IMG/VR virus record: IMGVR_UViG_2844443253_000007 | Direction: 5' to 3' (one strand) | Origin: a virus | Taxonomy: Duplodnaviria; Heunggongvirae; Uroviricota; Caudoviricetes | Length of the DNA stretch: 48,088 bases | Shown: piece after piece, positions 1 to 48,088 of the stretch | How the letters are laid out: every line of letters starts with the position of its first letter | Position numbering within the stretch: the stretch's first letter is position 1 | Position numbers and translations under genes: made by a program | Notes under the pieces: generated by a model | Database searches by the model: none | Seen by the model: only the letters and a program-made list of their open reading frames with translations | Told to the model about the DNA's origin: nothing

Positions 1-436
1 ATGAAGCGTGAAGAAATCGCTGATCTGATGGCGTTTGTCGTCGTTGCAGAGGAGCGTAGCTTCACTCGCGCAGCAGCCCGCCTGAGCATGGTGCAGTCAG
101 CTTTAAGCCAGATAGTGCGCCGTATAGAAGAACGATTGGGATTGCGGCTTCTGACGCGAACCACGCGCAGCGTTGTACCCACTGAAGCGGGCGAGCATCT
201 TTTGTCTGTTCTTGGCCCTATATTGCATGACATAGATTCTGCCCTGACATCCCTGAGCGATCTGCAGAACCGCCCATCCGGGACAATACGTATTACTACT
301 GTAGAACATGCAGCAAAAACGATATTGTTACCAGCCATGCGCACATTCCTGAAATCGCATCCTGAAATTGATATTCAGCTTACCATTGATTATGGTTTGA
401 CCGATGTCGTTTCTGAACGTTTTGATGCAGGCGTCC
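1..436 (+). pseudogene. LysR-family transcriptional regulator, N-terminal portion only; reading frame runs into IS600 terminal repeat at 437
   Basis: N-terminal HTH typical of LysR regulators (FTRAAARLSMVQSALSQ) followed by start of co-inducer domain; ORF continues only by reading through IS600 end. Confidence 0.8.
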
Positions 437-479
437 TGAGGTGTACTGGCAATAGCGGATACTACCATTTGTTCTTTTT

Positions 480-1298
480 TTAAGCAGCCATCTGATGATA
501 TTTTTCCCTGAAGGCTGCCGGGGAGATATTCCCCAGACGAGAGTGACGACGCTGACGATTGTAGAAAATCTCAATGTATTCCCGTATTACTGAGATGGCT
601 TCATCCCGGTTATTAAAACGATAGTGGCTCAGGCTCTCATTTTTCAGCGTTCCCCAGAAGCTTTCCATCGGAGCGTTGTCGTAACAGTTACCTTTACGCG
701 ACATTGATGTTTTCAGACCAGACTGCTCCTGTATGACCCGGTAATCGTATGCGCAGTACTGTGAACCTCGATCAGAGTGGTGGATTAGCCCGGCAGGTGG
801 GCGCTGGCTCCTGAGCGCCATAAACAGGGCTTTACCTGTCAGCTCTTTTGTCATGCGCTCTCCCATGGCGTAGCCGACAATTTCGCACGTATAAACATCT
901 TTGATGCCAGCGAGGTACAACCATCCCTCCTGTGTGGCAACATACGTCAGGTCCGCCACCCAGACCTGATTTGGTGCTGTAGGAGCGAACGTCTGGTTCA
1001 GCAGATTTGGCGCAACTGGCAGATTGTGGTTCGGGTTCGTAGTCGCTCTGAACTTGCGTTTCTGCTTACAGCGTAGCCTCAGCTCCTTACGAAGACGTGC
1101 AAGTCGGTCACGACCAACGATGATGCCATTCTCTGCCAGCTCCGTCTGGAGCCGCCGGGTTCCATATGTTTCGCGAGTGCGGATATGTGCCACCTTAATC
1201 TCCAGTTTTAGCCGCTCATCACTTTGTTTTCTGTCTGAGGGTTCATGCTGTACCCAGTTGTAATAACCGCTCCTGGATACACCAAATACCTGACACAT
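480..1298 (-). CDS. IS600 OrfB transposase (DDE integrase-like catalytic domain)
   Basis: 272-aa ORF identical or near-identical in 5 copies; rve-type motifs (HSDRGSQY, DNAPMESFW). Confidence 0.9.
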   Translation of the reverse strand: MCQVFGVSRSGYYNWVQHEPSDRKQSDERLKLEIKVAHIRTRETYGTRRLQTELAENGIIVGRDRLARLRKELRLRCKQKRKFRATTNPNHNLPVAPNLLNQTFAPTAPNQVWVADLTYVATQEGWLYLAGIKDVYTCEIVGYAMGERMTKELTGKALFMALRSQRPPAGLIHHSDRGSQYCAYDYRVIQEQSGLKTSMSRKGNCYDNAPMESFWGTLKNESLSHYRFNNRDEAISVIREYIEIFYNRQRRHSRLGNISPAAFREKYHQMAA

Positions 1299-1333
1299 CG
1301 CTTCAATGGGAAATTGTTGTCGCCATTGTTCGA

Positions 1334-1636
1334 TTAACGCGTATTTTTCAGCGACTCCTGTGCAAAATACGCTGTTGCTTTTTTTAATATATCTCGCTCA
1401 AGGCGAGCTTCATTTAACGCCTTACGCAGTTGCAGAATTTCAGATTCCAGTTCAGCCAGCGTGCGGGAACCAGGAGTACCGAGCCCTTTTCTGGCGGCGG
1501 TAACCCATTGTCCTAAAGTGCCTTCAGGAAGGGATAATCGGGAAGCGCCTTCACTGATTGAAAGTTGATTTTCAAGAACCGTTCTGACAGCTTCGGCTTT
1601 GAACTCTTTAGAGTAACGTTGGGTTTTTCTGCTCAT
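1334..1636 (-). CDS. IS600 OrfA (HTH transposase subunit)
   Basis: 100-aa ORF repeated in IS600 copies; leucine-zipper/HTH IS3-family OrfA. Confidence 0.9.
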   Translation of the reverse strand: MSRKTQRYSKEFKAEAVRTVLENQLSISEGASRLSLPEGTLGQWVTAARKGLGTPGSRTLAELESEILQLRKALNEARLERDILKKATAYFAQESLKNTR

Positions 1637-2163
1637 TATTAGCTCCTTCTGATGCCATTCTATTTCAGGAAGGAGTGTCCGTTAAACTCAGGCTACCTCA
1701 CTTATTCTAAGCAACCGGGTAGCATCATACGGGGCAATTATGGCCGCATTACCATACATGCAACTGTACATAGCTGATTACCTGGCTGACACCATGCATT
1801 TGTCAGCAGAGGAGCACGGCGCGTATTTGTTGCTGATGTTCAATTACTGGCAAACAGGAAAGCCAATACCCAAAAACAGGTTGGCAAAAATTGCCCGTCT
1901 GACTAACGAGCGATGGGTTGATGTTGAACCATCCTTGCGGGAGTTTTTTTGTGATAACGGCGACGAATGGATGCATCTTCGGATTGAGGAAGATCTGGCA
2001 TCTGTCAGAGAAAAATTAACCAAAAAATCAGCCGCAGGAAAAGCATCTGTTCAGGCCAGAAGAAGCAGAAAGGAAGCAGATGTTCAAACAAAACAAGAGA
2101 GAAATTTAACAGGTGTTCAAACAGATGTTGGAGTGGTGTTCGAACATGATGCTGGATTTGCCC

Positions 2164-3069
2164 TTATATTTCCAGACATCTGTTATCACTTAACCCATTA
2201 CAAGCCCGCTGCCGCAGATATTCCCGTGGCGAGCGATAACCCAGCGCACTATGCGGATGCCATTCGTTATAATGCTCGAACGCCTCTGCAAGGTTCTTTG
2301 CTGCCGTTAACCCGTCTGGTTTGGGCATGATACTGATGTAGTCACGCTTTATCGTTTTCACGAAGCTCTCTGCTATTCCGTTACTCTCCGGACTCCGCAC
2401 CGCCGTGTTCTTCGGTTCAAGTCCCAACATCCGGGCGAACTGGCGTGTTTCATTAGCCCGGTAGCATGAACCATTATCCGTCAGCCACTCCACTGGAGAC
2501 GACGGAAGATCGTTGCCGAAGCGGCGTTCCACCGCTCCCAGCATGACGTCCTGTACTGTTTCACTGTTGAAGCCGCCGGTAGTCCCCGCCCAGTGCAGTG
2601 CCTCACGATCACAGCAGTCCAGCGCGAACGTGACACGCAGTCTCTCTCCGTTATCACAGCAGAACTCGAACCCGTCAGAGCACCATCGCTGATTGCTTTC
2701 TTTCACGGCCACTCTGCCTGTATGTGCCCGTTTCGATGGCGGTACAGCAGGTTTTCGCTCAAGCAACAGCGCATTCTGGCGCATGAGCCGGTAAACACGT
2801 TTGGCATTGATCGCAGGCATACCATCAAGTTCTGCCTGTCTGCGAAGCAGCGCCCATACCCGACGATAACCATACGTGGGCAGCTCTCCGATAACATGGT
2901 GTATACGGAGAAGCACATCCGTATCATCAGTGTGACGACTGCGGCGGCCATCCATCCAGTCATCGGTTCGTCTGAGAATGACGTGCAACTGCGCACGCGA
3001 CACCCGGAGACAACGGCTGACTAAGCTTACTCCCCATCCCCGGGCAATAAGGGCGCGTGCGCTATCCAC
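2164..3069 (-). CDS. insD: IS2 InsD transposase
   Basis: 301-aa ORF, IS3-family DDE transposase, duplicated at 37970-38875. Confidence 0.9.
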
Positions 3070-3437
3070 TTTTTTGCCCGTCCATATTCAACGGCTTCTT
3101 TGAGGAGTTCATTTTCCATCGTTTTCTTGCCGAGCAGGCGCTGGAGTTCTTTAATCTGCTTCATGGCGGCAGCAAGTTCAGAGGCAGGAACAACCTGTTC
3201 TCCGGCGGCCACAGCAGTAAGACTTCCTTCCTGGTATTGCTTACGCCAGAGAAATAACTGGCTGGCTGCTACACCATGTTGCCGGGCAACGAGGGAGACC
3301 GTCATCCCCGGTTCAAAGCTCTGCTGAACAATTGCGATCTTTTCCTGTGTGGTACGCCGTCTGCGTTTCTCCGGCCCTAAGACATCAATAATCTGTTCTC
3401 CAATGACAAGTCTAAAAACTGGTATTAAGACTATCAC
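3027..3437 (-). CDS. insC: IS2 InsC (HTH subunit); ORF track start may be upstream of true start
   Basis: ORF overlapping insD start in -1 frame arrangement typical of IS3 family. Confidence 0.85.
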
Positions 3438-4230
3438 TTAAATAAGTGATACTGGTTGTCTGGAGATTCAGGGGGCCAGTCTAGATGCCAACACAAAGGC
3501 AACTAATAAAGATACAGATAAAGATCTAAAAACAGATCTAACCCATCCCAAACCCTTCCCTTCCGGAAGGGAGTTTCGGGATTTTGTGGCTGGAGTGCTT
3601 GAGGGGAGATTATCTGGCGGTACTGCAGCGGAATTTTGTAATTCTGCGGTGGTTGCGTTGCAGGCTGCTGGCCTGGATGTCTGTCGTGAGTATCCGGTGC
3701 CAGAGCGTGGTGACGGTTGCGGAGGGCGGATTGATATCGTCGTGACTGACAGGAACGGTGTCCGGTGTGGGATCGAGCTTGACCGAAATTCTCCGCGACA
3801 GAAATCACTGCTCAAAATCGGTGCTGTTGAAACCGGGATATGTGTCTTGCGGCGCAGTGATATCGCAAGGCACACCGAGCAGGGAATTCTGGTTATCGGT
3901 GGGGCTGTTCGCCAGAAAAAATTTGACCCGTTGTCAGTTGATCTGCCCGACTGGTTGTCAGAAACACTCTGGCATGAGTGGGTCCAGTTCAGGCAGGCAT
4001 TGCGAAAACCGATTCGAACGGAGCTGGGCGCTAACGGGGCGATACGGGAACTGGAAAAATTCCGTCAGCAGGGTTTTACACCTGAGCAGGTGATTCGACA
4101 CAGCATCGCCAATGAATACCAGGGTCTGTTCGCGCCGAAAGGTGTTCGGCCTGAGACGTTGCTCCGACAGGTTAACACCGTCTCGTTGCCGGACAGTGCG
4201 ATCCCGCCAGGCTTCAGGGGGTAACAGACC

Positions 4231-4977
4231 ATGAAAAATATTGCGACAGGAGGCGTTCTGGAGCGTATCCGCAGACTGACCCCACCACATGTAACCGCCC
4301 CATTCAGAACGGTTGCGGAGTGGCGCGAGTGGCAACTTGCTGAAGGCCAGAAACGTTGCGAGGAGATCAACCGCCTGAATCGTCAGTTGCGGGTGGAAAA
4401 AATCCTGAACCGCTCCGGCATCCAGCCGTTGCACCGGAAGTGTTCGTTTGCGAATTACCGGGCGCAGAACGACGGTCAGCGACATGCACTGAGTCAGGCG
4501 AAATCCATAGCTGACGAACTGATGACAGGCTGTACGAATTTTGTGTTCAGCGGTAAGCCCGGCACCGGAAAAAATCATCTTGCAGCCGCGATTGGCAACC
4601 GGCTGATGGCGAAGGGGCGTAGCGTGATTATCGTCACCGTGTCCGATGTCATGAGCGTGTTGCATGAGAGCTACGACAACGGCAAATCCGGTGAAAAATT
4701 TTTACAGGAGCTTTGTGGTGTTGACCTGCTGGTCCTGGATGAAATTGGCATGCAGCGGGATACGAAAAACGAGCAGGTGGTACTGAACCAGATTGTTGAT
4801 CGCCGGACGGCATCGTTACGCGGTGTGGGGATGCTGACAAATATTAACCATGCAGCGATGAATACACTTCTCGGCGAGCGGGTGATGGATCGCATGGTCA
4901 TGAACGGCGGGCGCTGGGTTAATTTTAACTGGGAGAGCTGGCGTCCGAATGTTAGCCATTCGAGGGTTGTTAAGTAG
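4231..4977 (+). CDS. DnaC-like replicative helicase loader (phage replication ATPase)
   Basis: Walker A GKPGTGKNHL and Walker B LLVLDEIG; position after replication initiator. Confidence 0.8.
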   Translation: MKNIATGGVLERIRRLTPPHVTAPFRTVAEWREWQLAEGQKRCEEINRLNRQLRVEKILNRSGIQPLHRKCSFANYRAQNDGQRHALSQAKSIADELMTGCTNFVFSGKPGTGKNHLAAAIGNRLMAKGRSVIIVTVSDVMSVLHESYDNGKSGEKFLQELCGVDLLVLDEIGMQRDTKNEQVVLNQIVDRRTASLRGVGMLTNINHAAMNTLLGERVMDRMVMNGGRWVNFNWESWRPNVSHSRVVK

Positions 4978-4991
4978 TTTCAGGAGGATTT

Positions 4992-5414
4992 ATGGCGAAA
5001 CCTTTTACTCCCGAACAGCGGGAAGAACTGAAGACGCGAATTGTGGAACTCGTGCATCAGGACGGTCGGGTCACGATTCGGCAGTTGTCCGATGAAACAG
5101 GTATCAGTCGTGCGTCTGTCGGTCGCTTATGCATAGAACTGGTCGCAAGTGGTGATGTATATAATTCTGGCTACGGCTTATTCCCGTCTGAACAGGCTCG
5201 CAAGGACTGGCAAAGCGCCCGCAAAAAACTCTCGAGAGTAAAGGTGAGGAAACCGGTTGTTGTTGATCCGGACCTTATCTGGTCATTACCTGACAGAGAA
5301 ATACGCCGCTACGACAGGCGCCTGAATATAATCTGTCGCGAGTGCCGGAAGAGCGAAGCTATGCAGCGTGTACTGGCTTTCTATCAGGGTAATTTTCAGG
5401 AGGCGATACTGTGA
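4992..5414 (+). CDS. Hypothetical prophage protein (putative HTH)
   Basis: 140-aa ORF with RBS, in-operon with replication genes. Confidence 0.5.
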   Translation: MAKPFTPEQREELKTRIVELVHQDGRVTIRQLSDETGISRASVGRLCIELVASGDVYNSGYGLFPSEQARKDWQSARKKLSRVKVRKPVVVDPDLIWSLPDREIRRYDRRLNIICRECRKSEAMQRVLAFYQGNFQEAIL

Positions 5415-5828
5415 ATGAAATTAGCTATCAGGCTTCAATTACCGCTGGCATTCGCATCAAAGGAGAGGAGCATGGAAATAAAACCAGAAGATGAGTTAAG
5501 CAATATCGTTTTATTTCCGATAAAAGAGGATGACCCTCGTAATCAGGTTAATTTTCTTTATAAGCCATCGGAAAGACCATATTGCCATCACGCCTCTGTA
5601 CGGGTTGACGAAAAAGAGCGTCAGGTCCGCTGTAAAATCTGCGGTGCGGTTGTGGAGCCGTTTGACTGGATGCTCTCTGTGGCAAAAAGAGAAACCAGAC
5701 TGGCAGATGATGTAAGGCTATTGCGCCAGGAGGAACAGGAAAGGCGGAGAAATATAGAAAAGCTGATACAGATTGAGCGTAACGCGAAAGCGCGGATACG
5801 CAGGGCGACAAAATCCAGAACTGAATAA
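5415..5828 (+). CDS. Hypothetical prophage protein with C/H-rich zinc-finger-like motif (alternative start at 5472)
   Basis: ORF with CHH...CKICG motif; start overlaps previous stop. Confidence 0.45.
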   Translation: MKLAIRLQLPLAFASKERSMEIKPEDELSNIVLFPIKEDDPRNQVNFLYKPSERPYCHHASVRVDEKERQVRCKICGAVVEPFDWMLSVAKRETRLADDVRLLRQEEQERRRNIEKLIQIERNAKARIRRATKSRTE

Positions 5829-6140
5829 TTAAATTTAGCACTGTTAAAAATTTAATCCTTAACCGGAGGGATTTCTGCACCCTCAAATCATCAGGAGACC
5901 GCCCGAAAGGGCGGTAATGAATGGTTACATTATTTAGAAAAAAATATCCGCGAAAGAGTAGAACAACAGAATTCCTGTTTCTCATTCTGTTTATCGTGTT
6001 GATGACACCGATATCCCCGCAAATTTTTGTCTGGATAATCGGAAAAATAATTGAGCCAGTTATTGAATTGTATAACGACGTGGTATGGGCGTCATTCAAC
6101 ACACTGCACAATAAAATTAATCCGTATAAGGAAAGCTGAT

Positions 6141-6506
6141 ATGGCACTGACGAAAAAACAACGTGCAGAACTGCGCATGAAGTTCGGTGGTCGCTGCGCT
6201 TATTGCGGCTGCGAACTTGGCGAAAAGTGGCATGCAGACCATGTAAAACCGGTCATTCGTTTTGATGGAAATATGCTTCACCAGGAACGTGACGATATAT
6301 CCAACATGGTACCAGAATGCCACCCATGCAATCTGCACAAGCATTGCAGTAGCCTGGAAGATTATCGACGAATTATCAGTGATGGTCGTCGTGAATTCCT
6401 TGCGTCCGGGAAAGGCAAAGCGCTGGTTCGTATGGGATTGGTTGAAATGAAATCTGACCCGGTTGTGTTCTGGTTTGAAAAATATCAAGAAGGGGCTACG
6501 GCATGA
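6141..6506 (+). CDS. HNH endonuclease
   Basis: CAYCGC...HADH...CHPCN motif pattern of HNH nucleases; RBS AAGGAAAG upstream. Confidence 0.75.
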   Translation: MALTKKQRAELRMKFGGRCAYCGCELGEKWHADHVKPVIRFDGNMLHQERDDISNMVPECHPCNLHKHCSSLEDYRRIISDGRREFLASGKGKALVRMGLVEMKSDPVVFWFEKYQEGATA

Positions 6507-7168
6507 CTACTATTACCAAAGAGCGACTGCAATGGCTGGCTAACATTTCTGGCCGCGATGATATTGACGATATAGACGGCGGTGAAATTCGTGAACTGGC
6601 GCTTATCGCTCTGGCATCACTGGAAGCAGAGCCTGTAGCGGAATGCATTGTTGAAGATGGGGGCATGTGTATTGATGGGTTCGGTGAGTATGTGGGTCAC
6701 TCGCTGCCTGATGGAATGCATGAGCTTTATGCTGCCCCGCGAATGCGACAACCTGATGGATGGAAAGCCGTAGCTGTAGCGTGGAAGGTGACGTTTACTC
6801 AAGTTGACCAGGAATCTAATACGTTCACTGCTATATATTTTTACAAAGCGGAAGTTGAGCGTTGGGTACGACTGCATAAAGCATGTGATTTTCGGGCAGA
6901 TATAACACCGCTTTACGCAGCGCCGGCAGTGCCGGTTGCAGTAAACGACGACATGGCTTACGCATTCCATCACGCACTGTCAGATTCATCGCTTGGCTCT
7001 GATGAAATCGAAGAAATTAAAACCGGTTTGCGTGCTGCCTTTGCCAACGTCACTATCCAACCAGAGCCGATAGTGCCGGATGAAATCGGGCCAAACGATA
7101 GTAATACGTTTGATTATGTTGATGGCTGGAACGCCTGCCGCGCTGCCATGCTTAAGGGAGATAAATAA
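6503..7168 (+). CDS. Hypothetical prophage protein
   Basis: 221-aa ORF, start overlaps upstream stop, acidic N-terminus. Confidence 0.5.
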   Translation: MTTITKERLQWLANISGRDDIDDIDGGEIRELALIALASLEAEPVAECIVEDGGMCIDGFGEYVGHSLPDGMHELYAAPRMRQPDGWKAVAVAWKVTFTQVDQESNTFTAIYFYKAEVERWVRLHKACDFRADITPLYAAPAVPVAVNDDMAYAFHHALSDSSLGSDEIEEIKTGLRAAFANVTIQPEPIVPDEIGPNDSNTFDYVDGWNACRAAMLKGDK

Positions 7169-7533
7169 TGATTAATCGAACCAAACTGGAGCACATTCTC
7201 GAATATGCCAGGCAGCAGAAATGTATTGGGCAACTTTGTAAAATTCCACCAGGAGATATGGTTGAAATCGTGGAAATGGCCATGCGTAAGGCTGGCAACT
7301 CTCCGGTAACTCTGGCTGGCTGGATAAGCTGTAGTGATGCAGTTCCTGCTGAATATTGCGATGTGATTCTTCTCGATGATCTCGGGAATGTATTCCCCGG
7401 TTCCTGGGATAAGGTTTTTTGCCCCACTCGTGGCGGGAATAAGATGGCTTTTGTGGACAAAGACGGCGTTGAAGTAGAGAGCTCAACTCACTGGATGCCG
7501 CTACCGGAACCACCGCAGGAGGTGAATCAATGA
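7168..7533 (+). CDS. Hypothetical prophage protein (DUF551-like)
   Basis: 121-aa ORF, translationally coupled to upstream gene. Confidence 0.45.
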   Translation: MINRTKLEHILEYARQQKCIGQLCKIPPGDMVEIVEMAMRKAGNSPVTLAGWISCSDAVPAEYCDVILLDDLGNVFPGSWDKVFCPTRGGNKMAFVDKDGVEVESSTHWMPLPEPPQEVNQ

Positions 7534-7613
7534 CCTGGCCTGAGGCATTCACCACGGTAGGAATTGCGATGGCGGTGGCGCTGGTGGTGTATTCGATTTG
7601 CCGTTGGGGTTAA
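7530..7613 (+). CDS. Small hydrophobic protein (27 aa), putative
   Basis: ATG overlapping upstream stop; single predicted TM segment; followed by terminator. Confidence 0.3.
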   Translation: MTWPEAFTTVGIAMAVALVVYSICRWG

Positions 7614-7620
7614 CAAACAA

Positions 7621-7650
7621 AAACCCCGGATTGATGGTCCGGGGTTTTTG
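7621..7650 (+). terminator. Rho-independent terminator
   Basis: GC stem CCCCGGA...TCCGGGG followed by T-run. Confidence 0.6.
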
Positions 7651-7930
7651 AAGGAAACAAAACAGAAACAGCAATTGCCGTTACCTGTTGTTACCATGGC
7701 AAGTAAACGTATCTCAGGCGAGCGCATTGCGCCGTTCTGACGCAGATAAATTAGCCTGGATAGAAGGTGCTGGCAATAAAAAATAGCGTTTTCTTATCGG
7801 TATCGGTAAGATTGCTGCGGGTGCTTGAGGCTGTCTGCCTCGGGCATGCCACTGTAAGGCAGACAGAGAAAAGCCCCAGTTAACATTACGCGTCCTGCAA
7901 GACGCTTAACATTAATCTGAGGCCCAATCT

Positions 7931-8143
7931 ATGTCTCACAAATGTAGGTTAGCCTCTTACGTGCCGAAAGGCAAGGAGAAGCAGGCTATGAAGCAGCAAA
8001 AGGCGATGTTAATCGCCCTGATCGTCATCTGTTTAACCGTCATAGTGACGGCACTGGTAACGAGGAAAGACCTCTGCGAGGTACGAATCCGAACCGGCCA
8101 GACGGAGGTCGCTGTCTTCACAGCTTACGAACCTGAGGAGTAA
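7931..8143 (+). CDS. mok-like overlapping reading frame of hok locus
   Basis: Upstream in-frame ORF overlapping hok, as in hok/sok loci. Confidence 0.5.
   Translation: MSHKCRLASYVPKGKEKQAMKQQKAMLIALIVICLTVIVTALVTRKDLCEVRIRTGQTEVAVFTAYEPEE
7988..8143 (+). CDS. hok: Hok/Gef-family type I toxin (51 aa, HokD/RelF-like)
   Basis: MKQQKAMLIALIVICLTVIVTALVTRKDLCEVRIRTGQTEVAVFTAYEPEE - single TM plus conserved Cys, typical Hok. Confidence 0.8.
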   Translation: MKQQKAMLIALIVICLTVIVTALVTRKDLCEVRIRTGQTEVAVFTAYEPEE

Positions 8144-8211
8144 GAGACCAGGCGGGGGAGAAATCCCTCGCCACCTCTCATGTGTCAGGCATCCTCAACG
8201 CACCCGCACTA

Positions 8212-8235
8212 AACCCGCTTCGGCGGGTTTTTTGT
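8212..8235 (+). terminator. Rho-independent terminator downstream of hok
   Basis: AAACCCGCTTCGGCGGGTTTTTTG hairpin plus T-run. Confidence 0.55.
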
Positions 8236-8379
8236 TGCGTGCTGAATACGCAGGGTGAAAAATAACCATATATTTGATTATATACACAACAAAAAATAAA
8301 AGTCATTGTACTTGCACATTAAACAATCAAATATACGGCGTGAAATAAATATTTATCAGATTAATATTTTTGTCTCTAT

Positions 8380-8631
8380 GTGGATATAACCGTTTGTACT
8401 TATAAACCTGGGGGCATCGTGGAAAAAATAAAGAAACTATTTAGTAGCAAATACGCAGTCATACGTCGTGATGACCTGTCAGTTATAGTCGAAATGGATT
8501 ACTTCCCTGAAACCCCAAAATCAATAATGTATCGTAATGGTCGAAAGGCAATTTTTTTACCGATGAGGGTAAGTGACATTATGGGAAATGATAAACTGCT
8601 GGATGAATTGCGAGTCAGAGCATCCTGTTAG
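8380..8631 (+). CDS. Hypothetical small protein; native stop lies at the IS1 insertion site
   Basis: ORF only; AT-rich upstream region. Confidence 0.3.
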   Translation: MDITVCTYKPGGIVEKIKKLFSSKYAVIRRDDLSVIVEMDYFPETPKSIMYRNGRKAIFLPMRVSDIMGNDKLLDELRVRASC

Positions 8632-8648
8632 TAGGTAATGACTCCAAC

Positions 8649-9152
8649 TTACTGATAGTGTTTTATGTTCAGATAATGCCCGATGACCTTGTCATGCAGC
8701 TCCACCGATTTTGAGAACGACAGTGACTTCCGTACCAGCCTTGCCAGATGTTGTCTCAGATTCAGATTATGTCGCTCAATGCGCTGAGTGTAACGCTTGC
8801 TGATAACGTGCAGCTTTCCCTTCAGGCGTGATTCATACAGCGGCCAGCCATCCGTCATCCATACCACGACCTCAAAGGCCGACAGCAGGCTCAGAAGACG
8901 CTCCAGTGTGGCCAGAGTGCGTTCACCGAAGACGTGCGCCACAACCGTCCTCCGTATCCTGTCATACGCGTAAAACAGCCAGCGCTGACGTGATTTAGCA
9001 CCGACGTAGCCCCAATGTTCGTCCATTTCAGCGCAGACAATCACATCACTGCCCGGTTGTATGCGCGAGGTTACCGACTGCGGCCTGAGTTTTTTAAGTG
9101 ACGTAAAACCGTGTTGAGGCCAACGCCCATAATGCGTGCACTGGCACGACAT
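8649..9152 (-). CDS. insB: IS1 InsB (expressed as InsAB' by frameshifting)
   Basis: 167-aa ORF overlapping insA. Confidence 0.9.
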
Positions 9153-9346
9153 CCGACGCCATTCATGGCCATATCAATGATTTTCTGGTGCGTACCGGGC
9201 TGAGAGGCGGTGTAAGTGAACTGTAGTTGCCATGTTTTACGGCAATGAGAGCAGAGATAGCGCTGATGTCCGGCAGTGCTTTTGCCGTTACGCACCACGC
9301 CTTCAGTAGCGGAGCAGGAAGGACATCTGATGGAAATGGAAGCCAC
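9071..9346 (-). CDS. insA: IS1 InsA
   Basis: 91-aa ORF repeated in all four IS1 copies. Confidence 0.9.
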
Positions 9347-9479
9347 GCAAGCACCTTAAAATCACCATCATACACTAAATCAGTAAGTTGGCAGCATTAC
9401 CCTGTTAGTATTGGCATTAATTCTGGTATACTACATAACGGGCTGAACACCCATTCTACTGCGCCAGCGGAGAACTACG

Positions 9480-10079
9480 ATGGCGCATATACAACTGGTC
9501 AAACAAACCTCTTCCGGATTACTTCTCCCGGCGACGCCGGAGAGTTGCGATTTTTTGCATCAAATCAAAATAGGTGAGTGGATACACGCAGACTTTAAGC
9601 GTGTGCGTAACTACGCATTCCACAAGCGTTTTTTCAAACTCCTGCAACTGGGATTTGATTACTGGACTCCGGTCGGTGGGGCGATCACGCCTCGCGAACG
9701 AAAACTGGTATCAGGCTTCGTTGATTACCTGTGCGAATCAGTAGGTCGGGAACACACTCCAGCCCTGAGTGATGCCGCAGAGCAATACCTTAATACAGTT
9801 GCGACATGCAGAACCCGGGATACGGCATTGCTAAAGTCGTTTGACGCTTTCCGCGAGTGGGTAACCATTCAGGCCGGATTTTACACCGAGCATATTTATC
9901 CTGATGGTAGTCGTGGGCGCAGGGCAAAATCTATCGCATTTGCGAACATGGACGAAACCGAGTTTCAGCAGGTTTATAAATCTGTACTGAATGTGCTGTG
10001 GAACTGGATCCTGTTCCGTAAATTTTCCTCTCCGGAGGAAGTCGAAAATGTGGCCGCGCAGTTACTGGAGTTTGCGTAA
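9480..10079 (+). CDS. Prophage protein, DUF1367-like
   Basis: 199-aa ORF in nin-like region upstream of Q; family assignment by recall. Confidence 0.5.
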   Translation: MAHIQLVKQTSSGLLLPATPESCDFLHQIKIGEWIHADFKRVRNYAFHKRFFKLLQLGFDYWTPVGGAITPRERKLVSGFVDYLCESVGREHTPALSDAAEQYLNTVATCRTRDTALLKSFDAFREWVTIQAGFYTEHIYPDGSRGRRAKSIAFANMDETEFQQVYKSVLNVLWNWILFRKFSSPEEVENVAAQLLEFA

Positions 10080-10369
10080 TGGTGGATTTACGTAAAGCGG
10101 CGCGGGGGCAGATGTGCACCGTCAGAATTCCTGGCTACTGCAATCACAATCCCGAAACTTCTGTGCTGGCGCATTACAGGCTGGCGGGGACGTGCGGAAC
10201 AGCGACAAAACCACACGATATGCAGGCAGCGATTGCCTGTAGCTCATGCCACGATTTAATCGACGGGCGGGTAAAAACCAGCGATTACACCAAAGAAGAA
10301 TTACGCCTGATGCATGCAGAAGGTGTTTTTCGCACACAAGAAATCTGGAGAAAGGAAGGTTATTTATGA
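10079..10369 (+). CDS. DUF1364 (YbcO-like) putative nuclease, Cys-rich
   Basis: 96 aa with CxxC...HYR...CSSCHD; ATGA start/stop overlaps on both sides. Confidence 0.6.
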   Translation: MVDLRKAARGQMCTVRIPGYCNHNPETSVLAHYRLAGTCGTATKPHDMQAAIACSSCHDLIDGRVKTSDYTKEELRLMHAEGVFRTQEIWRKEGYL

Positions 10370-10920
10370 TTTACCCAACAAATACAGGCAAAAGCGGGGA
10401 ACACCTTCGTCTCACCACGCTGGAAAGTGTCTGGATTCAGGGAAAACTGCGCATGTGGGGGCGCTGGTCGTATATTGGCGGCGGTAAGACGGGAAATATG
10501 TTTAACCAGTTGCTGGCATCCAAAAAATTGACGAAAACAGCCGTCAATGAAGCCCTGCGCAGGATGAAAAAAGCGGGAATAGAGAAACCTGAGCTGGAAG
10601 CGTTTTTGCGAGAGATGATCAATGGCAAGCAAAAGACCTGGCTGGCGCATTGTACTGATGCAGAGGCGTTATGTATTGATAGAGTCATAAGTGAGGTGCT
10701 GGCAGAGCATCCTGGATTGATTAGTGTCCTCCGGCAACGGTATGAAGGGCGGGGGATGACTAAGCGTAAAATGGCTGAATTGCTGAATGACGCACACCCT
10801 GAGTGGTGTTTCCGGACGTGCTGCAGTCGGGTAGATGTATGGCTAAATCTTGCTGAATATATGCTCTATCTACCGATGCGTGATGCATTCTCTTCCGGGG
10901 ATCTAAAAACCGTTTGTTGA
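10366..10920 (+). CDS. Late-gene antitermination protein, Q family
   Basis: Position downstream of nin-like genes; RMWGRWSYIGGG motif resembles Phage_antitermQ family. Confidence 0.5.
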   Translation: MIYPTNTGKSGEHLRLTTLESVWIQGKLRMWGRWSYIGGGKTGNMFNQLLASKKLTKTAVNEALRRMKKAGIEKPELEAFLREMINGKQKTWLAHCTDAEALCIDRVISEVLAEHPGLISVLRQRYEGRGMTKRKMAELLNDAHPEWCFRTCCSRVDVWLNLAEYMLYLPMRDAFSSGDLKTVC

Positions 10921-11307
10921 CTCAATCTGTTATCCGGGGCTATATTCCTCACGCGCCAGCAAAATCTGGCGTCGGGATTGGCGTCCCGGATGTTTACGGA
11001 GCGATATGAGACGCGCCCGCGTCTTTTTTCATATCGTTTGCACAGTCACATTCGCGATTTATGGCGGGCTGTGTGGGGGAGCCGAAAGGCTCGCCGGTTT
11101 CCGTACCCGGTTACGCCAACCCTGCACAGTTCGCCACCAGTTCGATTGGCGTCGTCGGTGGCGATAATTTCCAAATGTACGGAGTTATCGTTATGACCAC
11201 TCAAATCTCTGTTGAAACTCTCTCCCCGATCACCCATAACCAGTGAGGTAGCCTGAGTTTAACGGACACTCCTTCCTGAAATAGAATGGCATCAGAAGGA
11301 GCTAATA

Positions 11308-11610
11308 ATGAGCAGAAAAACCCAACGTTACTCTAAAGAGTTCAAAGCCGAAGCTGTCAGAACGGTTCTTGAAAATCAACTTTCGATCAGTGAAGGCGCT
11401 TCCCGATTATCCCTTCCTGAAGGCACTTTAGGACAATGGGTTACCGCCGCCAGAAAAGGGCTCGGTACTCCTGGTTCCCGCACGCTGGCTGAACTGGAAT
11501 CTGAAATTCTGCAACTGCGTAAGGCGTTAAATGAAGCTCGCCTTGAGCGAGATATATTAAAAAAAGCAACAGCGTATTTTGCACAGGAGTCGCTGAAAAA
11601 TACGCGTTAA
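11308..11610 (+). CDS. IS600 OrfA
   Basis: Identical to other copies. Confidence 0.9.
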   Translation: MSRKTQRYSKEFKAEAVRTVLENQLSISEGASRLSLPEGTLGQWVTAARKGLGTPGSRTLAELESEILQLRKALNEARLERDILKKATAYFAQESLKNTR

Positions 11611-11645
11611 TCGAACAATGGCGACAACAATTTCCCATTGAAGCG

Positions 11646-12464
11646 ATGTGTCAGGTATTTGGTGTATCCAGGAGCGGTTATTACAACTGGGTACAGCATG
11701 AACCCTCAGACAGAAAACAAAGTGATGAGCGGCTAAAACTGGAGATTAAGGTGGCACATATCCGCACTTGCGAAACATATGGAACCCGGCGGCTCCAGAC
11801 GGAGCTGGCAGAGAATGGCATCATCGTTGGTCGTGACCGACTGGCACGTCTTCGTAAGGAGCTGAGGCTACGCTGTAAGCAGAAACGCAAGTTCAGAGCG
11901 ACTACGAACCCGAACCACAATCTGCCAGTTGCGCCAAATCTGCTGAACCAGACGTTCGCTCCTACAGCACCAAATCAGGTCTGGGTGGCGGACCTGACGT
12001 ATGTTGCCACACAGGAGGGATGGTTGTACCTCGCTGGCATCAAAGATGTTTATACGTGTGAAATTGTCGGCTACGCCATGGGAGAGCGCATGACAAAAGA
12101 GCTGACAGGTAAAGCCCTGTTTATGGCGCTCAGGAGCCAGCGCCCACCTGCCGGGCTAATCCACCACTCTGATCGAGGTTCACAGTACTGCGCATACGAT
12201 TACCGGGTCATACAGGAGCAGTCTGGTCTGAAAACATCAATGTCGCGTAAAGGTAACTGTTACGACAACGCTCCGATGGAAAGCTTCTGGGGAACGCTGA
12301 AAAATGAGAGCCTGAGCCACTATCGTTTTAATAACCGGGATGAAGCCATCTCAGTAATACGGGAATACATTGAGATTTTCTACAATCGTCAGCGTCGTCA
12401 CTCTCGTCTGGGGAATATCTCCCCGGCAGCCTTCAGGGAAAAATATCATCAGATGGCTGCTTAA
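11646..12464 (+). CDS. IS600 OrfB transposase
   Basis: Near-identical to other copies (one R to C substitution). Confidence 0.9.
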   Translation: MCQVFGVSRSGYYNWVQHEPSDRKQSDERLKLEIKVAHIRTCETYGTRRLQTELAENGIIVGRDRLARLRKELRLRCKQKRKFRATTNPNHNLPVAPNLLNQTFAPTAPNQVWVADLTYVATQEGWLYLAGIKDVYTCEIVGYAMGERMTKELTGKALFMALRSQRPPAGLIHHSDRGSQYCAYDYRVIQEQSGLKTSMSRKGNCYDNAPMESFWGTLKNESLSHYRFNNRDEAISVIREYIEIFYNRQRRHSRLGNISPAAFREKYHQMAA

Positions 12465-13111
12465 AAAAAGAACAAATGGTAGTGTCCGCTATTGCCAGTA
12501 CACCTCACAGATTCCTGTTATTACCACCGAACTTTTGGCGCAGCTTTACGGCACTGAGCCGGTGCGTATTCGCCAGAATCATCATGAGAACAAAGTACGC
12601 TTCGTTGAAGGGAAACACTTTTTCAAAGTTGTTGGTAATGACCTTAAAGAATTGCGGGTCGCTTTAAACTACTCACAAAATCCAGTTTCACCCAAAGCCC
12701 GCTCCCTCATCCTCTGGACAGAACGAGGCGCAGCACGCCACGGCAAAATGCTCGAAACCGATCAGGCGTGGGATGTGTTCGAAAAACTGGAAGACTGCTA
12801 TTTCAGTCAAAGGGATCCGTCAACGCCAGTTTCATGCCAGAAAAGTTACGACACGCGAGTTCTCTGTTATCAGAGAGGCGGTGTCACTGTTTCCACAATT
12901 CAGTTACGGGATGATGATATTGTTATTTCCCTTGAGTCATGGCTGGAACTGGCGAGAGCCAATGGTTGGTTTGTTGTTCGCAGAGATAAACTGGTGGAAA
13001 GGTTGATGCAGCTTTAAAAAAGTTCTTGCATTTTTGCACATAAACTGCTTCAATTACGGTAAGCTTCGCAAAGCTGTATCGCGAGGCGAATAGCAGACAT
13101 GGACACTTGAA

Positions 13112-13138
13112 AGAACCCGCTTTATGCGGGTTTTTTTG
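13112..13138 (+). terminator. Rho-independent terminator
   Basis: GAACCCGCTTTATGCGGGTTTTTTTG. Confidence 0.6.
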
Positions 13139-13225
13139 TGCCTGAAAAATGGCACAGGGCGTTAAACGCGCTGGTGGTCAGATGAGTTTGCAGATGTGAT
13201 GACATATGGTTATTATTCTGCCTCC

Positions 13226-13302
13226 GGCCCTTTAGCTCAGTTGGTCAGAGCGAGCGACTCATAATCGCCAGGTCGCTGGTTCAAGTCCAGCAAGGGCCAC
13301 CA
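13226..13302 (+). tRNA. tRNA with anticodon CAT (Ile2/lysidine-type or Met)
   Basis: Cloverleaf with acceptor GGCCCTT/AAGGGCC, anticodon loop CTCATAA, TPsiC GGTTCAAGTCC, CCA end; resembles ileX/ileZ-type. Confidence 0.8.
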
Positions 13303-13303
13303 A

Positions 13304-13380
13304 CCACCACTAGCTCATCCGGATAGAGCATCAACCTTCTAAGTTGACGGTGCGAGGTTCGAGTCCTCGGTGGTGGGCCA
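13304..13380 (+). tRNA. tRNA-Arg (anticodon TCT); unusual acceptor stem beginning with C
   Basis: Anticodon loop CTTCTAA, TPsiC GGTTCGAGTCC, acceptor CCACCAC/GTGGTGG, CCA end. Confidence 0.7.
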
Positions 13381-13382
13381 GC

Positions 13383-13458
<76 letters not shown>

Positions 13459-13461
13459 TAT

Positions 13462-13536
<75 letters not shown>

Positions 13537-13650
13537 TGACCTTTCTTAAAGTACTCCAACCTACTGAATCCTAAGGGATACGGCTTTAAGCCTCCTTGCA
13601 GAGTTACTTACTGTAACCCACTGTGTAACCCTCTCAGGGCATGCAGACAT

Positions 13651-15255
13651 ATGATTCAGCTATCCAGTAGTCACAAACTTCCAGCAGTCTACTATCTCTA
13701 CCAGCGTAACGGCGTCTACTACTTCCGTCTTAGGGTCAGACAATCAAACAATGATAGAATGACCTCAATATCATTACGGACCAAGGATAGACGCACCGCT
13801 ATGGCTTACTCAAGGCACATAAAGGCAGCACTCAAGGCAATACACGCAGACAGACCCAACGCTACCTATGAGGAAATGAGGGAACACCTTAAGGACATCG
13901 CTGAGTGTGAACTGTCTATGGGCCGTTCAGATCTCTTTGAGCCTGACATGAGGGATATCTACCGGGACCAATACGGAGAACTTGGTGAGAGCCTTACCGA
14001 TGCTCTGGCTAGTGAGCCGCTAAGCATTGACCAGCATCGTTACATCAATGAGGCCCTGAAGGTGCTAAAAGCCTGTATGAGGCGTATCGAAGCGGGAGAC
14101 AGTCAGCCTCTGATAGATTACGTCGATCTTTTTAATGATATTGATAGGCAAGATAACCAAGCAGACTCTGTGTCCCTATCTGTTAATGCTCCAGAAGTAA
14201 AACCAGAAGTTACGCCTAGCATTACCATAGCGAGCCTCTTTGAACAATACGAAGCGGAGAACTATCAGAACTGGAAGCCTGCAACCTTAAGGGAAAACAA
14301 GGCGTCACACGCTGCGTTAATCGAAATATTCGACCATCTGGGTCTCAATGCAGACGCTAACAGGGCTGACATGCTTAGGGTCCGTGATGTGCTCCAGCAG
14401 TTACCTAGGAACCGTAAGCAGCGCTTCAAGGATGTCCCACTTGCTGACCTGTTGAGCCGTGAAGATAAGACAGATTGTCTGGATGTCGTTACCATCAACA
14501 ACAAGTATCTTATTAAGATGGCTGCTGTCTTTAGGTGGGCTGTGCGCAATGACTTGATTAAAAAGAACATGACTGAGGGTCTGGAGCTTAAAGTCCCTCA
14601 GCGTAAAGCCTCAGGGGCCCGTAACGCCTTCTCTACGGAGCAGGTGGGGCAACTACTGGTCGCAGCTAAGGCATACTCTCAGAAGACCTCTGGTAAGCCG
14701 TATCATTATTATGTTACCGCCTTGGCTGCTATCACTGGGGCGAGACTCAATGAAATAGCCCAACTACAGGTCAAAGACGTCAGGACCACTGAGGCGGGAA
14801 CCGTTTATATTCATATCAATGAAGACGATAGTAGTCTACCCGGTAAGAGCATCAAGAACGCTCATAGTGACCGCTGTGTGCCTCTGGTCGATGGGGCCTA
14901 TGGTTTTATATTGGCTGACTTTATGGCGCTTGTAGAGACCCGTAGAGGCGCTGACGGTGATGACGCTATGGTGTTCGATGGTCTGCGTCTCATGAAGAAC
15001 GGTTACGGTGAGCAGGTGAGTAAATGGTTTAATCGGACGTTGTTGCCTAAAGTCCTCGTAGACCGTAGCGGCTTAGCGTTTCACTCGTTTAGACATACAG
15101 TTGCGGCCCAGTTAAAACAACATGGGGTCGAGTTGGCGTATGCACAGGCGATCATGGGGCATAGTTCAGGGTCTATTACGTACGACCGTTATGCTAAAGA
15201 GGTCGAGGTTGATAGGCTGGTCAATGTGATGGCTGATGTTTATAAGGAGACCTAG
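13651..15255 (+). CDS. int: Tyrosine recombinase / integrase (534 aa) adjacent to tRNA cluster
   Basis: C-terminal catalytic signature (R in ITGARLNE, HSFRHT, final Y in ITYDRY); N-terminal arm-binding-like domain. Confidence 0.85.
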   Translation: MIQLSSSHKLPAVYYLYQRNGVYYFRLRVRQSNNDRMTSISLRTKDRRTAMAYSRHIKAALKAIHADRPNATYEEMREHLKDIAECELSMGRSDLFEPDMRDIYRDQYGELGESLTDALASEPLSIDQHRYINEALKVLKACMRRIEAGDSQPLIDYVDLFNDIDRQDNQADSVSLSVNAPEVKPEVTPSITIASLFEQYEAENYQNWKPATLRENKASHAALIEIFDHLGLNADANRADMLRVRDVLQQLPRNRKQRFKDVPLADLLSREDKTDCLDVVTINNKYLIKMAAVFRWAVRNDLIKKNMTEGLELKVPQRKASGARNAFSTEQVGQLLVAAKAYSQKTSGKPYHYYVTALAAITGARLNEIAQLQVKDVRTTEAGTVYIHINEDDSSLPGKSIKNAHSDRCVPLVDGAYGFILADFMALVETRRGADGDDAMVFDGLRLMKNGYGEQVSKWFNRTLLPKVLVDRSGLAFHSFRHTVAAQLKQHGVELAYAQAIMGHSSGSITYDRYAKEVEVDRLVNVMADVYKET

Positions 15256-15343
15256 AGGAGACCATAGTCTAGGATGACACTTACTACAGACCTGTGTGGT
15301 CATGTTTTTGACTCATAGTTTTCTCTACTTGTCAAGGGATAAT

Positions 15344-15366
15344 TAATACGACTCACTATAGGGAGA
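15344..15366 (+). promoter_or_regulatory. T7-type promoter, exact 23-bp consensus TAATACGACTCACTATAGGGAGA (predicted +1 G at 15361)
   Basis: Exact match to the T7 RNA polymerase class III promoter consensus. Confidence 0.9.
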
Positions 15367-15463
15367 AGGGACACAAAAAGTTTTCTCTTCTAGGATGACA
15401 CTTACTACAGACCTGTGCGGTCATGTTTTTGACTCATAGTTTTCTCTGCTTGTCAAGGGGTAA

Positions 15464-15486
15464 TTAATACGACTCACTATAGGGAG
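15464..15486 (+). promoter_or_regulatory. T7-type promoter, exact 23-bp consensus (copy 2)
   Basis: Exact match. Confidence 0.9.
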
Positions 15487-15583
15487 AAGGGACACAAAAA
15501 GTTTTCTCTTCTAGGATGACACTTACTACAGACCTGTGTGGTCATGTTTTTGACTCATGGTTTTCTCTACTTGTCAAGGATAA

Positions 15584-15606
15584 TTAATACGACTCACTAT
15601 AGGGAG
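15584..15606 (+). promoter_or_regulatory. T7-type promoter, exact 23-bp consensus (copy 3)
   Basis: Exact match. Confidence 0.9.
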
Positions 15607-15630
15607 AAGGGACACAAAAAGTTTTCTCTT

Positions 15631-16004
15631 CTAGGACAACTAACCGTAACTTATCGCATCCTTTCAGGGGCGGGATGACCAATTACAGACACCAAGCGTT
15701 CTACTTAAAGTGAATGCTTCCTGTGTGCTCTGGGTCAGTCGATAAGTGAATAGCAATAAGACACAATCATCTTAATTATGGTCTCTAGTCCCTACAGGGG
15801 CTTAACTTAAAGTTAACTTAAAGACACAATTAAAGATTAACTTATAGTATTACTTAAAGTTAACTTAAAGACACAATTAGAGATTAACTTTAAGTATTAA
15901 ATAAAAGATTTAATTAAAGACCAATTAAAGATTAACTCTAAGGGAATACCTTAAGGGGTGATGATATTTATAATAATCAATCACCAAACCTATAGGTCTT
16001 CTCT
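15631..16004 (+). repeat. AT-rich non-coding region with reiterated CTTAAAG / TTAAAGA motifs (T7-group left-end / origin-like)
   Basis: Units such as cttaaagttaacttaaagacacaattaaagattaactta repeated; no ORFs. Confidence 0.7.
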
Positions 16005-16076
16005 TGAAGTGGCACACTGAATTTGGCCACCTGAACAGAGGTGATATGCTCACCTCAGAACAACACAGGTGCTCCA

Positions 16077-17245
<1,169 letters not shown>

Positions 17246-17253
17246 CCACTTCA

Positions 17254-17480
17254 TCTAGGGTCTCTCTATAGGTCTTCTCTATGGTCTCTCTATAGGTCTC
17301 TCTAGGGTCTCCTCTAGGCATTACCCCCAGAAGCTAACTCTATGGCCCTCTATGGTCCTCTATGGCCCTGTACGTCATTCTTTAGGATGCCCTGTAGTTT
17401 CGTATAGCCTGATGCCTAGAGAGACCCTAGAGAGACCCTAGAGTGGCTCCTAGAGAGACCCTCCCAGTAGCTCCGCACAG
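17254..17480 (+). repeat. Short direct repeats TCTCTATAGG / CTATGGCCCT / CCTAGAGAGACC (T7-group genome-end-like)
   Basis: Reiterated 8-12-bp motifs, non-coding; continuous with 15631-16004 region once IS911 is removed. Confidence 0.65.
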
Positions 17481-17622
17481 CTACATCGTCATCATCATAG
17501 TATTCAATCTCAAAGTCATTCTGTTTGCATCCTGTTGTCCTGCTGGTCTCCCTTCGCTTGGGGACTTTGAGTAGGTCAGTGGGGGTGCGACTTCAGGGTG
17601 CAAACAAAAAGGAAATCAAGCG

Positions 17623-17778
17623 ATGTCTCAACAACCACAACAACCACAACAAGAAATCAGCATCATTAACCTCGACCAGCTTGTGTCCATGACCTCAGTT
17701 GAAATTGCTGAGCTGACAGGCAAGGAGCACCGAAATGTCCTTCGTGATATTCGTAAGATGCTCGAAGAACTTAACGCG
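17623..17778 (+). pseudogene. Rha-family phage regulatory protein, N-terminal fragment truncated by IS1
   Basis: TSVEIAELTGKEHRNVLRDIRKML matches Rha/antirepressor N-terminal motif; ORF runs into IS1. Confidence 0.7.
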
Positions 17779-17833
17779 GGTAATGCTGCCAACTTACTGA
17801 TTTAGTGTATGATGGTGATTTTAAGGTGCTTGC

Positions 17834-18109
17834 GTGGCTTCCATTTCCATCAGATGTCCTTCCTGCTCCGCTACTGAAGGCGTGGTGCGTAACGGCAAAA
17901 GCACTGCCGGACATCAGCGCTATCTCTGCTCTCATTGCCGTAAAACATGGCAACTACAGTTCACTTACACCGCCTCTCAGCCCGGTAAGCACCAGAAAAT
18001 CATTGATATGGCCATGAATGGCGTCGGATGTCGCGCCAGTGCACGCATTATGGGCGTTGGCCTCAACACGGTTTTACGTCACTTAAAAAACTCAGGCCGC
18101 AGTCGGTAA
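17834..18109 (+). CDS. insA: IS1 InsA
   Basis: Repeated ORF. Confidence 0.9.
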
Positions 18110-18531
18110 CCTCGCGCATACAACCGGGCAGTGATGTGATTGTCTGCGCTGAAATGGACGAACATTGGGGCTACGTCGGTGCTAAATCACGTCAGCGCTG
18201 GCTGTTTTACGCGTATGACAGGATACGGAGGACGGTTGTGGCGCACGTCTTCGGTGAACGCACTCTGGCCACACTGGAGCGTCTTCTGAGCCTGCTGTCG
18301 GCCTTTGAGGTCGTGGTATGGATGACGGATGGCTGGCCGCTGTATGAATCACGCCTGAAGGGAAAGCTGCACGTTATCAGCAAGCGTTACACTCAGCGCA
18401 TTGAGCGACATAATCTGAATCTGAGACAACATCTGGCAAGGCTGGTACGGAAGTCACTGTCGTTCTCAAAATCGGTGGAGCTGCATGACAAGGTCATCGG
18501 GCATTATCTGAACATAAAACACTATCAGTAA
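18028..18531 (+). CDS. insB: IS1 InsB
   Basis: Repeated ORF. Confidence 0.9.
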
Positions 18532-18546
18532 GTTGGAGTCATTACC

Positions 18547-19497
18547 AAAAAAAGCAACAGCGTATTTTGCACAGGAGTCGCTGAAAAATACGCGTTAATC
18601 GAACAATGGCGACAACAATTTCCCATTGAAGCGATGTGTCAGGTATTTGGTGTATCCAGGAGCGGTTATTACAACTGGGTACAGCATGAACCCTCAGACA
18701 GAAAACAAAGTGATGAGCGGCTAAAACCGGAGATTAAGGTGGCACATATCCGCACTCGCGAAACATATGGAACCCGGCGGCTCCAGACGGAGCTGGCAGA
18801 GAATGGCATCATCGTTGGTCGTGACCGACTGGCACGTCTTCGTAAGGAGCTGAGGCTACGCTGTAAGCAGAAACGCAAGTTCAGAGCGACTACGAACCCG
18901 AACCACAATCTGCCAGTTGCGCCAAATCTGCTGAACCAGACGTTCGCTCCTACAGCACCAAATCAGGTCTGGGTGGCGGACCTGACGTATGTTGCCACAC
19001 AGGAGGGATGGTTGTACCTCGCTGGCATCAAAGATGTTTATACGTGTGAAATTGTCGGCTACGCCATGGGAGAGCGCATGACAAAAGAGCTGACAGGTAA
19101 AGCCCTGTTTATGGCGCTCAGGAGCCAGCGCCCACCTGCCGGGCTAATCCACCACTCTGATCGAGGTTCACAGTACTGCGCATACGATTACCGGGTCATA
19201 CAGGAGCAGTCTGGTCTGAAAACATCAATGTCGCGTAAAGGTAACTGTTACGACAACGCTCCGATGGAAAGCTTCTGGGGAACGCTGAAAAATGAGAGCC
19301 TGAGCCACTATCGTTTTAATAACCGGGATGAAGCCATCTCAGTAATACGGGAATACATTGAGATTTTCTACAATCGTCAGCGTCGTCACTCTCGTCTGGG
19401 GAATATCTCCCCGGCAGCCTTCAGGGAAAAATATCATCAGATGACTGCTTAAAAAAAGAACAAATGGTAGTGTCCGCTATTGCCAGTACACCTCAGT
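18547..19497 (+). mobile_element. IS600, 3' partial copy (~951 bp; first ~325 bp including most of orfA missing)
   Basis: Begins at A-run inside orfA 3' end; ends with IS600 right terminus ...CACCTCA. Confidence 0.9.
18634..19452 (+). CDS. IS600 OrfB transposase (no orfA upstream)
   Basis: Near-identical to other copies. Confidence 0.85.
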   Translation: MCQVFGVSRSGYYNWVQHEPSDRKQSDERLKPEIKVAHIRTRETYGTRRLQTELAENGIIVGRDRLARLRKELRLRCKQKRKFRATTNPNHNLPVAPNLLNQTFAPTAPNQVWVADLTYVATQEGWLYLAGIKDVYTCEIVGYAMGERMTKELTGKALFMALRSQRPPAGLIHHSDRGSQYCAYDYRVIQEQSGLKTSMSRKGNCYDNAPMESFWGTLKNESLSHYRFNNRDEAISVIREYIEIFYNRQRRHSRLGNISPAAFREKYHQMTA

Positions 19498-19498
19498 A

Positions 19499-19848
19499 AT
19501 CCATCCAGGCCTGTTGTTGCAGAGCTTGGCGATGATTCAGGCTGGCATTTTTTCAGCCAGAGAAACCCGGATAACAGCATAGTGTTCACTGTTAACGGAC
19601 AGGTAATTCCGTTAAATTACGGAAACTTCGATGCCCGCTATAAATATCGAACAGAGGGGGTACAGGATGTACGGTATGGCCATGAAATGTATTACAGCCC
19701 CGGCAGTAACACCGTTTCGTGGAGATTTTGCGCACCTTCGGGACACGGGCTGTCAGGGATGGCGATATCGGATACCGGCCGTAACTCAGCGGATAACGTT
19801 GACGGTGTGTATTACCGACCACTGCAAAAACTGATTAATGGCACCTAG
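19499..19848 (+). pseudogene. Phage tail fiber protein, C-terminal fragment (5' part removed at IS600 junction)
   Basis: ORF track protein begins inside IS600 end; C-terminal fiber-like sequence followed by tail fiber assembly gene. Confidence 0.55.
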
Positions 19849-19871
19849 TATAACGTAGCGAGTATTTAACA

Positions 19872-20416
19872 ATGTTGCATTTAAAAAATATTACTACGGG
19901 TAATCCGAAAACAGCAGAACAATATCAGATGACAAAACGATATTCGGTCACCTGGCTTTTTTCAGAAGACGGAAAAAACTGGTATGAAGAGCTGAAGAAT
20001 TTCGCCAGGACACAATTAAAATAACTTACACCGGAGACGGTCGCGTGGTGTGGGTCGGTAAGGATGTGACAGGCATTGAACCCCGTAACGCCAGTGTTAT
20101 TGAAGTTCCTGATATTACCGCCAACCGCCGCATTACCGCGCCGGGTTACTGGTTTTACCGCAATGATGAATTTGTCTTTGACTACAGACTCAAAGCGGAA
20201 GATGAGCGTGATGCCCTTCTGGCTCAGGTCAGTGCCCGGACAGGGGAATGGGAAGAAGACCTGCTGCTGGGGTTAATCAGCGACGAAGATAAAGAAAAGC
20301 TGAAAGCCTGTCGTATTTACGCGAAATCGCTGCAGGCGATGGATTTCAGCACCATCACTGATAAATCCTCATACAACGCCATTGAATGGCCCGCCTCTCC
20401 GGAAGGTTCTTCCTGA
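19872..20416 (+). pseudogene. Tail fiber assembly protein, frameshifted near 20000
   Basis: N-part [19 protein letters not shown]... stops at 20024; C-part continues in another frame and ends with IEWPASPE typical of Tfa. Confidence 0.65.
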
Positions 20417-20439
20417 TTTAATTTATCGCGAGAAAAACA

Positions 20440-21354
20440 ATGTCTGTAGTGATATCAGGTGCGCTGACTGATGGCGCAGGTATCCCCATGTCCGGATACC
20501 ATATTATTCTGAAATCCCGGGTAAACCCCCCGGAAGTGGTGATGAACACTGTTGCTGATGTGATGACAGGAAACGATGGTGAATACTGTTTCCATGCGCG
20601 GACTGGAAAATATGGTGTGTATCTGAAACAGGACTGGCGCAACGAGTACAACGTTGGCGACATTGCTGTATATGAGGACTCAAAGCCCGGCACGCTGAAT
20701 GACTTTCTGATTGCTCCTGATGAGGGCGACCTGAAACCGGATGTCGTCAAACGCTTTGAGGAAATGGTGGCGCAGGCGCAGCAGAGCGCCGGGGCCGCAG
20801 CCGGAAACGCACAGCAGACGGCGCAGGATGTGGCGGCAGCCGCAGGTTATGCCCGCGCAGCAGAGCAGGCCAAAAATGACATTGATGCTGCGCTGACCGG
20901 CACTCTGAAAACGGCTAACCATCTGTCTGAAATCGCAGCAGCAGGCGAAAAGGCACAACAGAAGTCCCGGGATAATCTGGGGCTGAAAAGTGCGGCCACG
21001 ATGGAAGCACAGAGCGACATTTACGACCGGACAAAAGGCCGTCTGGCGATACCCGGCGCATTCGGCTTTGGGTGTGCTTTTCTGCCTGAAGATGTTATCC
21101 GTTTTGACACTAAGAGTGATTTCCTGGCCTGGGTAAGGAATGCGCTGCCAGGTGAATATTCCGTTGCTGGCCCCTACGGCATCATCATACCCGACACACG
21201 GTTTGAAGGGGTGCTCAGCATCCGGTGGACTGATGCACGCCCTGAGACAACAGAACCGCGGTACAGAGCCAAATCCCTTACTTTTTACGGCATTAACGGC
21301 CCCATTTATCACACCCGCTACCGCTACTGGCCCATATCCAGACTGACTGGGTGA
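20440..21354 (+). CDS. Phage tail fiber protein (N-terminal conserved type)
   Basis: 304 aa, Ala/Gln-rich central region typical of side tail fibers. Confidence 0.6.
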   Translation: MSVVISGALTDGAGIPMSGYHIILKSRVNPPEVVMNTVADVMTGNDGEYCFHARTGKYGVYLKQDWRNEYNVGDIAVYEDSKPGTLNDFLIAPDEGDLKPDVVKRFEEMVAQAQQSAGAAAGNAQQTAQDVAAAAGYARAAEQAKNDIDAALTGTLKTANHLSEIAAAGEKAQQKSRDNLGLKSAATMEAQSDIYDRTKGRLAIPGAFGFGCAFLPEDVIRFDTKSDFLAWVRNALPGEYSVAGPYGIIIPDTRFEGVLSIRWTDARPETTEPRYRAKSLTFYGINGPIYHTRYRYWPISRLTG

Positions 21355-21704
21355 AAATAAATATAACCACAGAAGATATTATTTACAGAATCGTGGCGAG
21401 CTCTGTCCGCAACAGATGGGGAGACCCTGACATTGGCGGGCTGATTATTGCTGCGTACCAGGGAGAAGCTGACGGTGATAAAGTCATCAGACTTGTCAGG
21501 GGGCAGTCATACAGAGGCTCACGACTGGGACCGGTGGGGATTTCAGTGCCCAGTACTCCCACCGGAACGTATATAGCATCCCCACAATTTTTCATTACGG
21601 GATGTTCAGAGCATTCATTACCGGGGTCATATTGCGCCCTGTCCGGGGTGCCGGATGCTCATGTCTCTGGCGCAATGCCCGGGCTTTTTATTCGCACATC
21701 GTGA
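21351..21704 (+). CDS. Tail-fiber-associated hypothetical ORF (possibly remnant of fiber C-terminus)
   Basis: GTG start overlapping upstream stop; region from 21538 is duplicated at 41736. Confidence 0.4.
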   Translation: MKINITTEDIIYRIVASSVRNRWGDPDIGGLIIAAYQGEADGDKVIRLVRGQSYRGSRLGPVGISVPSTPTGTYIASPQFFITGCSEHSLPGSYCALSGVPDAHVSGAMPGLFIRTS

Positions 21705-21713
21705 GGAATGCAC

Positions 21714-22278
21714 CGTGGAAATTAAAAAAATCATTAATCCCCGTTATACCGAAAGTGGCGCAGTAGACTGTGACGTTTTTTTTGACGACAGGGACCAGGC
21801 AGTCCCCTACACAGCCACCGCTGATGATGTCGCTCCGACGGGTCAGCAAATCTGGCAGGAACTGCAAAGCGGCAAATGGGGTGAGATAGCCCCATTCACT
21901 GTGACACCAGAAATGCTGGAAGCGGCCAGAGAGGCCAGACGTCAGGAAATTGAAGCATGGCGCGCAGAACAGGAGGCGAAGCTGTTCACGTTTGAATGGA
22001 ACGGTCGTATCTGGAATGCTGGTCCCGACTCACTGGGCCGCCTGTCCCCGGTAGTCATGCTGGCAAAATCTGTCACAGCACAAACACATATGGCGTGGAG
22101 CGATGCCGATAATCAGCAGGTGAAACTGTCGATGCCGGAACTGGAAGAACTGGCGGCAGCAATGGTGCAGGCGCAGGTCGATCGCAACGATGAGATTTAT
22201 CGCCGTCAGCGGGAGCTGAAGGAAGAGCTGAATAGTCTGAAGGATTTGAATTCGGTTAGGAATTTTATCGTGGAATAA
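21714..22278 (+). CDS. Tail fiber assembly protein (Tfa-like)
   Basis: [25 protein letters not shown]... typical Tfa N-terminus; GTG start; second diverged copy at 41911-42475. Confidence 0.7.
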
Positions 22279-22478
22279 CAGAAGCTGCGGCACGTCGTAT
22301 GCAGGAACGTGCCGCGGTTGGCTGGTAAACTTTCGATAGTGCGAGTATTGAATGATTTCTAGGCGTTATCGATTTTACGTATTTTTTGCATGATAGAATT
22401 CGTACCTCCTCCCAACGACCTTCCATGGCTTTCCGGACTTCTGTAGGCTGGCGGACGATGCTGTCCTCGGATGTTGTG

Positions 22479-23336
22479 CTAATTGGGTGATAACAGATCC
22501 TGTGTATGGGCGTTTCCCTTTGTGCGTGCGTTGATGCTGGTAACGGTAAACGTCATGATGAACACGACCGCGAATAAGACGACAATCGTCGGAGCTGGTG
22601 CGCTGTCGATAAAAAAGGACAGCCAGACACCAGTCATTGACACTATTACCGATATGCCAGTCGCCAGTAGGAGCGCAATATGAAAGCGTTGTGTCAGGAG
22701 TACTGCAATGGCGCCAGGCGCAATGAGCAGAGAAATAGAGAGAATGATACCTACTGCTTTCAGCGTCGCCACAATGGTCAGGGAAACCATGCACAGCAGC
22801 CCATAATGCAGCCATCTCGTATGCAAACCGCTTACCTGCGCCTGTTGATAATCAAAGCTGAACAGCAAAAAATCCCGCCATTTTACGCTAATAACAAGTG
22901 TAACCAGCCCGGCAATAATCACCGTCTGGATTATGTCGCCGATGGTTATCCCGAGCATGTCGCCGAAAAGAATATGGTCAAGATGTACGTCTGGTTTAAT
23001 TGCAATATACAAGATCAGACCTGCGGCAAACATGCCAGAAAAAACAATCCCCATAACTGTATCTTGCTTGATTCGGCTGTTGTCTTTCAGGTATCCCGTC
23101 GCCACCGCGCAGAATACTCCGGCGACGAATGCCCCTGTAGCCAGAGGTAACCCCAGAATCCAGGTAAGCACGATGCCAGGAAAAACCGCATGACTCATCG
23201 CGTCACCCATCAGTGCCCAACCTTTCAGGACCAGAAAGACCGACAGCAGCGCACAGGGTATGGAAACTACCAGTGAAATCAGCAGTGCGTGACTCATAAA
23301 GGTGAACTGCAGTGGCTCCAGTAATAATGCCATCAT
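22479..23336 (-). CDS. sitD: Mn/Fe ABC transporter permease SitD
   Basis: 285-aa polytopic membrane protein, last gene of four-gene operon. Confidence 0.85.
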   Translation of the reverse strand: MMALLLEPLQFTFMSHALLISLVVSIPCALLSVFLVLKGWALMGDAMSHAVFPGIVLTWILGLPLATGAFVAGVFCAVATGYLKDNSRIKQDTVMGIVFSGMFAAGLILYIAIKPDVHLDHILFGDMLGITIGDIIQTVIIAGLVTLVISVKWRDFLLFSFDYQQAQVSGLHTRWLHYGLLCMVSLTIVATLKAVGIILSISLLIAPGAIAVLLTQRFHIALLLATGISVIVSMTGVWLSFFIDSAPAPTIVVLFAVVFIMTFTVTSINARTKGNAHTQDLLSPN

Positions 23337-24190
23337 GAGCGATCCTCCAGCGCTTTATGCGCACGCCGACGATTTGCCAAAAGTCCATGGGTGGGCGCAA
23401 ATACAAATGCTAAAAGAAACAGCAGTGTCTGCGCCACCACGATGATTCCACCTGTCGCGCCGTCCAGAAAGTAACTGACCCACGCGCCGAGGAAACTGGT
23501 TACACTGCCAATAGTTACAGCAATTATGAGCAGGCGGGGAAAACGATCGGTTAACAACCATGCTGTTGCACCGGGAGTCACCACCAGACAGATCACCAGA
23601 AAGGCACCAACCGTTTGCAGCGCCGCAACGGTCGAAACCGACAGCAGGGTGAAGAAGAGGATTTTTAATCTGCCCGGATGTAATCCAATAGCACGGGCGT
23701 GATTCTCGTCGAAAAAGGTCACCATAAGATCTTTCCATTTGAAAAAAAGCACGATGATCGAGAGAATGCCAATGATAGTGAGTTGCAGGATATCCGCCGG
23801 ATCGATTGCCAGAATATTGCCCAGGACGATGGTCTGAATGTTCACGGATGTCGGGTTCAATGACACCATAAACAGCCCCAGGCCAAAAAAGGACGAGAAG
23901 ATCAGGCCGATGATGGCATCTTCTTTTAAGCGGGTGCGTTGGTTAAGAAACAGCATGCTGCCCGCTGCCAGTCCGCCGGAAAAGAAGGCTCCCAGAGAAA
24001 ACGGAAGCCCCAGCATATATGCCCCCGCAACACCCGGGACAATAGAGTGCGACAGCGCATCGCCAATCAGCGACCAGCCTTTTAGCATCAGATAGCATGA
24101 CAGGAAAGCGCAGAGACCGCCGACCATTGCCGAGACCCACATCGCATTGAGCATATATTCATAGCTGAAGGGTTCCAGTAGCACGTTCAT
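23333..24190 (-). CDS. sitC: Mn/Fe ABC transporter permease SitC
   Basis: 285-aa membrane protein, overlapping start/stop with neighbours. Confidence 0.85.
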
Positions 24191-25014
24191 CTTGCTTCCC
24201 TCTGCACCGCTGACGGTCGATGTGCCACAAAAGGGCGTTCATCGTCAGTAATAATGCTTTCTTCCGAGCCGTTAAGTGTGACATGGCGCAGTACGCCGCT
24301 AAAAGCCAGCTCCAGGTTCTCGGCTGTAAAAGTGGTGTCTGTCGGCCCGCTTGCCAGGACGGTGCCTTTGACCATGACCGTATAATCGCAAAATGTCGTG
24401 ACTGAGCCGAGATTGTGCGTTGAGACAAGCATCGTTTTGCCTTCCGCGCGTAACTCCCTCAACAGGCTGATGATTTTCGCTTCGGTTTTCACATCAACGC
24501 CGGTAAAAGGTTCATCCAGCAGGATCACATCACCCTGCTGTGCAATTGCTCTCGCCAGAAAGACGCGTTTCTTTTGTCCACCGGAAAGCTCGCCGATTTG
24601 ACGATGGCGAAAATCCACCATATCGACACGTTCCAGCGCATCGGTGACAATCTGACGATCCCTCTTTTTGGCTATACGCAACATACCCATATGCCCATAG
24701 CGGCCCATCATCACCACATCTTCCACCAGTACAGGAAATGACCAGTCAACCTCTTCTGACTGAGGGACGTAGGCAACCAGGTTTTTCTGTAGCGCCTGTC
24801 GCGTGGGAATACCCAGAACAGATATCTTTCCGCTGGTCAGACGCACAAATCCCATAATCGCTTTAAACAACGTCGATTTTCCGGAACCGTTTACCCCAAC
24901 CAGAGCGGCAATAGATCCACTTGGTACTGTGAAGGATGCATCGCGCAGTGCTGTGTGCCCGTTACGCCAGGTGACAGTAACATCATTAACGACAATGCCT
25001 GCAGATTGCATCAT
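24187..25014 (-). CDS. sitB: Mn/Fe ABC transporter ATP-binding protein SitB
   Basis: Walker [13 protein letters not shown] signature LSGGQKKR, Walker B ILLDEP. Confidence 0.9.
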
Positions 25015-25928
25015 TATTTCTCCCTTTTCCCGGCTTTAATTCCCTGTACCAGCGTACTGGTAGTAACCTTAAGAAGGTCGATATACGTAGGTACCGGGCC
25101 GTTTTCTGTGCTCAGGGAATCGACATAGAGCACACCGCCGTAGTGTGCGCCGGTTTCACGCGCAACCTGACGCGCTGGTTTATCGGAAATCGTACTCTCG
25201 CTAAAGACTGCCGGGATATGATTTTTCTTAACTATATCAACAACCTTACGTACCTGCTGCGGTGTTCCTTGTTGATCGGCATTAATCGGCCACAGATAAA
25301 GCTCTTTTAGCCCCAAATCGCGTGCGAGATAAGAAAAAGCCCCTTCACTGGTGACCATCCATCGCTGATTCTCAGGGAGTTCCGTAATCTGCTTACGCAG
25401 GGGGGCAAGGGTTTGGGTAATCTTGGCTTTATAAGTATCGGCATTACGTTGGTAGGTTTGTGCATTTGCCGGATCGTATTTTATCAACGCATCACGAATA
25501 TTATCGACGTAAATCAGAGCATTATCTGGCGACATCCATGCATGGGGATTAGGTTTGCCCTCATAGGGTCCTTCGGTGATCCCTACTGGCGTCACACCCG
25601 AAGAGACAATTACTTCTGGAACCCCATTGAGATGCTGGTAAAAGCGTTGGAACCACAATTCCAGATTCATACCATTGGCGAGAATCAGTTGTGCCCCCTG
25701 CGCACGTTTAATATCGCCAGGGGTAGGCTGATACTCATGAATTTCTGCACCAGGCTTGGTTATGGATGAGACTTCTGCAGCATCTCCAGCCACGTTTTTG
25801 GCCATATCCGCGATGATGGTAAATGTTGTAATGACCTTGAATTTTTCAGTTGCACTTGCCTGAAATGCGATCGAGCAGGTGAGGGCGAGGCACCCCAAGA
25901 GCATGGTTACTTTTTTTATTGAGTGCAT
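25014..25928 (-). CDS. sitA: Periplasmic Mn/Fe-binding protein SitA
   Basis: Signal peptide plus metal-binding SBP fold; operon order sitABCD. Confidence 0.9.
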
Positions 25929-25960
25929 AATTTAGTACCTATAGTGAGCAAAATTAGAAC

Positions 25961-25982
25961 AAACATAGCAACGGCTATGTTT
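25961..25982 (-). promoter_or_regulatory. MntR box upstream of sitA
   Basis: Perfect palindrome AAACATAGC-AACG-GCTATGTTT. Confidence 0.75.
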
Positions 25983-26002
25983 TATAGCATAACCTATACA
26001 AA

Positions 26003-26023
26003 ATGAAAATAATTATCATTAAC
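26003..26023 (-). promoter_or_regulatory. Fur box candidate upstream of sitA
   Basis: GTTAATGATAATTATTTTC (minus strand) resembles GATAATGATAATCATTATC. Confidence 0.55.
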
Positions 26024-27054
26024 AGCTTTGAGGCCTAAAACAGGGATTAGGTTGTTTCCTGCTGGCGACATGATATTGAGGAAAAAAGTAGAGCAGCTAT
26101 TAGGCTTTGAAATGACTTTATGAGGAAAATTGTTGATGGCAAAAATGGGGCAAAAAAGAGTGGGTTATCGTAGCTTATTGTTGTCGCTGATAATGTTTAA
26201 CATATTGAAAAATAAATAAAATACTTATGAGTCAGATAGTTGTGATTTTTGCCCTTACTTGTTCAGGTTGTATTGTTCTTTCTTTGTAATTTGTTGATTT
26301 TCTTGCATTATTTCAGTTCTCTGGTACTAAATGGGGCAAATTGGGGGCAAACTTTGCAACTACGATAACCGCGCATTCAACATGGCTATCTGTTCGTCGT
26401 TCATGTCATCAATCCACATACCGTAAATTTCATACACCATTTGCGCAGTTTCATGCCCCATCTGGCTGGCTATAAATGCCGGGTTCGCTCCTGCCGTCAA
26501 CAGCCAGCAGGCAAAAGTATGTCGCGTATGGTACGGATTACGGCGGCGAATACCAGCACGTTTTACTGCTGCATTCCATCTTGTACCCAAACTGCTTACC
26601 GAGTAATAAGGTTTCTGTTTTTCGTTACACACCCTGGGCATGAAAACAAAATGCAGTTTTTGTTTTTCAGTTCTGCCGTACTCCCGATGATAAAAAGTGA
26701 TTTCGCTTTTGCGATGATGCCCGGTCAGTTTGTATTGCTCCTTCAGTGCTTCAAGAGCCGGCTGCAGTAATGCTACCGTCCGGATCCCGGCATTTGTTTT
26801 TGGGGGACCGAACATATCAAGTATCGTCAGGTTTCTTCTGACATTCACAATTCCCTTCTCGAAATCCACATCCTCCCACGCCAGAGCTGCCAGTTCCCCG
26901 TGACGAAGCCCGGAGTAAACGGCAAATTTCCACAAGTTTTGGCTCTGTCCTTTTTCACTTTCCATTAATGCATTGAATTCTGTTTTAGATAACGGGTCAG
27001 GTAATGCTGCCAACTTACTGATTTAGTGTATGATGGTGATTTTAAGGTGCTTGC

Positions 27055-27330
27055 GTGGCTTCCATTTCCATCAGATGTCCTTCCTGCTCCGCTACTGAAG
27101 GCGTGGTGCGTAACGGCAAAAGCACTGCCGGACATCAGCGCTATCTCTGCTCTCATTGCCGTAAAACATGGCAACTACAGTTCACTTACACCGCCTCTCA
27201 GCCCGGTACGCACCAGAAAATCATTGATATGGCCATGAATGGCGTCGGATGTCGTGCCAGTGCACGCATTATGGGCGTTGGCCTCAACACGGTTTTACGT
27301 CACTTAAAAAACTCAGGCCGCAGTCGGTAA
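27055..27330 (+). CDS. insA: IS1 InsA
   Basis: Repeated ORF. Confidence 0.9.
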
Positions 27331-27752
27331 CCTCGCGCATACAACCGGGCAGTGATGTGATTGTCTGCGCTGAAATGGACGAACATTGGGGCTACGTCGG
27401 TGCTAAATCACGTCAGCGCTGGCTGTTTTACGCGTATGACAGGATACGGAGGACGGTTGTGGCGCACGTCTTCGGTGAACGCACTCTGGCCACACTGGAG
27501 CGTCTTCTGAGCCTGCTGTCGGCCTTTGAGGTCGTGGTATGGATGACGGATGGCTGGCCGCTGTATGAATCACGCCTGAAGGGAAAGCTGCACGTTATCA
27601 GCAAGCGTTACACTCAGCGCATTGAGCGACATAATCTGAATCTGAGACAACATCTGGCAAGGCTGGTACGGAAGTCACTGTCGTTCTCAAAATCGGTGGA
27701 GCTGCATGACAAGGTCATCGGGCATTATCTGAACATAAAACACTATCAGTAA
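27249..27752 (+). CDS. insB: IS1 InsB
   Basis: Repeated ORF. Confidence 0.9.
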
Positions 27753-28155
27753 GTTGGAGTCATTACCCACCGGAACTGATTTGATGAACTATCAACGCTC
27801 TTAAATTCCCGGCCTTTTTAATGTTACTGTTAGTAATCTCCCAGCCTTTCAATGTTTCCCGACATCGTTTTCCTCGAAACATGAACCAGATGCGAATGTA
27901 TTTACCTCGAATCTCGACACCTGTTGGTAATTTAGACATATCATGAGTCTTTGATAAACTGATTTATCTTCGGATAGTTGTACCAGATAATCCCTCGCTT
28001 ACTGTCTGGCTTCCCTAAAGGAGATACTCGTTTGAAGTGGAAGCCTTCCACCCAACAGTTCTGGCGGTATGCTTCAATTTGTCTGGCACCCAGACCAGTG
28101 CGAAGCATCAGGCTGAACCGCCCCGGGTTTCCTGGAGAGTGTTTTATCTGTGAAC

Positions 28156-29038
<883 letters not shown>

Positions 29039-29042
<4 letters not shown>

Positions 29043-29365
29043 TTTTTCCAGAGGCGGTCGAACTCCGCCTTCGCAAAATAAGCGGAAGCCTGGCGAAGGA
29101 TATCGTTACTGCGGCGCAGTTCACGATTTTCACGCTCCAGCTCTTTCAGACGCTGACGTTCAGCGGTGGTGAGCCCTCCATCACCGCCCCCGGTATCCCG
29201 CTCATGCTGGCGAACCCAGACACGCAGAGTCTCCGGCGTACAGCCAATCTTTGGGGCAATGGAACAAATTGTCGCCCATTGTGAGTCATATTCGCCCTGA
29301 CTTTCCAGAACCATACGGACTGCCCGTTGACGGACTTCGGGGGAAAAACGAGTATTTTTAGTCAT
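29039..29365 (-). CDS. IS629-like OrfA
   Basis: 108-aa [25 protein letters not shown]... Confidence 0.85.
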
Positions 29366-29649
29366 CCTGTTTACCTCTTTCTCAGGAAGTTTAGTCTCCA
29401 GGATTCCCGGGGCGGTTCATTCCCAAAATGCACTTGGTTTTACACCGGAATATTCTCATCGTATCCTGCTTGTTGCGTTTCGTTTTGTGTTTGTGGATCC
29501 GGGAATGCATATTCAACGCCTTCCAGTTCAATCCATAGTGCATTACGACCAGCTTTGATTGTCGGCCAGTCCATACCTGAAGTGGCACACTGAATTTGGC
29601 CACCTGAACAGAGGTGATATGCTCACCTCAGAACAACACAGGTGCTCCA

Positions 29650-33088
<3,439 letters not shown>

Positions 33089-33093
33089 CCACT

Positions 33094-34059
33094 TCAACCT
33101 TTGATTCTTTCCCATGAGCGGGAGGTGAATGTTTTTTCCAGCAAATCAGCTTTTGCGCGTTTGGCGTCGTTACTGGTGCCCCCATGGTGCTTGTTGAGCA
33201 ACTCGATAATTTCATCAAGTGCGATTTCTTTTGCACGCTTTTCTTTTAGCCATGTCGGTGTACCGTCGTTGGCAAATAATTCACTGTTATCCCGTGAGGT
33301 ATCGATGCCGGGGTGTTCACCTCCCAGGTTAAGAGACTCGATATGAGGAAGAAAGTTTTTAAATGTTGGGTTTGAAAATACCTGTCCATCAATACGGGTG
33401 GAGCGATCTTTTAGTATTCTGGCGGTGCGCCACACCTGACCGGTTTCTATGTTCATTTGCTTCTCCATCTGGATCCGGATGGAGGGTTCATAACCGGTTT
33501 CTGTTTCTGCTTTCATTTTTATACCGGTTTTTGCCAACTGGCGTTTGCCATCATCACCTTCGAAAAAGTCATACTCATATCCTGCACGCCCGCACATAAT
33601 AATGTGCGCCTGACTGTTAACAAATCGATCGGTAAAGCGTCGCCACTCCTGTTTGAGCCACGCCCAGTCTGAAAATTCCAGTCCTCGTTTACGGTTTCGG
33701 CGTCTGGCATACTCGTCGCATAATCCGGTCCAGAAGTGACTGATGGAGTCGATGATCATTACGGAACCGCTGCTTTCCGCTTCATTAATGGCTTCAAGCA
33801 GATCAACAAACGAGCGGGTTTTTGCCGTAAATAATTCGATATTTTCCGCATCAAAGCGGGGTTTAACCCAGTCAGAGCCTGTTTCTGTGTCCAGAAACAT
33901 TACCGGGCGGTTACCACCTTCAATTCCCCGTTGCCGCATAAGCATTACCAGACCAATAGCCAGTTCGCTTGCTGTGTAGGTTTTGCCGTCGCCAGCAAAC
34001 CCCATAATTCCTGCTTTTAGATAGGCCTGTGTGTTTATTGCTCGTTGAAAAAGCGCCAT
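33094..34059 (-). CDS. P-loop NTPase (phage-associated ATPase, possibly AAA_24/Sak4-like); stop codon lies in IS911 terminus
   Basis: Walker A GFAGDGKT, Walker B-like MIIDSISH; native C-terminus possibly lost. Confidence 0.5.
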   Translation of the reverse strand: MALFQRAINTQAYLKAGIMGFAGDGKTYTASELAIGLVMLMRQRGIEGGNRPVMFLDTETGSDWVKPRFDAENIELFTAKTRSFVDLLEAINEAESSGSVMIIDSISHFWTGLCDEYARRRNRKRGLEFSDWAWLKQEWRRFTDRFVNSQAHIIMCGRAGYEYDFFEGDDGKRQLAKTGIKMKAETETGYEPSIRIQMEKQMNIETGQVWRTARILKDRSTRIDGQVFSNPTFKNFLPHIESLNLGGEHPGIDTSRDNSELFANDGTPTWLKEKRAKEIALDEIIELLNKHHGGTSNDAKRAKADLLEKTFTSRSWERIKG

Positions 34060-34064
34060 AGATT

Positions 34065-34358
34065 TTAGTCCTCCAAATCAATATCAACCTGGTGGTGGGC
34101 AATGGTTTCAGCCATGTACCGGATGTGTTCTGCCATGCGCTCCTGAAACTCAACATCATCATCAAATGCGTGGCTGATTGCCTGTTTATTGGCACCGTGG
34201 CGTTGCAAATGGTCGATGCAGAGCGATTCAAACAGGTGCTGAGGCAGACCTTTTTCCAGGTCGTCCGCCAGTTCCGTTTCTTTTTCTTCACGAACGATCT
34301 GCTGGTAGTGACGAGCCCATGCCATTTCTTCAATACGATCAAAAATCGGATAAGCGCT
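34065..34358 (-). pseudogene. C-terminal fragment of unknown gene; 5' part displaced by IS600
   Basis: ORF continues only by reading into IS600 left end. Confidence 0.4.
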
Positions 34359-34423
34359 CTGAGGTAGCCTGAGTTTAACGGACACTCCTTCCTGAAATAG
34401 AATGGCATCAGAAGGAGCTAATA

Positions 34424-34726
34424 ATGAGCAGAAAAACCCAACGTTACTCTAAATAGTTCAAAGCCGAAGCTGTCAGAACGGTTCTTGAAAATCAACTTTC
34501 GATCAGTGAAGGCGCTTCCCGATTATCTCTTCCTGAAGGCACTTTAGGACAATGGGTTACCGCCGCCAGAAAAGGGCTCGGTACTCCTGGTTCCCGCACG
34601 GTGGCTGAACTGGAATCTGAAATTCTGCAACTGCGTAAGGCGTTAAATGAAGCTCGCCTTGAGCGCGATATATTAAAAAAAGCAACAGCGTATTTTGCAC
34701 AGGAGTCGCTGAAAAATACGCGTTAA
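34424..34726 (+). pseudogene. IS600 orfA with premature TAG at codon 11 (GAG to TAG)
   Basis: tactctaaaTAGttcaaag versus tactctaaaGAGttcaaag in other copies. Confidence 0.85.
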
Positions 34727-34761
34727 TCGAACAATGGCGACAACAATTTCCCATTGAAGCG

Positions 34762-35580
34762 ATGTGTCAGGTATTTGGTGTATCCAGGAGCGGTTATTAC
34801 AACTGGGTACAGCATGAACCCTCAGACAGAAAACAAAGTGATGAGCGGCTAAAACTGGAGATTAAGGTGGCACATATCCGCACTCGCGAAACATATGGAA
34901 CCCGGCGGCTCCAGACGGAGCTGGCAGAGAATGGCATCATCGTTGGTCGTGACCGACTGGCACGTCTTCGTAAGGAGCTGAGGCTACGCTGTAAGCAGAA
35001 ACGCAAGTTCAGAGCGACTACGAACCCGAACCACAATCTGCCAGTTGCGCCAAATCTGCTGAACCAGACGTTCGCTCCTACAGCACCAAATCAGGTCTGG
35101 GTGGCGGACCTGACGTATGTTGCCACACAGGAGGGATGGTTGTACCTCGCTGGCATCAAAGATGTTTATACGTGTGAAATTGTCGGCTACGCCATGGGAG
35201 AGCGCATGACAAAAGAGCTGACAGGTAAAGCCCTGTTTATGGCGCTCAGGAGCCAGCGCCCACCTGCCGGGCTAATCCACCACTCTGATCGAGGTTCACA
35301 GTACTGCGCATACGATTACCGGGTCATACAGGAGCAGTCTGGTCTGAAAACATCAATGTCGTGTAAAGGTAACTGTTACGACAACGCTCCGATGGAAAGC
35401 TTCTGGGGAACGCTGAAAAATGAGAGCCTGAGCCACTATCGTTTTAATAACCGGGATGAAGCCATCTCAGTAATACGGGAATACATTGAGATTTTCTACA
35501 ATCGTCAGCGTCGTCACTCTCGTCTGGGGAATATCTCCCCGGCAGCCTTCAGGGAAAAATATCATCAGATGGCTGCTTAA
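34762..35580 (+). CDS. IS600 OrfB transposase (R to C substitution)
   Basis: Near-identical to other copies. Confidence 0.85.
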   Translation: MCQVFGVSRSGYYNWVQHEPSDRKQSDERLKLEIKVAHIRTRETYGTRRLQTELAENGIIVGRDRLARLRKELRLRCKQKRKFRATTNPNHNLPVAPNLLNQTFAPTAPNQVWVADLTYVATQEGWLYLAGIKDVYTCEIVGYAMGERMTKELTGKALFMALRSQRPPAGLIHHSDRGSQYCAYDYRVIQEQSGLKTSMSCKGNCYDNAPMESFWGTLKNESLSHYRFNNRDEAISVIREYIEIFYNRQRRHSRLGNISPAAFREKYHQMAA

Positions 35581-35627
35581 AAAAAGAACAAATGGTAGTG
35601 TCCGCTATTGCCAGTACACCTCACAGG

Positions 35628-48088: not shown

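Follow-up and report, generated by a model that had tools for sequence, protein, structure and literature searches.

An IS600 copy joining split pgrR to a prophage ydaU–ydaV module very probably marks a recombination endpoint in the Shigella flexneri chromosome

Rearrangement of the chromosome by IS600 is an ordinary and already known phenomenon in Shigella flexneri. Among six inversions between Sf8401 and Sf301, one was attributed to IS600 (PMC1550401), and Baker et al. described an inversion of large extent, along with a double recombination, for 301 and NCTC1 against 2457T (PMC4226921). Here we analysed a 48,088-nucleotide stretch of DNA (the window), in which an IS600 copy lies between the 5' part of pgrR and ydaU, a gene of a decayed prophage. 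Compared with the IS-mediated inversions and translocations of S. flexneri (2457T/301, 8401/301 and NCTC1), the joint in the window is of the same kind: it lies in an IS, has no target duplication, and its reciprocal joint is found hundreds of kilobases away. It matches the published large inversion between 2457T and 301/NCTC1, a correspondence based on the strain polymorphism and not on exact endpoints.

Positions 437–1700 hold a complete IS600 element (IS3 family, IS3 group) of 1264 bp on the minus strand. Its termini, read directly from the sequence, start with TGAGGTGTAC at 437 and end with GGCTACCTCA at 1700, and over 1264/1264 bp the element shows 99.6% identity to annotated copies on pINV of S. 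flexneri M90T, which carry the annotation 'IS3-like element IS600 family transposase'. The ends are TG...CA and contain imperfect terminal inverted repeats at 437–458 and 1679–1700, of which TGAGGTGTACTGGCAATAGCGG and TGAGGTAGCCTGAGTTTAACGG (the latter being the reverse complement of 1679–1700) agree at 14 of 22 positions. The ORF list and Pfam searches place orfA (100 aa, HTH_Tnp_1) at 1334–1636 and orfB (272 aa, HTH_21, rve, rve_3 and rve_2, with the rve/DDE integrase domain) at 480–1298, both on the minus strand, consecutive and in 0/−1 phases; an A7G run at 1378–1385 is the predicted −1 frameshift slippery site. Thus the element shares its length, ends, orfA/orfB organization, A7G run and rve/DDE domain with the IS600 type, and differs in the absence of a 3-bp direct repeat. 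It belongs to IS600, but as a recombinant copy.

The flanking trinucleotides are TCC (434–436) and CTT (1701–1703), so that no 3-bp direct duplication is present, as the earlier note had read. That note had also held that a duplication emerging after correction of the boundaries would overturn its claim; on reading the sequence, no shift of 437 or 1700 yields one. Moreover, 3-bp duplications accompany five independent IS600 insertions with the same termini, namely those at 11244–12507 (CAG/CAG) and 46336–47599 (GTT/GTT) of the window, the one in pgrR of S. flexneri 2457T (TCC/TCC), and those in two further loci, L043 (ATC/ATC) and L042 (CAG/CAG). The boundaries are therefore correct, given these insertions and the TCC/TCC flanks of the very same insertion in 2457T. 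The window contains four more IS600 copies, and since sibling IS600, IS2 and IS1 copies there do have target duplications, the missing duplication is specific to the copy at 437–1700. A repeat-finder match between the copies at 437 and 11244 appeared to reach 22 bp past IS600; sequence reading revealed it to be an artefact of ungapped extension.

The mismatch could in principle reflect an ordinary single insertion of IS600 with a duplication that is missing or escapes recognition, through mis-set boundaries, atypical transposition, or a transposase-mediated adjacent deletion or inversion. IS3-family elements do occasionally give atypical duplications, and the mismatch alone is weak evidence because flanks are unequal by chance in 63 of 64 cases; the case thus rests on comparative data. 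Against a single insertion, the boundaries are fixed by the five other duplicated insertions and by 2457T, no E. coli examined has pgrR next to ydaU, and internal SNPs seem to change partner within IS600 (see below). By its known geometry, a replicative intramolecular inversion would place the left side of the target, inverted, next to the 5' part of pgrR, and not ydaU in K-12 orientation. We consider this explanation highly improbable. Instead, the absence of a direct repeat is accounted for by flanks that derive from two different insertions.

In E. coli K-12, pgrR (ycjZ) encodes a LysR-type repressor of murein-peptide degradation genes. Megablast, which returned pgrR matches in 5218 E. coli genomes, together with alignment and Pfam identified window positions 1–436 (plus strand) as nucleotides 1–436 of this gene, i.e. 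codons 1–145 and the first base of codon 146. This 5' part, pgrR', is 97.5% identical to K-12 b1328 (aligned to 5992–6427 of the K-12 locus L002) and 99.3% identical to other E. coli, and its upstream neighbours ycjY, mpaA, ycjG, tpx and tyrR follow the K-12 order; in contrast to K-12, the gene is split after codon 145. The alignment thus bears out the earlier reading of a LysR-family gene cut at about codon 146. The pgrR' frame continues into IS600, giving a fusion ORF of 160 aa at 1–483 with Pfam HTH_1 and LysR_substrate matches, which keeps the HTH and part of the effector domain and adds 15 IS-encoded residues. At the uninterrupted K-12 site, GGCGTCC is followed directly by GTCTGGG. In strain 2457T (L008), this IS600 occupies the identical pgrR position with its orientation unchanged, and its flanks are TCC/TCC: ...GGCGTCC precedes the element and TCCGTCTGGG follows it, after which come the intact 3' half of pgrR ('pgrR), mppA, ynaI, uspE and fnr. 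Comparison with 2457T and K-12 therefore identifies TCC at 434–436 as the left copy of the original target duplication of pgrR::IS600. Strain 2457T retains the original simple TCC/TCC insertion. Its pgrR state is either ancestral or, as the joint in the window is so widespread, a re-inversion. One joint and the literature together suggest a single inversion as the difference between 2457T and the window.

The joint in the window is present in most complete S. flexneri genomes. Among the matches listed, about 20 complete genomes of S. flexneri share the 160-aa fusion ORF with ydaU as neighbour, NCTC1 (LM651928.1), a strain from 1915, being one of them, and 2457T alone differs; the joint is also found on two IMG/VR prophage contigs. 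This distribution bears on a possible assembly artefact, in which contigs would be mis-joined across the repeated 1.26-kb IS. Shigella chromosomes do carry hundreds of IS copies, at which short-read assemblies collapse or mis-join. However, an identical joint in about 20 complete genomes sequenced independently, in different laboratories and decades, as well as on the two prophage contigs, makes such an artefact the least credible of the explanations considered.

The earlier note had proposed to locate the rest of the LysR gene with its flank, and to compare synteny with K-12. The 3' half of pgrR was found about 0.4–0.5 Mb away, inverted and joined through TCC to the same IS600 end. A 171-aa ORF running from this IS600 end through TCC into 'pgrR occurs on 350 contigs, and 27 of these belong to complete genomes. 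CP034931.1 has the 5' half at 2,049,806–2,050,288 on the minus strand and the start of the 3' half at 1,553,460 on the plus strand; the two halves thus share one chromosome in opposite orientation, and 495 kb separates the two IS600 copies. The same topology is seen in CP026765.1 and CP026810.1, with about 487 kb and about 407 kb, respectively, from 'pgrR to ydaV. Behind the detached half, the same genomes keep mppA, ynaI, uspE, fnr and ogt. The IS600–TCC–'pgrR joint is therefore reciprocal to the pgrR'–TCC–IS600 joint of the window, with the complementary flank. The pgrR C-terminal fragment P0014, tried as a route to the Shigella joints, led to frameshifted E. coli pgrR genes instead.

These findings also bear on a simple deletion, in which directly oriented IS600 copies in pgrR and, about 29 kb downstream, in ydaU would have recombined with loss of mppA–fnr–ttcA–int...ydaT. 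In K-12, pgrR and ydaU do lie in the same orientation and order, 28.7 kb apart, and the rest of pgrR is absent from the window, so that the joint looks deletion-like when seen from the window. Nevertheless, the same genomes keep 'pgrR with mppA, ynaI, uspE, fnr and ogt, joined to IS600 by TCC, and CP034931.1 has both pgrR halves on one chromosome, 495 kb apart and inverted. Given that mppA through fnr are retained, the exchange was reciprocal, and we regard a deletion as very unlikely.

On the right side of IS600, positions 1701–2152 (plus strand) correspond to ydaU, a DUF1376 gene of the prophage replication module, minus its first 12 annotated nucleotides, as indicated by alignment, translations and Pfam. 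Identity to ydaU of Rac-type prophages is 99.6% for E. coli FDAARGOS_944 and 96.7% for K-12; the segment aligns to 20001–20452 of locus L001 (99.6%) and to 35132–35582 of the K-12 locus L002. The earlier note had placed the start of this gene 39 bp from the IS600 end. An ATG is indeed found there, at 1740, yet the K-12 and PGAP annotations put the ydaU start 12 nt left of 1701 (MLFV before the joint, LILS... after it). With the annotated start, the first four codons are lost to IS600, and residue 18 corresponds to the ATG at 1740. The E. coli empty site reads ATGCTGTTTGTGCTT to the left of the insertion point and ATTCTAAGC to its right, which places CTT (1701–1703) at codon 5 of ydaU; a separate IS600 insertion presumably duplicated its target here, with CTT as the right copy. 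An IS2 element at 2153–3483 (minus strand) is a simple insertion in ydaU with a 5-bp duplication, GATGC (2148–2152 and 3484–3488), as seen from a 5-bp overlap of the L001 alignments and from the sequence itself. A second IS2 copy occurs in the window at about 37957. The rest of ydaU (ORF to 4224) and a ydaV-like gene for a DnaC/IstB-type ATPase (4231–4977; Pfam IstB_IS21 and Bac_DnaA) occupy 3484–4977 on the plus strand and align to L001 20448–22392. The DUF1376 gene followed by the DnaC/IstB-like ATPase gene is colinear with K-12 Rac and FDAARGOS_944, and by annotation ydaU–ydaV is a replication module; immunity genes are absent here.

Farther right, the locus follows the sit prophage at ttcA of FDAARGOS_944: ydaU, ydaV, a DUF977 gene, nin-region genes, a Q-like gene, a tRNA cluster, sitABCD and the att core are colinear at 96–99.6%. 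Compared with the ydaS–ydaT–ydaU–ydaV region of K-12 Rac and with FDAARGOS_944, the left arm has been separated in full, from int to ydaT, IS2, IS1 and IS600 insertions are present, and the late region is largely replaced. In these strains, the sit prophage consists of a separated right arm that lacks integrase and immunity genes, and thus cannot excise. Its right end, aligned to K-12 Rac attR and attL, lies at 26138–26301 (plus strand) and includes a ttcA-type att core (26259–26301), which is directly followed by the integrase of a second prophage. This order equals the attP-like arrangement expected if the prophage had moved as a unit, the sit prophage circle from ttcA having re-entered through recombination of its own ydaU IS600 with the pgrR IS600; a circular permutation, 'ydaU...right end–attP–int...ydaT–ydaU', would result. 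However, the order sitA–right end–core–integrase also occurs in E. coli A21, H22 and others, and A21 has it at the native locus immediately upstream of uspF, where the annotated stretch of 40 kb contains no IS600. In view of these occurrences the circularly permuted reading of 26138–27001 was rejected, and 26138–27001 is a natural tandem-prophage joint. In addition, the integrase/xis module after the core is only 94–97% identical to that of the sit prophage relative, compared with 98.5–99.6% on the ydaU side, and a moved unit predicts ydaU'–IS600–'pgrR, where recE', xis or yebY is seen instead. Movement of the prophage as a unit accordingly has as little probability as the deletion. The joint at 437–1700 was also said to mark a prophage/backbone boundary, which holds only if a scar left by rearrangement is meant, and not an att end at which the prophage naturally terminates.

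On the left of the IS600 that adjoins 'pgrR, the flank is recE' (CAC), a sequence downstream of xis (ATC), or yebY; next to this joint lies a second prophage, beside yebY. A secondary deletion between two IS600 copies in direct orientation accounts for the ATC variant; in other strains, one of the two still has ATC/ATC. Because 'pgrR has recE' (or xis, yebY) of another prophage as its partner, instead of the ydaU 5' stub, IS600 copies must have exchanged at least twice. No instance of the expected partner joint, ydaU'..CTT–IS600, turned up in IMG/VR, GTDB representative genomes, JGI metagenomes or any fetched locus, nor in complete E. coli genomes queried with a synthetic joint of 240 nt, and none of 15 loci showed ydaT–ydaU'(CTT)–IS600–TCC–'pgrR; hence the first step of a two-step model is only inferred. 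YdaT proteins (P0156 and P0150), also tried as a route to the partner joint, led only to other prophages with ydaU uninterrupted or with a different replication gene.

SNPs inside IS600, at window positions 460, 1034, 1057, 1459, 1532 and 1559, were used as markers of the exchange. Joints of the window type carry T-G-C-G-G-T (19 loci), and 6 of the 25 fully typed loci carry other combinations. The reciprocal joints beside 'pgrR carry C-A-T-C/G-A-C (13 loci), plus a single CGCGAC and partial variants. In 2457T the markers read T-G-C-G and then A-C, so this copy looks like a chimera of the left half of one joint and the right half of the other. The switch from the pgrR'-side to the 'pgrR-side type would put the crossover at 1460–1531 (IS positions 1024–1095), a zone that widens to 1058–1531 if the marker at IS position 1023 is disregarded. 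The majority pattern thus fits SNPs that stay linked to their flanks, but given the deviating loci the crossover interval is only suggestive. Gene conversion between roughly 100 copies, or the collapse of assemblies, would be expected to produce such noise.

Taken together, the TCC/TCC flanks of 2457T, the surviving 3' half of pgrR and the linkage of the SNPs to the flanks in the majority pattern point to a reciprocal recombination endpoint. The earlier note had preferred, over a simple insertion, an endpoint at which two IS600 copies had recombined or a deletion had ended; of these, the recombination stands and the deletion does not. The joint in the window is thus very probably an endpoint of reciprocal homologous recombination between two IS600 copies, as an inversion or translocation, in which the ydaU copy would already have taken part in an earlier exchange. 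Initially, in an S. flexneri chromosome, IS600 would have inserted at codon 146 of pgrR and duplicated TCC. A second IS600 copy, about 0.5 Mb away, would already have been present in a Rac-type prophage carrying sit, at ydaU codon 5, and would have lost its own left neighbour in an earlier exchange. Afterwards, homologous recombination within the 1.26-kb element would have swapped the DNA to the right of the pgrR copy, giving pgrR'..TCC–IS600–CTT..'ydaU (the window) and recE'..CAC–IS600–TCC..'pgrR–mppA..., the latter beside the yebY prophage. As a net result, a block of about 29 kb, 'pgrR–mppA–fnr towards ttcA, would have been carried past a segment of about 0.5 Mb and inverted. We infer the order and number of these events, RecA-type recombination as their agent, the original CTT/CTT insertion in ydaU and, from its two ends, the orientation of the 0.5-Mb segment.

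A more far-reaching idea, which we consider unlikely, is that the two IS600 copies form a reversible switch: the terminus-proximal segment of about 0.5 Mb would flip recurrently in S. flexneri populations, 2457T would represent one state, and the configurations would differ in fitness, so that the polymorphism is maintained. If so, the difference might stem from gene dosage, from the balance of the replichores, or from transcription reading out of the IS into ydaU–ydaV or 'pgrR–mppA. The locus is otherwise mostly a matter of bookkeeping, as a clean, traceable example of IS600 copies scrambling the S. flexneri chromosome. It gives exact breakpoints, codon 146 of pgrR and codon 5 of ydaU, for the rearrangement that separates 2457T from 301, NCTC1 and most sequenced strains. 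pgrR is a dead gene in every configuration; for annotation it should be treated as a split pseudogene with two distant halves, and the two hybrid joints are handy PCR or long-read markers of the chromosome configuration.

Structural analysis of the element at 437-1700 (minus strand) revealed a complete IS600 of 1264 bp, with termini read directly from the sequence (first bases TGAGGTGTACTGGC, last bases CAGGCTACCTCA). Over the full 1264 bp it shares 99.6% identity with copies on Shigella virulence plasmids that are annotated as "IS3-like element IS600 family transposase", and it encodes, on the minus strand, orfA (1636-1334; 100 aa, HTH_Tnp_1) and orfB (1298-480; 272 aa, rve), with an A7G slippery run at 1378-1385. 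The outer 3-bp flanks, TCC (434-436) and CTT (1701-1703), indeed differ, as the earlier note had read them. Three further full copies and one partial copy of IS600 are present in the window, all in the opposite orientation, besides four IS1, two IS2 and additional IS elements. Identical termini bordered by 3-bp duplications are found in the sibling copies at 11244-12507 (CAG/CAG) and 46336-47599 (GTT/GTT). The latter, which we used as an internal control for IS600 insertion, is a simple insertion interrupting a lambda-type serine/threonine phosphatase gene (45886-47600). Comparison loci hold further IS600 duplications (ATC/ATC and CAG/CAG), and these copies, together with the TCC/TCC state of Shigella flexneri 2457T at the same pgrR site, establish the boundaries 437 and 1700 as correct. 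The element is therefore a bona fide IS600 lacking solely the target duplication, and this lack is accounted for. The partial IS600 (18547-19496), which retains the last 950 bp, has the A7G frameshift run as its exact starting point and lies directly against an IS1 (17778-18546).

On the left, the element borders the first 436 nt of pgrR (ycjZ, b1328; window 1-436), a LysR-family regulator gene; this stretch aligns to Escherichia coli K-12 at 97.5% identity, and of 5426 complete E. coli genomes, 5218 contain it (95-99.3% identity). The LysR gene previously noted as cut at about codon 146 is thus pgrR, broken after base 1 of that codon, and its frame continues for 15 codons inside IS600 to yield a 160-aa fusion ORF. 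A lookup of this ORF in public assemblies, restricted to exact matches, returned at least 23 blocks with contigs of complete-genome size, from S. flexneri wherever the source gives an organism. Among the contexts listed, all but one have IS600 followed by ydaU without its 5' end ('ydaU), as in the window. In 2457T (AE014073.1), this IS600 occupies the identical position with unchanged orientation, and is followed by TCC, the remaining pgrR, mppA, ynaI, uspE and fnr. The 2457T site reads GGCGTCC-IS600-TCCGTCTGGG, and the uninterrupted K-12 site GGCGTCC-GTCTGGG. Given this TCC/TCC state, IS600 entered pgrR by a normal insertion duplicating TCC. In the window, the right-hand neighbour of that insertion has been exchanged for another, and all configurations leave pgrR a pseudogene.

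The present right-hand neighbour (1701-2152) is the DUF1376 gene ydaU from a Rac-type prophage, with 99.6% identity to E. coli FDAARGOS_944 and 96.7% to K-12 Rac. An IS2 with a clean 5-bp duplication, GATGC, interrupts it at 2153-3483, beyond which lie the remainder of ydaU and the DnaC/IstB-like ydaV (4231-4977). A replication gene had been proposed to start 39 bp from the IS end; ATG 1740 fits this distance, but the start annotated in K-12 and by PGAP is 51 nt upstream, at the junction of ATGCTGTTTGTG and CTT. Under that annotation, four ydaU codons are lost to IS600 and ATG 1740 is Met18.

As pgrR and ydaU have identical order and orientation in the window and K-12, the joint mimics a 28.7-kb deletion when viewed from the window alone. 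Such a deletion is ruled out, because the 3' half of pgrR ('pgrR) with mppA, ynaI, uspE, fnr and ogt survives elsewhere, linked to IS600 via TCC. A 171-aa ORF in 2457T begins within the IS600 end and continues via TCC into 'pgrR; its exact protein occurs on 350 contigs of the collection, 27 of which belong to complete genomes, each named as S. flexneri. Genomes with this ORF read IS600 end-TCC-'pgrR, then mppA, ynaI, uspE, fnr and ogt. In CP034931.1, which has the window-type joint, the 5' half (pgrR') lies at 2,049,806-2,050,288 (-) and 'pgrR starts from 1,553,460 (+), with 495 kb separating the two IS600 copies. The same topology is seen in CP026765.1 and CP026810.1, where 'pgrR and ydaV are about 487 kb and about 407 kb apart, respectively. 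Two gene halves, far apart and inverted, each with an IS600 end, are the signature of reciprocal IS-IS recombination. The window joint is thus an endpoint of homologous recombination between IS600 copies. Of the "recombination or deletion endpoint" in the earlier note, recombination stands and deletion falls, since the 'pgrR half is retained, distant and inverted; the rest of the LysR gene and its partner flank, which that note advised locating, were found elsewhere as 'pgrR with TCC at an IS600 end.

We further aligned the IS600 copies and scored six polymorphic IS positions (24, 598, 621, 1023, 1096 and 1123) in each fetched locus. Window-type joints carry T-G-C-G-G-T (19 loci), and reciprocal joints C-A-T-C-A-C or C-A-T-G-A-C (13 loci), plus a single CGCGAC and partial variants. 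The 2457T copy, T-G-C-G-A-C, is window-type at the pgrR' side and reciprocal-type at the 'pgrR side, with the switch falling in IS positions 1024-1095 (window 1460-1531). Terminal markers therefore travel with their flanks, a pattern predicted by crossover within IS600 and not by transposition. Other combinations occur in six window-type loci, so the crossover interval 1460-1531 is suggestive only. The marker pattern is symmetrical in time, and on markers alone either configuration could be first. The window-type joint is present in NCTC1 (isolated 1915), 2002017 and most other complete genomes, and the reunited pgrR configuration only in 2457T. Baker et al. (PMC4226921) described a large-scale inversion together with double recombination in 301/NCTC1 versus 2457T, and Nie et al. 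2006 (PMC1550401) held IS600 responsible for one of the six inversions between Sf8401 and Sf301. Given this distribution and the published inversions, a re-inversion specific to 2457T is the more economical reading. IS-IS recombination joints are already known: they have been described repeatedly in the chromosomes of Shigella, this strain pair in particular, and the mechanism is not new. Left of 'ydaU, strain variants (the L014, L016, L017 set) show ongoing IS-mediated turnover: in CP026765.1 an IS110-family element abuts IS2, with pgrR' and IS600 lost; in CP054892.1 the holin region of another prophage precedes IS600; and CP026810.1 has yet a different arrangement.

In the fetched loci, the left neighbour of the IS600 beside 'pgrR is something other than ydaU's 5' stub. 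In seven loci the position is taken by a 5'-truncated recE (flank CAC), which belongs to a lambdoid prophage integrated next to yebY, in the order yebY-int-xis-[IS600 with ATC/ATC]-DUF1187-AAA-Gam-recE'. Six loci have a site downstream of xis (flank ATC), which would match the expected remnant of a secondary deletion between two direct IS600 copies, and in one locus the neighbour lies inside yebY. Since CTT flanks the window joint on the right and CAC the reciprocal joint on the left, the recombining IS600 partner was already a hybrid. We thus propose a two-step exchange, the first step of which we infer, as the simplest history compatible with every joint seen. Initially, an IS600 in ydaU (CTT/CTT) of the sit-carrying Rac-type prophage would have exchanged with an IS600 in recE (CAC/CAC) of the yebY prophage. 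Afterwards, the resulting recE'-IS600-'ydaU copy would have exchanged with the pgrR copy. Two overlapping inversions would leave most of the 0.5-Mb segment oriented as it originally was, and a block of about 29 kb, from 'pgrR towards ttcA, would move to the far end, inverted. This predicted outcome agrees with the orientations at both segment ends in CP034931.1. The predicted ydaU'-CTT-IS600 joint was not found in IMG/VR, GTDB representatives, JGI metagenomes or complete E. coli genomes. In most genomes (L035-L043, L058-L062), the reciprocal-joint IS600 is split at IS position 893 by an IS3-family element of about 1.3 kb, which also occurs in the window (28114-29419); the L044 copy is unsplit.

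FDAARGOS_944 carries the entire sit prophage at ttcA (int...ydaT-ydaU...sitABCD-attR). Two parts of the window match this prophage at 96-99.6%: the stretch between ydaU codon 5 and the tRNA cluster, and sitABCD with the att core. In the window, the right end of the sit prophage with its ttcA-type att core lies at 26138-26301 (core 26259-26301), adjoined by cargo genes for the iron/manganese ABC transporter sitDCBA (22479-25928, minus strand). Directly after the core at 26301 follow another Rac-type integrase gene, split by IS1 (27000-27770), and an early-left region. A circularly permuted prophage at 26138-27001 was rejected, because E. coli A21 (just upstream of uspF) and H22 also have sitA, core and integrase in this order, which makes the stretch a tandem-prophage joint. 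What was naturally the left end of the sit prophage (ttcA-core-int...ydaT) has been moved elsewhere. The prophage/backbone boundary formerly placed at the IS600 holds only as a rearrangement scar and not as a natural prophage end.

The prophage-borne tRNA cluster, within 13226-15630, comprises Met(cat), Arg(tct), Thr(tgt) and Gly(tcc), and homology to the FDAARGOS_944 prophage ends exactly at the tRNA-Gly 3' end (13536). Beyond it lie a gene for a 534-aa tyrosine integrase (13651-15255) and three 121-bp tandem repeats (15268-15630), which suggests that an integrative element inserted in the phage tRNA gene and that the lysis and late region was replaced. A second full IS600 without target duplication (34360-35635) has CTC on its left and a different right flank. 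Directly past its end, the 12-bp caggctacctca is an inverted copy of the outermost 12 bp at the opposite end of IS600, and recE resumes after it. Compared with FDAARGOS_944, part of recE (12698-14505 of that locus, which itself has ISEc60 there) is missing, and the site resembles a scar left by a further IS600-IS600 event. Finally, a 571-aa ipaH-type ORF (42655-44370, minus strand) combines, to judge from sequence motifs, an N-terminal LRR portion with a C-terminal portion resembling an E3 ligase; it lies among IS fragments and a tail-fibre-assembly gene of which the window has two copies (21655-22278 and 41852-42475).

What the first reader, a model, noticed from the sequence alone, without database searches (positions are those of the whole stretch)
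7931..8235. hok/mok-type type I toxin locus within the prophage early region
A 51-aa Hok-family toxin ORF with an overlapping upstream mok-like frame and a downstream terminator is present; an antisense Sok-like RNA would be expected near the 5' end. Such loci stabilize prophage DNA and may explain retention of this otherwise decayed region.
Basis: partly seen in the sequence, partly recalled or inferred. Interest (0 to 1): 0.4.

Follow-up and report, generated by a model that had tools for sequence, protein, structure and literature searches.

The report
Intact hok/mok/sok toxin–antitoxin locus

Summary
A 51-aa Hok/Gef toxin ORF lies at 7988-8143 (Pfam 1.2e-23; CDS identical to K-12 hokD). 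An in-frame 70-codon mok frame lies at 7931-8143, and an intrinsic terminator at 8211-8236.

The hok mRNA most likely starts at 7819. The Sok antitoxin gene lies on the minus strand at 7939→7869.

Sok was placed by gap-free alignment to the annotated sokW of phage VT2-Sakai and to K-12 sokC. Its −35/−10 (TTGCCT-17-TAACCT) is identical to the sokW promoter. Published mutation of that −10 abolished antitoxin activity.

All R1-type RNA switch elements are present (tac, ucb, mok SD, dcb, fbi). The 5'–3' end pairing covaries across 33 loci from several genera.

The locus is 92.5% identical to hokW-sokW and occurs in 4722 of 5426 E. coli genomes, so nothing here is new. The idea that it explains retention of the decayed prophage is untested. 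Published work on relatives points to other roles or to no post-segregational killing.

One useful caveat: Rfam's "sok" model (RF01794) matches the hok-sense leader, not the Sok strand.

The parts
7807..7812 (+). Probable −10 box (TAAGAT) of the hok/mok mRNA promoter; the −35 is poor (TAGCGT at 7784-7789)
   Evidence: It lies 6 nt upstream of the conserved GGGUGC mRNA 5' end. Homologous loci carry TAGAAT/TATAAT/TACAAT at the same distance. The generic scan did not flag it. Inferred, not shown.
7819..8236 (+). Full-length hok (mok-hok) mRNA, about 418 nt
   Evidence: The 5' end is inferred from Rfam RF01794 model position 1 and from the invariant GGG(U/C)GCUUGAG start in 33 loci. The 3' end is inferred from the terminator. 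Fold is −178.4 kcal/mol, z = −8.0 against shuffles.
7819..7830 (+). tac (translational activator) element, GGGUGCUUGAGG
   Evidence: It pairs with fbi in the MFE fold and in duplex folding of each locus. It pairs with ucb in the Rfam consensus structure. All seven tac/ucb pairs tested are pairable in at least 32 of 33 loci.
7871..7877 (+). ucb (upstream complementary box, the anti-SD), AAGCCCC
   Evidence: It pairs with the mok SD in the full-length fold (pairs 56:107, 57:105, 58:104 are 33/33; pair 60:102 is 32/33). It pairs with tac in the truncated-form fold.
7869..7939 (-). Sok antitoxin RNA gene, about 71 nt: a 5' single-stranded tail (GUGAGACAUAGAUU), a long hairpin, then CUUUU
   Evidence: Gap-free alignment to the annotated sokW of VT2-Sakai (L059 2629→2559) and to K-12 sokC. 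Hairpin −38.3 kcal/mol, z = −7.0. It covers the mok start codon and SD.
7919..7922 (+). mok Shine-Dalgarno, GAGG
   Evidence: Invariant in 33/33 loci. Same motif as the R1 mok SD (PMC9841398).
7931..8143 (+). mok reading frame, 70 codons, in frame with hok
   Evidence: Same arrangement as mokW and mokC. The start codon is ATG in 31/33 loci. In 5 related loci the frame is shifted by 1 nt (offset −58), so the act of translation matters rather than the Mok peptide.
7946..7951 (-). Sok promoter −10, TAACCT (read on the minus strand)
   Evidence: Identical in sequence and position to the sokW −10, which PMC8621323 mutated (primers YO-421/422: TAACCT→GAGCCG) with loss of antitoxin activity. Variants across 33 loci are TAACCT 8, TAATCT 14, and others.
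7952..7956 (+). dcb (downstream complementary box), GCCUC
   Evidence: It pairs with the mok SD region in the truncated-form fold. Pairs 102-107 with 139-143 are 33/33. It adjoins the Sok −10, as in R1 (PMC9841398).
7969..7974 (-). Sok promoter −35, TTGCCT (read on the minus strand), with a 17-bp spacer to the −10
   Evidence: The TTG is invariant in 33 loci. The whole 46 nt upstream of the Sok start differs from sokW at a single base, at −2.
7974..7978 (+). hok Shine-Dalgarno, AGGAG
   Evidence: Present in 30/33 loci. It lies 9 nt upstream of the hok ATG.
7988..8143 (+). hok toxin ORF, 51 aa plus stop
   Evidence: Pfam PF01848 E=1.2e-23. The CDS is identical to K-12 hokD. It differs from HokW at 5 residues, all among the last 7. 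dN/dS against 28 divergent loci is 0.13-0.39, with three others at 0.65-0.73 or 0.
8126..8129 (+). TACG motif at Tyr47: the likely TadA A-to-I editing site (A8127), recoding Tyr to Cys
   Evidence: UACGAA is invariant in 33/33 loci. Editing at this codon is reported for K-12 hokD, whose CDS is identical (PMC5630033). Not tested here.
8193..8205 (+). fbi (fold-back inhibitory) element, CCUCAACGCACCC
   Evidence: It pairs with tac (−21.5 kcal/mol duplex; MFE fold). Pair 4:405 is U-A in 21 loci, C-G in 11 and U-G in 1, never unpaired.
8211..8236 (+). Intrinsic terminator of the hok mRNA
   Evidence: 8-bp GC-rich stem, 4-nt loop, T run.

Best explanation
Window 7807-8236 holds a complete hok/mok/sok type I toxin-antitoxin module of the R1 kind. 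It is the prophage-borne hokW-sokW subtype, and it encodes a peptide identical to K-12 HokD.

The mechanism below is inferred by homology; the anatomy is shown here.

1. A weak promoter (−10 TAAGAT) makes a roughly 418-nt mok-hok mRNA starting at 7819.
2. In the full-length RNA the 5' tac box (7819-7830) pairs with the 3' fbi box (8193-8205), and the ucb box (7871-7877) sequesters the mok SD (7919-7922). The mRNA can then be neither translated nor bound by Sok.
3. Slow 3' trimming removes fbi. Then tac pairs with ucb, and the mok SD pairs with dcb (7952-7956) in a hairpin whose loop exposes the mok start.
4. Ribosomes translating mok (7931-) read into hok and so couple Hok synthesis to mok translation. 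Hok is a 51-aa inner-membrane peptide that collapses membrane potential.
5. A stronger minus-strand promoter (TTGCCT-17-TAACCT, 7974-7946) makes an unstable Sok RNA of about 71 nt (7939→7869). Its 5' tail is complementary to the mok start and loop. Duplex formation blocks mok translation and leads to RNase III cleavage.
6. Hok is made only when Sok synthesis stops while the stable hok mRNA persists.
For: Toxin:
- Pfam HOK_GEF E=1.2e-23.
- The CDS is identical to K-12 hokD.
- It is under purifying selection.

Leader:
- Rfam RF01794 matches its full length at 118 bits.

Sok:
- Position and strand were transferred without gaps from two independent annotations: sokW in AP000422 and sokC in K-12.
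- It has a strong hairpin followed by a U-run.
- Its promoter hexamers and spacing are identical to sokW. Mutation of that −10 abolished antitoxin activity, and sokW RNA was seen on northern blots (PMC8621323).

RNA switch:
- The MFE fold of 7819-8236 closes the 5' and 3' ends.
- Across 33 loci from Escherichia, Shigella, Kluyvera, Photorhabdus, Pantoea, Citrobacter and others, 84.7% of cells pair, against 39-47% in slid controls. 38 pairs show double changes.
- The tac/fbi pair covaries: U-A 21, C-G 11, U-G 1.
- The alternative tac/ucb and SD/dcb helices are pairable in essentially all loci.
- Element definitions come from PMC9841398.

Relatives and integrity:
- The locus is 92.5% identical to hokW-sokW over 91% of the query.
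- HokW and HokD peptides are experimentally toxic (PMC8621323; bioRxiv 10.1101/2025.08.07.668861).
- The nearest IS1 lies 400 bp downstream, has a clean 9-bp target duplication, and leaves the fbi and terminator untouched.
Against: - There are no expression data for this strain.
- The hok promoter has a poor −35, and its upstream sequence differs from hokW's from about −12.
- The generic σ70 scan flagged neither the hok promoter nor the Sok promoter, because each has a hexamer with fewer than 4/6 matches.
- The tac/ucb and SD/dcb pairs are invariant, so they are consistent with the switch but give no covariation support.
- The structure tested was derived from this sequence, which inflates the 'cells paired' measure.
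- Chromosomal hokA/B/C loci were reported inactive for post-segregational killing and not rifampicin-inducible (summarised).
Confidence: 0.88

Rival explanations
1. The sequence is intact but the locus is a functionally silent relic. It persists only because it arrived recently with the prophage and is too small to have been hit by mutation. It makes too little hok mRNA to kill, and it does nothing for the cell or the remnant.
For: - The hok promoter is weak, with a poor −35, and was not flagged by the scan.
- The surrounding prophage is heavily decayed: IS copies at 437-1702, 2151-3484, 8634-9401 and 11242-12507, and no lysis or structural genes after Q.
- Chromosomal hok loci have been reported inactive for PSK.
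- Other copies in related genomes are visibly degraded: L006 lacks tac, L048 has a frameshifted hok, and K-12 hokC (L016) lacks fbi.
Against: - Every regulatory element is intact, and the Sok promoter is identical to a proven one.
- The hok CDS shows purifying selection across the family.
- K-12 hokD, with an identical CDS, is transcribed and edited (PMC5630033).
- A weak hok promoter is the normal design of the system, not a defect.
Confidence: 0.25
2. The module acts as an addiction or anti-deletion device: cells that delete this chromosomal segment lose short-lived Sok, are killed by the stable hok mRNA, and so the remnant is retained.
For: - This is the classical R1 mechanism.
- Hok genes are about 4-fold enriched in prophages.
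- GenBank annotators label hokW/gef 'prophage maintenance', but that is a label, not a test.
- The locus is the only clearly intact regulatory module found in the 1703-11241 remnant.
Against: - It has never been demonstrated for a prophage hok.
- hokW-sokW was found to promote lysis and phage release on induction.
- Chromosomal hokA/B/C did not mediate PSK.
- Decay around the locus has proceeded regardless (IS insertions, loss of late genes), so any protection is at most very local.
- Other hok copies in the same genome might supply cross-reacting Sok (L008 and L014 in S. flexneri).
Confidence: 0.15
3. The module is kept because it serves the host as an abortive-infection or stress device. Transcription shut-off by an infecting phage, or by stress, depletes Sok and triggers Hok, giving phage exclusion or persistence.
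For: - R1 hok/sok on a high-copy plasmid reduced T4 plating.
- HokB is linked to persistence.
- Hok is enriched in prophages, which often carry defence genes.
Against: - The large survey found no enrichment of hok near defence systems.
- There is no evidence for single-copy chromosomal loci.
- Nothing in the window bears on it.
Confidence: 0.12

Closest known systems
hokW-mokW-sokW of Stx2 phages 933W / VT2-Sakai (Sakai prophage 5)
   Same: - 92.5% nucleotide identity over 91% of the locus.
- Same layout: an in-frame 70-codon mok, a 51-aa Hok and a 71-nt antisense Sok.
- The Sok −35, spacer and −10 are identical, as are the Sok hairpin stem and U-run.
- Both are carried by a lambdoid (pro)phage.
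   Different: - The Hok C-terminus differs at 5 residues, all among the last 7 (…FTAYEPEE here, …FVDYESEK in HokW).
- There are 5 substitutions in the Sok 5' tail/mok start and one in the hairpin loop.
- The hok −10 is TAAGAT here and TAGAAT in hokW, and the sequence further upstream is unrelated.
- A different terminator follows fbi.
- The genomic position differs. Here the locus sits between the DUF551 gene and rem in the replication–Q segment. In VT2-Sakai it is in a different part of the phage, not within the cI–Q stretch I searched.
- Here the host element is a non-inducible remnant, so the published role in assisting lysis is moot.
E. coli K-12 hokD (relF), third gene of relBE-hokD in the Qin prophage
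   Same: - The hok CDS and peptide are identical.
- The hok SD, fbi box and downstream rem gene are the same.
   Different: - K-12 hokD homology starts only at about window 7974.
- The promoter, tac, ucb, Sok gene, mok start and dcb are replaced by relE, and RF01794 finds nothing there.
- The window's locus is therefore the complete form, of which K-12 hokD is a truncated derivative.
hok/mok/sok (parB) of plasmid R1, the paradigm
   Same: All named elements and both alternative mRNA folds are present: tac, ucb, mok SD, dcb, hok SD, fbi, a Sok −10 adjoining dcb, and a terminator after fbi (for the definitions).
   Different: - HokW-type peptides share only about 44% identity with R1 Hok (PMC8621323).
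- From my memory of the R1 sequence, R1 mok is out of frame with hok. I did not check this here.
- The Sok hairpin here is 18-20 nt longer than in hokC-type loci.
- R1's locus is plasmid-borne with a demonstrated PSK role.
E. coli K-12 hokC/mokC/sokC (gef)
   Same: - In-frame mok, and an annotated Sok overlapping the mok start on the opposite strand.
- Identical tac and ucb boxes.
- The Rfam model matches equally well (118.3 bits).
   Different: - About 75% nucleotide identity.
- K-12 hokC has lost its fbi region next to IS186, whereas the window's fbi is intact.
- hokC lacks the 18-nt extension of the Sok-target hairpin.

Membership tests
[quoted passage not shown] | A small (about 50 aa) hydrophobic Hok/Gef-family toxin peptide | tested here: met
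   PF01848 matched over positions 1-42 of 42, E=1.2e-23, 82.9 bits against a cut-off of 22.
[quoted passage not shown] | An upstream overlapping mok reading frame with its own SD that reads into hok | tested here: met
   ORF 7931-8143 preceded by GAGG at 7919-7922. The SD is invariant in 33/33 loci and the ATG is present in 31/33. Translational coupling itself cannot be tested with these tools.
[quoted passage not shown] | A cis-encoded antisense Sok RNA gene (promoter, 5' tail, hairpin, U-run) opposite the mok translation-initiation region | tested here: met
   Minus strand 7939→7869. Homologous to annotated sokW and sokC. The promoter is identical to the experimentally mutated sokW promoter. 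Hairpin z = −7. Transcription in this strain was not tested.
[quoted passage not shown] | Long-range tac/fbi pairing of the mRNA 5' and 3' ends | tested here: met
   Present in the MFE fold. Duplex −21.5 kcal/mol. 90.9% of cells paired, with a compensatory U-A/C-G change across 33 loci.
[quoted passage not shown] | Alternative pairings: ucb/mok-SD in the closed form; tac/ucb and mok-SD/dcb in the open form | tested here: met
   All three helices can form here and in at least 32 of 33 loci. The pairs are invariant, so there is no covariation support.
[quoted passage not shown] | 3' processing of the hok mRNA to a translatable truncated form; RNase III cleavage of the Sok/hok duplex | not testable with these tools
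   Needs northern blots or RNA-end mapping. For hokW, smaller RNAs and partial RNase III/Hfq dependence were reported.
[quoted passage not shown] | Toxicity of the peptide and its neutralisation by Sok | not testable with these tools
   Literature only. HokD (identical peptide) and HokW are toxic on induction. sokW neutralises HokW.
Rfam RF01794 'sok antitoxin (CssrC)' | Score at or above the gathering threshold over the whole model | tested here: met
   118.1 bits against 59, model positions 1-157. However, the model matches the hok/mok sense strand at three loci whose Sok is annotated on the other strand or whose mok/hok genes are annotated on the hit strand. The hit therefore marks the hok leader, not Sok.
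K-12-type hokD (relBE-hokD operon) | hok CDS placed directly downstream of relBE, with no own leader, mok or Sok | tested here: not met
   The window has the full leader, mok and Sok, and has no relBE. The upstream neighbour is a DUF551 gene. The peptide is HokD, but the locus architecture is of the hokW type.
Post-segregational killing / prophage-maintenance module | Loss of the DNA kills the cell and thereby stabilises the element | not testable with these tools
   No computation addresses it. Published data on relatives are negative or point to a different role.

The most novel reading that the evidence does not exclude
This complete, single-copy hokD-type module may be actively maintained in a dead, IS-bracketed prophage stump because it now serves the host. 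It could act as a local anti-deletion (addiction) device or as a transcription-shut-off sensor giving abortive infection. TadA-dependent Tyr47→Cys editing would then gate toxicity.
Probability: 0.12. Interest if true: 0.35.

Novelty: already known. Interest (0 to 1): 0.1.

Why it matters
It matters little beyond correct annotation. hok/sok is the textbook type I toxin-antitoxin system. This subtype has been characterised experimentally (hokW-sokW), the peptide is the known HokD, and the locus occurs in most E. coli genomes, in over a hundred deposited phage genomes and in many plasmids.

There are two practical points.

1. The functional unit is 7807-8236, not just the ORF. It shows what the truncated K-12 hokD looked like before relBE replaced its leader.
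2. Pipelines that take the Rfam 'sok' hit at face value will annotate the antitoxin on the wrong strand and at the wrong coordinates.

Tried and rejected
1. The generic σ70 scan of 7500-8500 found no minus-strand promoter near 7940-7990. I did not take this as absence. The scan requires at least 4/6 matches in each hexamer, and the proven sokW −10 (TAACCT) has 3/6.
2. I first read the Rfam 'sok' hit on the + strand as possible evidence about Sok. I rejected this after controls at K-12 hokC/sokC, VT2-Sakai sokW and phage Rac showed the model always hits the hok-sense strand.
3. I guessed that hokW lay in the unannotated ECs_1196–ECs_1199 gap of Sakai Sp5. This was wrong: there is no homology there, and no Hok in that 18-kb stretch. 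The phage-collection search located it instead.
4. A literature search for 'CssrC' returned only unrelated material-science and engineering papers, so the Shigella origin of the Rfam family could not be followed.
5. I did not use protein-structure prediction or the large protein-database searches. The family assignment was already unambiguous.
6. I considered whether the 70-aa product is the real toxin. I rejected a conserved Mok peptide because the mok frame is shifted in 5 related loci while the start site and SD are conserved.

Full report
**Observation**

The region was read directly and its ORFs listed.
- A 70-codon ORF runs 7931-8143 on the + strand. Its internal ATG at 7988 opens a 51-aa peptide.
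- That peptide matches Pfam Hok/Gef (PF01848) over the whole model (E=1.2e-23).
- A GC-rich hairpin at 8211-8230 is followed by a T run.
- Rfam's covariance model RF01794 matches 7819-7993 end to end at twice its gathering score.

**Source of the window and context**

- The locus with 3.1 kb of flank is 99.9% identical to a Shigella flexneri chromosome, including an IS1 copy.
- The best E. coli matches are 98.4% identical. 4722 of 5426 complete E. coli genomes carry a related locus, usually annotated hokD.
- Gene content around it: a DUF1376 gene interrupted by a 1.33-kb IS, a DnaC/IstB-like ATPase, DUF977, small phage ORFs, DUF551, then hok/sok, rem (8380-8631), IS1 (8634-9401, with a 9-bp CTGTTAGTA duplication), DUF1367, YbcO, a Q-like antiterminator (DUF1133), and C4/isrK-type RNAs.
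- This is the replication–nin–Q segment of a Rac-like lambdoid prophage.
- It is bracketed by inverted 1.27-kb IS3-family copies at 437-1702 and 11242-12507. I found no lysis or structural genes following Q.
- 'Decayed prophage' is therefore accurate. The hok unit itself is untouched.

**Locating Sok**

The Rfam family called 'sok' hits the same strand as hok. Controls showed this is a property of the model.
- At K-12 hokC it hits the mokC/hokC strand, whereas sokC is annotated opposite.
- At VT2-Sakai it hits the mokW/hokW strand, whereas sokW is annotated opposite.
- The model therefore describes the hok mRNA leader in its 'open' fold.

The true Sok was placed by homology.
- The annotated 71-nt sokW (L059 2629→2559) aligns without gaps to window 7939→7869.
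- K-12 sokC gives the same 5' end, opposite the ninth base of mok.
- The RNA has a 14-nt 5' tail complementary to the mok start, a long hairpin (−38.3 kcal/mol, z = −7) and a CUUUU tail.

The promoter upstream on the minus strand is TTGCCT-17 bp-TAACCT (7974-7946).
- The 46 nt upstream of the start differ from sokW at one base.
- Takada et al. (PMC8621323) changed exactly this TAACCT to GAGCCG (primers YO-421/422) and lost antitoxin activity.
- They also detected sokW RNA by northern blot and showed that HokW is toxic.
The promoter is there, although a generic consensus scan misses it.

**The mRNA switch**

Element names follow Le Rhun et al. (PMC9841398).
- The 418-nt RNA 7819-8236 folds at −178 kcal/mol (z = −8). 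Its first 12 nt (tac) are paired to 8193-8205 (fbi), and the mok SD is paired to the ucb box.
- I aligned 33 non-identical full-length loci from Escherichia, Shigella, Kluyvera, Pseudocitrobacter, Citrobacter, Photorhabdus and Pantoea.
- On that alignment the fold keeps 84.7% of cells paired, against 39-47% when partners are slid. 38 pairs show double changes.
- The diagnostic tac/fbi pair is U-A in 21 loci, C-G in 11 and U-G in one, and is never broken.
- The Sok-target hairpin also shows A-U/G-C swaps.
- The alternative open fold (tac/ucb and mok-SD/dcb) can form in essentially every locus, but its pairs are invariant.
- Caveats: the structure was derived from this sequence, and the sequences are related. 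The percentage-paired measure is therefore optimistic. The compensatory changes are the stronger evidence.

**Coding constraint**

- hok evolves under purifying selection (dN/dS 0.13-0.39 against most divergent loci).
- The mok SD and start are conserved, but in five loci the mok frame is shifted by one base.
- This fits mok as a translated leader whose peptide sequence is unimportant.

**Comparison with known systems**

- The locus is 92.5% identical to hokW-sokW.
- It encodes the K-12 HokD peptide exactly.
- K-12 hokD shares sequence only from about 7974 onward, with its leader replaced by relE. The window therefore shows the complete form of that gene.
- Related loci occur in 110 deposited phage genomes and 1455 plasmids.
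- A recent survey found hok about four-fold enriched in prophages and confirmed HokD toxicity (bioRxiv 10.1101/2025.08.07.668861).

**Function**

- Membership in the hok/sok family is met for every sequence-testable feature.
- What the module does for this remnant is not known.
However, hokW-sokW was found instead to hasten lysis and double phage release after induction, which is irrelevant for a stump without lysis genes.
- Chromosomal hokA/B/C did not show post-segregational killing.
- I rate an intact, probably expressed but functionally unassigned module as most likely. A silent relic, an anti-deletion role or a defence role are the less likely alternatives.

**Verdict**

It is low in novelty and low in interest.

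Noticed in passing
window 7819-7993 (+); L002 602-754; L059 2509-2683; L060 1509-1685: Rfam RF01794, named 'sok antitoxin (CssrC)', matches the hok/mok sense strand. It covers the hok mRNA leader from +1 to the hok AUG, in the open tac/ucb fold. It does not match the strand on which sokC and sokW are annotated, so automated annotation from this model would mis-strand and mis-size the antitoxin.
   Followed up: yes
window 8125-8131 (TTACGAA; A8127): Tyr47 of Hok is encoded by TAC inside a TACG motif. UACGAA is invariant in all 33 aligned loci. K-12 hokD, with an identical CDS, is reported to be A-to-I edited by TadA at this codon, recoding Tyr to Cys (PMC5630033). Toxicity here may also be gated by editing.
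   Followed up: partly
window 437-1702 (−) and 11242-12507 (+); also 34360-35626, 46336-47599, partial 18547-19495: There are at least four full copies and one partial copy of a 1.27-kb IS3-family element (orfA 100 aa, orfB 272 aa). Two of them, in inverted orientation, bracket the 9.5-kb prophage remnant that holds hok/sok. The left copy truncates a LysR-family gene (1-483).
   Followed up: partly
window 8634-9401, 17778-18546, 27000-27767, 44856-45624: Four IS1 copies, 99.7-100% identical to one another. The one next to hok is flanked by a 9-bp direct duplication (CTGTTAGTA) that contains the stop codon of the rem-like ORF (8380-8631), so rem is left intact.
   Followed up: partly
window 2151-3484 and 37957-39290: Two copies (99.85% identical) of a 1.33-kb IS3-family element. 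The first interrupts the DUF1376 replication-associated gene (1740-… / …-4224).
   Followed up: no
window 10940-11141 (+) and 39889-40077 (−): Two sets of isrK plus C4-antisense-type RNAs (Rfam RF01394, RF01695, RF03163), in opposite orientation. The first follows the Q-like gene of this remnant. The second suggests another lambdoid prophage remnant later in the window.
   Followed up: no
window 44499-44681 (+): Full-length match to Rfam CssrB, 'chromosome-encoded Shigella sRNA B' (151.6 bits), lying immediately beside an IS1 copy.
   Followed up: no
window 32523-32609 (+) and 28968-29084 (−): A group II intron catalytic-domain match (64.9 bits), and an ALIL pseudoknot (the IS3-family frameshift signal, 120 bits).
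   Followed up: no
window 13226-13533 (+), 13651-15255 (+): A cluster of four tRNA genes is followed directly by a 534-aa phage-integrase-family ORF. This looks like the attachment end of another integrated element.
   Followed up: no
window 7618-7650: A 13-bp-stem hairpin is flanked by A/T runs on both sides, so it looks like a bidirectional terminator. It separates the DUF551 gene from the hok promoter region, which suggests hok is insulated from read-through of prophage early transcription.
   Followed up: no
L006, L016, L048 (related loci in E. coli/Shigella genomes): Sister hok copies show different modes of decay. L006 has lost the tac box, the K-12-type hokC (L016) has lost fbi, and an S. 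flexneri hokC (L048) has a frameshifted toxin ORF. The window's copy has none of these defects.
   Followed up: partly
H56, PP818812.1 (phages collection): The best phage hit (97.4% identity) is labelled 'Actinobacillus phage vB_Apl-pPE4'. That is an unexpected host for an enterobacterial lambdoid module. Short contigs labelled Acinetobacter and Xanthomonas (L018, L023) also carry near-identical hok. These may be contamination or mislabelling.
   Followed up: no

Follow-up and report, generated by a model that had tools for sequence, protein, structure and literature searches.

Three exact copies of the T7 class III promoter consensus lie in tandem in a 48,088-nucleotide stretch of DNA (IMG/VR virus record IMGVR_UViG_2844443253_000007), the whole of which is referred to here as the window. 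Judged from the sequence, these promoters are most likely the hijacking module of a tandem T7-like promoter island, an integrative element that would live as a satellite of virulent Studiervirinae. We consider it probable that such islands parasitize phages of the T7 group by means of copies of the phage promoter, the phage replication origin and the phage concatemer junction, together with a capsid-like head protein of their own.

The class of element is already known. Tandem T7-like promoters in enterobacterial genetic islands are the subject of Chen & Schneider (Nucleic Acids Res 34:1133-1147, 2006, doi 10.1093/nar/gkj511), and a later review cites their paper for the variable sit island, the setting in which the window copy lies. 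The original prediction recognized a natural array, and this part of its interpretation stood; the novelty that it implied did not, and the surroundings that account for the array had been missed, namely its integrase, an origin-like block, copies of packaging sites and decay by insertion sequences. The islands described in 2006 reportedly number 12, measure 4-13 kb and occur in nine enteropathogens, with two to three tandem T7-like promoters and no polymerase gene. They are also said to have an upstream tyrosine integrase, direct repeats of 17-24 bp and two to five phage-related genes downstream, and to have been suggested as satellite phages switched on by a T7-like RNA polymerase. On this account the central satellite hypothesis was published at that time, and our finding is a rediscovery. 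No difference is seen at the level of the class: tandem promoters, the absence of a polymerase gene and a same-strand upstream integrase are all present in the window, and intact relatives also share with the 2006 islands the terminal direct repeats, a size of a few kb and a few phage-like genes downstream.

Promoter array and non-coding module of the window

The 23-mer TAATACGACTCACTATAGGGAGA, which is the T7 class III consensus from -17 to +6, has three exact matches in the window, all on the plus strand, at 15344-15366 (predicted start at G 15361), 15465-15487 (predicted start 15482) and 15585-15607 (predicted start 15602). The three copies fall inside 264 bp and are identical to T7 phi6.5, phi9, phi10, phi13, phi17 and phiOR. 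No further match was found in the window at up to three mismatches, and shuffled sequences are expected to give none. Each perfect promoter occupies one unit of a tandem array on the plus strand at 15268-15636 (Tandem Repeats Finder, period 121 bp, 3.1 copies, 96% matches), within a few bases of the interval 15269-15630 that had been proposed for it. The units are 121, 121 and 120 bp long and differ pairwise at two to five positions, all of them outside the promoter and the +1 to +20 region, and GGGAGAAGGGACACAAAAAG directly follows each of the three promoters. The original prediction was thus accurate in describing three exact plus-strand copies at 120-121-bp spacing with one and the same initiating sequence, and also in stating that only a minority of T7 promoters are perfect, since an exact match to the 23-mer is found in 6 of the 17 promoters annotated in T7. 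Its suggestion of natural tandem duplication fits the number of perfect promoters per strain, which is one, two or three; the window is at the maximum among the copies compared.

Because of this identity to the class III consensus, the window promoters very likely work with T7 RNA polymerase. They appear intact and should fire if a T7-type polymerase enters the cell. When the non-coding region was compared with phage genomes by BLAST, only promoter-sized matches were obtained, and the best match in T7 was phiOR; the third copy with its flanks aligns best to phiOR at T7 39209-39250. Sigma-70 promoters and intrinsic terminators were not above chance in 15200-16010. An Rfam scan of 15200-17700 gave nothing meaningful (one chance miRNA match, E 0.38), and the predicted fold of the transcript leader has a 5' hairpin with an overall z-score of -1.4, which is not significant.

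A conserved 23-mer, CGCATCCTTTCAGGGGCGGGATG, lies between the promoters and an AT-rich block (15655-15677, plus strand). It is identical in the window and in the island loci L024, L003 (Klebsiella), L005 (Rouxiella), L007, L009 (Morganella) and L022 (Edaphovirga), and no Rfam family matches it. The AT-rich block itself (15780-15960, plus strand), with repeats of the TTAACTTAAAG type and Tandem Repeats Finder arrays at 15802-15937, resembles the T7 primary origin. It ends in an inverted repeat, GGTGAT...ATCACC, which was read directly at 15957-15985 on the plus strand and is kept in relatives. By blastn, window 15823-15908 aligns to T7 5912-5995, the block of L024 matches the same place in the T7 origin, and the block of the Klebsiella island matches T7 5930-6000 (74.6% over 71 bp, E 6.5e-6). 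Promoters aside, the islands' AT-rich block finds its best T7 match in the AT-rich half of the primary origin, a similarity visible only with a sensitive word-7 search against T7. Dinucleotide shuffles reached the observed origin score in none of 1000 trials for the window, none of 1000 for L003 and 1 of 1000 for L024.

In the window, phage promoters are directed into an AT-rich region. The T7 primary origin (phi1.1A, phi1.1B and the AT-rich region, 5848-6000) likewise consists of tandem promoters leading into such a block; however, its promoters are of the weaker class II and are spaced at 75 bp, whereas the window has the class III consensus at 120 bp. The AT-rich region of T7 also follows its promoters immediately, while the block in the window begins about 170-200 bp past the last promoter, with the conserved 23-mer in between, a difference that counts against the satellite reading. 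T7 has secondary origins at phiOL and phiOR. We regard the block as a candidate replication origin of the T7 type. T7 primase-site motifs are enriched in the E. coli islands only, mostly through the tandem repeats, and no such enrichment is present in the Klebsiella island or in L029; we give it no weight.

Further downstream on the plus strand, the window contains arrays of 10-12-bp repeats (TAGGGTCTCTC, CTCTATGGCC and GAGAGACCCTA) at 17254-17462, detected by Tandem Repeats Finder. Homologous arrays, differently expanded, are present in L001, and the CCTAAAG short-repeat arrays near the genome ends of T7 are comparable. A conserved leader at 17540-17622 (plus strand) lies just 5' of the first island gene; a 32-mer of this leader is shared without change by the window, L001 and L024, and L003 and others have related versions.

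The island copy in the window has been damaged by insertion sequences. An insertion at 16005-17253 (plus strand), which does not belong to the island proper and has a 3-bp TCT target duplication on reading of the sequence, splits the short-repeat region, which is uninterrupted in L001 and L023. We take this insertion to be IS911 on account of an InsA-like ORF at 16078 and its terminal inverted repeats. The Rha-family gene persists as a 5' stub of 52 codons (17623-17805, plus strand; Pfam Phage_pRha, E 6e-10), cut by an IS1 that starts at about 17778. Tblastn with the proteins of an intact island found only the integrase and the Rha stub in the window, from which the small ORF, the DUF6971 gene, the capsid-like gene, the left packaging site and attR are absent. 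Direct repeats of 17-24 bases at both ends are not seen; the window has the tRNA-side copy only, since IS1 has removed the distal end. Beyond the island remnant lie phage tail-fibre genes and sitABCD. As judged from what is left, the window copy is a truncated remnant that kept the integrase, a pause-site copy, the three promoters and the origin-like block; it is evidently non-autonomous and cannot, with this gene content, complete a satellite cycle.

Integration site and distribution of the island family

The integration site of the island, on the attL side, is a tRNA-Gly(tcc) gene at 13462-13536 (plus strand, ARAGORN). This is the last gene of a Met/Arg/Thr/Gly tRNA cluster within a lambdoid-prophage remnant, recognizable around the cluster by DUF1367, DUF1133/Q-like and ORF6N genes, and homology between the window and the E. 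coli islands begins inside it. An intact ORF for a tyrosine integrase of 534 aa follows at 13651-15255 on the plus strand (PF00589, E 2e-17; PF20172; PHROG 1), with an N-terminal DUF6538-like region and a Phage_integrase catalytic domain. The att-like core GATTCCCGCTGCCCGCTCCA has one occurrence and no second copy in the window, so attR is missing. Intact relatives are found at tRNA-Gly(ccc), with a direct repeat of 17-27 bp at the far end.

Among 5,426 complete E. coli genomes, 58 carry the 121-bp unit, each of them in the chromosome, and a search of 72,556 PLSDB plasmids gave no occurrence. Its site in E. coli is constant, just downstream of a tyrosine integrase of about 535 aa by a tRNA-Gly gene. 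The E. coli island as a whole lies at tRNA-Gly(ccc), between actS and the ETT2/yqeG region, and a repeat of the tRNA 3' end forms the border. The closest intact relative of the window copy, in E. coli 21AR0133 (L023), has the order integrase, non-coding module, Rha, small ORF, IS5, DUF6971, 373-aa capsid-like protein and attR. Intact islands measure 4.3-7.6 kb (5.4-7.6 kb among the 20 loci where the far repeat was found) and carry a Rha or KilA-N gene, a DUF6971 gene and the gene of an HK97-fold capsid-like protein; the full distal gene set is present in L023, L003, L024 and L029, and some islands have a DUF4145 cargo gene. Minimal E. coli islands of 4.3 kb, of which there are many copies, consist of the integrase, a KilA-N gene and the small ORF, without the capsid-like gene. 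Either the class can do without this gene or the minimal copies have degenerated, and the point counts against the satellite reading.

A search of species representatives with the integrase yielded 20 loci in Enterobacterales, with homologues 65-87% identical, from Klebsiella, Pectobacterium, Lonsdalea, Rouxiella, Morganella, Enterobacter, Citrobacter, Buttiauxella, Shimwellia, Kluyvera, Proteus, Serratia, Edaphovirga, E. coli and Shigella. A tRNA-Gly gene lies just upstream of the integrase in 17 of the 20 (tRNA-Gly(ccc) in 14; ARAGORN). Under a strict pattern, promoters of the ...CACTATAGGGAGA type were found downstream, on the integrase strand, in 13 of the 20 loci, with different specificity regions, and a looser pattern recovered related promoters in four more. 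Promoter specificity varies between host genera. Klebsiella pneumoniae ATCC 13883 has an exact T7 consensus, an exact K11 class III consensus (AATTAGGGCACACTATAGGGAGA) and a third type, and the K11-type 35-mer occurs in 157 Klebsiella phage records at 9-10 places per genome. The promoter of the Citrobacter island has its best matches in phages of Cronobacter, Shigella, Enterobacter and Citrobacter, and in several phage records of Cronobacter, Enterobacter and Citrobacter the best place is near the right end of the genome, which is the phiOR site. A second island lineage with the Citrobacter-type promoter is also present in E. coli and Shigella.

A tblastn search of the window and of four islands with T7 gp1 and ten further T7 proteins gave no match; the proteins absent include the RNA polymerase, DNA polymerase, gp4, portal, gp9, gp10 and terminase. 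In their gene content, the islands are integrative elements that do not have most virion genes.

Copies of the concatemer junction, the capsid-like protein and a circular form

Inside the integrase coding sequence of the window, at 14165-14184 on the plus strand, lies a copy of the right end of the phage terminal repeat with the adjoining pause site (ACTCTGTGTCCCT followed by ATCTGTT). The window motif, CTCTGTGTCCCT with ATCTGTT, is identical to T7 148-167 at 19 of 20 positions and is the sole match in the window, where 0.01 would be expected. The junction sequence of both T7 and K11 is tctctgtgtccct followed by ATCTGTT, that is, the right end of the terminal repeat and the class II pause site. 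The motif recurs, at 19 of 20 positions, in the integrase genes of L023, L003, L024 and L006. The integrase gene of L029 contains it at 17 of 20, at a different position and in a different integrase lineage, and this different placement in two lineages argues that the DNA motif rather than a peptide is conserved.

A copy of the left terminal-repeat boundary is found between the last gene and attR of intact islands. The left-boundary sequence at the right end of the T7 genome is cctttaaaatATACCATAAAAATCTGAGtgactatc followed by TCTCACAG, and K11 has the same motif. L029 carries an exact 18-mer, ATACCATAAAAATCTGAG; L003 and L008 match with two mismatches, L023 is recognizably related, and none of 1000 shuffles reached the left-boundary match. 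The window retains the right-end and pause-site copy only. From these copies, the predicted island termini are a left boundary of the ...TATG/TAATAG type and ...GTGTCCCT.

In a circle or concatemer, the order of the island would be genes, left boundary, attP, integrase 5' end, right end with pause site, integrase 3' end, short repeats, tandem promoters and AT-rich block. This order is colinear with the T7 concatemer junction (terminal repeat, pause site, short repeats, phiOL, AT-rich region), and the boundary copies keep the T7 order and orientation relative to the promoters. However, the segment between the boundaries is unrelated to the phage terminal repeat and takes in attP together with the 5' portion of the integrase gene, and the implied island terminal repeat of about 350-900 bp compares with 160 bp in T7 and 180 bp in K11, which counts against the satellite reading. 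Plasmids with T7 junction signals are reportedly packaged by T7, in work of Chung and Hinkle in 1990 and of Zhang and Studier in 2004. The boundary copies are a putative packaging signal for a helper terminase.

The distal capsid-like protein (373-402 aa) has no sequence match in Pfam, PHROG or the PDB and no profile similarity to T7 gp10. Of its 49 homologue clusters, every one with a named organism comes from Enterobacterales. An AlphaFold2 model built on 35 sequences reached a pLDDT of 70 and a pTM of 0.64, and the top 50 Foldseek matches in the PDB were all HK97-fold capsid proteins or encapsulins (probability 1.0, E about 1e-7, TM 0.3-0.5), among them those of the T7-like phages HRP29, PhiM1 and Kp9, of phi29 and T5, and the size-redirecting Ccm of SaPIbov5. 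With moderate model confidence and low TM-scores, we describe the protein as HK97-fold capsid-like. Five distant relatives in IMG/VR (32-36% identity) lie on high-GC prophage-like contigs and are silent on packaging. DUF6971 has no homology to T7 gp9; it is uncharacterized and is not mentioned in the literature searched.

One island was assembled in what would be a free or a head-to-tail form. L029, a MEGAHIT k141 contig of 6,628 bp, has an exact 141-bp overlap of its ends, which gives a unit of 6,487 bp, and L030, from another metagenome assembly, is 100% identical to it and circularly permuted across the L029 ends. Both contigs are free of tRNA genes and of flanking chromosome. L029 has two promoters (CATTAAGACTCACTATAGGGAGA and AATTAAGACTCACTAAAGGGAGA), a version of the conserved 23-mer that carries one deletion, an AT-rich block and the left boundary copy; its genes are an integrase with the pause-site motif, Rha, the small ORF, DUF6971 and the capsid-like gene. 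The 6,487-bp form would be a circle or a head-to-tail repeat, and could equally represent tandem chromosomal copies; it is the sole hint of excision, replication and transfer with a helper. A 7.8-kb "phage" record with an island-type promoter (PQ520054.1) was considered as a packaged satellite and rejected; it is a mislabelled fragment of a T7-like phage.

Among known satellites, the PICMI of the Vibrionaceae (PMC10803314) are likewise very small integrative satellites of virulent phages that depend on a helper for replication and packaging; the abstract gives them as lacking capsid-remodelling genes and packaged as concatemers, and reports no phage-polymerase promoters. Their proteins and hosts differ from those of the T7-promoter islands. 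SaPIbov5 with its Ccm and the capsid-forming PICIs (bioRxiv 10.1101/2022.09.08.507074) likewise encode an HK97-fold candidate for building or resizing heads. The T7-promoter islands, in contrast, have a single capsid-like gene plus DUF6971, and there is no sequence similarity between the families. Capsid-forming PICIs reportedly also encode portal, protease, terminase and connector proteins.

Proposed cycle, rival explanations and significance

From these features we infer a cycle of induction, replication, packaging and transfer. The island would be silent beside its tRNA-Gly gene. Upon infection by a T7-like phage, the phage RNA polymerase would start at the tandem class III consensus promoters and transcribe the island genes for the Rha or KilA-N regulator, the small protein, DUF6971 and the HK97-fold capsid-like protein. 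These transcripts may in addition serve as primers with which the phage replisome starts replication at the adjoining origin-like block, as at the T7 primary origin. In an excised circle or concatemer, transcription would cross the left terminal-repeat boundary copy and attP and enter the integrase gene, within which it would reach the copy of the terminal-repeat right end and the ATCTGTT pause site. Since these boundary copies and the pause site together resemble the phage junction, we propose that the phage terminase packages island DNA, possibly in smaller heads made or resized by the capsid-like protein. T7 breaks down the DNA of its host and stops host transcription, and the timely supply of Int and Xis is a difficulty for the satellite reading. 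No report of experimental induction, replication, packaging or transfer of the islands and no paper on satellites of T7-like phages were found in the literature searched. The chances seem evenly balanced for a fuller version of the proposal, namely that the islands are active satellites of the T7 group whose promoters serve both as induction switch and as replication primer, with half of the junction overprinted on the integrase gene and a head protein of their own, and whose lineages are tuned to the T7-like phages of each host genus, some of them, such as that of K. pneumoniae ATCC 13883, to two polymerases; T7 itself would then have a satellite in E. coli.

The main rival to satellite parasitism, and one compatible with it, is that the islands act as defence or decoy elements. 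Their promoters would sense infection, the look-alike sites would titrate polymerase, replisome and terminase, and the phage polymerase would express Rha/KilA-N, a small membrane protein and a capsid-like protein that poisons assembly, so that the host gains without any transfer. The genes for anti-repressor-type DNA-binding proteins directly downstream of the promoters, the DUF4145 cargo of some islands, which is of a type found in defence contexts, and the commonness in E. coli of minimal 4.3-kb islands without the capsid-like gene are all consistent with such a role. Known satellites interfere with their helpers too, so the two readings overlap. Defence alone, however, leaves unexplained the integrase and att sites conserved across genera, the presence of both terminal-repeat boundary copies in the right order and orientation, and the circular or tandem form without flanking chromosome; as the explanation of the islands we consider it rather unlikely.

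The colinearity of promoters, origin-like block, terminal-repeat boundaries and short repeats with the T7 concatemer junction would also be expected of a decayed T7-like prophage, or of a piece of the T7 genome that an integrase had picked up, in which these sites are inherited by descent and now without function, and the window copy is clearly decaying. However, no island examined has a homologue of a T7 protein, the capsid-like protein is unrelated in sequence to gp10, and a compact 4-8-kb architecture with intact ORFs recurs in at least 20 species whose integrases are 65-87% identical. In addition, the promoter types follow the phages of each host, and the promoters are perfect while their flanking bases vary. 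This recurrent intact architecture and the host-matched, perfect promoters argue for purifying selection and not decay, which makes descent without function very improbable. The 23-mer is also the sequence used in expression vectors, and a vector or synthetic T7-promoter cassette in the assembly would account for it. The sequence past +6, however, differs from the T7 phi10 leader, and the array has a conserved chromosomal context. The recurrence of the 121-bp unit in 58 independent E. coli chromosomes and in no PLSDB plasmid refutes such an origin, whose probability we regard as negligible, and bears out the view of the original prediction that the array is natural and not a vector insert.

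The window promoters are thus a known, natural and non-autonomous relic, and represent neither contamination nor a new kind of element. T7 is the standard textbook example of a virulent phage, and the expression system in widest use derives from it. Since no satellite of T7 has been demonstrated in the literature searched, the satellite hypothesis is worth a direct test. If it is true, E. coli with T7 and Klebsiella with K11 would provide a tractable model of a tiny element that parasitizes a virulent phage by cis-acting mimicry, and the islands would constitute a natural catalogue of phage polymerase promoters matched to their hosts. Interference and gene transfer by such elements would also have a bearing on therapy with T7-like phages. 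The islands may further help to explain the link of the sitABCD iron/manganese uptake region to mobile DNA in Shigella and E. coli.

Genomic setting and decay of the island copy

The window carries the sitABCD manganese/iron ABC transporter operon on the minus strand (22479-25928; SitB equivalog, 594 bits), prophage tail-fibre genes (20045-22278) and Q-region genes (9480-13017). On the basis of these three features, we identified it as the sit island within a defective lambdoid prophage. Four tRNA genes (Met-cat, Arg-tct, Thr-tgt and Gly-tcc) are clustered at 13226-13536 in the prophage remnant. The prophage-borne tRNA-Gly(tcc) is the integration site of the small island carrying the integrase and the tandem T7 promoters, and the chromosomal tRNA-Gly(ccc) is used in other strains. 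Two insertions interrupt this island. An element that we take to be IS911 lies at 16005-17253, within the short-repeat region, with a TCT target duplication, and IS1, from about 17778, cuts short the Rha gene, the first island gene past the promoters. Together, these insertions show that the island copy in the window is undergoing decay.

Conserved and repeated sequences

A non-coding 23-mer, CGCATCCTTTCAGGGGCGGGATG (15655-15677), is unchanged in the islands at seven loci from several genera, with variable neighbouring sequence, and a 5-bp hairpin is possible within it. A copy of the T7/K11 terminal-repeat right end with the ATCTGTT class II pause site was located on the plus strand at 14165-14184 (19/20 match), inside the integrase ORF. 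It is overprinted on bases that encode an SVSLSV linker of the integrase, and has been kept across several island lineages.

T7 primase recognition motifs ((G/T)GGTC and GTGTC) are abundant in the short tandem arrays of the E. coli islands (window 17254-17462; 15066-15300 in L001, another E. coli island locus). In one example, 16 motifs were observed versus 2.2 expected on the minus strand, a figure inflated by the tandem repeats. This enrichment was not found in the Klebsiella island or in L029, a metagenomic circular or tandem element. Tandem Repeats Finder also reported arrays at 2112-2156 (23 bp x 1.9 copies) and 43816-44028 (60 bp x 3.5 copies) of the window.

Cargo and related elements

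In K. pneumoniae ATCC 13883 (L003, 7624-8256) and in another intact relative (L024, 2170-2811), the integrase is separated from the promoters by a DUF4145 gene. The interval appears to be a slot for variable cargo, perhaps with a link to defence.

The title of PQ520054.1 (L026), 'Enterococcus phage IME_EF3, partial genome', was rejected. The record carries a 908-aa ORF, presumably the RNA polymerase, together with a promoter of the phiOR type and what reads as the terminase end, and is part of the genome of a T7-like phage of enterobacteria.

In Salmonella Choleraesuis, an integrase and one gene (STM0947/STM0948) are repeated 12 times (PMC2784778, which lists Chen & Schneider 2006 among its references); a related island may have been amplified in tandem here.

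Five IMG/VR contigs (L036-L040; GC 0.58-0.61), prophage-like sequences from high-GC bacteria, encode proteins related to the capsid-like protein (32-36% identity). These relatives sit at the contig edges, in one case adjoining a KilA-N gene, and may constitute a sister family outside Enterobacterales.

Follow-up and report, generated by a model that had tools for sequence, protein, structure and literature searches.

An IS1 joined directly to a truncated IS600, with a regulatory gene on its left and tail-fibre genes on its right, raises the question of how such a junction arose and what became of the lysis, head and tail genes expected between these two regions of a prophage. A preliminary description of the locus had attributed their absence to an IS-mediated deletion. 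The locus lies in a window (the whole stretch of DNA that was analysed, 48,088 nucleotides) whose features are given below on the plus strand unless otherwise stated. The analysis indicates that the structure is very probably an IS1-associated deletion scar inside one defective prophage with lambdoid early genes, fixed in Shigella flexneri. The phenomenon as such is already known, being the textbook behaviour of IS1 in a Shigella genome saturated with IS elements; the main value of the re-examination is the left flank, where a family of islands carrying T7 promoters was found which merits a study of its own.

Structure of the IS1-IS600 junction

The IS1 of the scar is a complete, Shigella-type element (17779-18546, 768 bp) bounded by the terminal inverted repeats GGTAATG...CATTACC. 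Its insA and insB' ORFs are found at 17834-18109 and 18028-18531, and the InsA zinc ribbon/HTH and DDE_Tnp_IS1 families (PF03811, PF12759 and PF03400) were matched on the same IS1 in sister genomes. It is 99.6-99.7% identical to the three further copies in the window (8634-9401, minus strand; 27000-27767; 44857-45624) and ~91% identical to IS1A. The absence of a target duplication, already noted in the preliminary description, was borne out: the left flank, CTTAACGCG, and the right flank, AAAAAAAGC, differ, while a duplication of 8-9 bp is expected after simple insertion. Two other IS1 copies of the window are flanked by 9-bp duplications (TACTAACAG and GGTTGAATG), and the copy at 27000-27767 likewise has none. 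Since a missing duplication is what is expected after deletion or recombination, it speaks for a rearrangement and leaves the identity of the element as IS1 untouched. A composite transposon consisting of the IS1 at 17779, the sit genes and the IS1 at 27000 was also considered and was rejected, because its outer flanks (CTTAACGCG and CACCGGAAC) form no duplication.

On its right side the IS1 abuts an IS600, as had been reported. Alignment to the full copies of the window places the start of this 949-bp remnant (18547-19495) at nt 316 of the 1264-bp element, and not at the internal position ~326 given originally, and its end at 19495 instead of 19497. Full 1264-bp copies are located at 11244-12507, 34360-35623, 46336-47599 and, on the minus strand, 437-1700; the remnant, which corresponds to nt 316-1264, is 99.4-99.7% identical to these four. 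Two IS600 copies in the window have no target duplications. The missing part, nt 1-315, comprises the left inverted repeat, the promoter and most of orfA, and the first nucleotide retained is the first A of the A7G motif, the orfA/orfB frameshift site. As its left end is absent, the remnant is unable to transpose; it is an immobile fragment and not a complete member of the IS3 family.

The same junction was found elsewhere, once, as a nested structure. In E. coli O121 201805972 (CP119441, 1934191-1936163; L001) an IS1A is inserted in a complete IS600 at the identical nucleotide. The left junction of this nested pair reads ...TTAAAAAAAG followed by GGTGATG, the right one CATTACC followed by AAAAAAAGCAAC, and the IS1A is flanked by an 8-bp duplication, AAAAAAAG, which is IS600 nt 316-323, the A7G motif itself. 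The right junction of the window is exactly what an IS1 insertion at IS600 nt 316-323 leaves. Given this identity, IS1-in-IS600 might be thought of as a nested or composite element, conserved and mobile as a whole, with a junction that would be uninformative on any local deletion. Such an element is very unlikely, however. Junction-spanning queries found the IS1-IS600(316) junction in at least 1 of 5,426 complete E. coli genomes, CP119441 being the only such case among the matches listed, and the IS600 of CP119441 is intact and sits in the DnaC-like replication gene of a different prophage, whereas the IS600 of the window has lost its left end. Because the IS1 subtype (~91% identity) and the host gene are different, the insertion in CP119441 represents a second, independent hit of IS1 on this IS600 nucleotide, and the pair is no conserved nested element. 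Thus, the two loci share the insertion point in the A7G motif and the right junction, and they differ in IS1 subtype, in the gene affected, in the completeness of IS600, in the presence of the 8-bp duplication and in the deletion, which is confined to the scar. The occurrence of the junction in a nested pair, which had been named in advance as an observation against a deletion, leaves the deletion standing, since the IS1A insertion was independent. Taken together, the scar and CP119441 provide a small example of IS1 having entered the A-tract frameshift site of IS600 twice independently.

Prophage arms and conservation of the junctions

The IS600 remnant is directly followed, as previously described, by the C-terminus of a side tail-fibre gene (stf, ~117 codons, 19496-19848). 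This remnant is 97% identical to positions 20001-20374 of the stretch from E. coli RMDEC465, an EIEC strain (L013), which form the 3'-terminal 374 nt of a prophage tail-fibre gene of 2442 nt, and it has TAG where the relative has TGG. The remaining tail-fibre module (tfa, second tail-fibre gene and DUF4376 gene) occupies 19872-22278. In the window tfa is broken into 50 + 123 aa, and the second tail-fibre gene into 304 + 117 aa, compared with 422 aa in sister strains. The right arm of the prophage consists, in this order, of the stf C-terminus, tfa, the second tail-fibre gene (stfN) and DUF4376, and the left arm of hok, DUF1367, ybcO, a DUF1133/Q-like gene and a cluster of four tRNAs.

In E. 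coli RMDEC465 both arms are found in one prophage, in the same order and orientation, with 16,832 bp between them; this interval, which runs from the tRNA cluster to the stf breakpoint, contains holin, lysozyme, Rz and tail genes. The arms are also collinear in one prophage of E. coli O121 201805972 (L048; 94-97% identity), where they lie 9.8 kb apart, again with holin, lysozyme and tail genes in the interval, this prophage being itself eroded by IS911 and IS600. Moreover, the modules are arranged in the same order in phiP27, a functional phage, with ~22 kb from the tRNA genes to the end of the first tail-fibre gene. Alignment to related prophages, which had been suggested as a measure of what is missing, gives 16.8 kb (RMDEC465), 9.8 kb (O121) and ~22 kb (phiP27), the first two values coming from prophages that are IS-eroded themselves. 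The collinearity in all three supports the original proposal that the lysis, head and most of the tail genes were removed by an IS-mediated deletion.

The junction could also have been produced by an inversion or translocation between IS1 copies, joining two prophages or distant parts of the chromosome with no DNA deleted. At least two related prophage remnants are present in the window, as a second DUF4376-ipaH module is located at 41734-43602, with RecE and Rha/Ash genes on the minus strand, and prophages of this family are mosaic, so that recombination between prophages is conceivable. Furthermore, the duplication-less IS1 at 27000-27767 and the two duplication-less IS600 copies indicate that rearrangements are common in this region. 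An inversion, however, would flip one of the arms, and the order and strand of both are kept in the two E. coli prophages and in phiP27; in addition, the flanks of the two duplication-less IS1 copies of the window are not reciprocal. Since the arms are collinear and co-oriented in the relatives, deletion is favoured over inversion, and an exchange of this kind seems improbable.

The conservation of the scar was followed by searching for the rha/IS1, IS1/IS600 and IS600/stf junctions as exact 60-mers in 23 genome stretches of S. flexneri, some of which share one assembly. All three were found in 21 of the 23. The rha/IS1 60-mer is missing from CP044155 (L023) through a further deletion, and the exact IS1/IS600 60-mer from the stretch L025. 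The junctions recur in 22 of the 23, and every one of the 23 has them either as such or in a derived form. The sources of the junction matches name S. flexneri, 5a M90T among them; the index of the sequence collection lists the junction ORF in 268 blocks, and exact-protein look-ups with this ORF and with the integrase described below led to no locus type other than this one of S. flexneri. Because near-identical IS copies crowd the region, a mis-joining of repeats across them during assembly might be suspected, yet exact 60-bp junctions in ~20 independently assembled complete S. flexneri chromosomes, together with the 268 blocks, make the probability of such an artefact negligible. The deletion is ordinary and fixed lineage-wide in S. 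flexneri, and its junctions serve as a stable lineage marker.

Two of these genomes also give information on later events. In CP044155 the left IS1 junction now reads ...TTAACTTAAAG followed by GGTAATG and corresponds to window position ~15823, ~1.95 kb further left, so that the rha remnant, the iterons and the IS911 are gone, and the IS1/IS600 and IS600/stf junctions are unchanged. With the left junction shifted and the right one fixed, the same IS1 must have deleted leftwards at least once more, which supports directly the reading of the scar as a deletion. In CP049606 (L007) the rha/IS1 junction is present and the IS911 site is empty, which means that the IS911-like element came after the deletion.

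The integrase island and the course of the deletion

The left flank of the IS1 had been described as a truncated Rha-like gene of the region around Q. The truncation is confirmed: rha' (17623-17778) consists of the first 52 codons of a Rha-family regulator (PF09669, Phage_pRha) cut by IS1, with which it forms a fusion ORF at 17623-17805, and its relatives have 234-243 aa. Its placement has to be revised, as rha does not belong to the lambdoid Q region but to a ~6-kb integrase island inserted at the 3' end of a prophage tRNA-Gly. A deletion between regulatory and tail-fibre regions thus holds good, with the regulatory gene belonging to a nested element.

The prophage-borne tRNA cluster (Met/Ile-CAU, Arg-UCU, Thr-UGU and Gly-UCC; 13226-13536), identified with ARAGORN and Rfam, shares 98.5% identity with the cluster located near Q in the EIEC prophage of RMDEC465. 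The identity stops exactly after the tRNA-Gly (...GCCCGCTCCA), where the left end of the island starts with TGACCTTTCTTAAAGTACTCCAAC..., as in the islands at the chromosomal tRNA-Gly(CCC) gene glyU of E. coli. The gene of a tyrosine integrase of 534 aa (13651-15255; PF00589) begins 115 bp past tRNA-Gly(UCC), and its product is 65-87% identical to the integrases found beside tRNA-Gly(CCC) in 20 Enterobacterales genomes; similarly, the rha' DNA is 84-85% identical to rha of glyU islands (E. coli O26 and others). Iteron-like repeats, GGTCTCTCTATAG and the inverse CCTAGAGAGAC, lie upstream of rha (17254-17470), and a longer array of the same unit is present at the corresponding place of another E. 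coli island (L015). In the window, the iteron array has received an IS911-like element of the IS3 family (16005-17253) with a 3-bp duplication, TCT, and 99% identity to annotated IS911. With IS911 in the iterons, rha cut and both attR and the gene of a capsid-like protein gone, the island of the window is dead.

The scar may be pictured as the outcome of four steps. The tRNA-Gly(UCC) of a prophage with the order Q-tRNA cluster-lysis-head-tail-stf-tfa-stf2-DUF4376 would have received the ~6-kb integrase/rha island at its 3' end; an IS600 would then have entered the 2.44-kb tail-fibre gene ~2.07 kb in, and an IS1 the A7G frameshift motif (nt 316-323) of this stf-borne IS600. Finally, all the DNA to the left of the IS1, as far as codon 52 of the island rha, would have been lost, either by intramolecular transposition of IS1 (adjacent deletion) or by recombination with another IS1 copy inserted in rha; both routes leave one and the same product, and either may have acted. 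The loss would have comprised IS600 nt 1-315, ~2.07 kb of stf, the lysis and morphogenesis genes (~17-22 kb by comparison) and, since rha belongs to the island, the distal ~4 kb of the latter, attR included. The entry of IS911 into the iterons would have followed later. We infer both the order of the first three steps and a deletion in a single step; among the sequences compared, no intermediate was found, that is, neither an intact rha in this prophage nor an IS600 in stf without IS1. When the 52-aa N-terminus of Rha was used as query, no intact close relative was recovered; all matches were short fragments of at most 91 aa, the majority from S. flexneri and E. coli.

Adjacent deletions by IS1 and deletions by recombination between IS1 copies belong to classical E. 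coli genetics. The scar agrees with them in the retention of a complete IS1, in having one junction fixed and the other new, in the lack of a duplication and in the one-sidedness of the loss; the repeated one-sided deletion of CP044155 is typical of them as well. The mechanism is alike, and what distinguishes the scar is the position of its anchor junction inside the frameshift A-tract of an IS600. It also resembles the general decay of prophages in Shigella and EIEC, in which IS1, IS600, IS911 and IS2 are abundant and the morphogenesis genes are gone while cargo is kept (sitABCD in the prophage of the window, ipaH in relatives). Unlike in the usual decay, a second mobile element nested in the prophage was truncated too. 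The scar thus documents a further step in the erosion of Shigella prophages by IS elements, with cargo such as sitABCD retained.

T7-group promoters and the nature of the island family

Ten relatives of the island, from several genera, lie between 17-31-bp repeats of the tRNA-Gly 3' end and so have the integrase and att sites looked for in a satellite. Their size is 5.5-9.1 kb, or 5.5-6.5 kb without inserted IS, and their gene order is int, an optional DUF4145 gene, a non-coding kilobase, a Rha/Ant-like gene, an ORF of 62-76 aa, DUF6971 and a protein of 373-402 aa. Apparently, these islands constitute an undescribed family of ~6 kb at tRNA-Gly in many Enterobacterales. When the non-coding DNA of the island was scanned with Rfam, tRNAs alone were returned. 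A ~6.6-kb Logan contig with a whole island was considered as a circular form and was rejected, its flanks being chromosomal.

The most conspicuous feature of the non-coding DNA is an array of phage promoters. In the window, three tandem 121-bp repeats (15268-15636) each contain a perfect T7 class III promoter, TAATACGACTCACTATAGGGAGA, at 15344, 15465 and 15585; all three are directed towards rha, none would be expected by chance, and they are identical over 23-27 bp to the T7 promoters phi6.5, phi9, phi10, phi13, phi17 and phiOR. The S. flexneri strains have one to three copies of the 121-bp repeat, and two such promoters occur in the E. coli island L015. When 21 loci of the family were compared, the promoter core CACTATAGG occurred 38 times within 1.6 kb after int, against once in the remaining ~789 kb; every one of the 38 is on the strand reading away from int, and 16 of these loci had at least one copy. 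From host to host, the promoters differ in their upstream specificity region. The island of Klebsiella pneumoniae ATCC 13883 contains AATTAGGGCACACTATAGGGAGA, which is 100% identical to an annotated promoter of phage K11, and also one T7 promoter; among the 67 phage records matching its promoter region, 66 are Klebsiella phages, including K11 and KP32. No description of T7 promoters in such islands was found in the open-access literature.

Some 200 bp downstream of the promoters, AT-rich repeats of the TTAACTTAAAG type were detected with TRF (15802-15937). Their best local alignments in the whole T7 genome are with the phi1.1A/B and phiOL regions, with a score of 37 against 17.8 +/- 3.1 for shuffled sequences, a modest margin. 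Both regions are replication origins of T7, phi1.1A/B being the primary one. As regards packaging, there was no consistent ATCTGTT (CJ) site in the islands, and the T7 terminal repeat showed no similarity to them beyond the promoters.

The closest known kind of element is that of the phage satellites (P4, PICI/cf-PICI, PLE, PICMI). PICIs are much larger than 5.5-6.5 kb. The features by which PICIs and cf-PICIs are recognised (alpA/stl regulation, a primase-replicase, and terS or a capsid/packaging module) are not those of the island: searches of its ORFs with Pfam, PHROGs and PADLOC gave Rha/Ant, DUF4145 and DUF6971 only, to which the HK97-fold protein discussed below is added, and no primase/rep, terminase or alpA/stl-type gene was recognised among the five ORFs after int in each of two relatives. 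The island also differs from satellites in its apparent switch, an array of promoters for T7-group RNA polymerase followed by an AT-rich region resembling a T7 origin. For T7-group phages, the islands probably represent satellites or defence islands, which would be switched on by the RNA polymerase of the helper. Host-matched promoters (T7-type in E. coli and Shigella, K11/KP32-type in Klebsiella) would direct transcription into the T7-origin-like region and on into a putative operon of the Rha/Ant-like regulator, DUF6971 and the capsid-like protein, with a defence gene beside int in many members. We would give about even chances to a more specific reading, namely that virulent T7-group phages have in them a novel type of satellite or defence island, in which the helper polymerase would be both inducer and replication primer, and of which one copy would have settled in the prophage tRNA-Gly of the window and later have been destroyed by IS1. 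Perfect T7 promoters in a natural chromosomal island, family-wide and matched to the host, suggest that elements sensing or exploiting T7-like phages form a class so far unrecognised.

The last gene of the island (373-402 aa) probably encodes a capsid-like protein with the HK97 fold, as judged from a predicted structure (pLDDT 69.5, pTM 0.67) whose top fold matches in BFVD nearly all bear the name of a capsid or head protein (E values down to 1e-9). Sequence searches of the PDB, Pfam, PHROGs and PADLOC were negative for this protein, so that its identity was given by the fold comparison alone. Matches in IMG/VR (32-47% identity) were considered as a sign of encapsidation and were rejected, as they are located at the ends of genome-derived viral contigs.

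Finally, the defence gene beside int links the family to a known system. Both the island of the window and L015 lack it. According to PMC13017515, PD-T7-4 has been renamed RAZR and is an abortive-infection RNase activated by the portal proteins of T7 and T3; Vassallo et al. (PMC9519451) state that PD-T7-4 'often overlaps an integrase gene'. A term search found no mention of genomic T7 promoters in either paper, nor of 'integrase' or 'satellite' in the RAZR paper (PMC13017515). If confirmed, the present interpretation would bring the best-studied virulent coliphage within the scope of satellite and defence biology, and the genomic setting of PD-T7-4/RAZR would be accounted for. The integrase linkage of the RAZR/PD-T7-4 loci is shared with many members of the island family, in which the DUF4145 gene directly after int is PD-T7-4 (PADLOC, E value 8e-99).

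The island family and its attachment site

The integrase/rha island of the window (13462-17778) is a member of a family of 5.5-6.5-kb elements found at tRNA-Gly(CCC), with relatives in the comparison loci L014, L015 and L026-L046 and a distribution covering at least 20 Enterobacterales species. The phage-type promoters carried by these elements belong to the T7 group and are matched to the host, being of the K11/KP32 type in Klebsiella. As regards gene content, the family includes DUF6971 and, often adjoining int, RAZR (PD-T7-4, a DUF4145 gene), and appears to encode a capsid-like protein of the HK97 fold. Such elements may be satellites or defence islands of T7-like phages, of a kind not yet described.

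The attachment site used in the window (within 13462-13560) is not the chromosomal glyU tRNA-Gly(CCC), but a prophage-borne tRNA-Gly(UCC); the sequence common to both tRNA genes is limited to the final ~10 nt (GCCCGCTCCA) together with GGTTCGATTCCC. The island within the prophage is a mobile element nested within another mobile element by way of a phage tRNA.

T7-type promoters, repeats and a candidate origin

Inside the island, three tandem 121-bp repeats (15268-15636) contain one perfect phage T7 class III promoter each (TAATACGACTCACTATAGGGAGA; 15344-15366, 15465-15487 and 15585-15607), reading towards rha, and the repeat is present in one to three copies depending on the S. flexneri strain. 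They are followed by AT-rich TTAACTTAAAG repeats (15802-15937), which bear a likeness to AT-rich DNA at two places in T7, the primary origin and the phiOL region, and by a palindrome, GGTGATGATATTTATAATAATCAATCACC (~15958-15986), which recurs in slightly altered form in the K. pneumoniae island L026. Judged by sequence, the AT-rich repeats and the palindrome may together constitute a T7-type origin.

In several members of the family, ~500 bp devoid of any annotated gene separate two sets of phage-type promoters (11280-11790 in the locus L014; 12320-12830 in the locus L034). The E. coli O26 and Citrobacter versions are alike by eye, and a comparison of this stretch with Rfam returned no match; it could specify an RNA made by the phage polymerase.

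Further changes near the IS1 junction and in the tail-fibre module

An IS911-like element (16005-17253, flanked by the duplication TCT) is inserted in the iteron array of the island. S. flexneri CP049606 already possesses the rha|IS1 junction but has no element at this site (L007 9700-9760), which dates the insertion after the junction. In S. flexneri CP044155 (L023 12140-12200), the same IS1 and its junction with IS600 are kept, while the left junction is shifted into the AT-rich repeats, at the equivalent of window position ~15823; this secondary deletion took out IS911, the iterons and the truncated rha.

The retained tail-fibre module (19834-21704) has decayed further in this strain: close to its end, stf carries TAG in place of the TGG of the relative, tfa is broken into 50 + 123 aa (181 aa in the comparison locus L008) and the second fibre gene, which encodes 422 aa in sister strains, into 304 + 117 aa. 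Directly after the module, the window carries sitDCBA, an ABC metal transporter (22479-25928, minus strand), at the position occupied by ipaH in the EIEC relatives. Some 20 kb further along (within 41734-44370), another prophage remnant, also with RecE, AAA_24 and Rha/Ash genes, contains a second DUF4376-ipaH module that shares 97-99% identity with the EIEC relatives.

Other marks of rearrangement

A second IS1 without target duplication (27000-27767; flanks AACGGGTCA and CACCGGAAC) cuts short what is left of a phage integrase gene on the minus strand (26360-27013), adjoining sitA, and is a further rearrangement scar. Two complete IS600 copies also lack the 3-bp target duplication (437-1700, AAG/GGA; 34360-35623, CTC/CAG); it is present at those starting at 11244 (CAG) and 46336 (GTT). 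Finally, a ~2.3-kb insert containing a group II intron reverse transcriptase/maturase gene (30996-32519; RVT_1 and GIIM domains) interrupts an IS911 copy in 29578-33099, whose halves now occupy 29578-30339 and 32610-33099.

Follow-up and report, generated by a model that had tools for sequence, protein, structure and literature searches.

The sitABCD manganese/iron uptake operon as cargo of a decayed Rac-family lambdoid phage, with predicted MntR and Fur control

We found that a 48,088-nucleotide stretch of DNA, analysed here over its whole length (the window; virus record IMGVR_UViG_2844443253_000007), carries an intact sitABCD operon, which almost certainly encodes a Mn2+/Fe2+ importer and represents the moron of a Rac-family lambdoid phage that has decayed into a 'PAI sit' island, with predicted repression by MntR and Fur. 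An earlier note, made from the sequence alone, had read the locus as a prophage-borne fitness island with MntR and Fur operators. Each element of that reading is supported here, the binding and repression themselves being taken from reviews. Both the observation and its interpretation are right, yet already described, as PAI sit, the carriage of sit by phages, and repression by MntR and Fur are known.

The earlier note had placed a sitABCD Mn/Fe operon at positions 22479-26030, which agrees with the four intact genes, their family matches and their order; its identity stands, with the refinement that the operon lies on the minus strand. The sitA gene (25014-25928, minus strand) encodes a periplasmic Mn/Fe-binding protein of 304 amino acids with a signal peptide of 26 residues. 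SitA matches the Pfam family ZnuA (PF01297, E = 9e-86) and aligns over residues 24-297 with the Yersinia pestis YfeA structure 5uxs (E = 4e-125), and its gene is 98-99.8% identical at the DNA level to annotated sitA in E. coli genomes. The ABC ATPase SitB (24187-25014, minus strand; 275 amino acids) scores 593.7 bits against the NCBIfam equivalog NF011630, 'manganese/iron ABC transporter ATP-binding protein', for which the cutoff is 393. The genes sitC (23333-24190) and sitD (22479-23336), both on the minus strand, encode ABC-3 permeases of 285 amino acids each (Pfam PF00950, E = 4e-83 and 1e-75, respectively). Measured against annotated copies, each of the four genes has its full length; they follow the order A-B-C-D, and neighboring reading frames overlap by 1-4 bases, with start/stop overlaps as in the reference copies. 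A cluster A-I binding protein of the ZnuA/TroA fold, an equivalog ATPase and two ABC-3 permeases identify the system as an importer of the SitABCD/YfeABCD type, the reported substrates of which are Mn2+ and Fe2+ (PMC3852070, PMC4746246). The GC content of the sit genes is 48-53%, that of the AT-rich promoter/att region is 38-42%, and GC content gave no clear island signal for sit.

Among 5426 complete E. coli genomes, 2336 (43%) contained the sit cassette, as did 976 plasmids and 27 phage records. It is 97-99.8% identical to annotated sitABCD copies, and across 4.1 kb the sit segment shares 99.9% identity with E. coli copies. In sequenced inducible lambdoid phages, the 3.66-kb cassette (22459-26119) is present at 98.2% identity between the tail-fibre genes and int, and in ColV/IncF plasmids sit adjoins IS1. 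A search for direct and inverted repeats at the cassette edges, 22459 and 26119, returned only short repeats at chance level, none of them at the edges. The sit slot lies between the tail-fibre genes and att/int, with sit opposite to the late genes, and the same slot is used in intact phages; sit has been classed as a moron (PMC6969025). We interpret sitABCD as accessory cargo (a 'moron') that a Rac-family lambdoid phage would have carried in its b region, with the side-tail-fibre genes on one side and attP-int on the other.

The proposed tail-fibre flank was recovered as a decayed lambdoid side-tail-fibre region (19480-22278, plus strand) with matches to PHROG tail-fibre families and to Pfam phage_tail_N and DUF4376. 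This region consists of a tail-fibre C-terminal fragment (19480-19848), a tail-fibre-assembly fragment (20045-20416), a frameshifted stf (20440-21704), in which tblastn against Stf of E. coli FDAARGOS_944 places the change of frame at about 21345, and an intact DUF4376 tail-fibre-assembly-like gene (21655-22278), all on the plus strand. Between the latter gene and the convergent sitD lies a GC-rich hairpin (22287-22315) with a 10-bp stem, GCGGCACGUU/GACGUGCCGC, followed by AGCUUCUGUUAUU, as obtained by folding positions 22270-22480. A terminator scan did not call this hairpin under its T-run rule, and the fold suggests a probable bidirectional terminator. The ipaH3 gene lies between the DUF4376 gene and the conserved hairpin segment, and the sit slot follows that segment; a location of ipaH3 in exactly the same slot as sit was ruled out, since the segment lies between the two.

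The ipaH3 gene and the CssrB sRNA, both present in the window, are Shigella/EIEC markers. About a dozen IS copies were counted in the window, recE is also truncated, and a near-identical contig is WACK01000007.1 of assembly GCA_008973575.1. The location of sitABCD amid phage-derived genes and many IS elements, together with ipaH3 and CssrB, corresponds to PAI sit. We propose that in a Shigella or EIEC chromosome the phage would have decayed into such an IS-riddled island.

On the opposite side of sit, the earlier note had recognized a degraded integrase disrupted by IS1. The integrase flank is indeed present, and can be specified as a Rac-type intR, with an attP-like junction between it and sit. 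This junction is marked by a 43-bp att core (26259-26301): homology to the sitA-uspF (attR) side of E. coli stops at 26301, and homology to the ttcA-intR (attL) side begins at 26259. The core is overlapped by a phage-borne start of ttcA, termed ttcA' (26255-26308, minus strand), which reads MQENQQITKKEQYNLNK followed by a stop. The plasmid pAPEC-O2-ColV has the same attP-like junction and, in addition, 43 bp of the intR 3' end. Because an intact attP-like (POP') sit-intR junction is found both in the island and in pAPEC-O2-ColV, the sequences suggest that the Shigella island and the ColV-plasmid sit module may originate from a circular or tandem form of a Rac-family phage rather than from a single integrated prophage. 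A literature search for 'sitABCD' with the Rac prophage found no paper.

The integrase fragment that abuts IS1 (26363-26999, minus strand; Pfam Phage_integrase) covers residues 199-411 of a Rac-type tyrosine integrase and matches IntR of E. coli 3059 at 97.7% by tblastn; in homologous E. coli loci the gene is annotated as intR. By tblastn, we also located an N-terminal intR fragment (residues 1-57; 27769-27939) and a fragment of xisR (residues 13-71; 27944-28120), both on the minus strand. The gene is more than interrupted, as IntR residues 58-198 are deleted. The IS1 element that truncates intR (27000-27767, plus strand; NF033558 IS1 transposase) lacks a 9-bp target duplication, its flanks AACGGGTCA and CACCGGAAC being different. 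An IS1 copy in direct orientation to it (17778-18546, plus strand) is likewise without target duplication, and the two enclose an 8.5-kb tail-fibre/sit/int' segment. Self-BLAST revealed four IS1 copies in the window, the other two of which do have the 9-bp duplication.

An MntR site and a Fur-box-like site had been reported less than 100 bp upstream of sitA, and both were located there, at 33-54 and 77-95 bp from the ATG, respectively. The proximal MntR operator AAACATAGCAACGGCTATGTTT (25961-25982) is a 22-bp inverted repeat. It had been called a perfect palindrome, which is true of the fully complementary 9-bp arms but not of the 4-bp spacer AACG; the sequence has a single copy in the window, and shuffles give 0 expected even with up to two mismatches. 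The repeat fits the mntH operator AAACATAGC-N4-GCTATGTTT. A comparison with the mntH promoter, which the earlier note had proposed, shows identity to the E. coli K-12 mntH box AAACATAGCAAAGGCTATGTTT at 21 of 22 bases and the same layout, with the Fur box upstream of the MntR box. The proximal box is 100% conserved among phage, chromosomal and plasmid sit copies, and its core ATAGC-N4-GCTAT is kept in 16 of 16 Enterobacterales sitA promoters at 12-39 bp from the ATG. In the cross-genus promoter comparison, the core was absent upstream of alphaproteobacterial and Photobacterium sitA.

The single MntR box originally proposed is thus present, and the operator is extended here to two boxes. The distal box (25984-25997), which reads ATAGG-TTAT-GCTAT on the strand of sitA, is a degenerate MntR-type site 19 bp upstream from the proximal core, and these two are the only matches to ATAGC-N4-GCTAT with at most one mismatch in 48 kb. 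A second box at exactly the 19-bp spacing was found in 15 of 16 Enterobacterales sitA promoters (a sample of genera or species, this window included), with 32 matches compared to 0.08 in shuffles. The contig scan for sit loci covered one genome per species, and among the matches listed there was no E. coli/Shigella locus. From the sequence we infer that the second box is occupied as well. No description of tandem MntR boxes at sit promoters was found in the literature, although the primary papers (Ikeda 2005, Fisher 2009) may contain one. We put forward only tentatively, as a joint claim that we hold to be somewhat doubtful, that Enterobacterales sitA promoters have two tandem MntR boxes (19 bp start to start, with the -10 element at their junction) and that the sit of the Shigella island and ColV plasmids comes from a circular or tandem Rac-family phage. 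Both the tandem-box and the attP-junction points may already be published.

The Fur box GTTAATGATAATTATTTTC (26005-26023, minus strand) matches the 19-bp Fur consensus GATAATGATAATCATTATC at 16 of 19 positions and is the sole such site in 48 kb, where 0.02 are expected; in other sit alleles the match reaches up to 17 of 19. A fur box upstream of phage-borne sit has been reported (PMC6969025). In Phytobacter, Shimwellia, Erwinia amylovora, Atlantibacter, Raoultella and Photobacterium, the box is kept with 3-5 mismatches, 71-80 bp from the ATG, and a weaker Fur-like site (6 mismatches) is present in the sitA promoters of Salmonella, Buttiauxella and Enterobacter. The Pantoea sit promoters in the cross-genus alignment show no conservation of the Fur box, so control by Fur does not extend to the whole family. 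Both operators hold their position across Enterobacterales genera while the surrounding sequence diverges, and they hardly vary between the sit alleles of phages, plasmids and chromosomes.

A candidate sigma-70 promoter (25981-26009, minus strand) was read by eye, with a putative -35 element TTTTCA (26004-26009), a 17-bp spacer and a putative -10 element TATAAA (25981-25986), the exact elements being assigned from sequence. The candidate -35 overlaps the Fur box and the candidate -10 sits where the two MntR boxes meet; a -10-like TATA(A/T)A is conserved among the aligned genera. The candidate was missed by a consensus promoter scan because the scan demands T as the last -10 base, and the matches of that scan were no more numerous than in shuffles. 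The promoter region is identical to those of E. coli FDAARGOS_944 and pAPEC-O2-ColV. No credible riboswitch or leader RNA was found upstream of sitA in Rfam, the lone match being to a Plasmodium snoRNA (E = 0.67).

We propose that sitABCD would be transcribed from a promoter of its own, in the direction opposite to that of the phage late genes, and would be tied to host metal sensing. Fe2+-Fur would be expected to bind the Fur box, covering the -35 element, and Mn2+-MntR the two tandem boxes that straddle the -10 element and start region, so that the operon would be transcribed only under a shortage of iron, of manganese or of both, such as prevails inside host cells. The regulators would be those of the host; the mntR and fur genes lie outside the window, and their presence in the genome is assumed. 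The sitA promoter, PsitA, is in use as a Mn/Fe reporter. Repression of sitABCD by MntR and Fur has been described in Salmonella and Shigella (reviews PMC3852070, PMC9315381, PMC8970401).

The 22-bp palindrome could act mainly as an RNA hairpin, a terminator or attenuator that blocks read-through from intR/ttcA' into sitA, rather than as an operator. The terminator scan lists it as terminator-like, with a 9-bp stem and a 4-nt loop followed by GTTCTAATTT, and intR, the ttcA' start and sitA are all on the minus strand. However, the stem contains just three G-C pairs and is followed by a poor T-run, the leader has no Rfam element, and the same motif is found upstream of mntH, without such a read-through context. 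The ATAGC/GCTAT arms are fixed across genera without compensatory changes while the spacer varies, and the recurrence of the motif at a constant distance of 19 bp points to a bound protein rather than to termination. Given the cross-genus sequence conservation, the terminator-like call was rejected, and we consider a principal role as an RNA hairpin extremely improbable. A decaying, non-functional sit operon with its operators as inherited relics appears hardly more credible, and we regard it as very improbable. The surroundings are largely broken, with the frameshift in stf, the deletion in intR, the truncated xisR and recE, and the numerous IS copies, but the four sit reading frames are complete with start/stop overlaps like those of the reference copies, and the close identity to other copies extends through the promoter region. 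The Sit system is present in all Shigella species and confers an advantage in intracellular growth and virulence (PMC3852070, PMC4746246). An intact sit among pseudogenes argues for selection.

An explanation of somewhat greater weight, which we nevertheless consider unlikely, is that the sit segment is an IS1-bounded composite element (17778-18546 to 27000-27767), moved or lost via IS1 activity or recombination between the IS1 copies, with the phage genes as passenger debris and phage biology no longer relevant to it. It agrees with the direct IS1 pair that lacks target duplications present at the window's other two copies, with the location of sit beside IS1 in ColV/IncF plasmids, and with the reported instability of PAI sit by homologous recombination (PMC7545054). 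Yet no target duplication surrounds the IS1-sit-IS1 unit as a whole, and intact phages and prophages free of IS elements have the same cassette with the same flanks. An IS1 composite would moreover bear on present-day mobility rather than on origin or function, and is compatible with our main explanation of sit as a phage moron under predicted MntR/Fur control.

PAI sit and the sitABCD genes of Shigella are reportedly the subject of work by Runyen-Janecky (2003 and 2006) and Fisher (2009). The locus analysed here has the same genes, at 98-99.8% DNA identity to annotated sitABCD, and the same phage and IS context as the PAI sit of Shigella flexneri and pathogenic E. coli, with no essential difference (reviews PMC7545054, PMC4746246, PMC3852070); PAI sit is known to be IS-rich and unstable through homologous recombination (PMC7545054). 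Added for this copy are the attP-like junction, the pair of direct IS1 copies and the IS1-associated loss of codons 58-198 from intR. Among phages, sit with a fur box was reported on 70% of infant-gut lambda phages (Mathieu 2020, PMC6969025), and prophage 042p3 of EAEC 042 carries sit at its tail end (PMC2808357). The coliphages Lambda_ev207, 1H12 and Perceval carry the same cassette, in the same orientation and again placed between the tail-fibre genes and int, and are intact, whereas the phage of this window is decayed. Lambda_ev207 has extra genes between sitA and int, a different integrase and an icd fragment by int, in contrast to the Rac-type intR and ttcA att site found here. These different integrases indicate that the cassette is common to lambdoid phages with different integration modules.

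The sitABCD operon of Salmonella SPI-1 is said to have been described by Zhou (1999), Kehres (2002) and Ikeda (2005). In Salmonella enterica, the operon has the same organization and dual MntR/Fur control (PMC3852070, PMC9315381, PMC8970401). In the Salmonella arizonae promoter, the Fur-like site is weak, with 6 mismatches, and has the same offset, and there are two MntR-type boxes at the same spacing. The Salmonella copy differs in that its SitA is ~76% identical and in that it resides in SPI-1, not in a prophage. The mntH promoter of E. coli K-12, reportedly characterized by Patzer and Hantke (2001), shares the nearly identical MntR repeat with a Fur-like site just upstream, but has one full MntR box and an upstream half-site CATAGC where sit has two boxes; its product is a NRAMP proton symporter, whereas SitABCD is an ABC importer. 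YfeABCD of Yersinia pestis is the same type of transporter for the same metals (PMC3852070), and YfeA (5uxs) is the closest solved structure to SitA. The YfeABCD system is chromosomal, in contrast to the phage-borne sit, and Yersinia has no MntR, Fur alone mediating both Fe and Mn repression (PMC3852070).

The sit locus raises no new question, and the tandem operators and attP-form junction add modestly to what is known; they are of use in promoter engineering and in tracing the movement of the cassette from phage to plasmid. If the tandem boxes are real, two adjacent MntR dimers would repress sitA, and the response to Mn would be steeper than at the one-box mntH. In Shigella, APEC/ExPEC and Salmonella, the sitABCD system is recognized as contributing to fitness and virulence, and the fact that temperate phages and ColV plasmids carry it accounts for its distribution, which is wide and patchy. 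The locus illustrates how horizontally acquired cargo arrives pre-wired into the Fur and MntR regulons of its host.

The four genes sitA (25014-25928), sitB (24187-25014), sitC (23333-24190) and sitD (22479-23336), all on the minus strand, encode the Mn/Fe uptake system that had been assigned in the earlier note. SitA is a metal-binding protein of the ZnuA/TroA fold (PF01297, E 9e-86), with YfeA of Yersinia pestis as the nearest solved structure (E 4e-125). For SitB, the score was 593.7 bits with a curated equivalog of NCBIfam, "manganese/iron ABC transporter ATP-binding protein", whose cutoff is 393; SitC and SitD are ABC-3 permeases. All four genes are equal in length to annotated copies. 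Of 5426 complete E. coli genomes, 2336 contain annotated sitABCD genes 97-99.8% identical to the 4.1-kb region of the window. At a query coverage of at least 80%, this region also occurs in 27 phage records and in 976 plasmids, most of them conjugative and of IncF/ColV types. Among the matches listed, many Alphaproteobacteria (Rhizobium, Mesorhizobium, Bartonella, Brucella) have SitA proteins 65-76% identical to that of the window, which is as close as some Enterobacterales copies. This similarity fits a wide lateral transfer of the sit operon.

The palindrome AAACATAGCAACGGCTATGTTT, a predicted MntR operator, occurs once in the window (25961-25982), and no matches were expected from dinucleotide-preserving shuffles, even with two mismatches. 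It had been called perfect, which holds for its two fully complementary 9-bp arms but not for the non-palindromic 4-bp center between them. A Fur-type site, GTTAATGATAATTATTTTC, on the minus strand at 26005-26023, agrees with the 19-bp Fur consensus in 16 of 19 bases and is the only site of such match level in 48 kb (0.02 expected). Since the sit operon is on the minus strand, both elements lie upstream of the sitA ATG, the MntR repeat at 33-54 bp and the Fur box at 77-95 bp, thus confirming the earlier statement that both sequences are located within 100 bp upstream of sitA. The comparison with the mntH promoter, named beforehand as a check, gave a consistent result: the E. coli K-12 mntH repeat, AAACATAGCAAAGGCTATGTTT, shares 21 of 22 bases with the sit repeat, and a Fur-like site is located directly upstream of it, so that the layout equals that of the sit promoter, whereas K-12 mntH has a single MntR box compared to two at sit. 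The sit promoter is essentially invariant in one phage copy (Lambda_ev207, an intact inducible lambdoid phage), two E. coli chromosomes and plasmid pAPEC-O2-ColV; a more divergent IncF allele has changes in the neighboring bases and retains the MntR box and the Fur core.

The second, distal box at sit has the degenerate core ATAGG-TTAT-GCTAT (25984-25997), located 19 bp further upstream than the perfect core of the proximal box (25965-25978), and these two cores are the only matches to ATAGC-N4-GCTAT with at most one mismatch in 48 kb. Upstream regions of 125-300 bp were compared for sitA loci from other species. The ATAGC-N4-GCTAT core was present near the ATG in all 16 Enterobacterales promoters compared, and tandem boxes at exactly 19-bp spacing in 15 of them, with a total of 32 box matches against a shuffle mean of 0.08. 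In several genera a Fur-like site is located 71-80 bp from the ATG; Phytobacter, Shimwellia, Erwinia amylovora, Atlantibacter and Raoultella have the clearest sites (3-5 mismatches), those of Salmonella, Buttiauxella and Enterobacter are weaker (6 mismatches), and none is kept in the Pantoea upstream regions compared. Among the promoters compared, the MntR motif is absent upstream of alphaproteobacterial and Photobacterium sitA, though the Photobacterium promoter keeps a Fur box. We found no mention of tandem MntR boxes at sitA in the accessible literature, and the conservation of the 19-bp-spaced pair across the Enterobacterales may be a new point.

From sequence inspection by eye, we infer a sitA promoter with a candidate -35 element, TTTTCA (26004-26009), which overlaps the Fur box, and a candidate -10 element, TATAAA (25981-25986), located 17 bp after the -35 element where the two MntR boxes meet. 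These elements were not called by a consensus promoter scan, and an Rfam search of the sitA leader yielded no riboswitch or other Rfam element. The proximal palindrome was marked as terminator-like by a terminator scan; however, it is unlikely to act as an RNA terminator, because its arms are conserved as sequence, its motif is shared with mntH, and the motif is duplicated at a fixed spacing. The view of the sit operon as a dead relic is contradicted by its four intact ORFs and unmutated promoter, which stand amid pseudogenes.

The lower-coordinate flank, before sitD, is occupied by lambdoid side-tail-fiber genes in decay, in line with the tail genes named in the earlier note: a tail-fiber C-terminal fragment (19480-19848), a tail-fiber-assembly fragment (20045-20416), a frameshifted stf (20440-21704) and an intact DUF4376 gene (21655-22278). 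A GC-rich hairpin (22287-22315), which may be a terminator, separates the convergent DUF4376 and sitD genes. Intact phages such as Lambda_ev207 contain the same 3.66-kb sit cassette (window 22459-26119) between tail genes and an integrase that differs from that of the window; no repeats mark the cassette boundaries at 22459 and 26119. The window also contains a second prophage remnant (41734-44730), in which a copy of the stf end and DUF4376 (41734-42445, 98% identical to 21537-22248) lies ahead of ipaH3 (42655-44370, minus strand) and of CssrB, a Shigella sRNA (44499-44681). Past this ipaH cassette, at about 44650-44730, is a homolog of the hairpin segment found after DUF4376 at the sit locus; the b regions of related phages thus carry ipaH and sit as alternative cargoes.

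On the opposite flank, the Rac-type integrase gene intR is disrupted by IS1 (27000-27767), in agreement with the earlier note; the pieces encode residues 199-411 (26363-27001) and 1-57 (27769-27939), and residues 58-198 are missing. A truncated xisR follows the N-terminal piece. Between sitA and intR, a 43-bp segment (26259-26301) is shared by two types of E. coli junction: homology to the window stops at 26301 on the attR side (sitA...uspF) and begins at 26259 on the attL side (ttcA-intR). The phage-borne start of ttcA, 17 codons (MQENQQITKKEQYNLNK and stop), overlaps this att core (region 26255-26308). Because the core is shared by both junctions, sit-core-intR is, judged by these alignments, the phage-form, attP-like order, such as a circular genome or the meeting point of two tandem prophages would show. 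The attP-like junction is also present in plasmid pAPEC-O2-ColV, together with 43 bp from the 3' end of intR, and the sharing of this junction by the island and a ColV plasmid may likewise be new.

Remnants of a Rac-type early region are found past xisR (28121-29577 and 33094-37052), with an IS3-family element containing an ALIL frameshift pseudoknot (28968-29084) and a truncated recE (N-terminal 474 aa, 35628-37052, minus strand) adjoining an IS600-like copy (34360-35623). Elsewhere, tRNA genes for Met(cat), Arg(tct), Thr(tgt) and Gly(tcc) form a cluster of four (13226-13536) directly ahead of a 534-aa tyrosine integrase-like ORF (13651-15255; DUF6538 and Phage_integrase), and cluster and ORF may represent another integrative element or a phage tRNA array. 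A P1/P7-type immunity module (C4 antisense RNA and isrK) is present twice, at 10940-11141 and 39889-40077, adjoining anti-repressor or Rha-family ORFs (12370-13017 and 39496-40128), and a sok (CssrC) antitoxin RNA is located at 7819-7993.

The window contains four IS1, five IS600-like, two IS2-like and two IS911-like elements. One IS911-like copy (29578-33096) is interrupted by a group II intron of 2.27 kb (30340-32609; RT/maturase ORF 30996-32519, Rfam Intron_gpII domain 32523-32609), and the other (16005-17253) is intact. This IS saturation, together with ipaH3 and CssrB, indicates a Shigella or EIEC chromosome; a contig of GCA_008973575.1 is 99.98% identical to the window. The tail-fiber/sit/int' segment is enclosed by two directly oriented IS1 copies (17778-18546 and 27000-27767), neither of which has a 9-bp target duplication; the remaining copies (8634-9401 and 44857-45624) have clean target duplications, CTGTTAGTA and GGTTGAATG. 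The reading of the segment as an IS1-bounded unit is compatible with that of a prophage-borne sit operon, and speaks to the present mobility of the segment rather than to its function. The direct pair is a likely substrate for sit deletion and a plausible one for the reported recombinational instability of the island.

That island, PAI sit, was first found in S. flexneri and is described as having many rearrangements and IS elements and as unstable via homologous recombination (PMC7545054). Of the lambda-like phages that were induced from E. coli of the infant gut, 70% carry sitABCD, in all cases with a fur box, which was read as entry into the Fur regulon of the host (PMC6969025). Reviews describe, for Salmonella and Shigella, how Mn-MntR and Fe-Fur repress sitABCD (PMC3852070; PMC9315381). 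This repression was demonstrated by means of sitA-lacZ in mutants of fur and mntR (PMC8970401), and Sit has a documented part in intracellular growth and virulence of Shigella (PMC3852070; PMC4746246). The proposal of a prophage-borne island under dual metal regulation is therefore correct and already established: the sit feature is real, rightly read and known. The tandem MntR boxes and the attP-form junction are possible additions to this picture.
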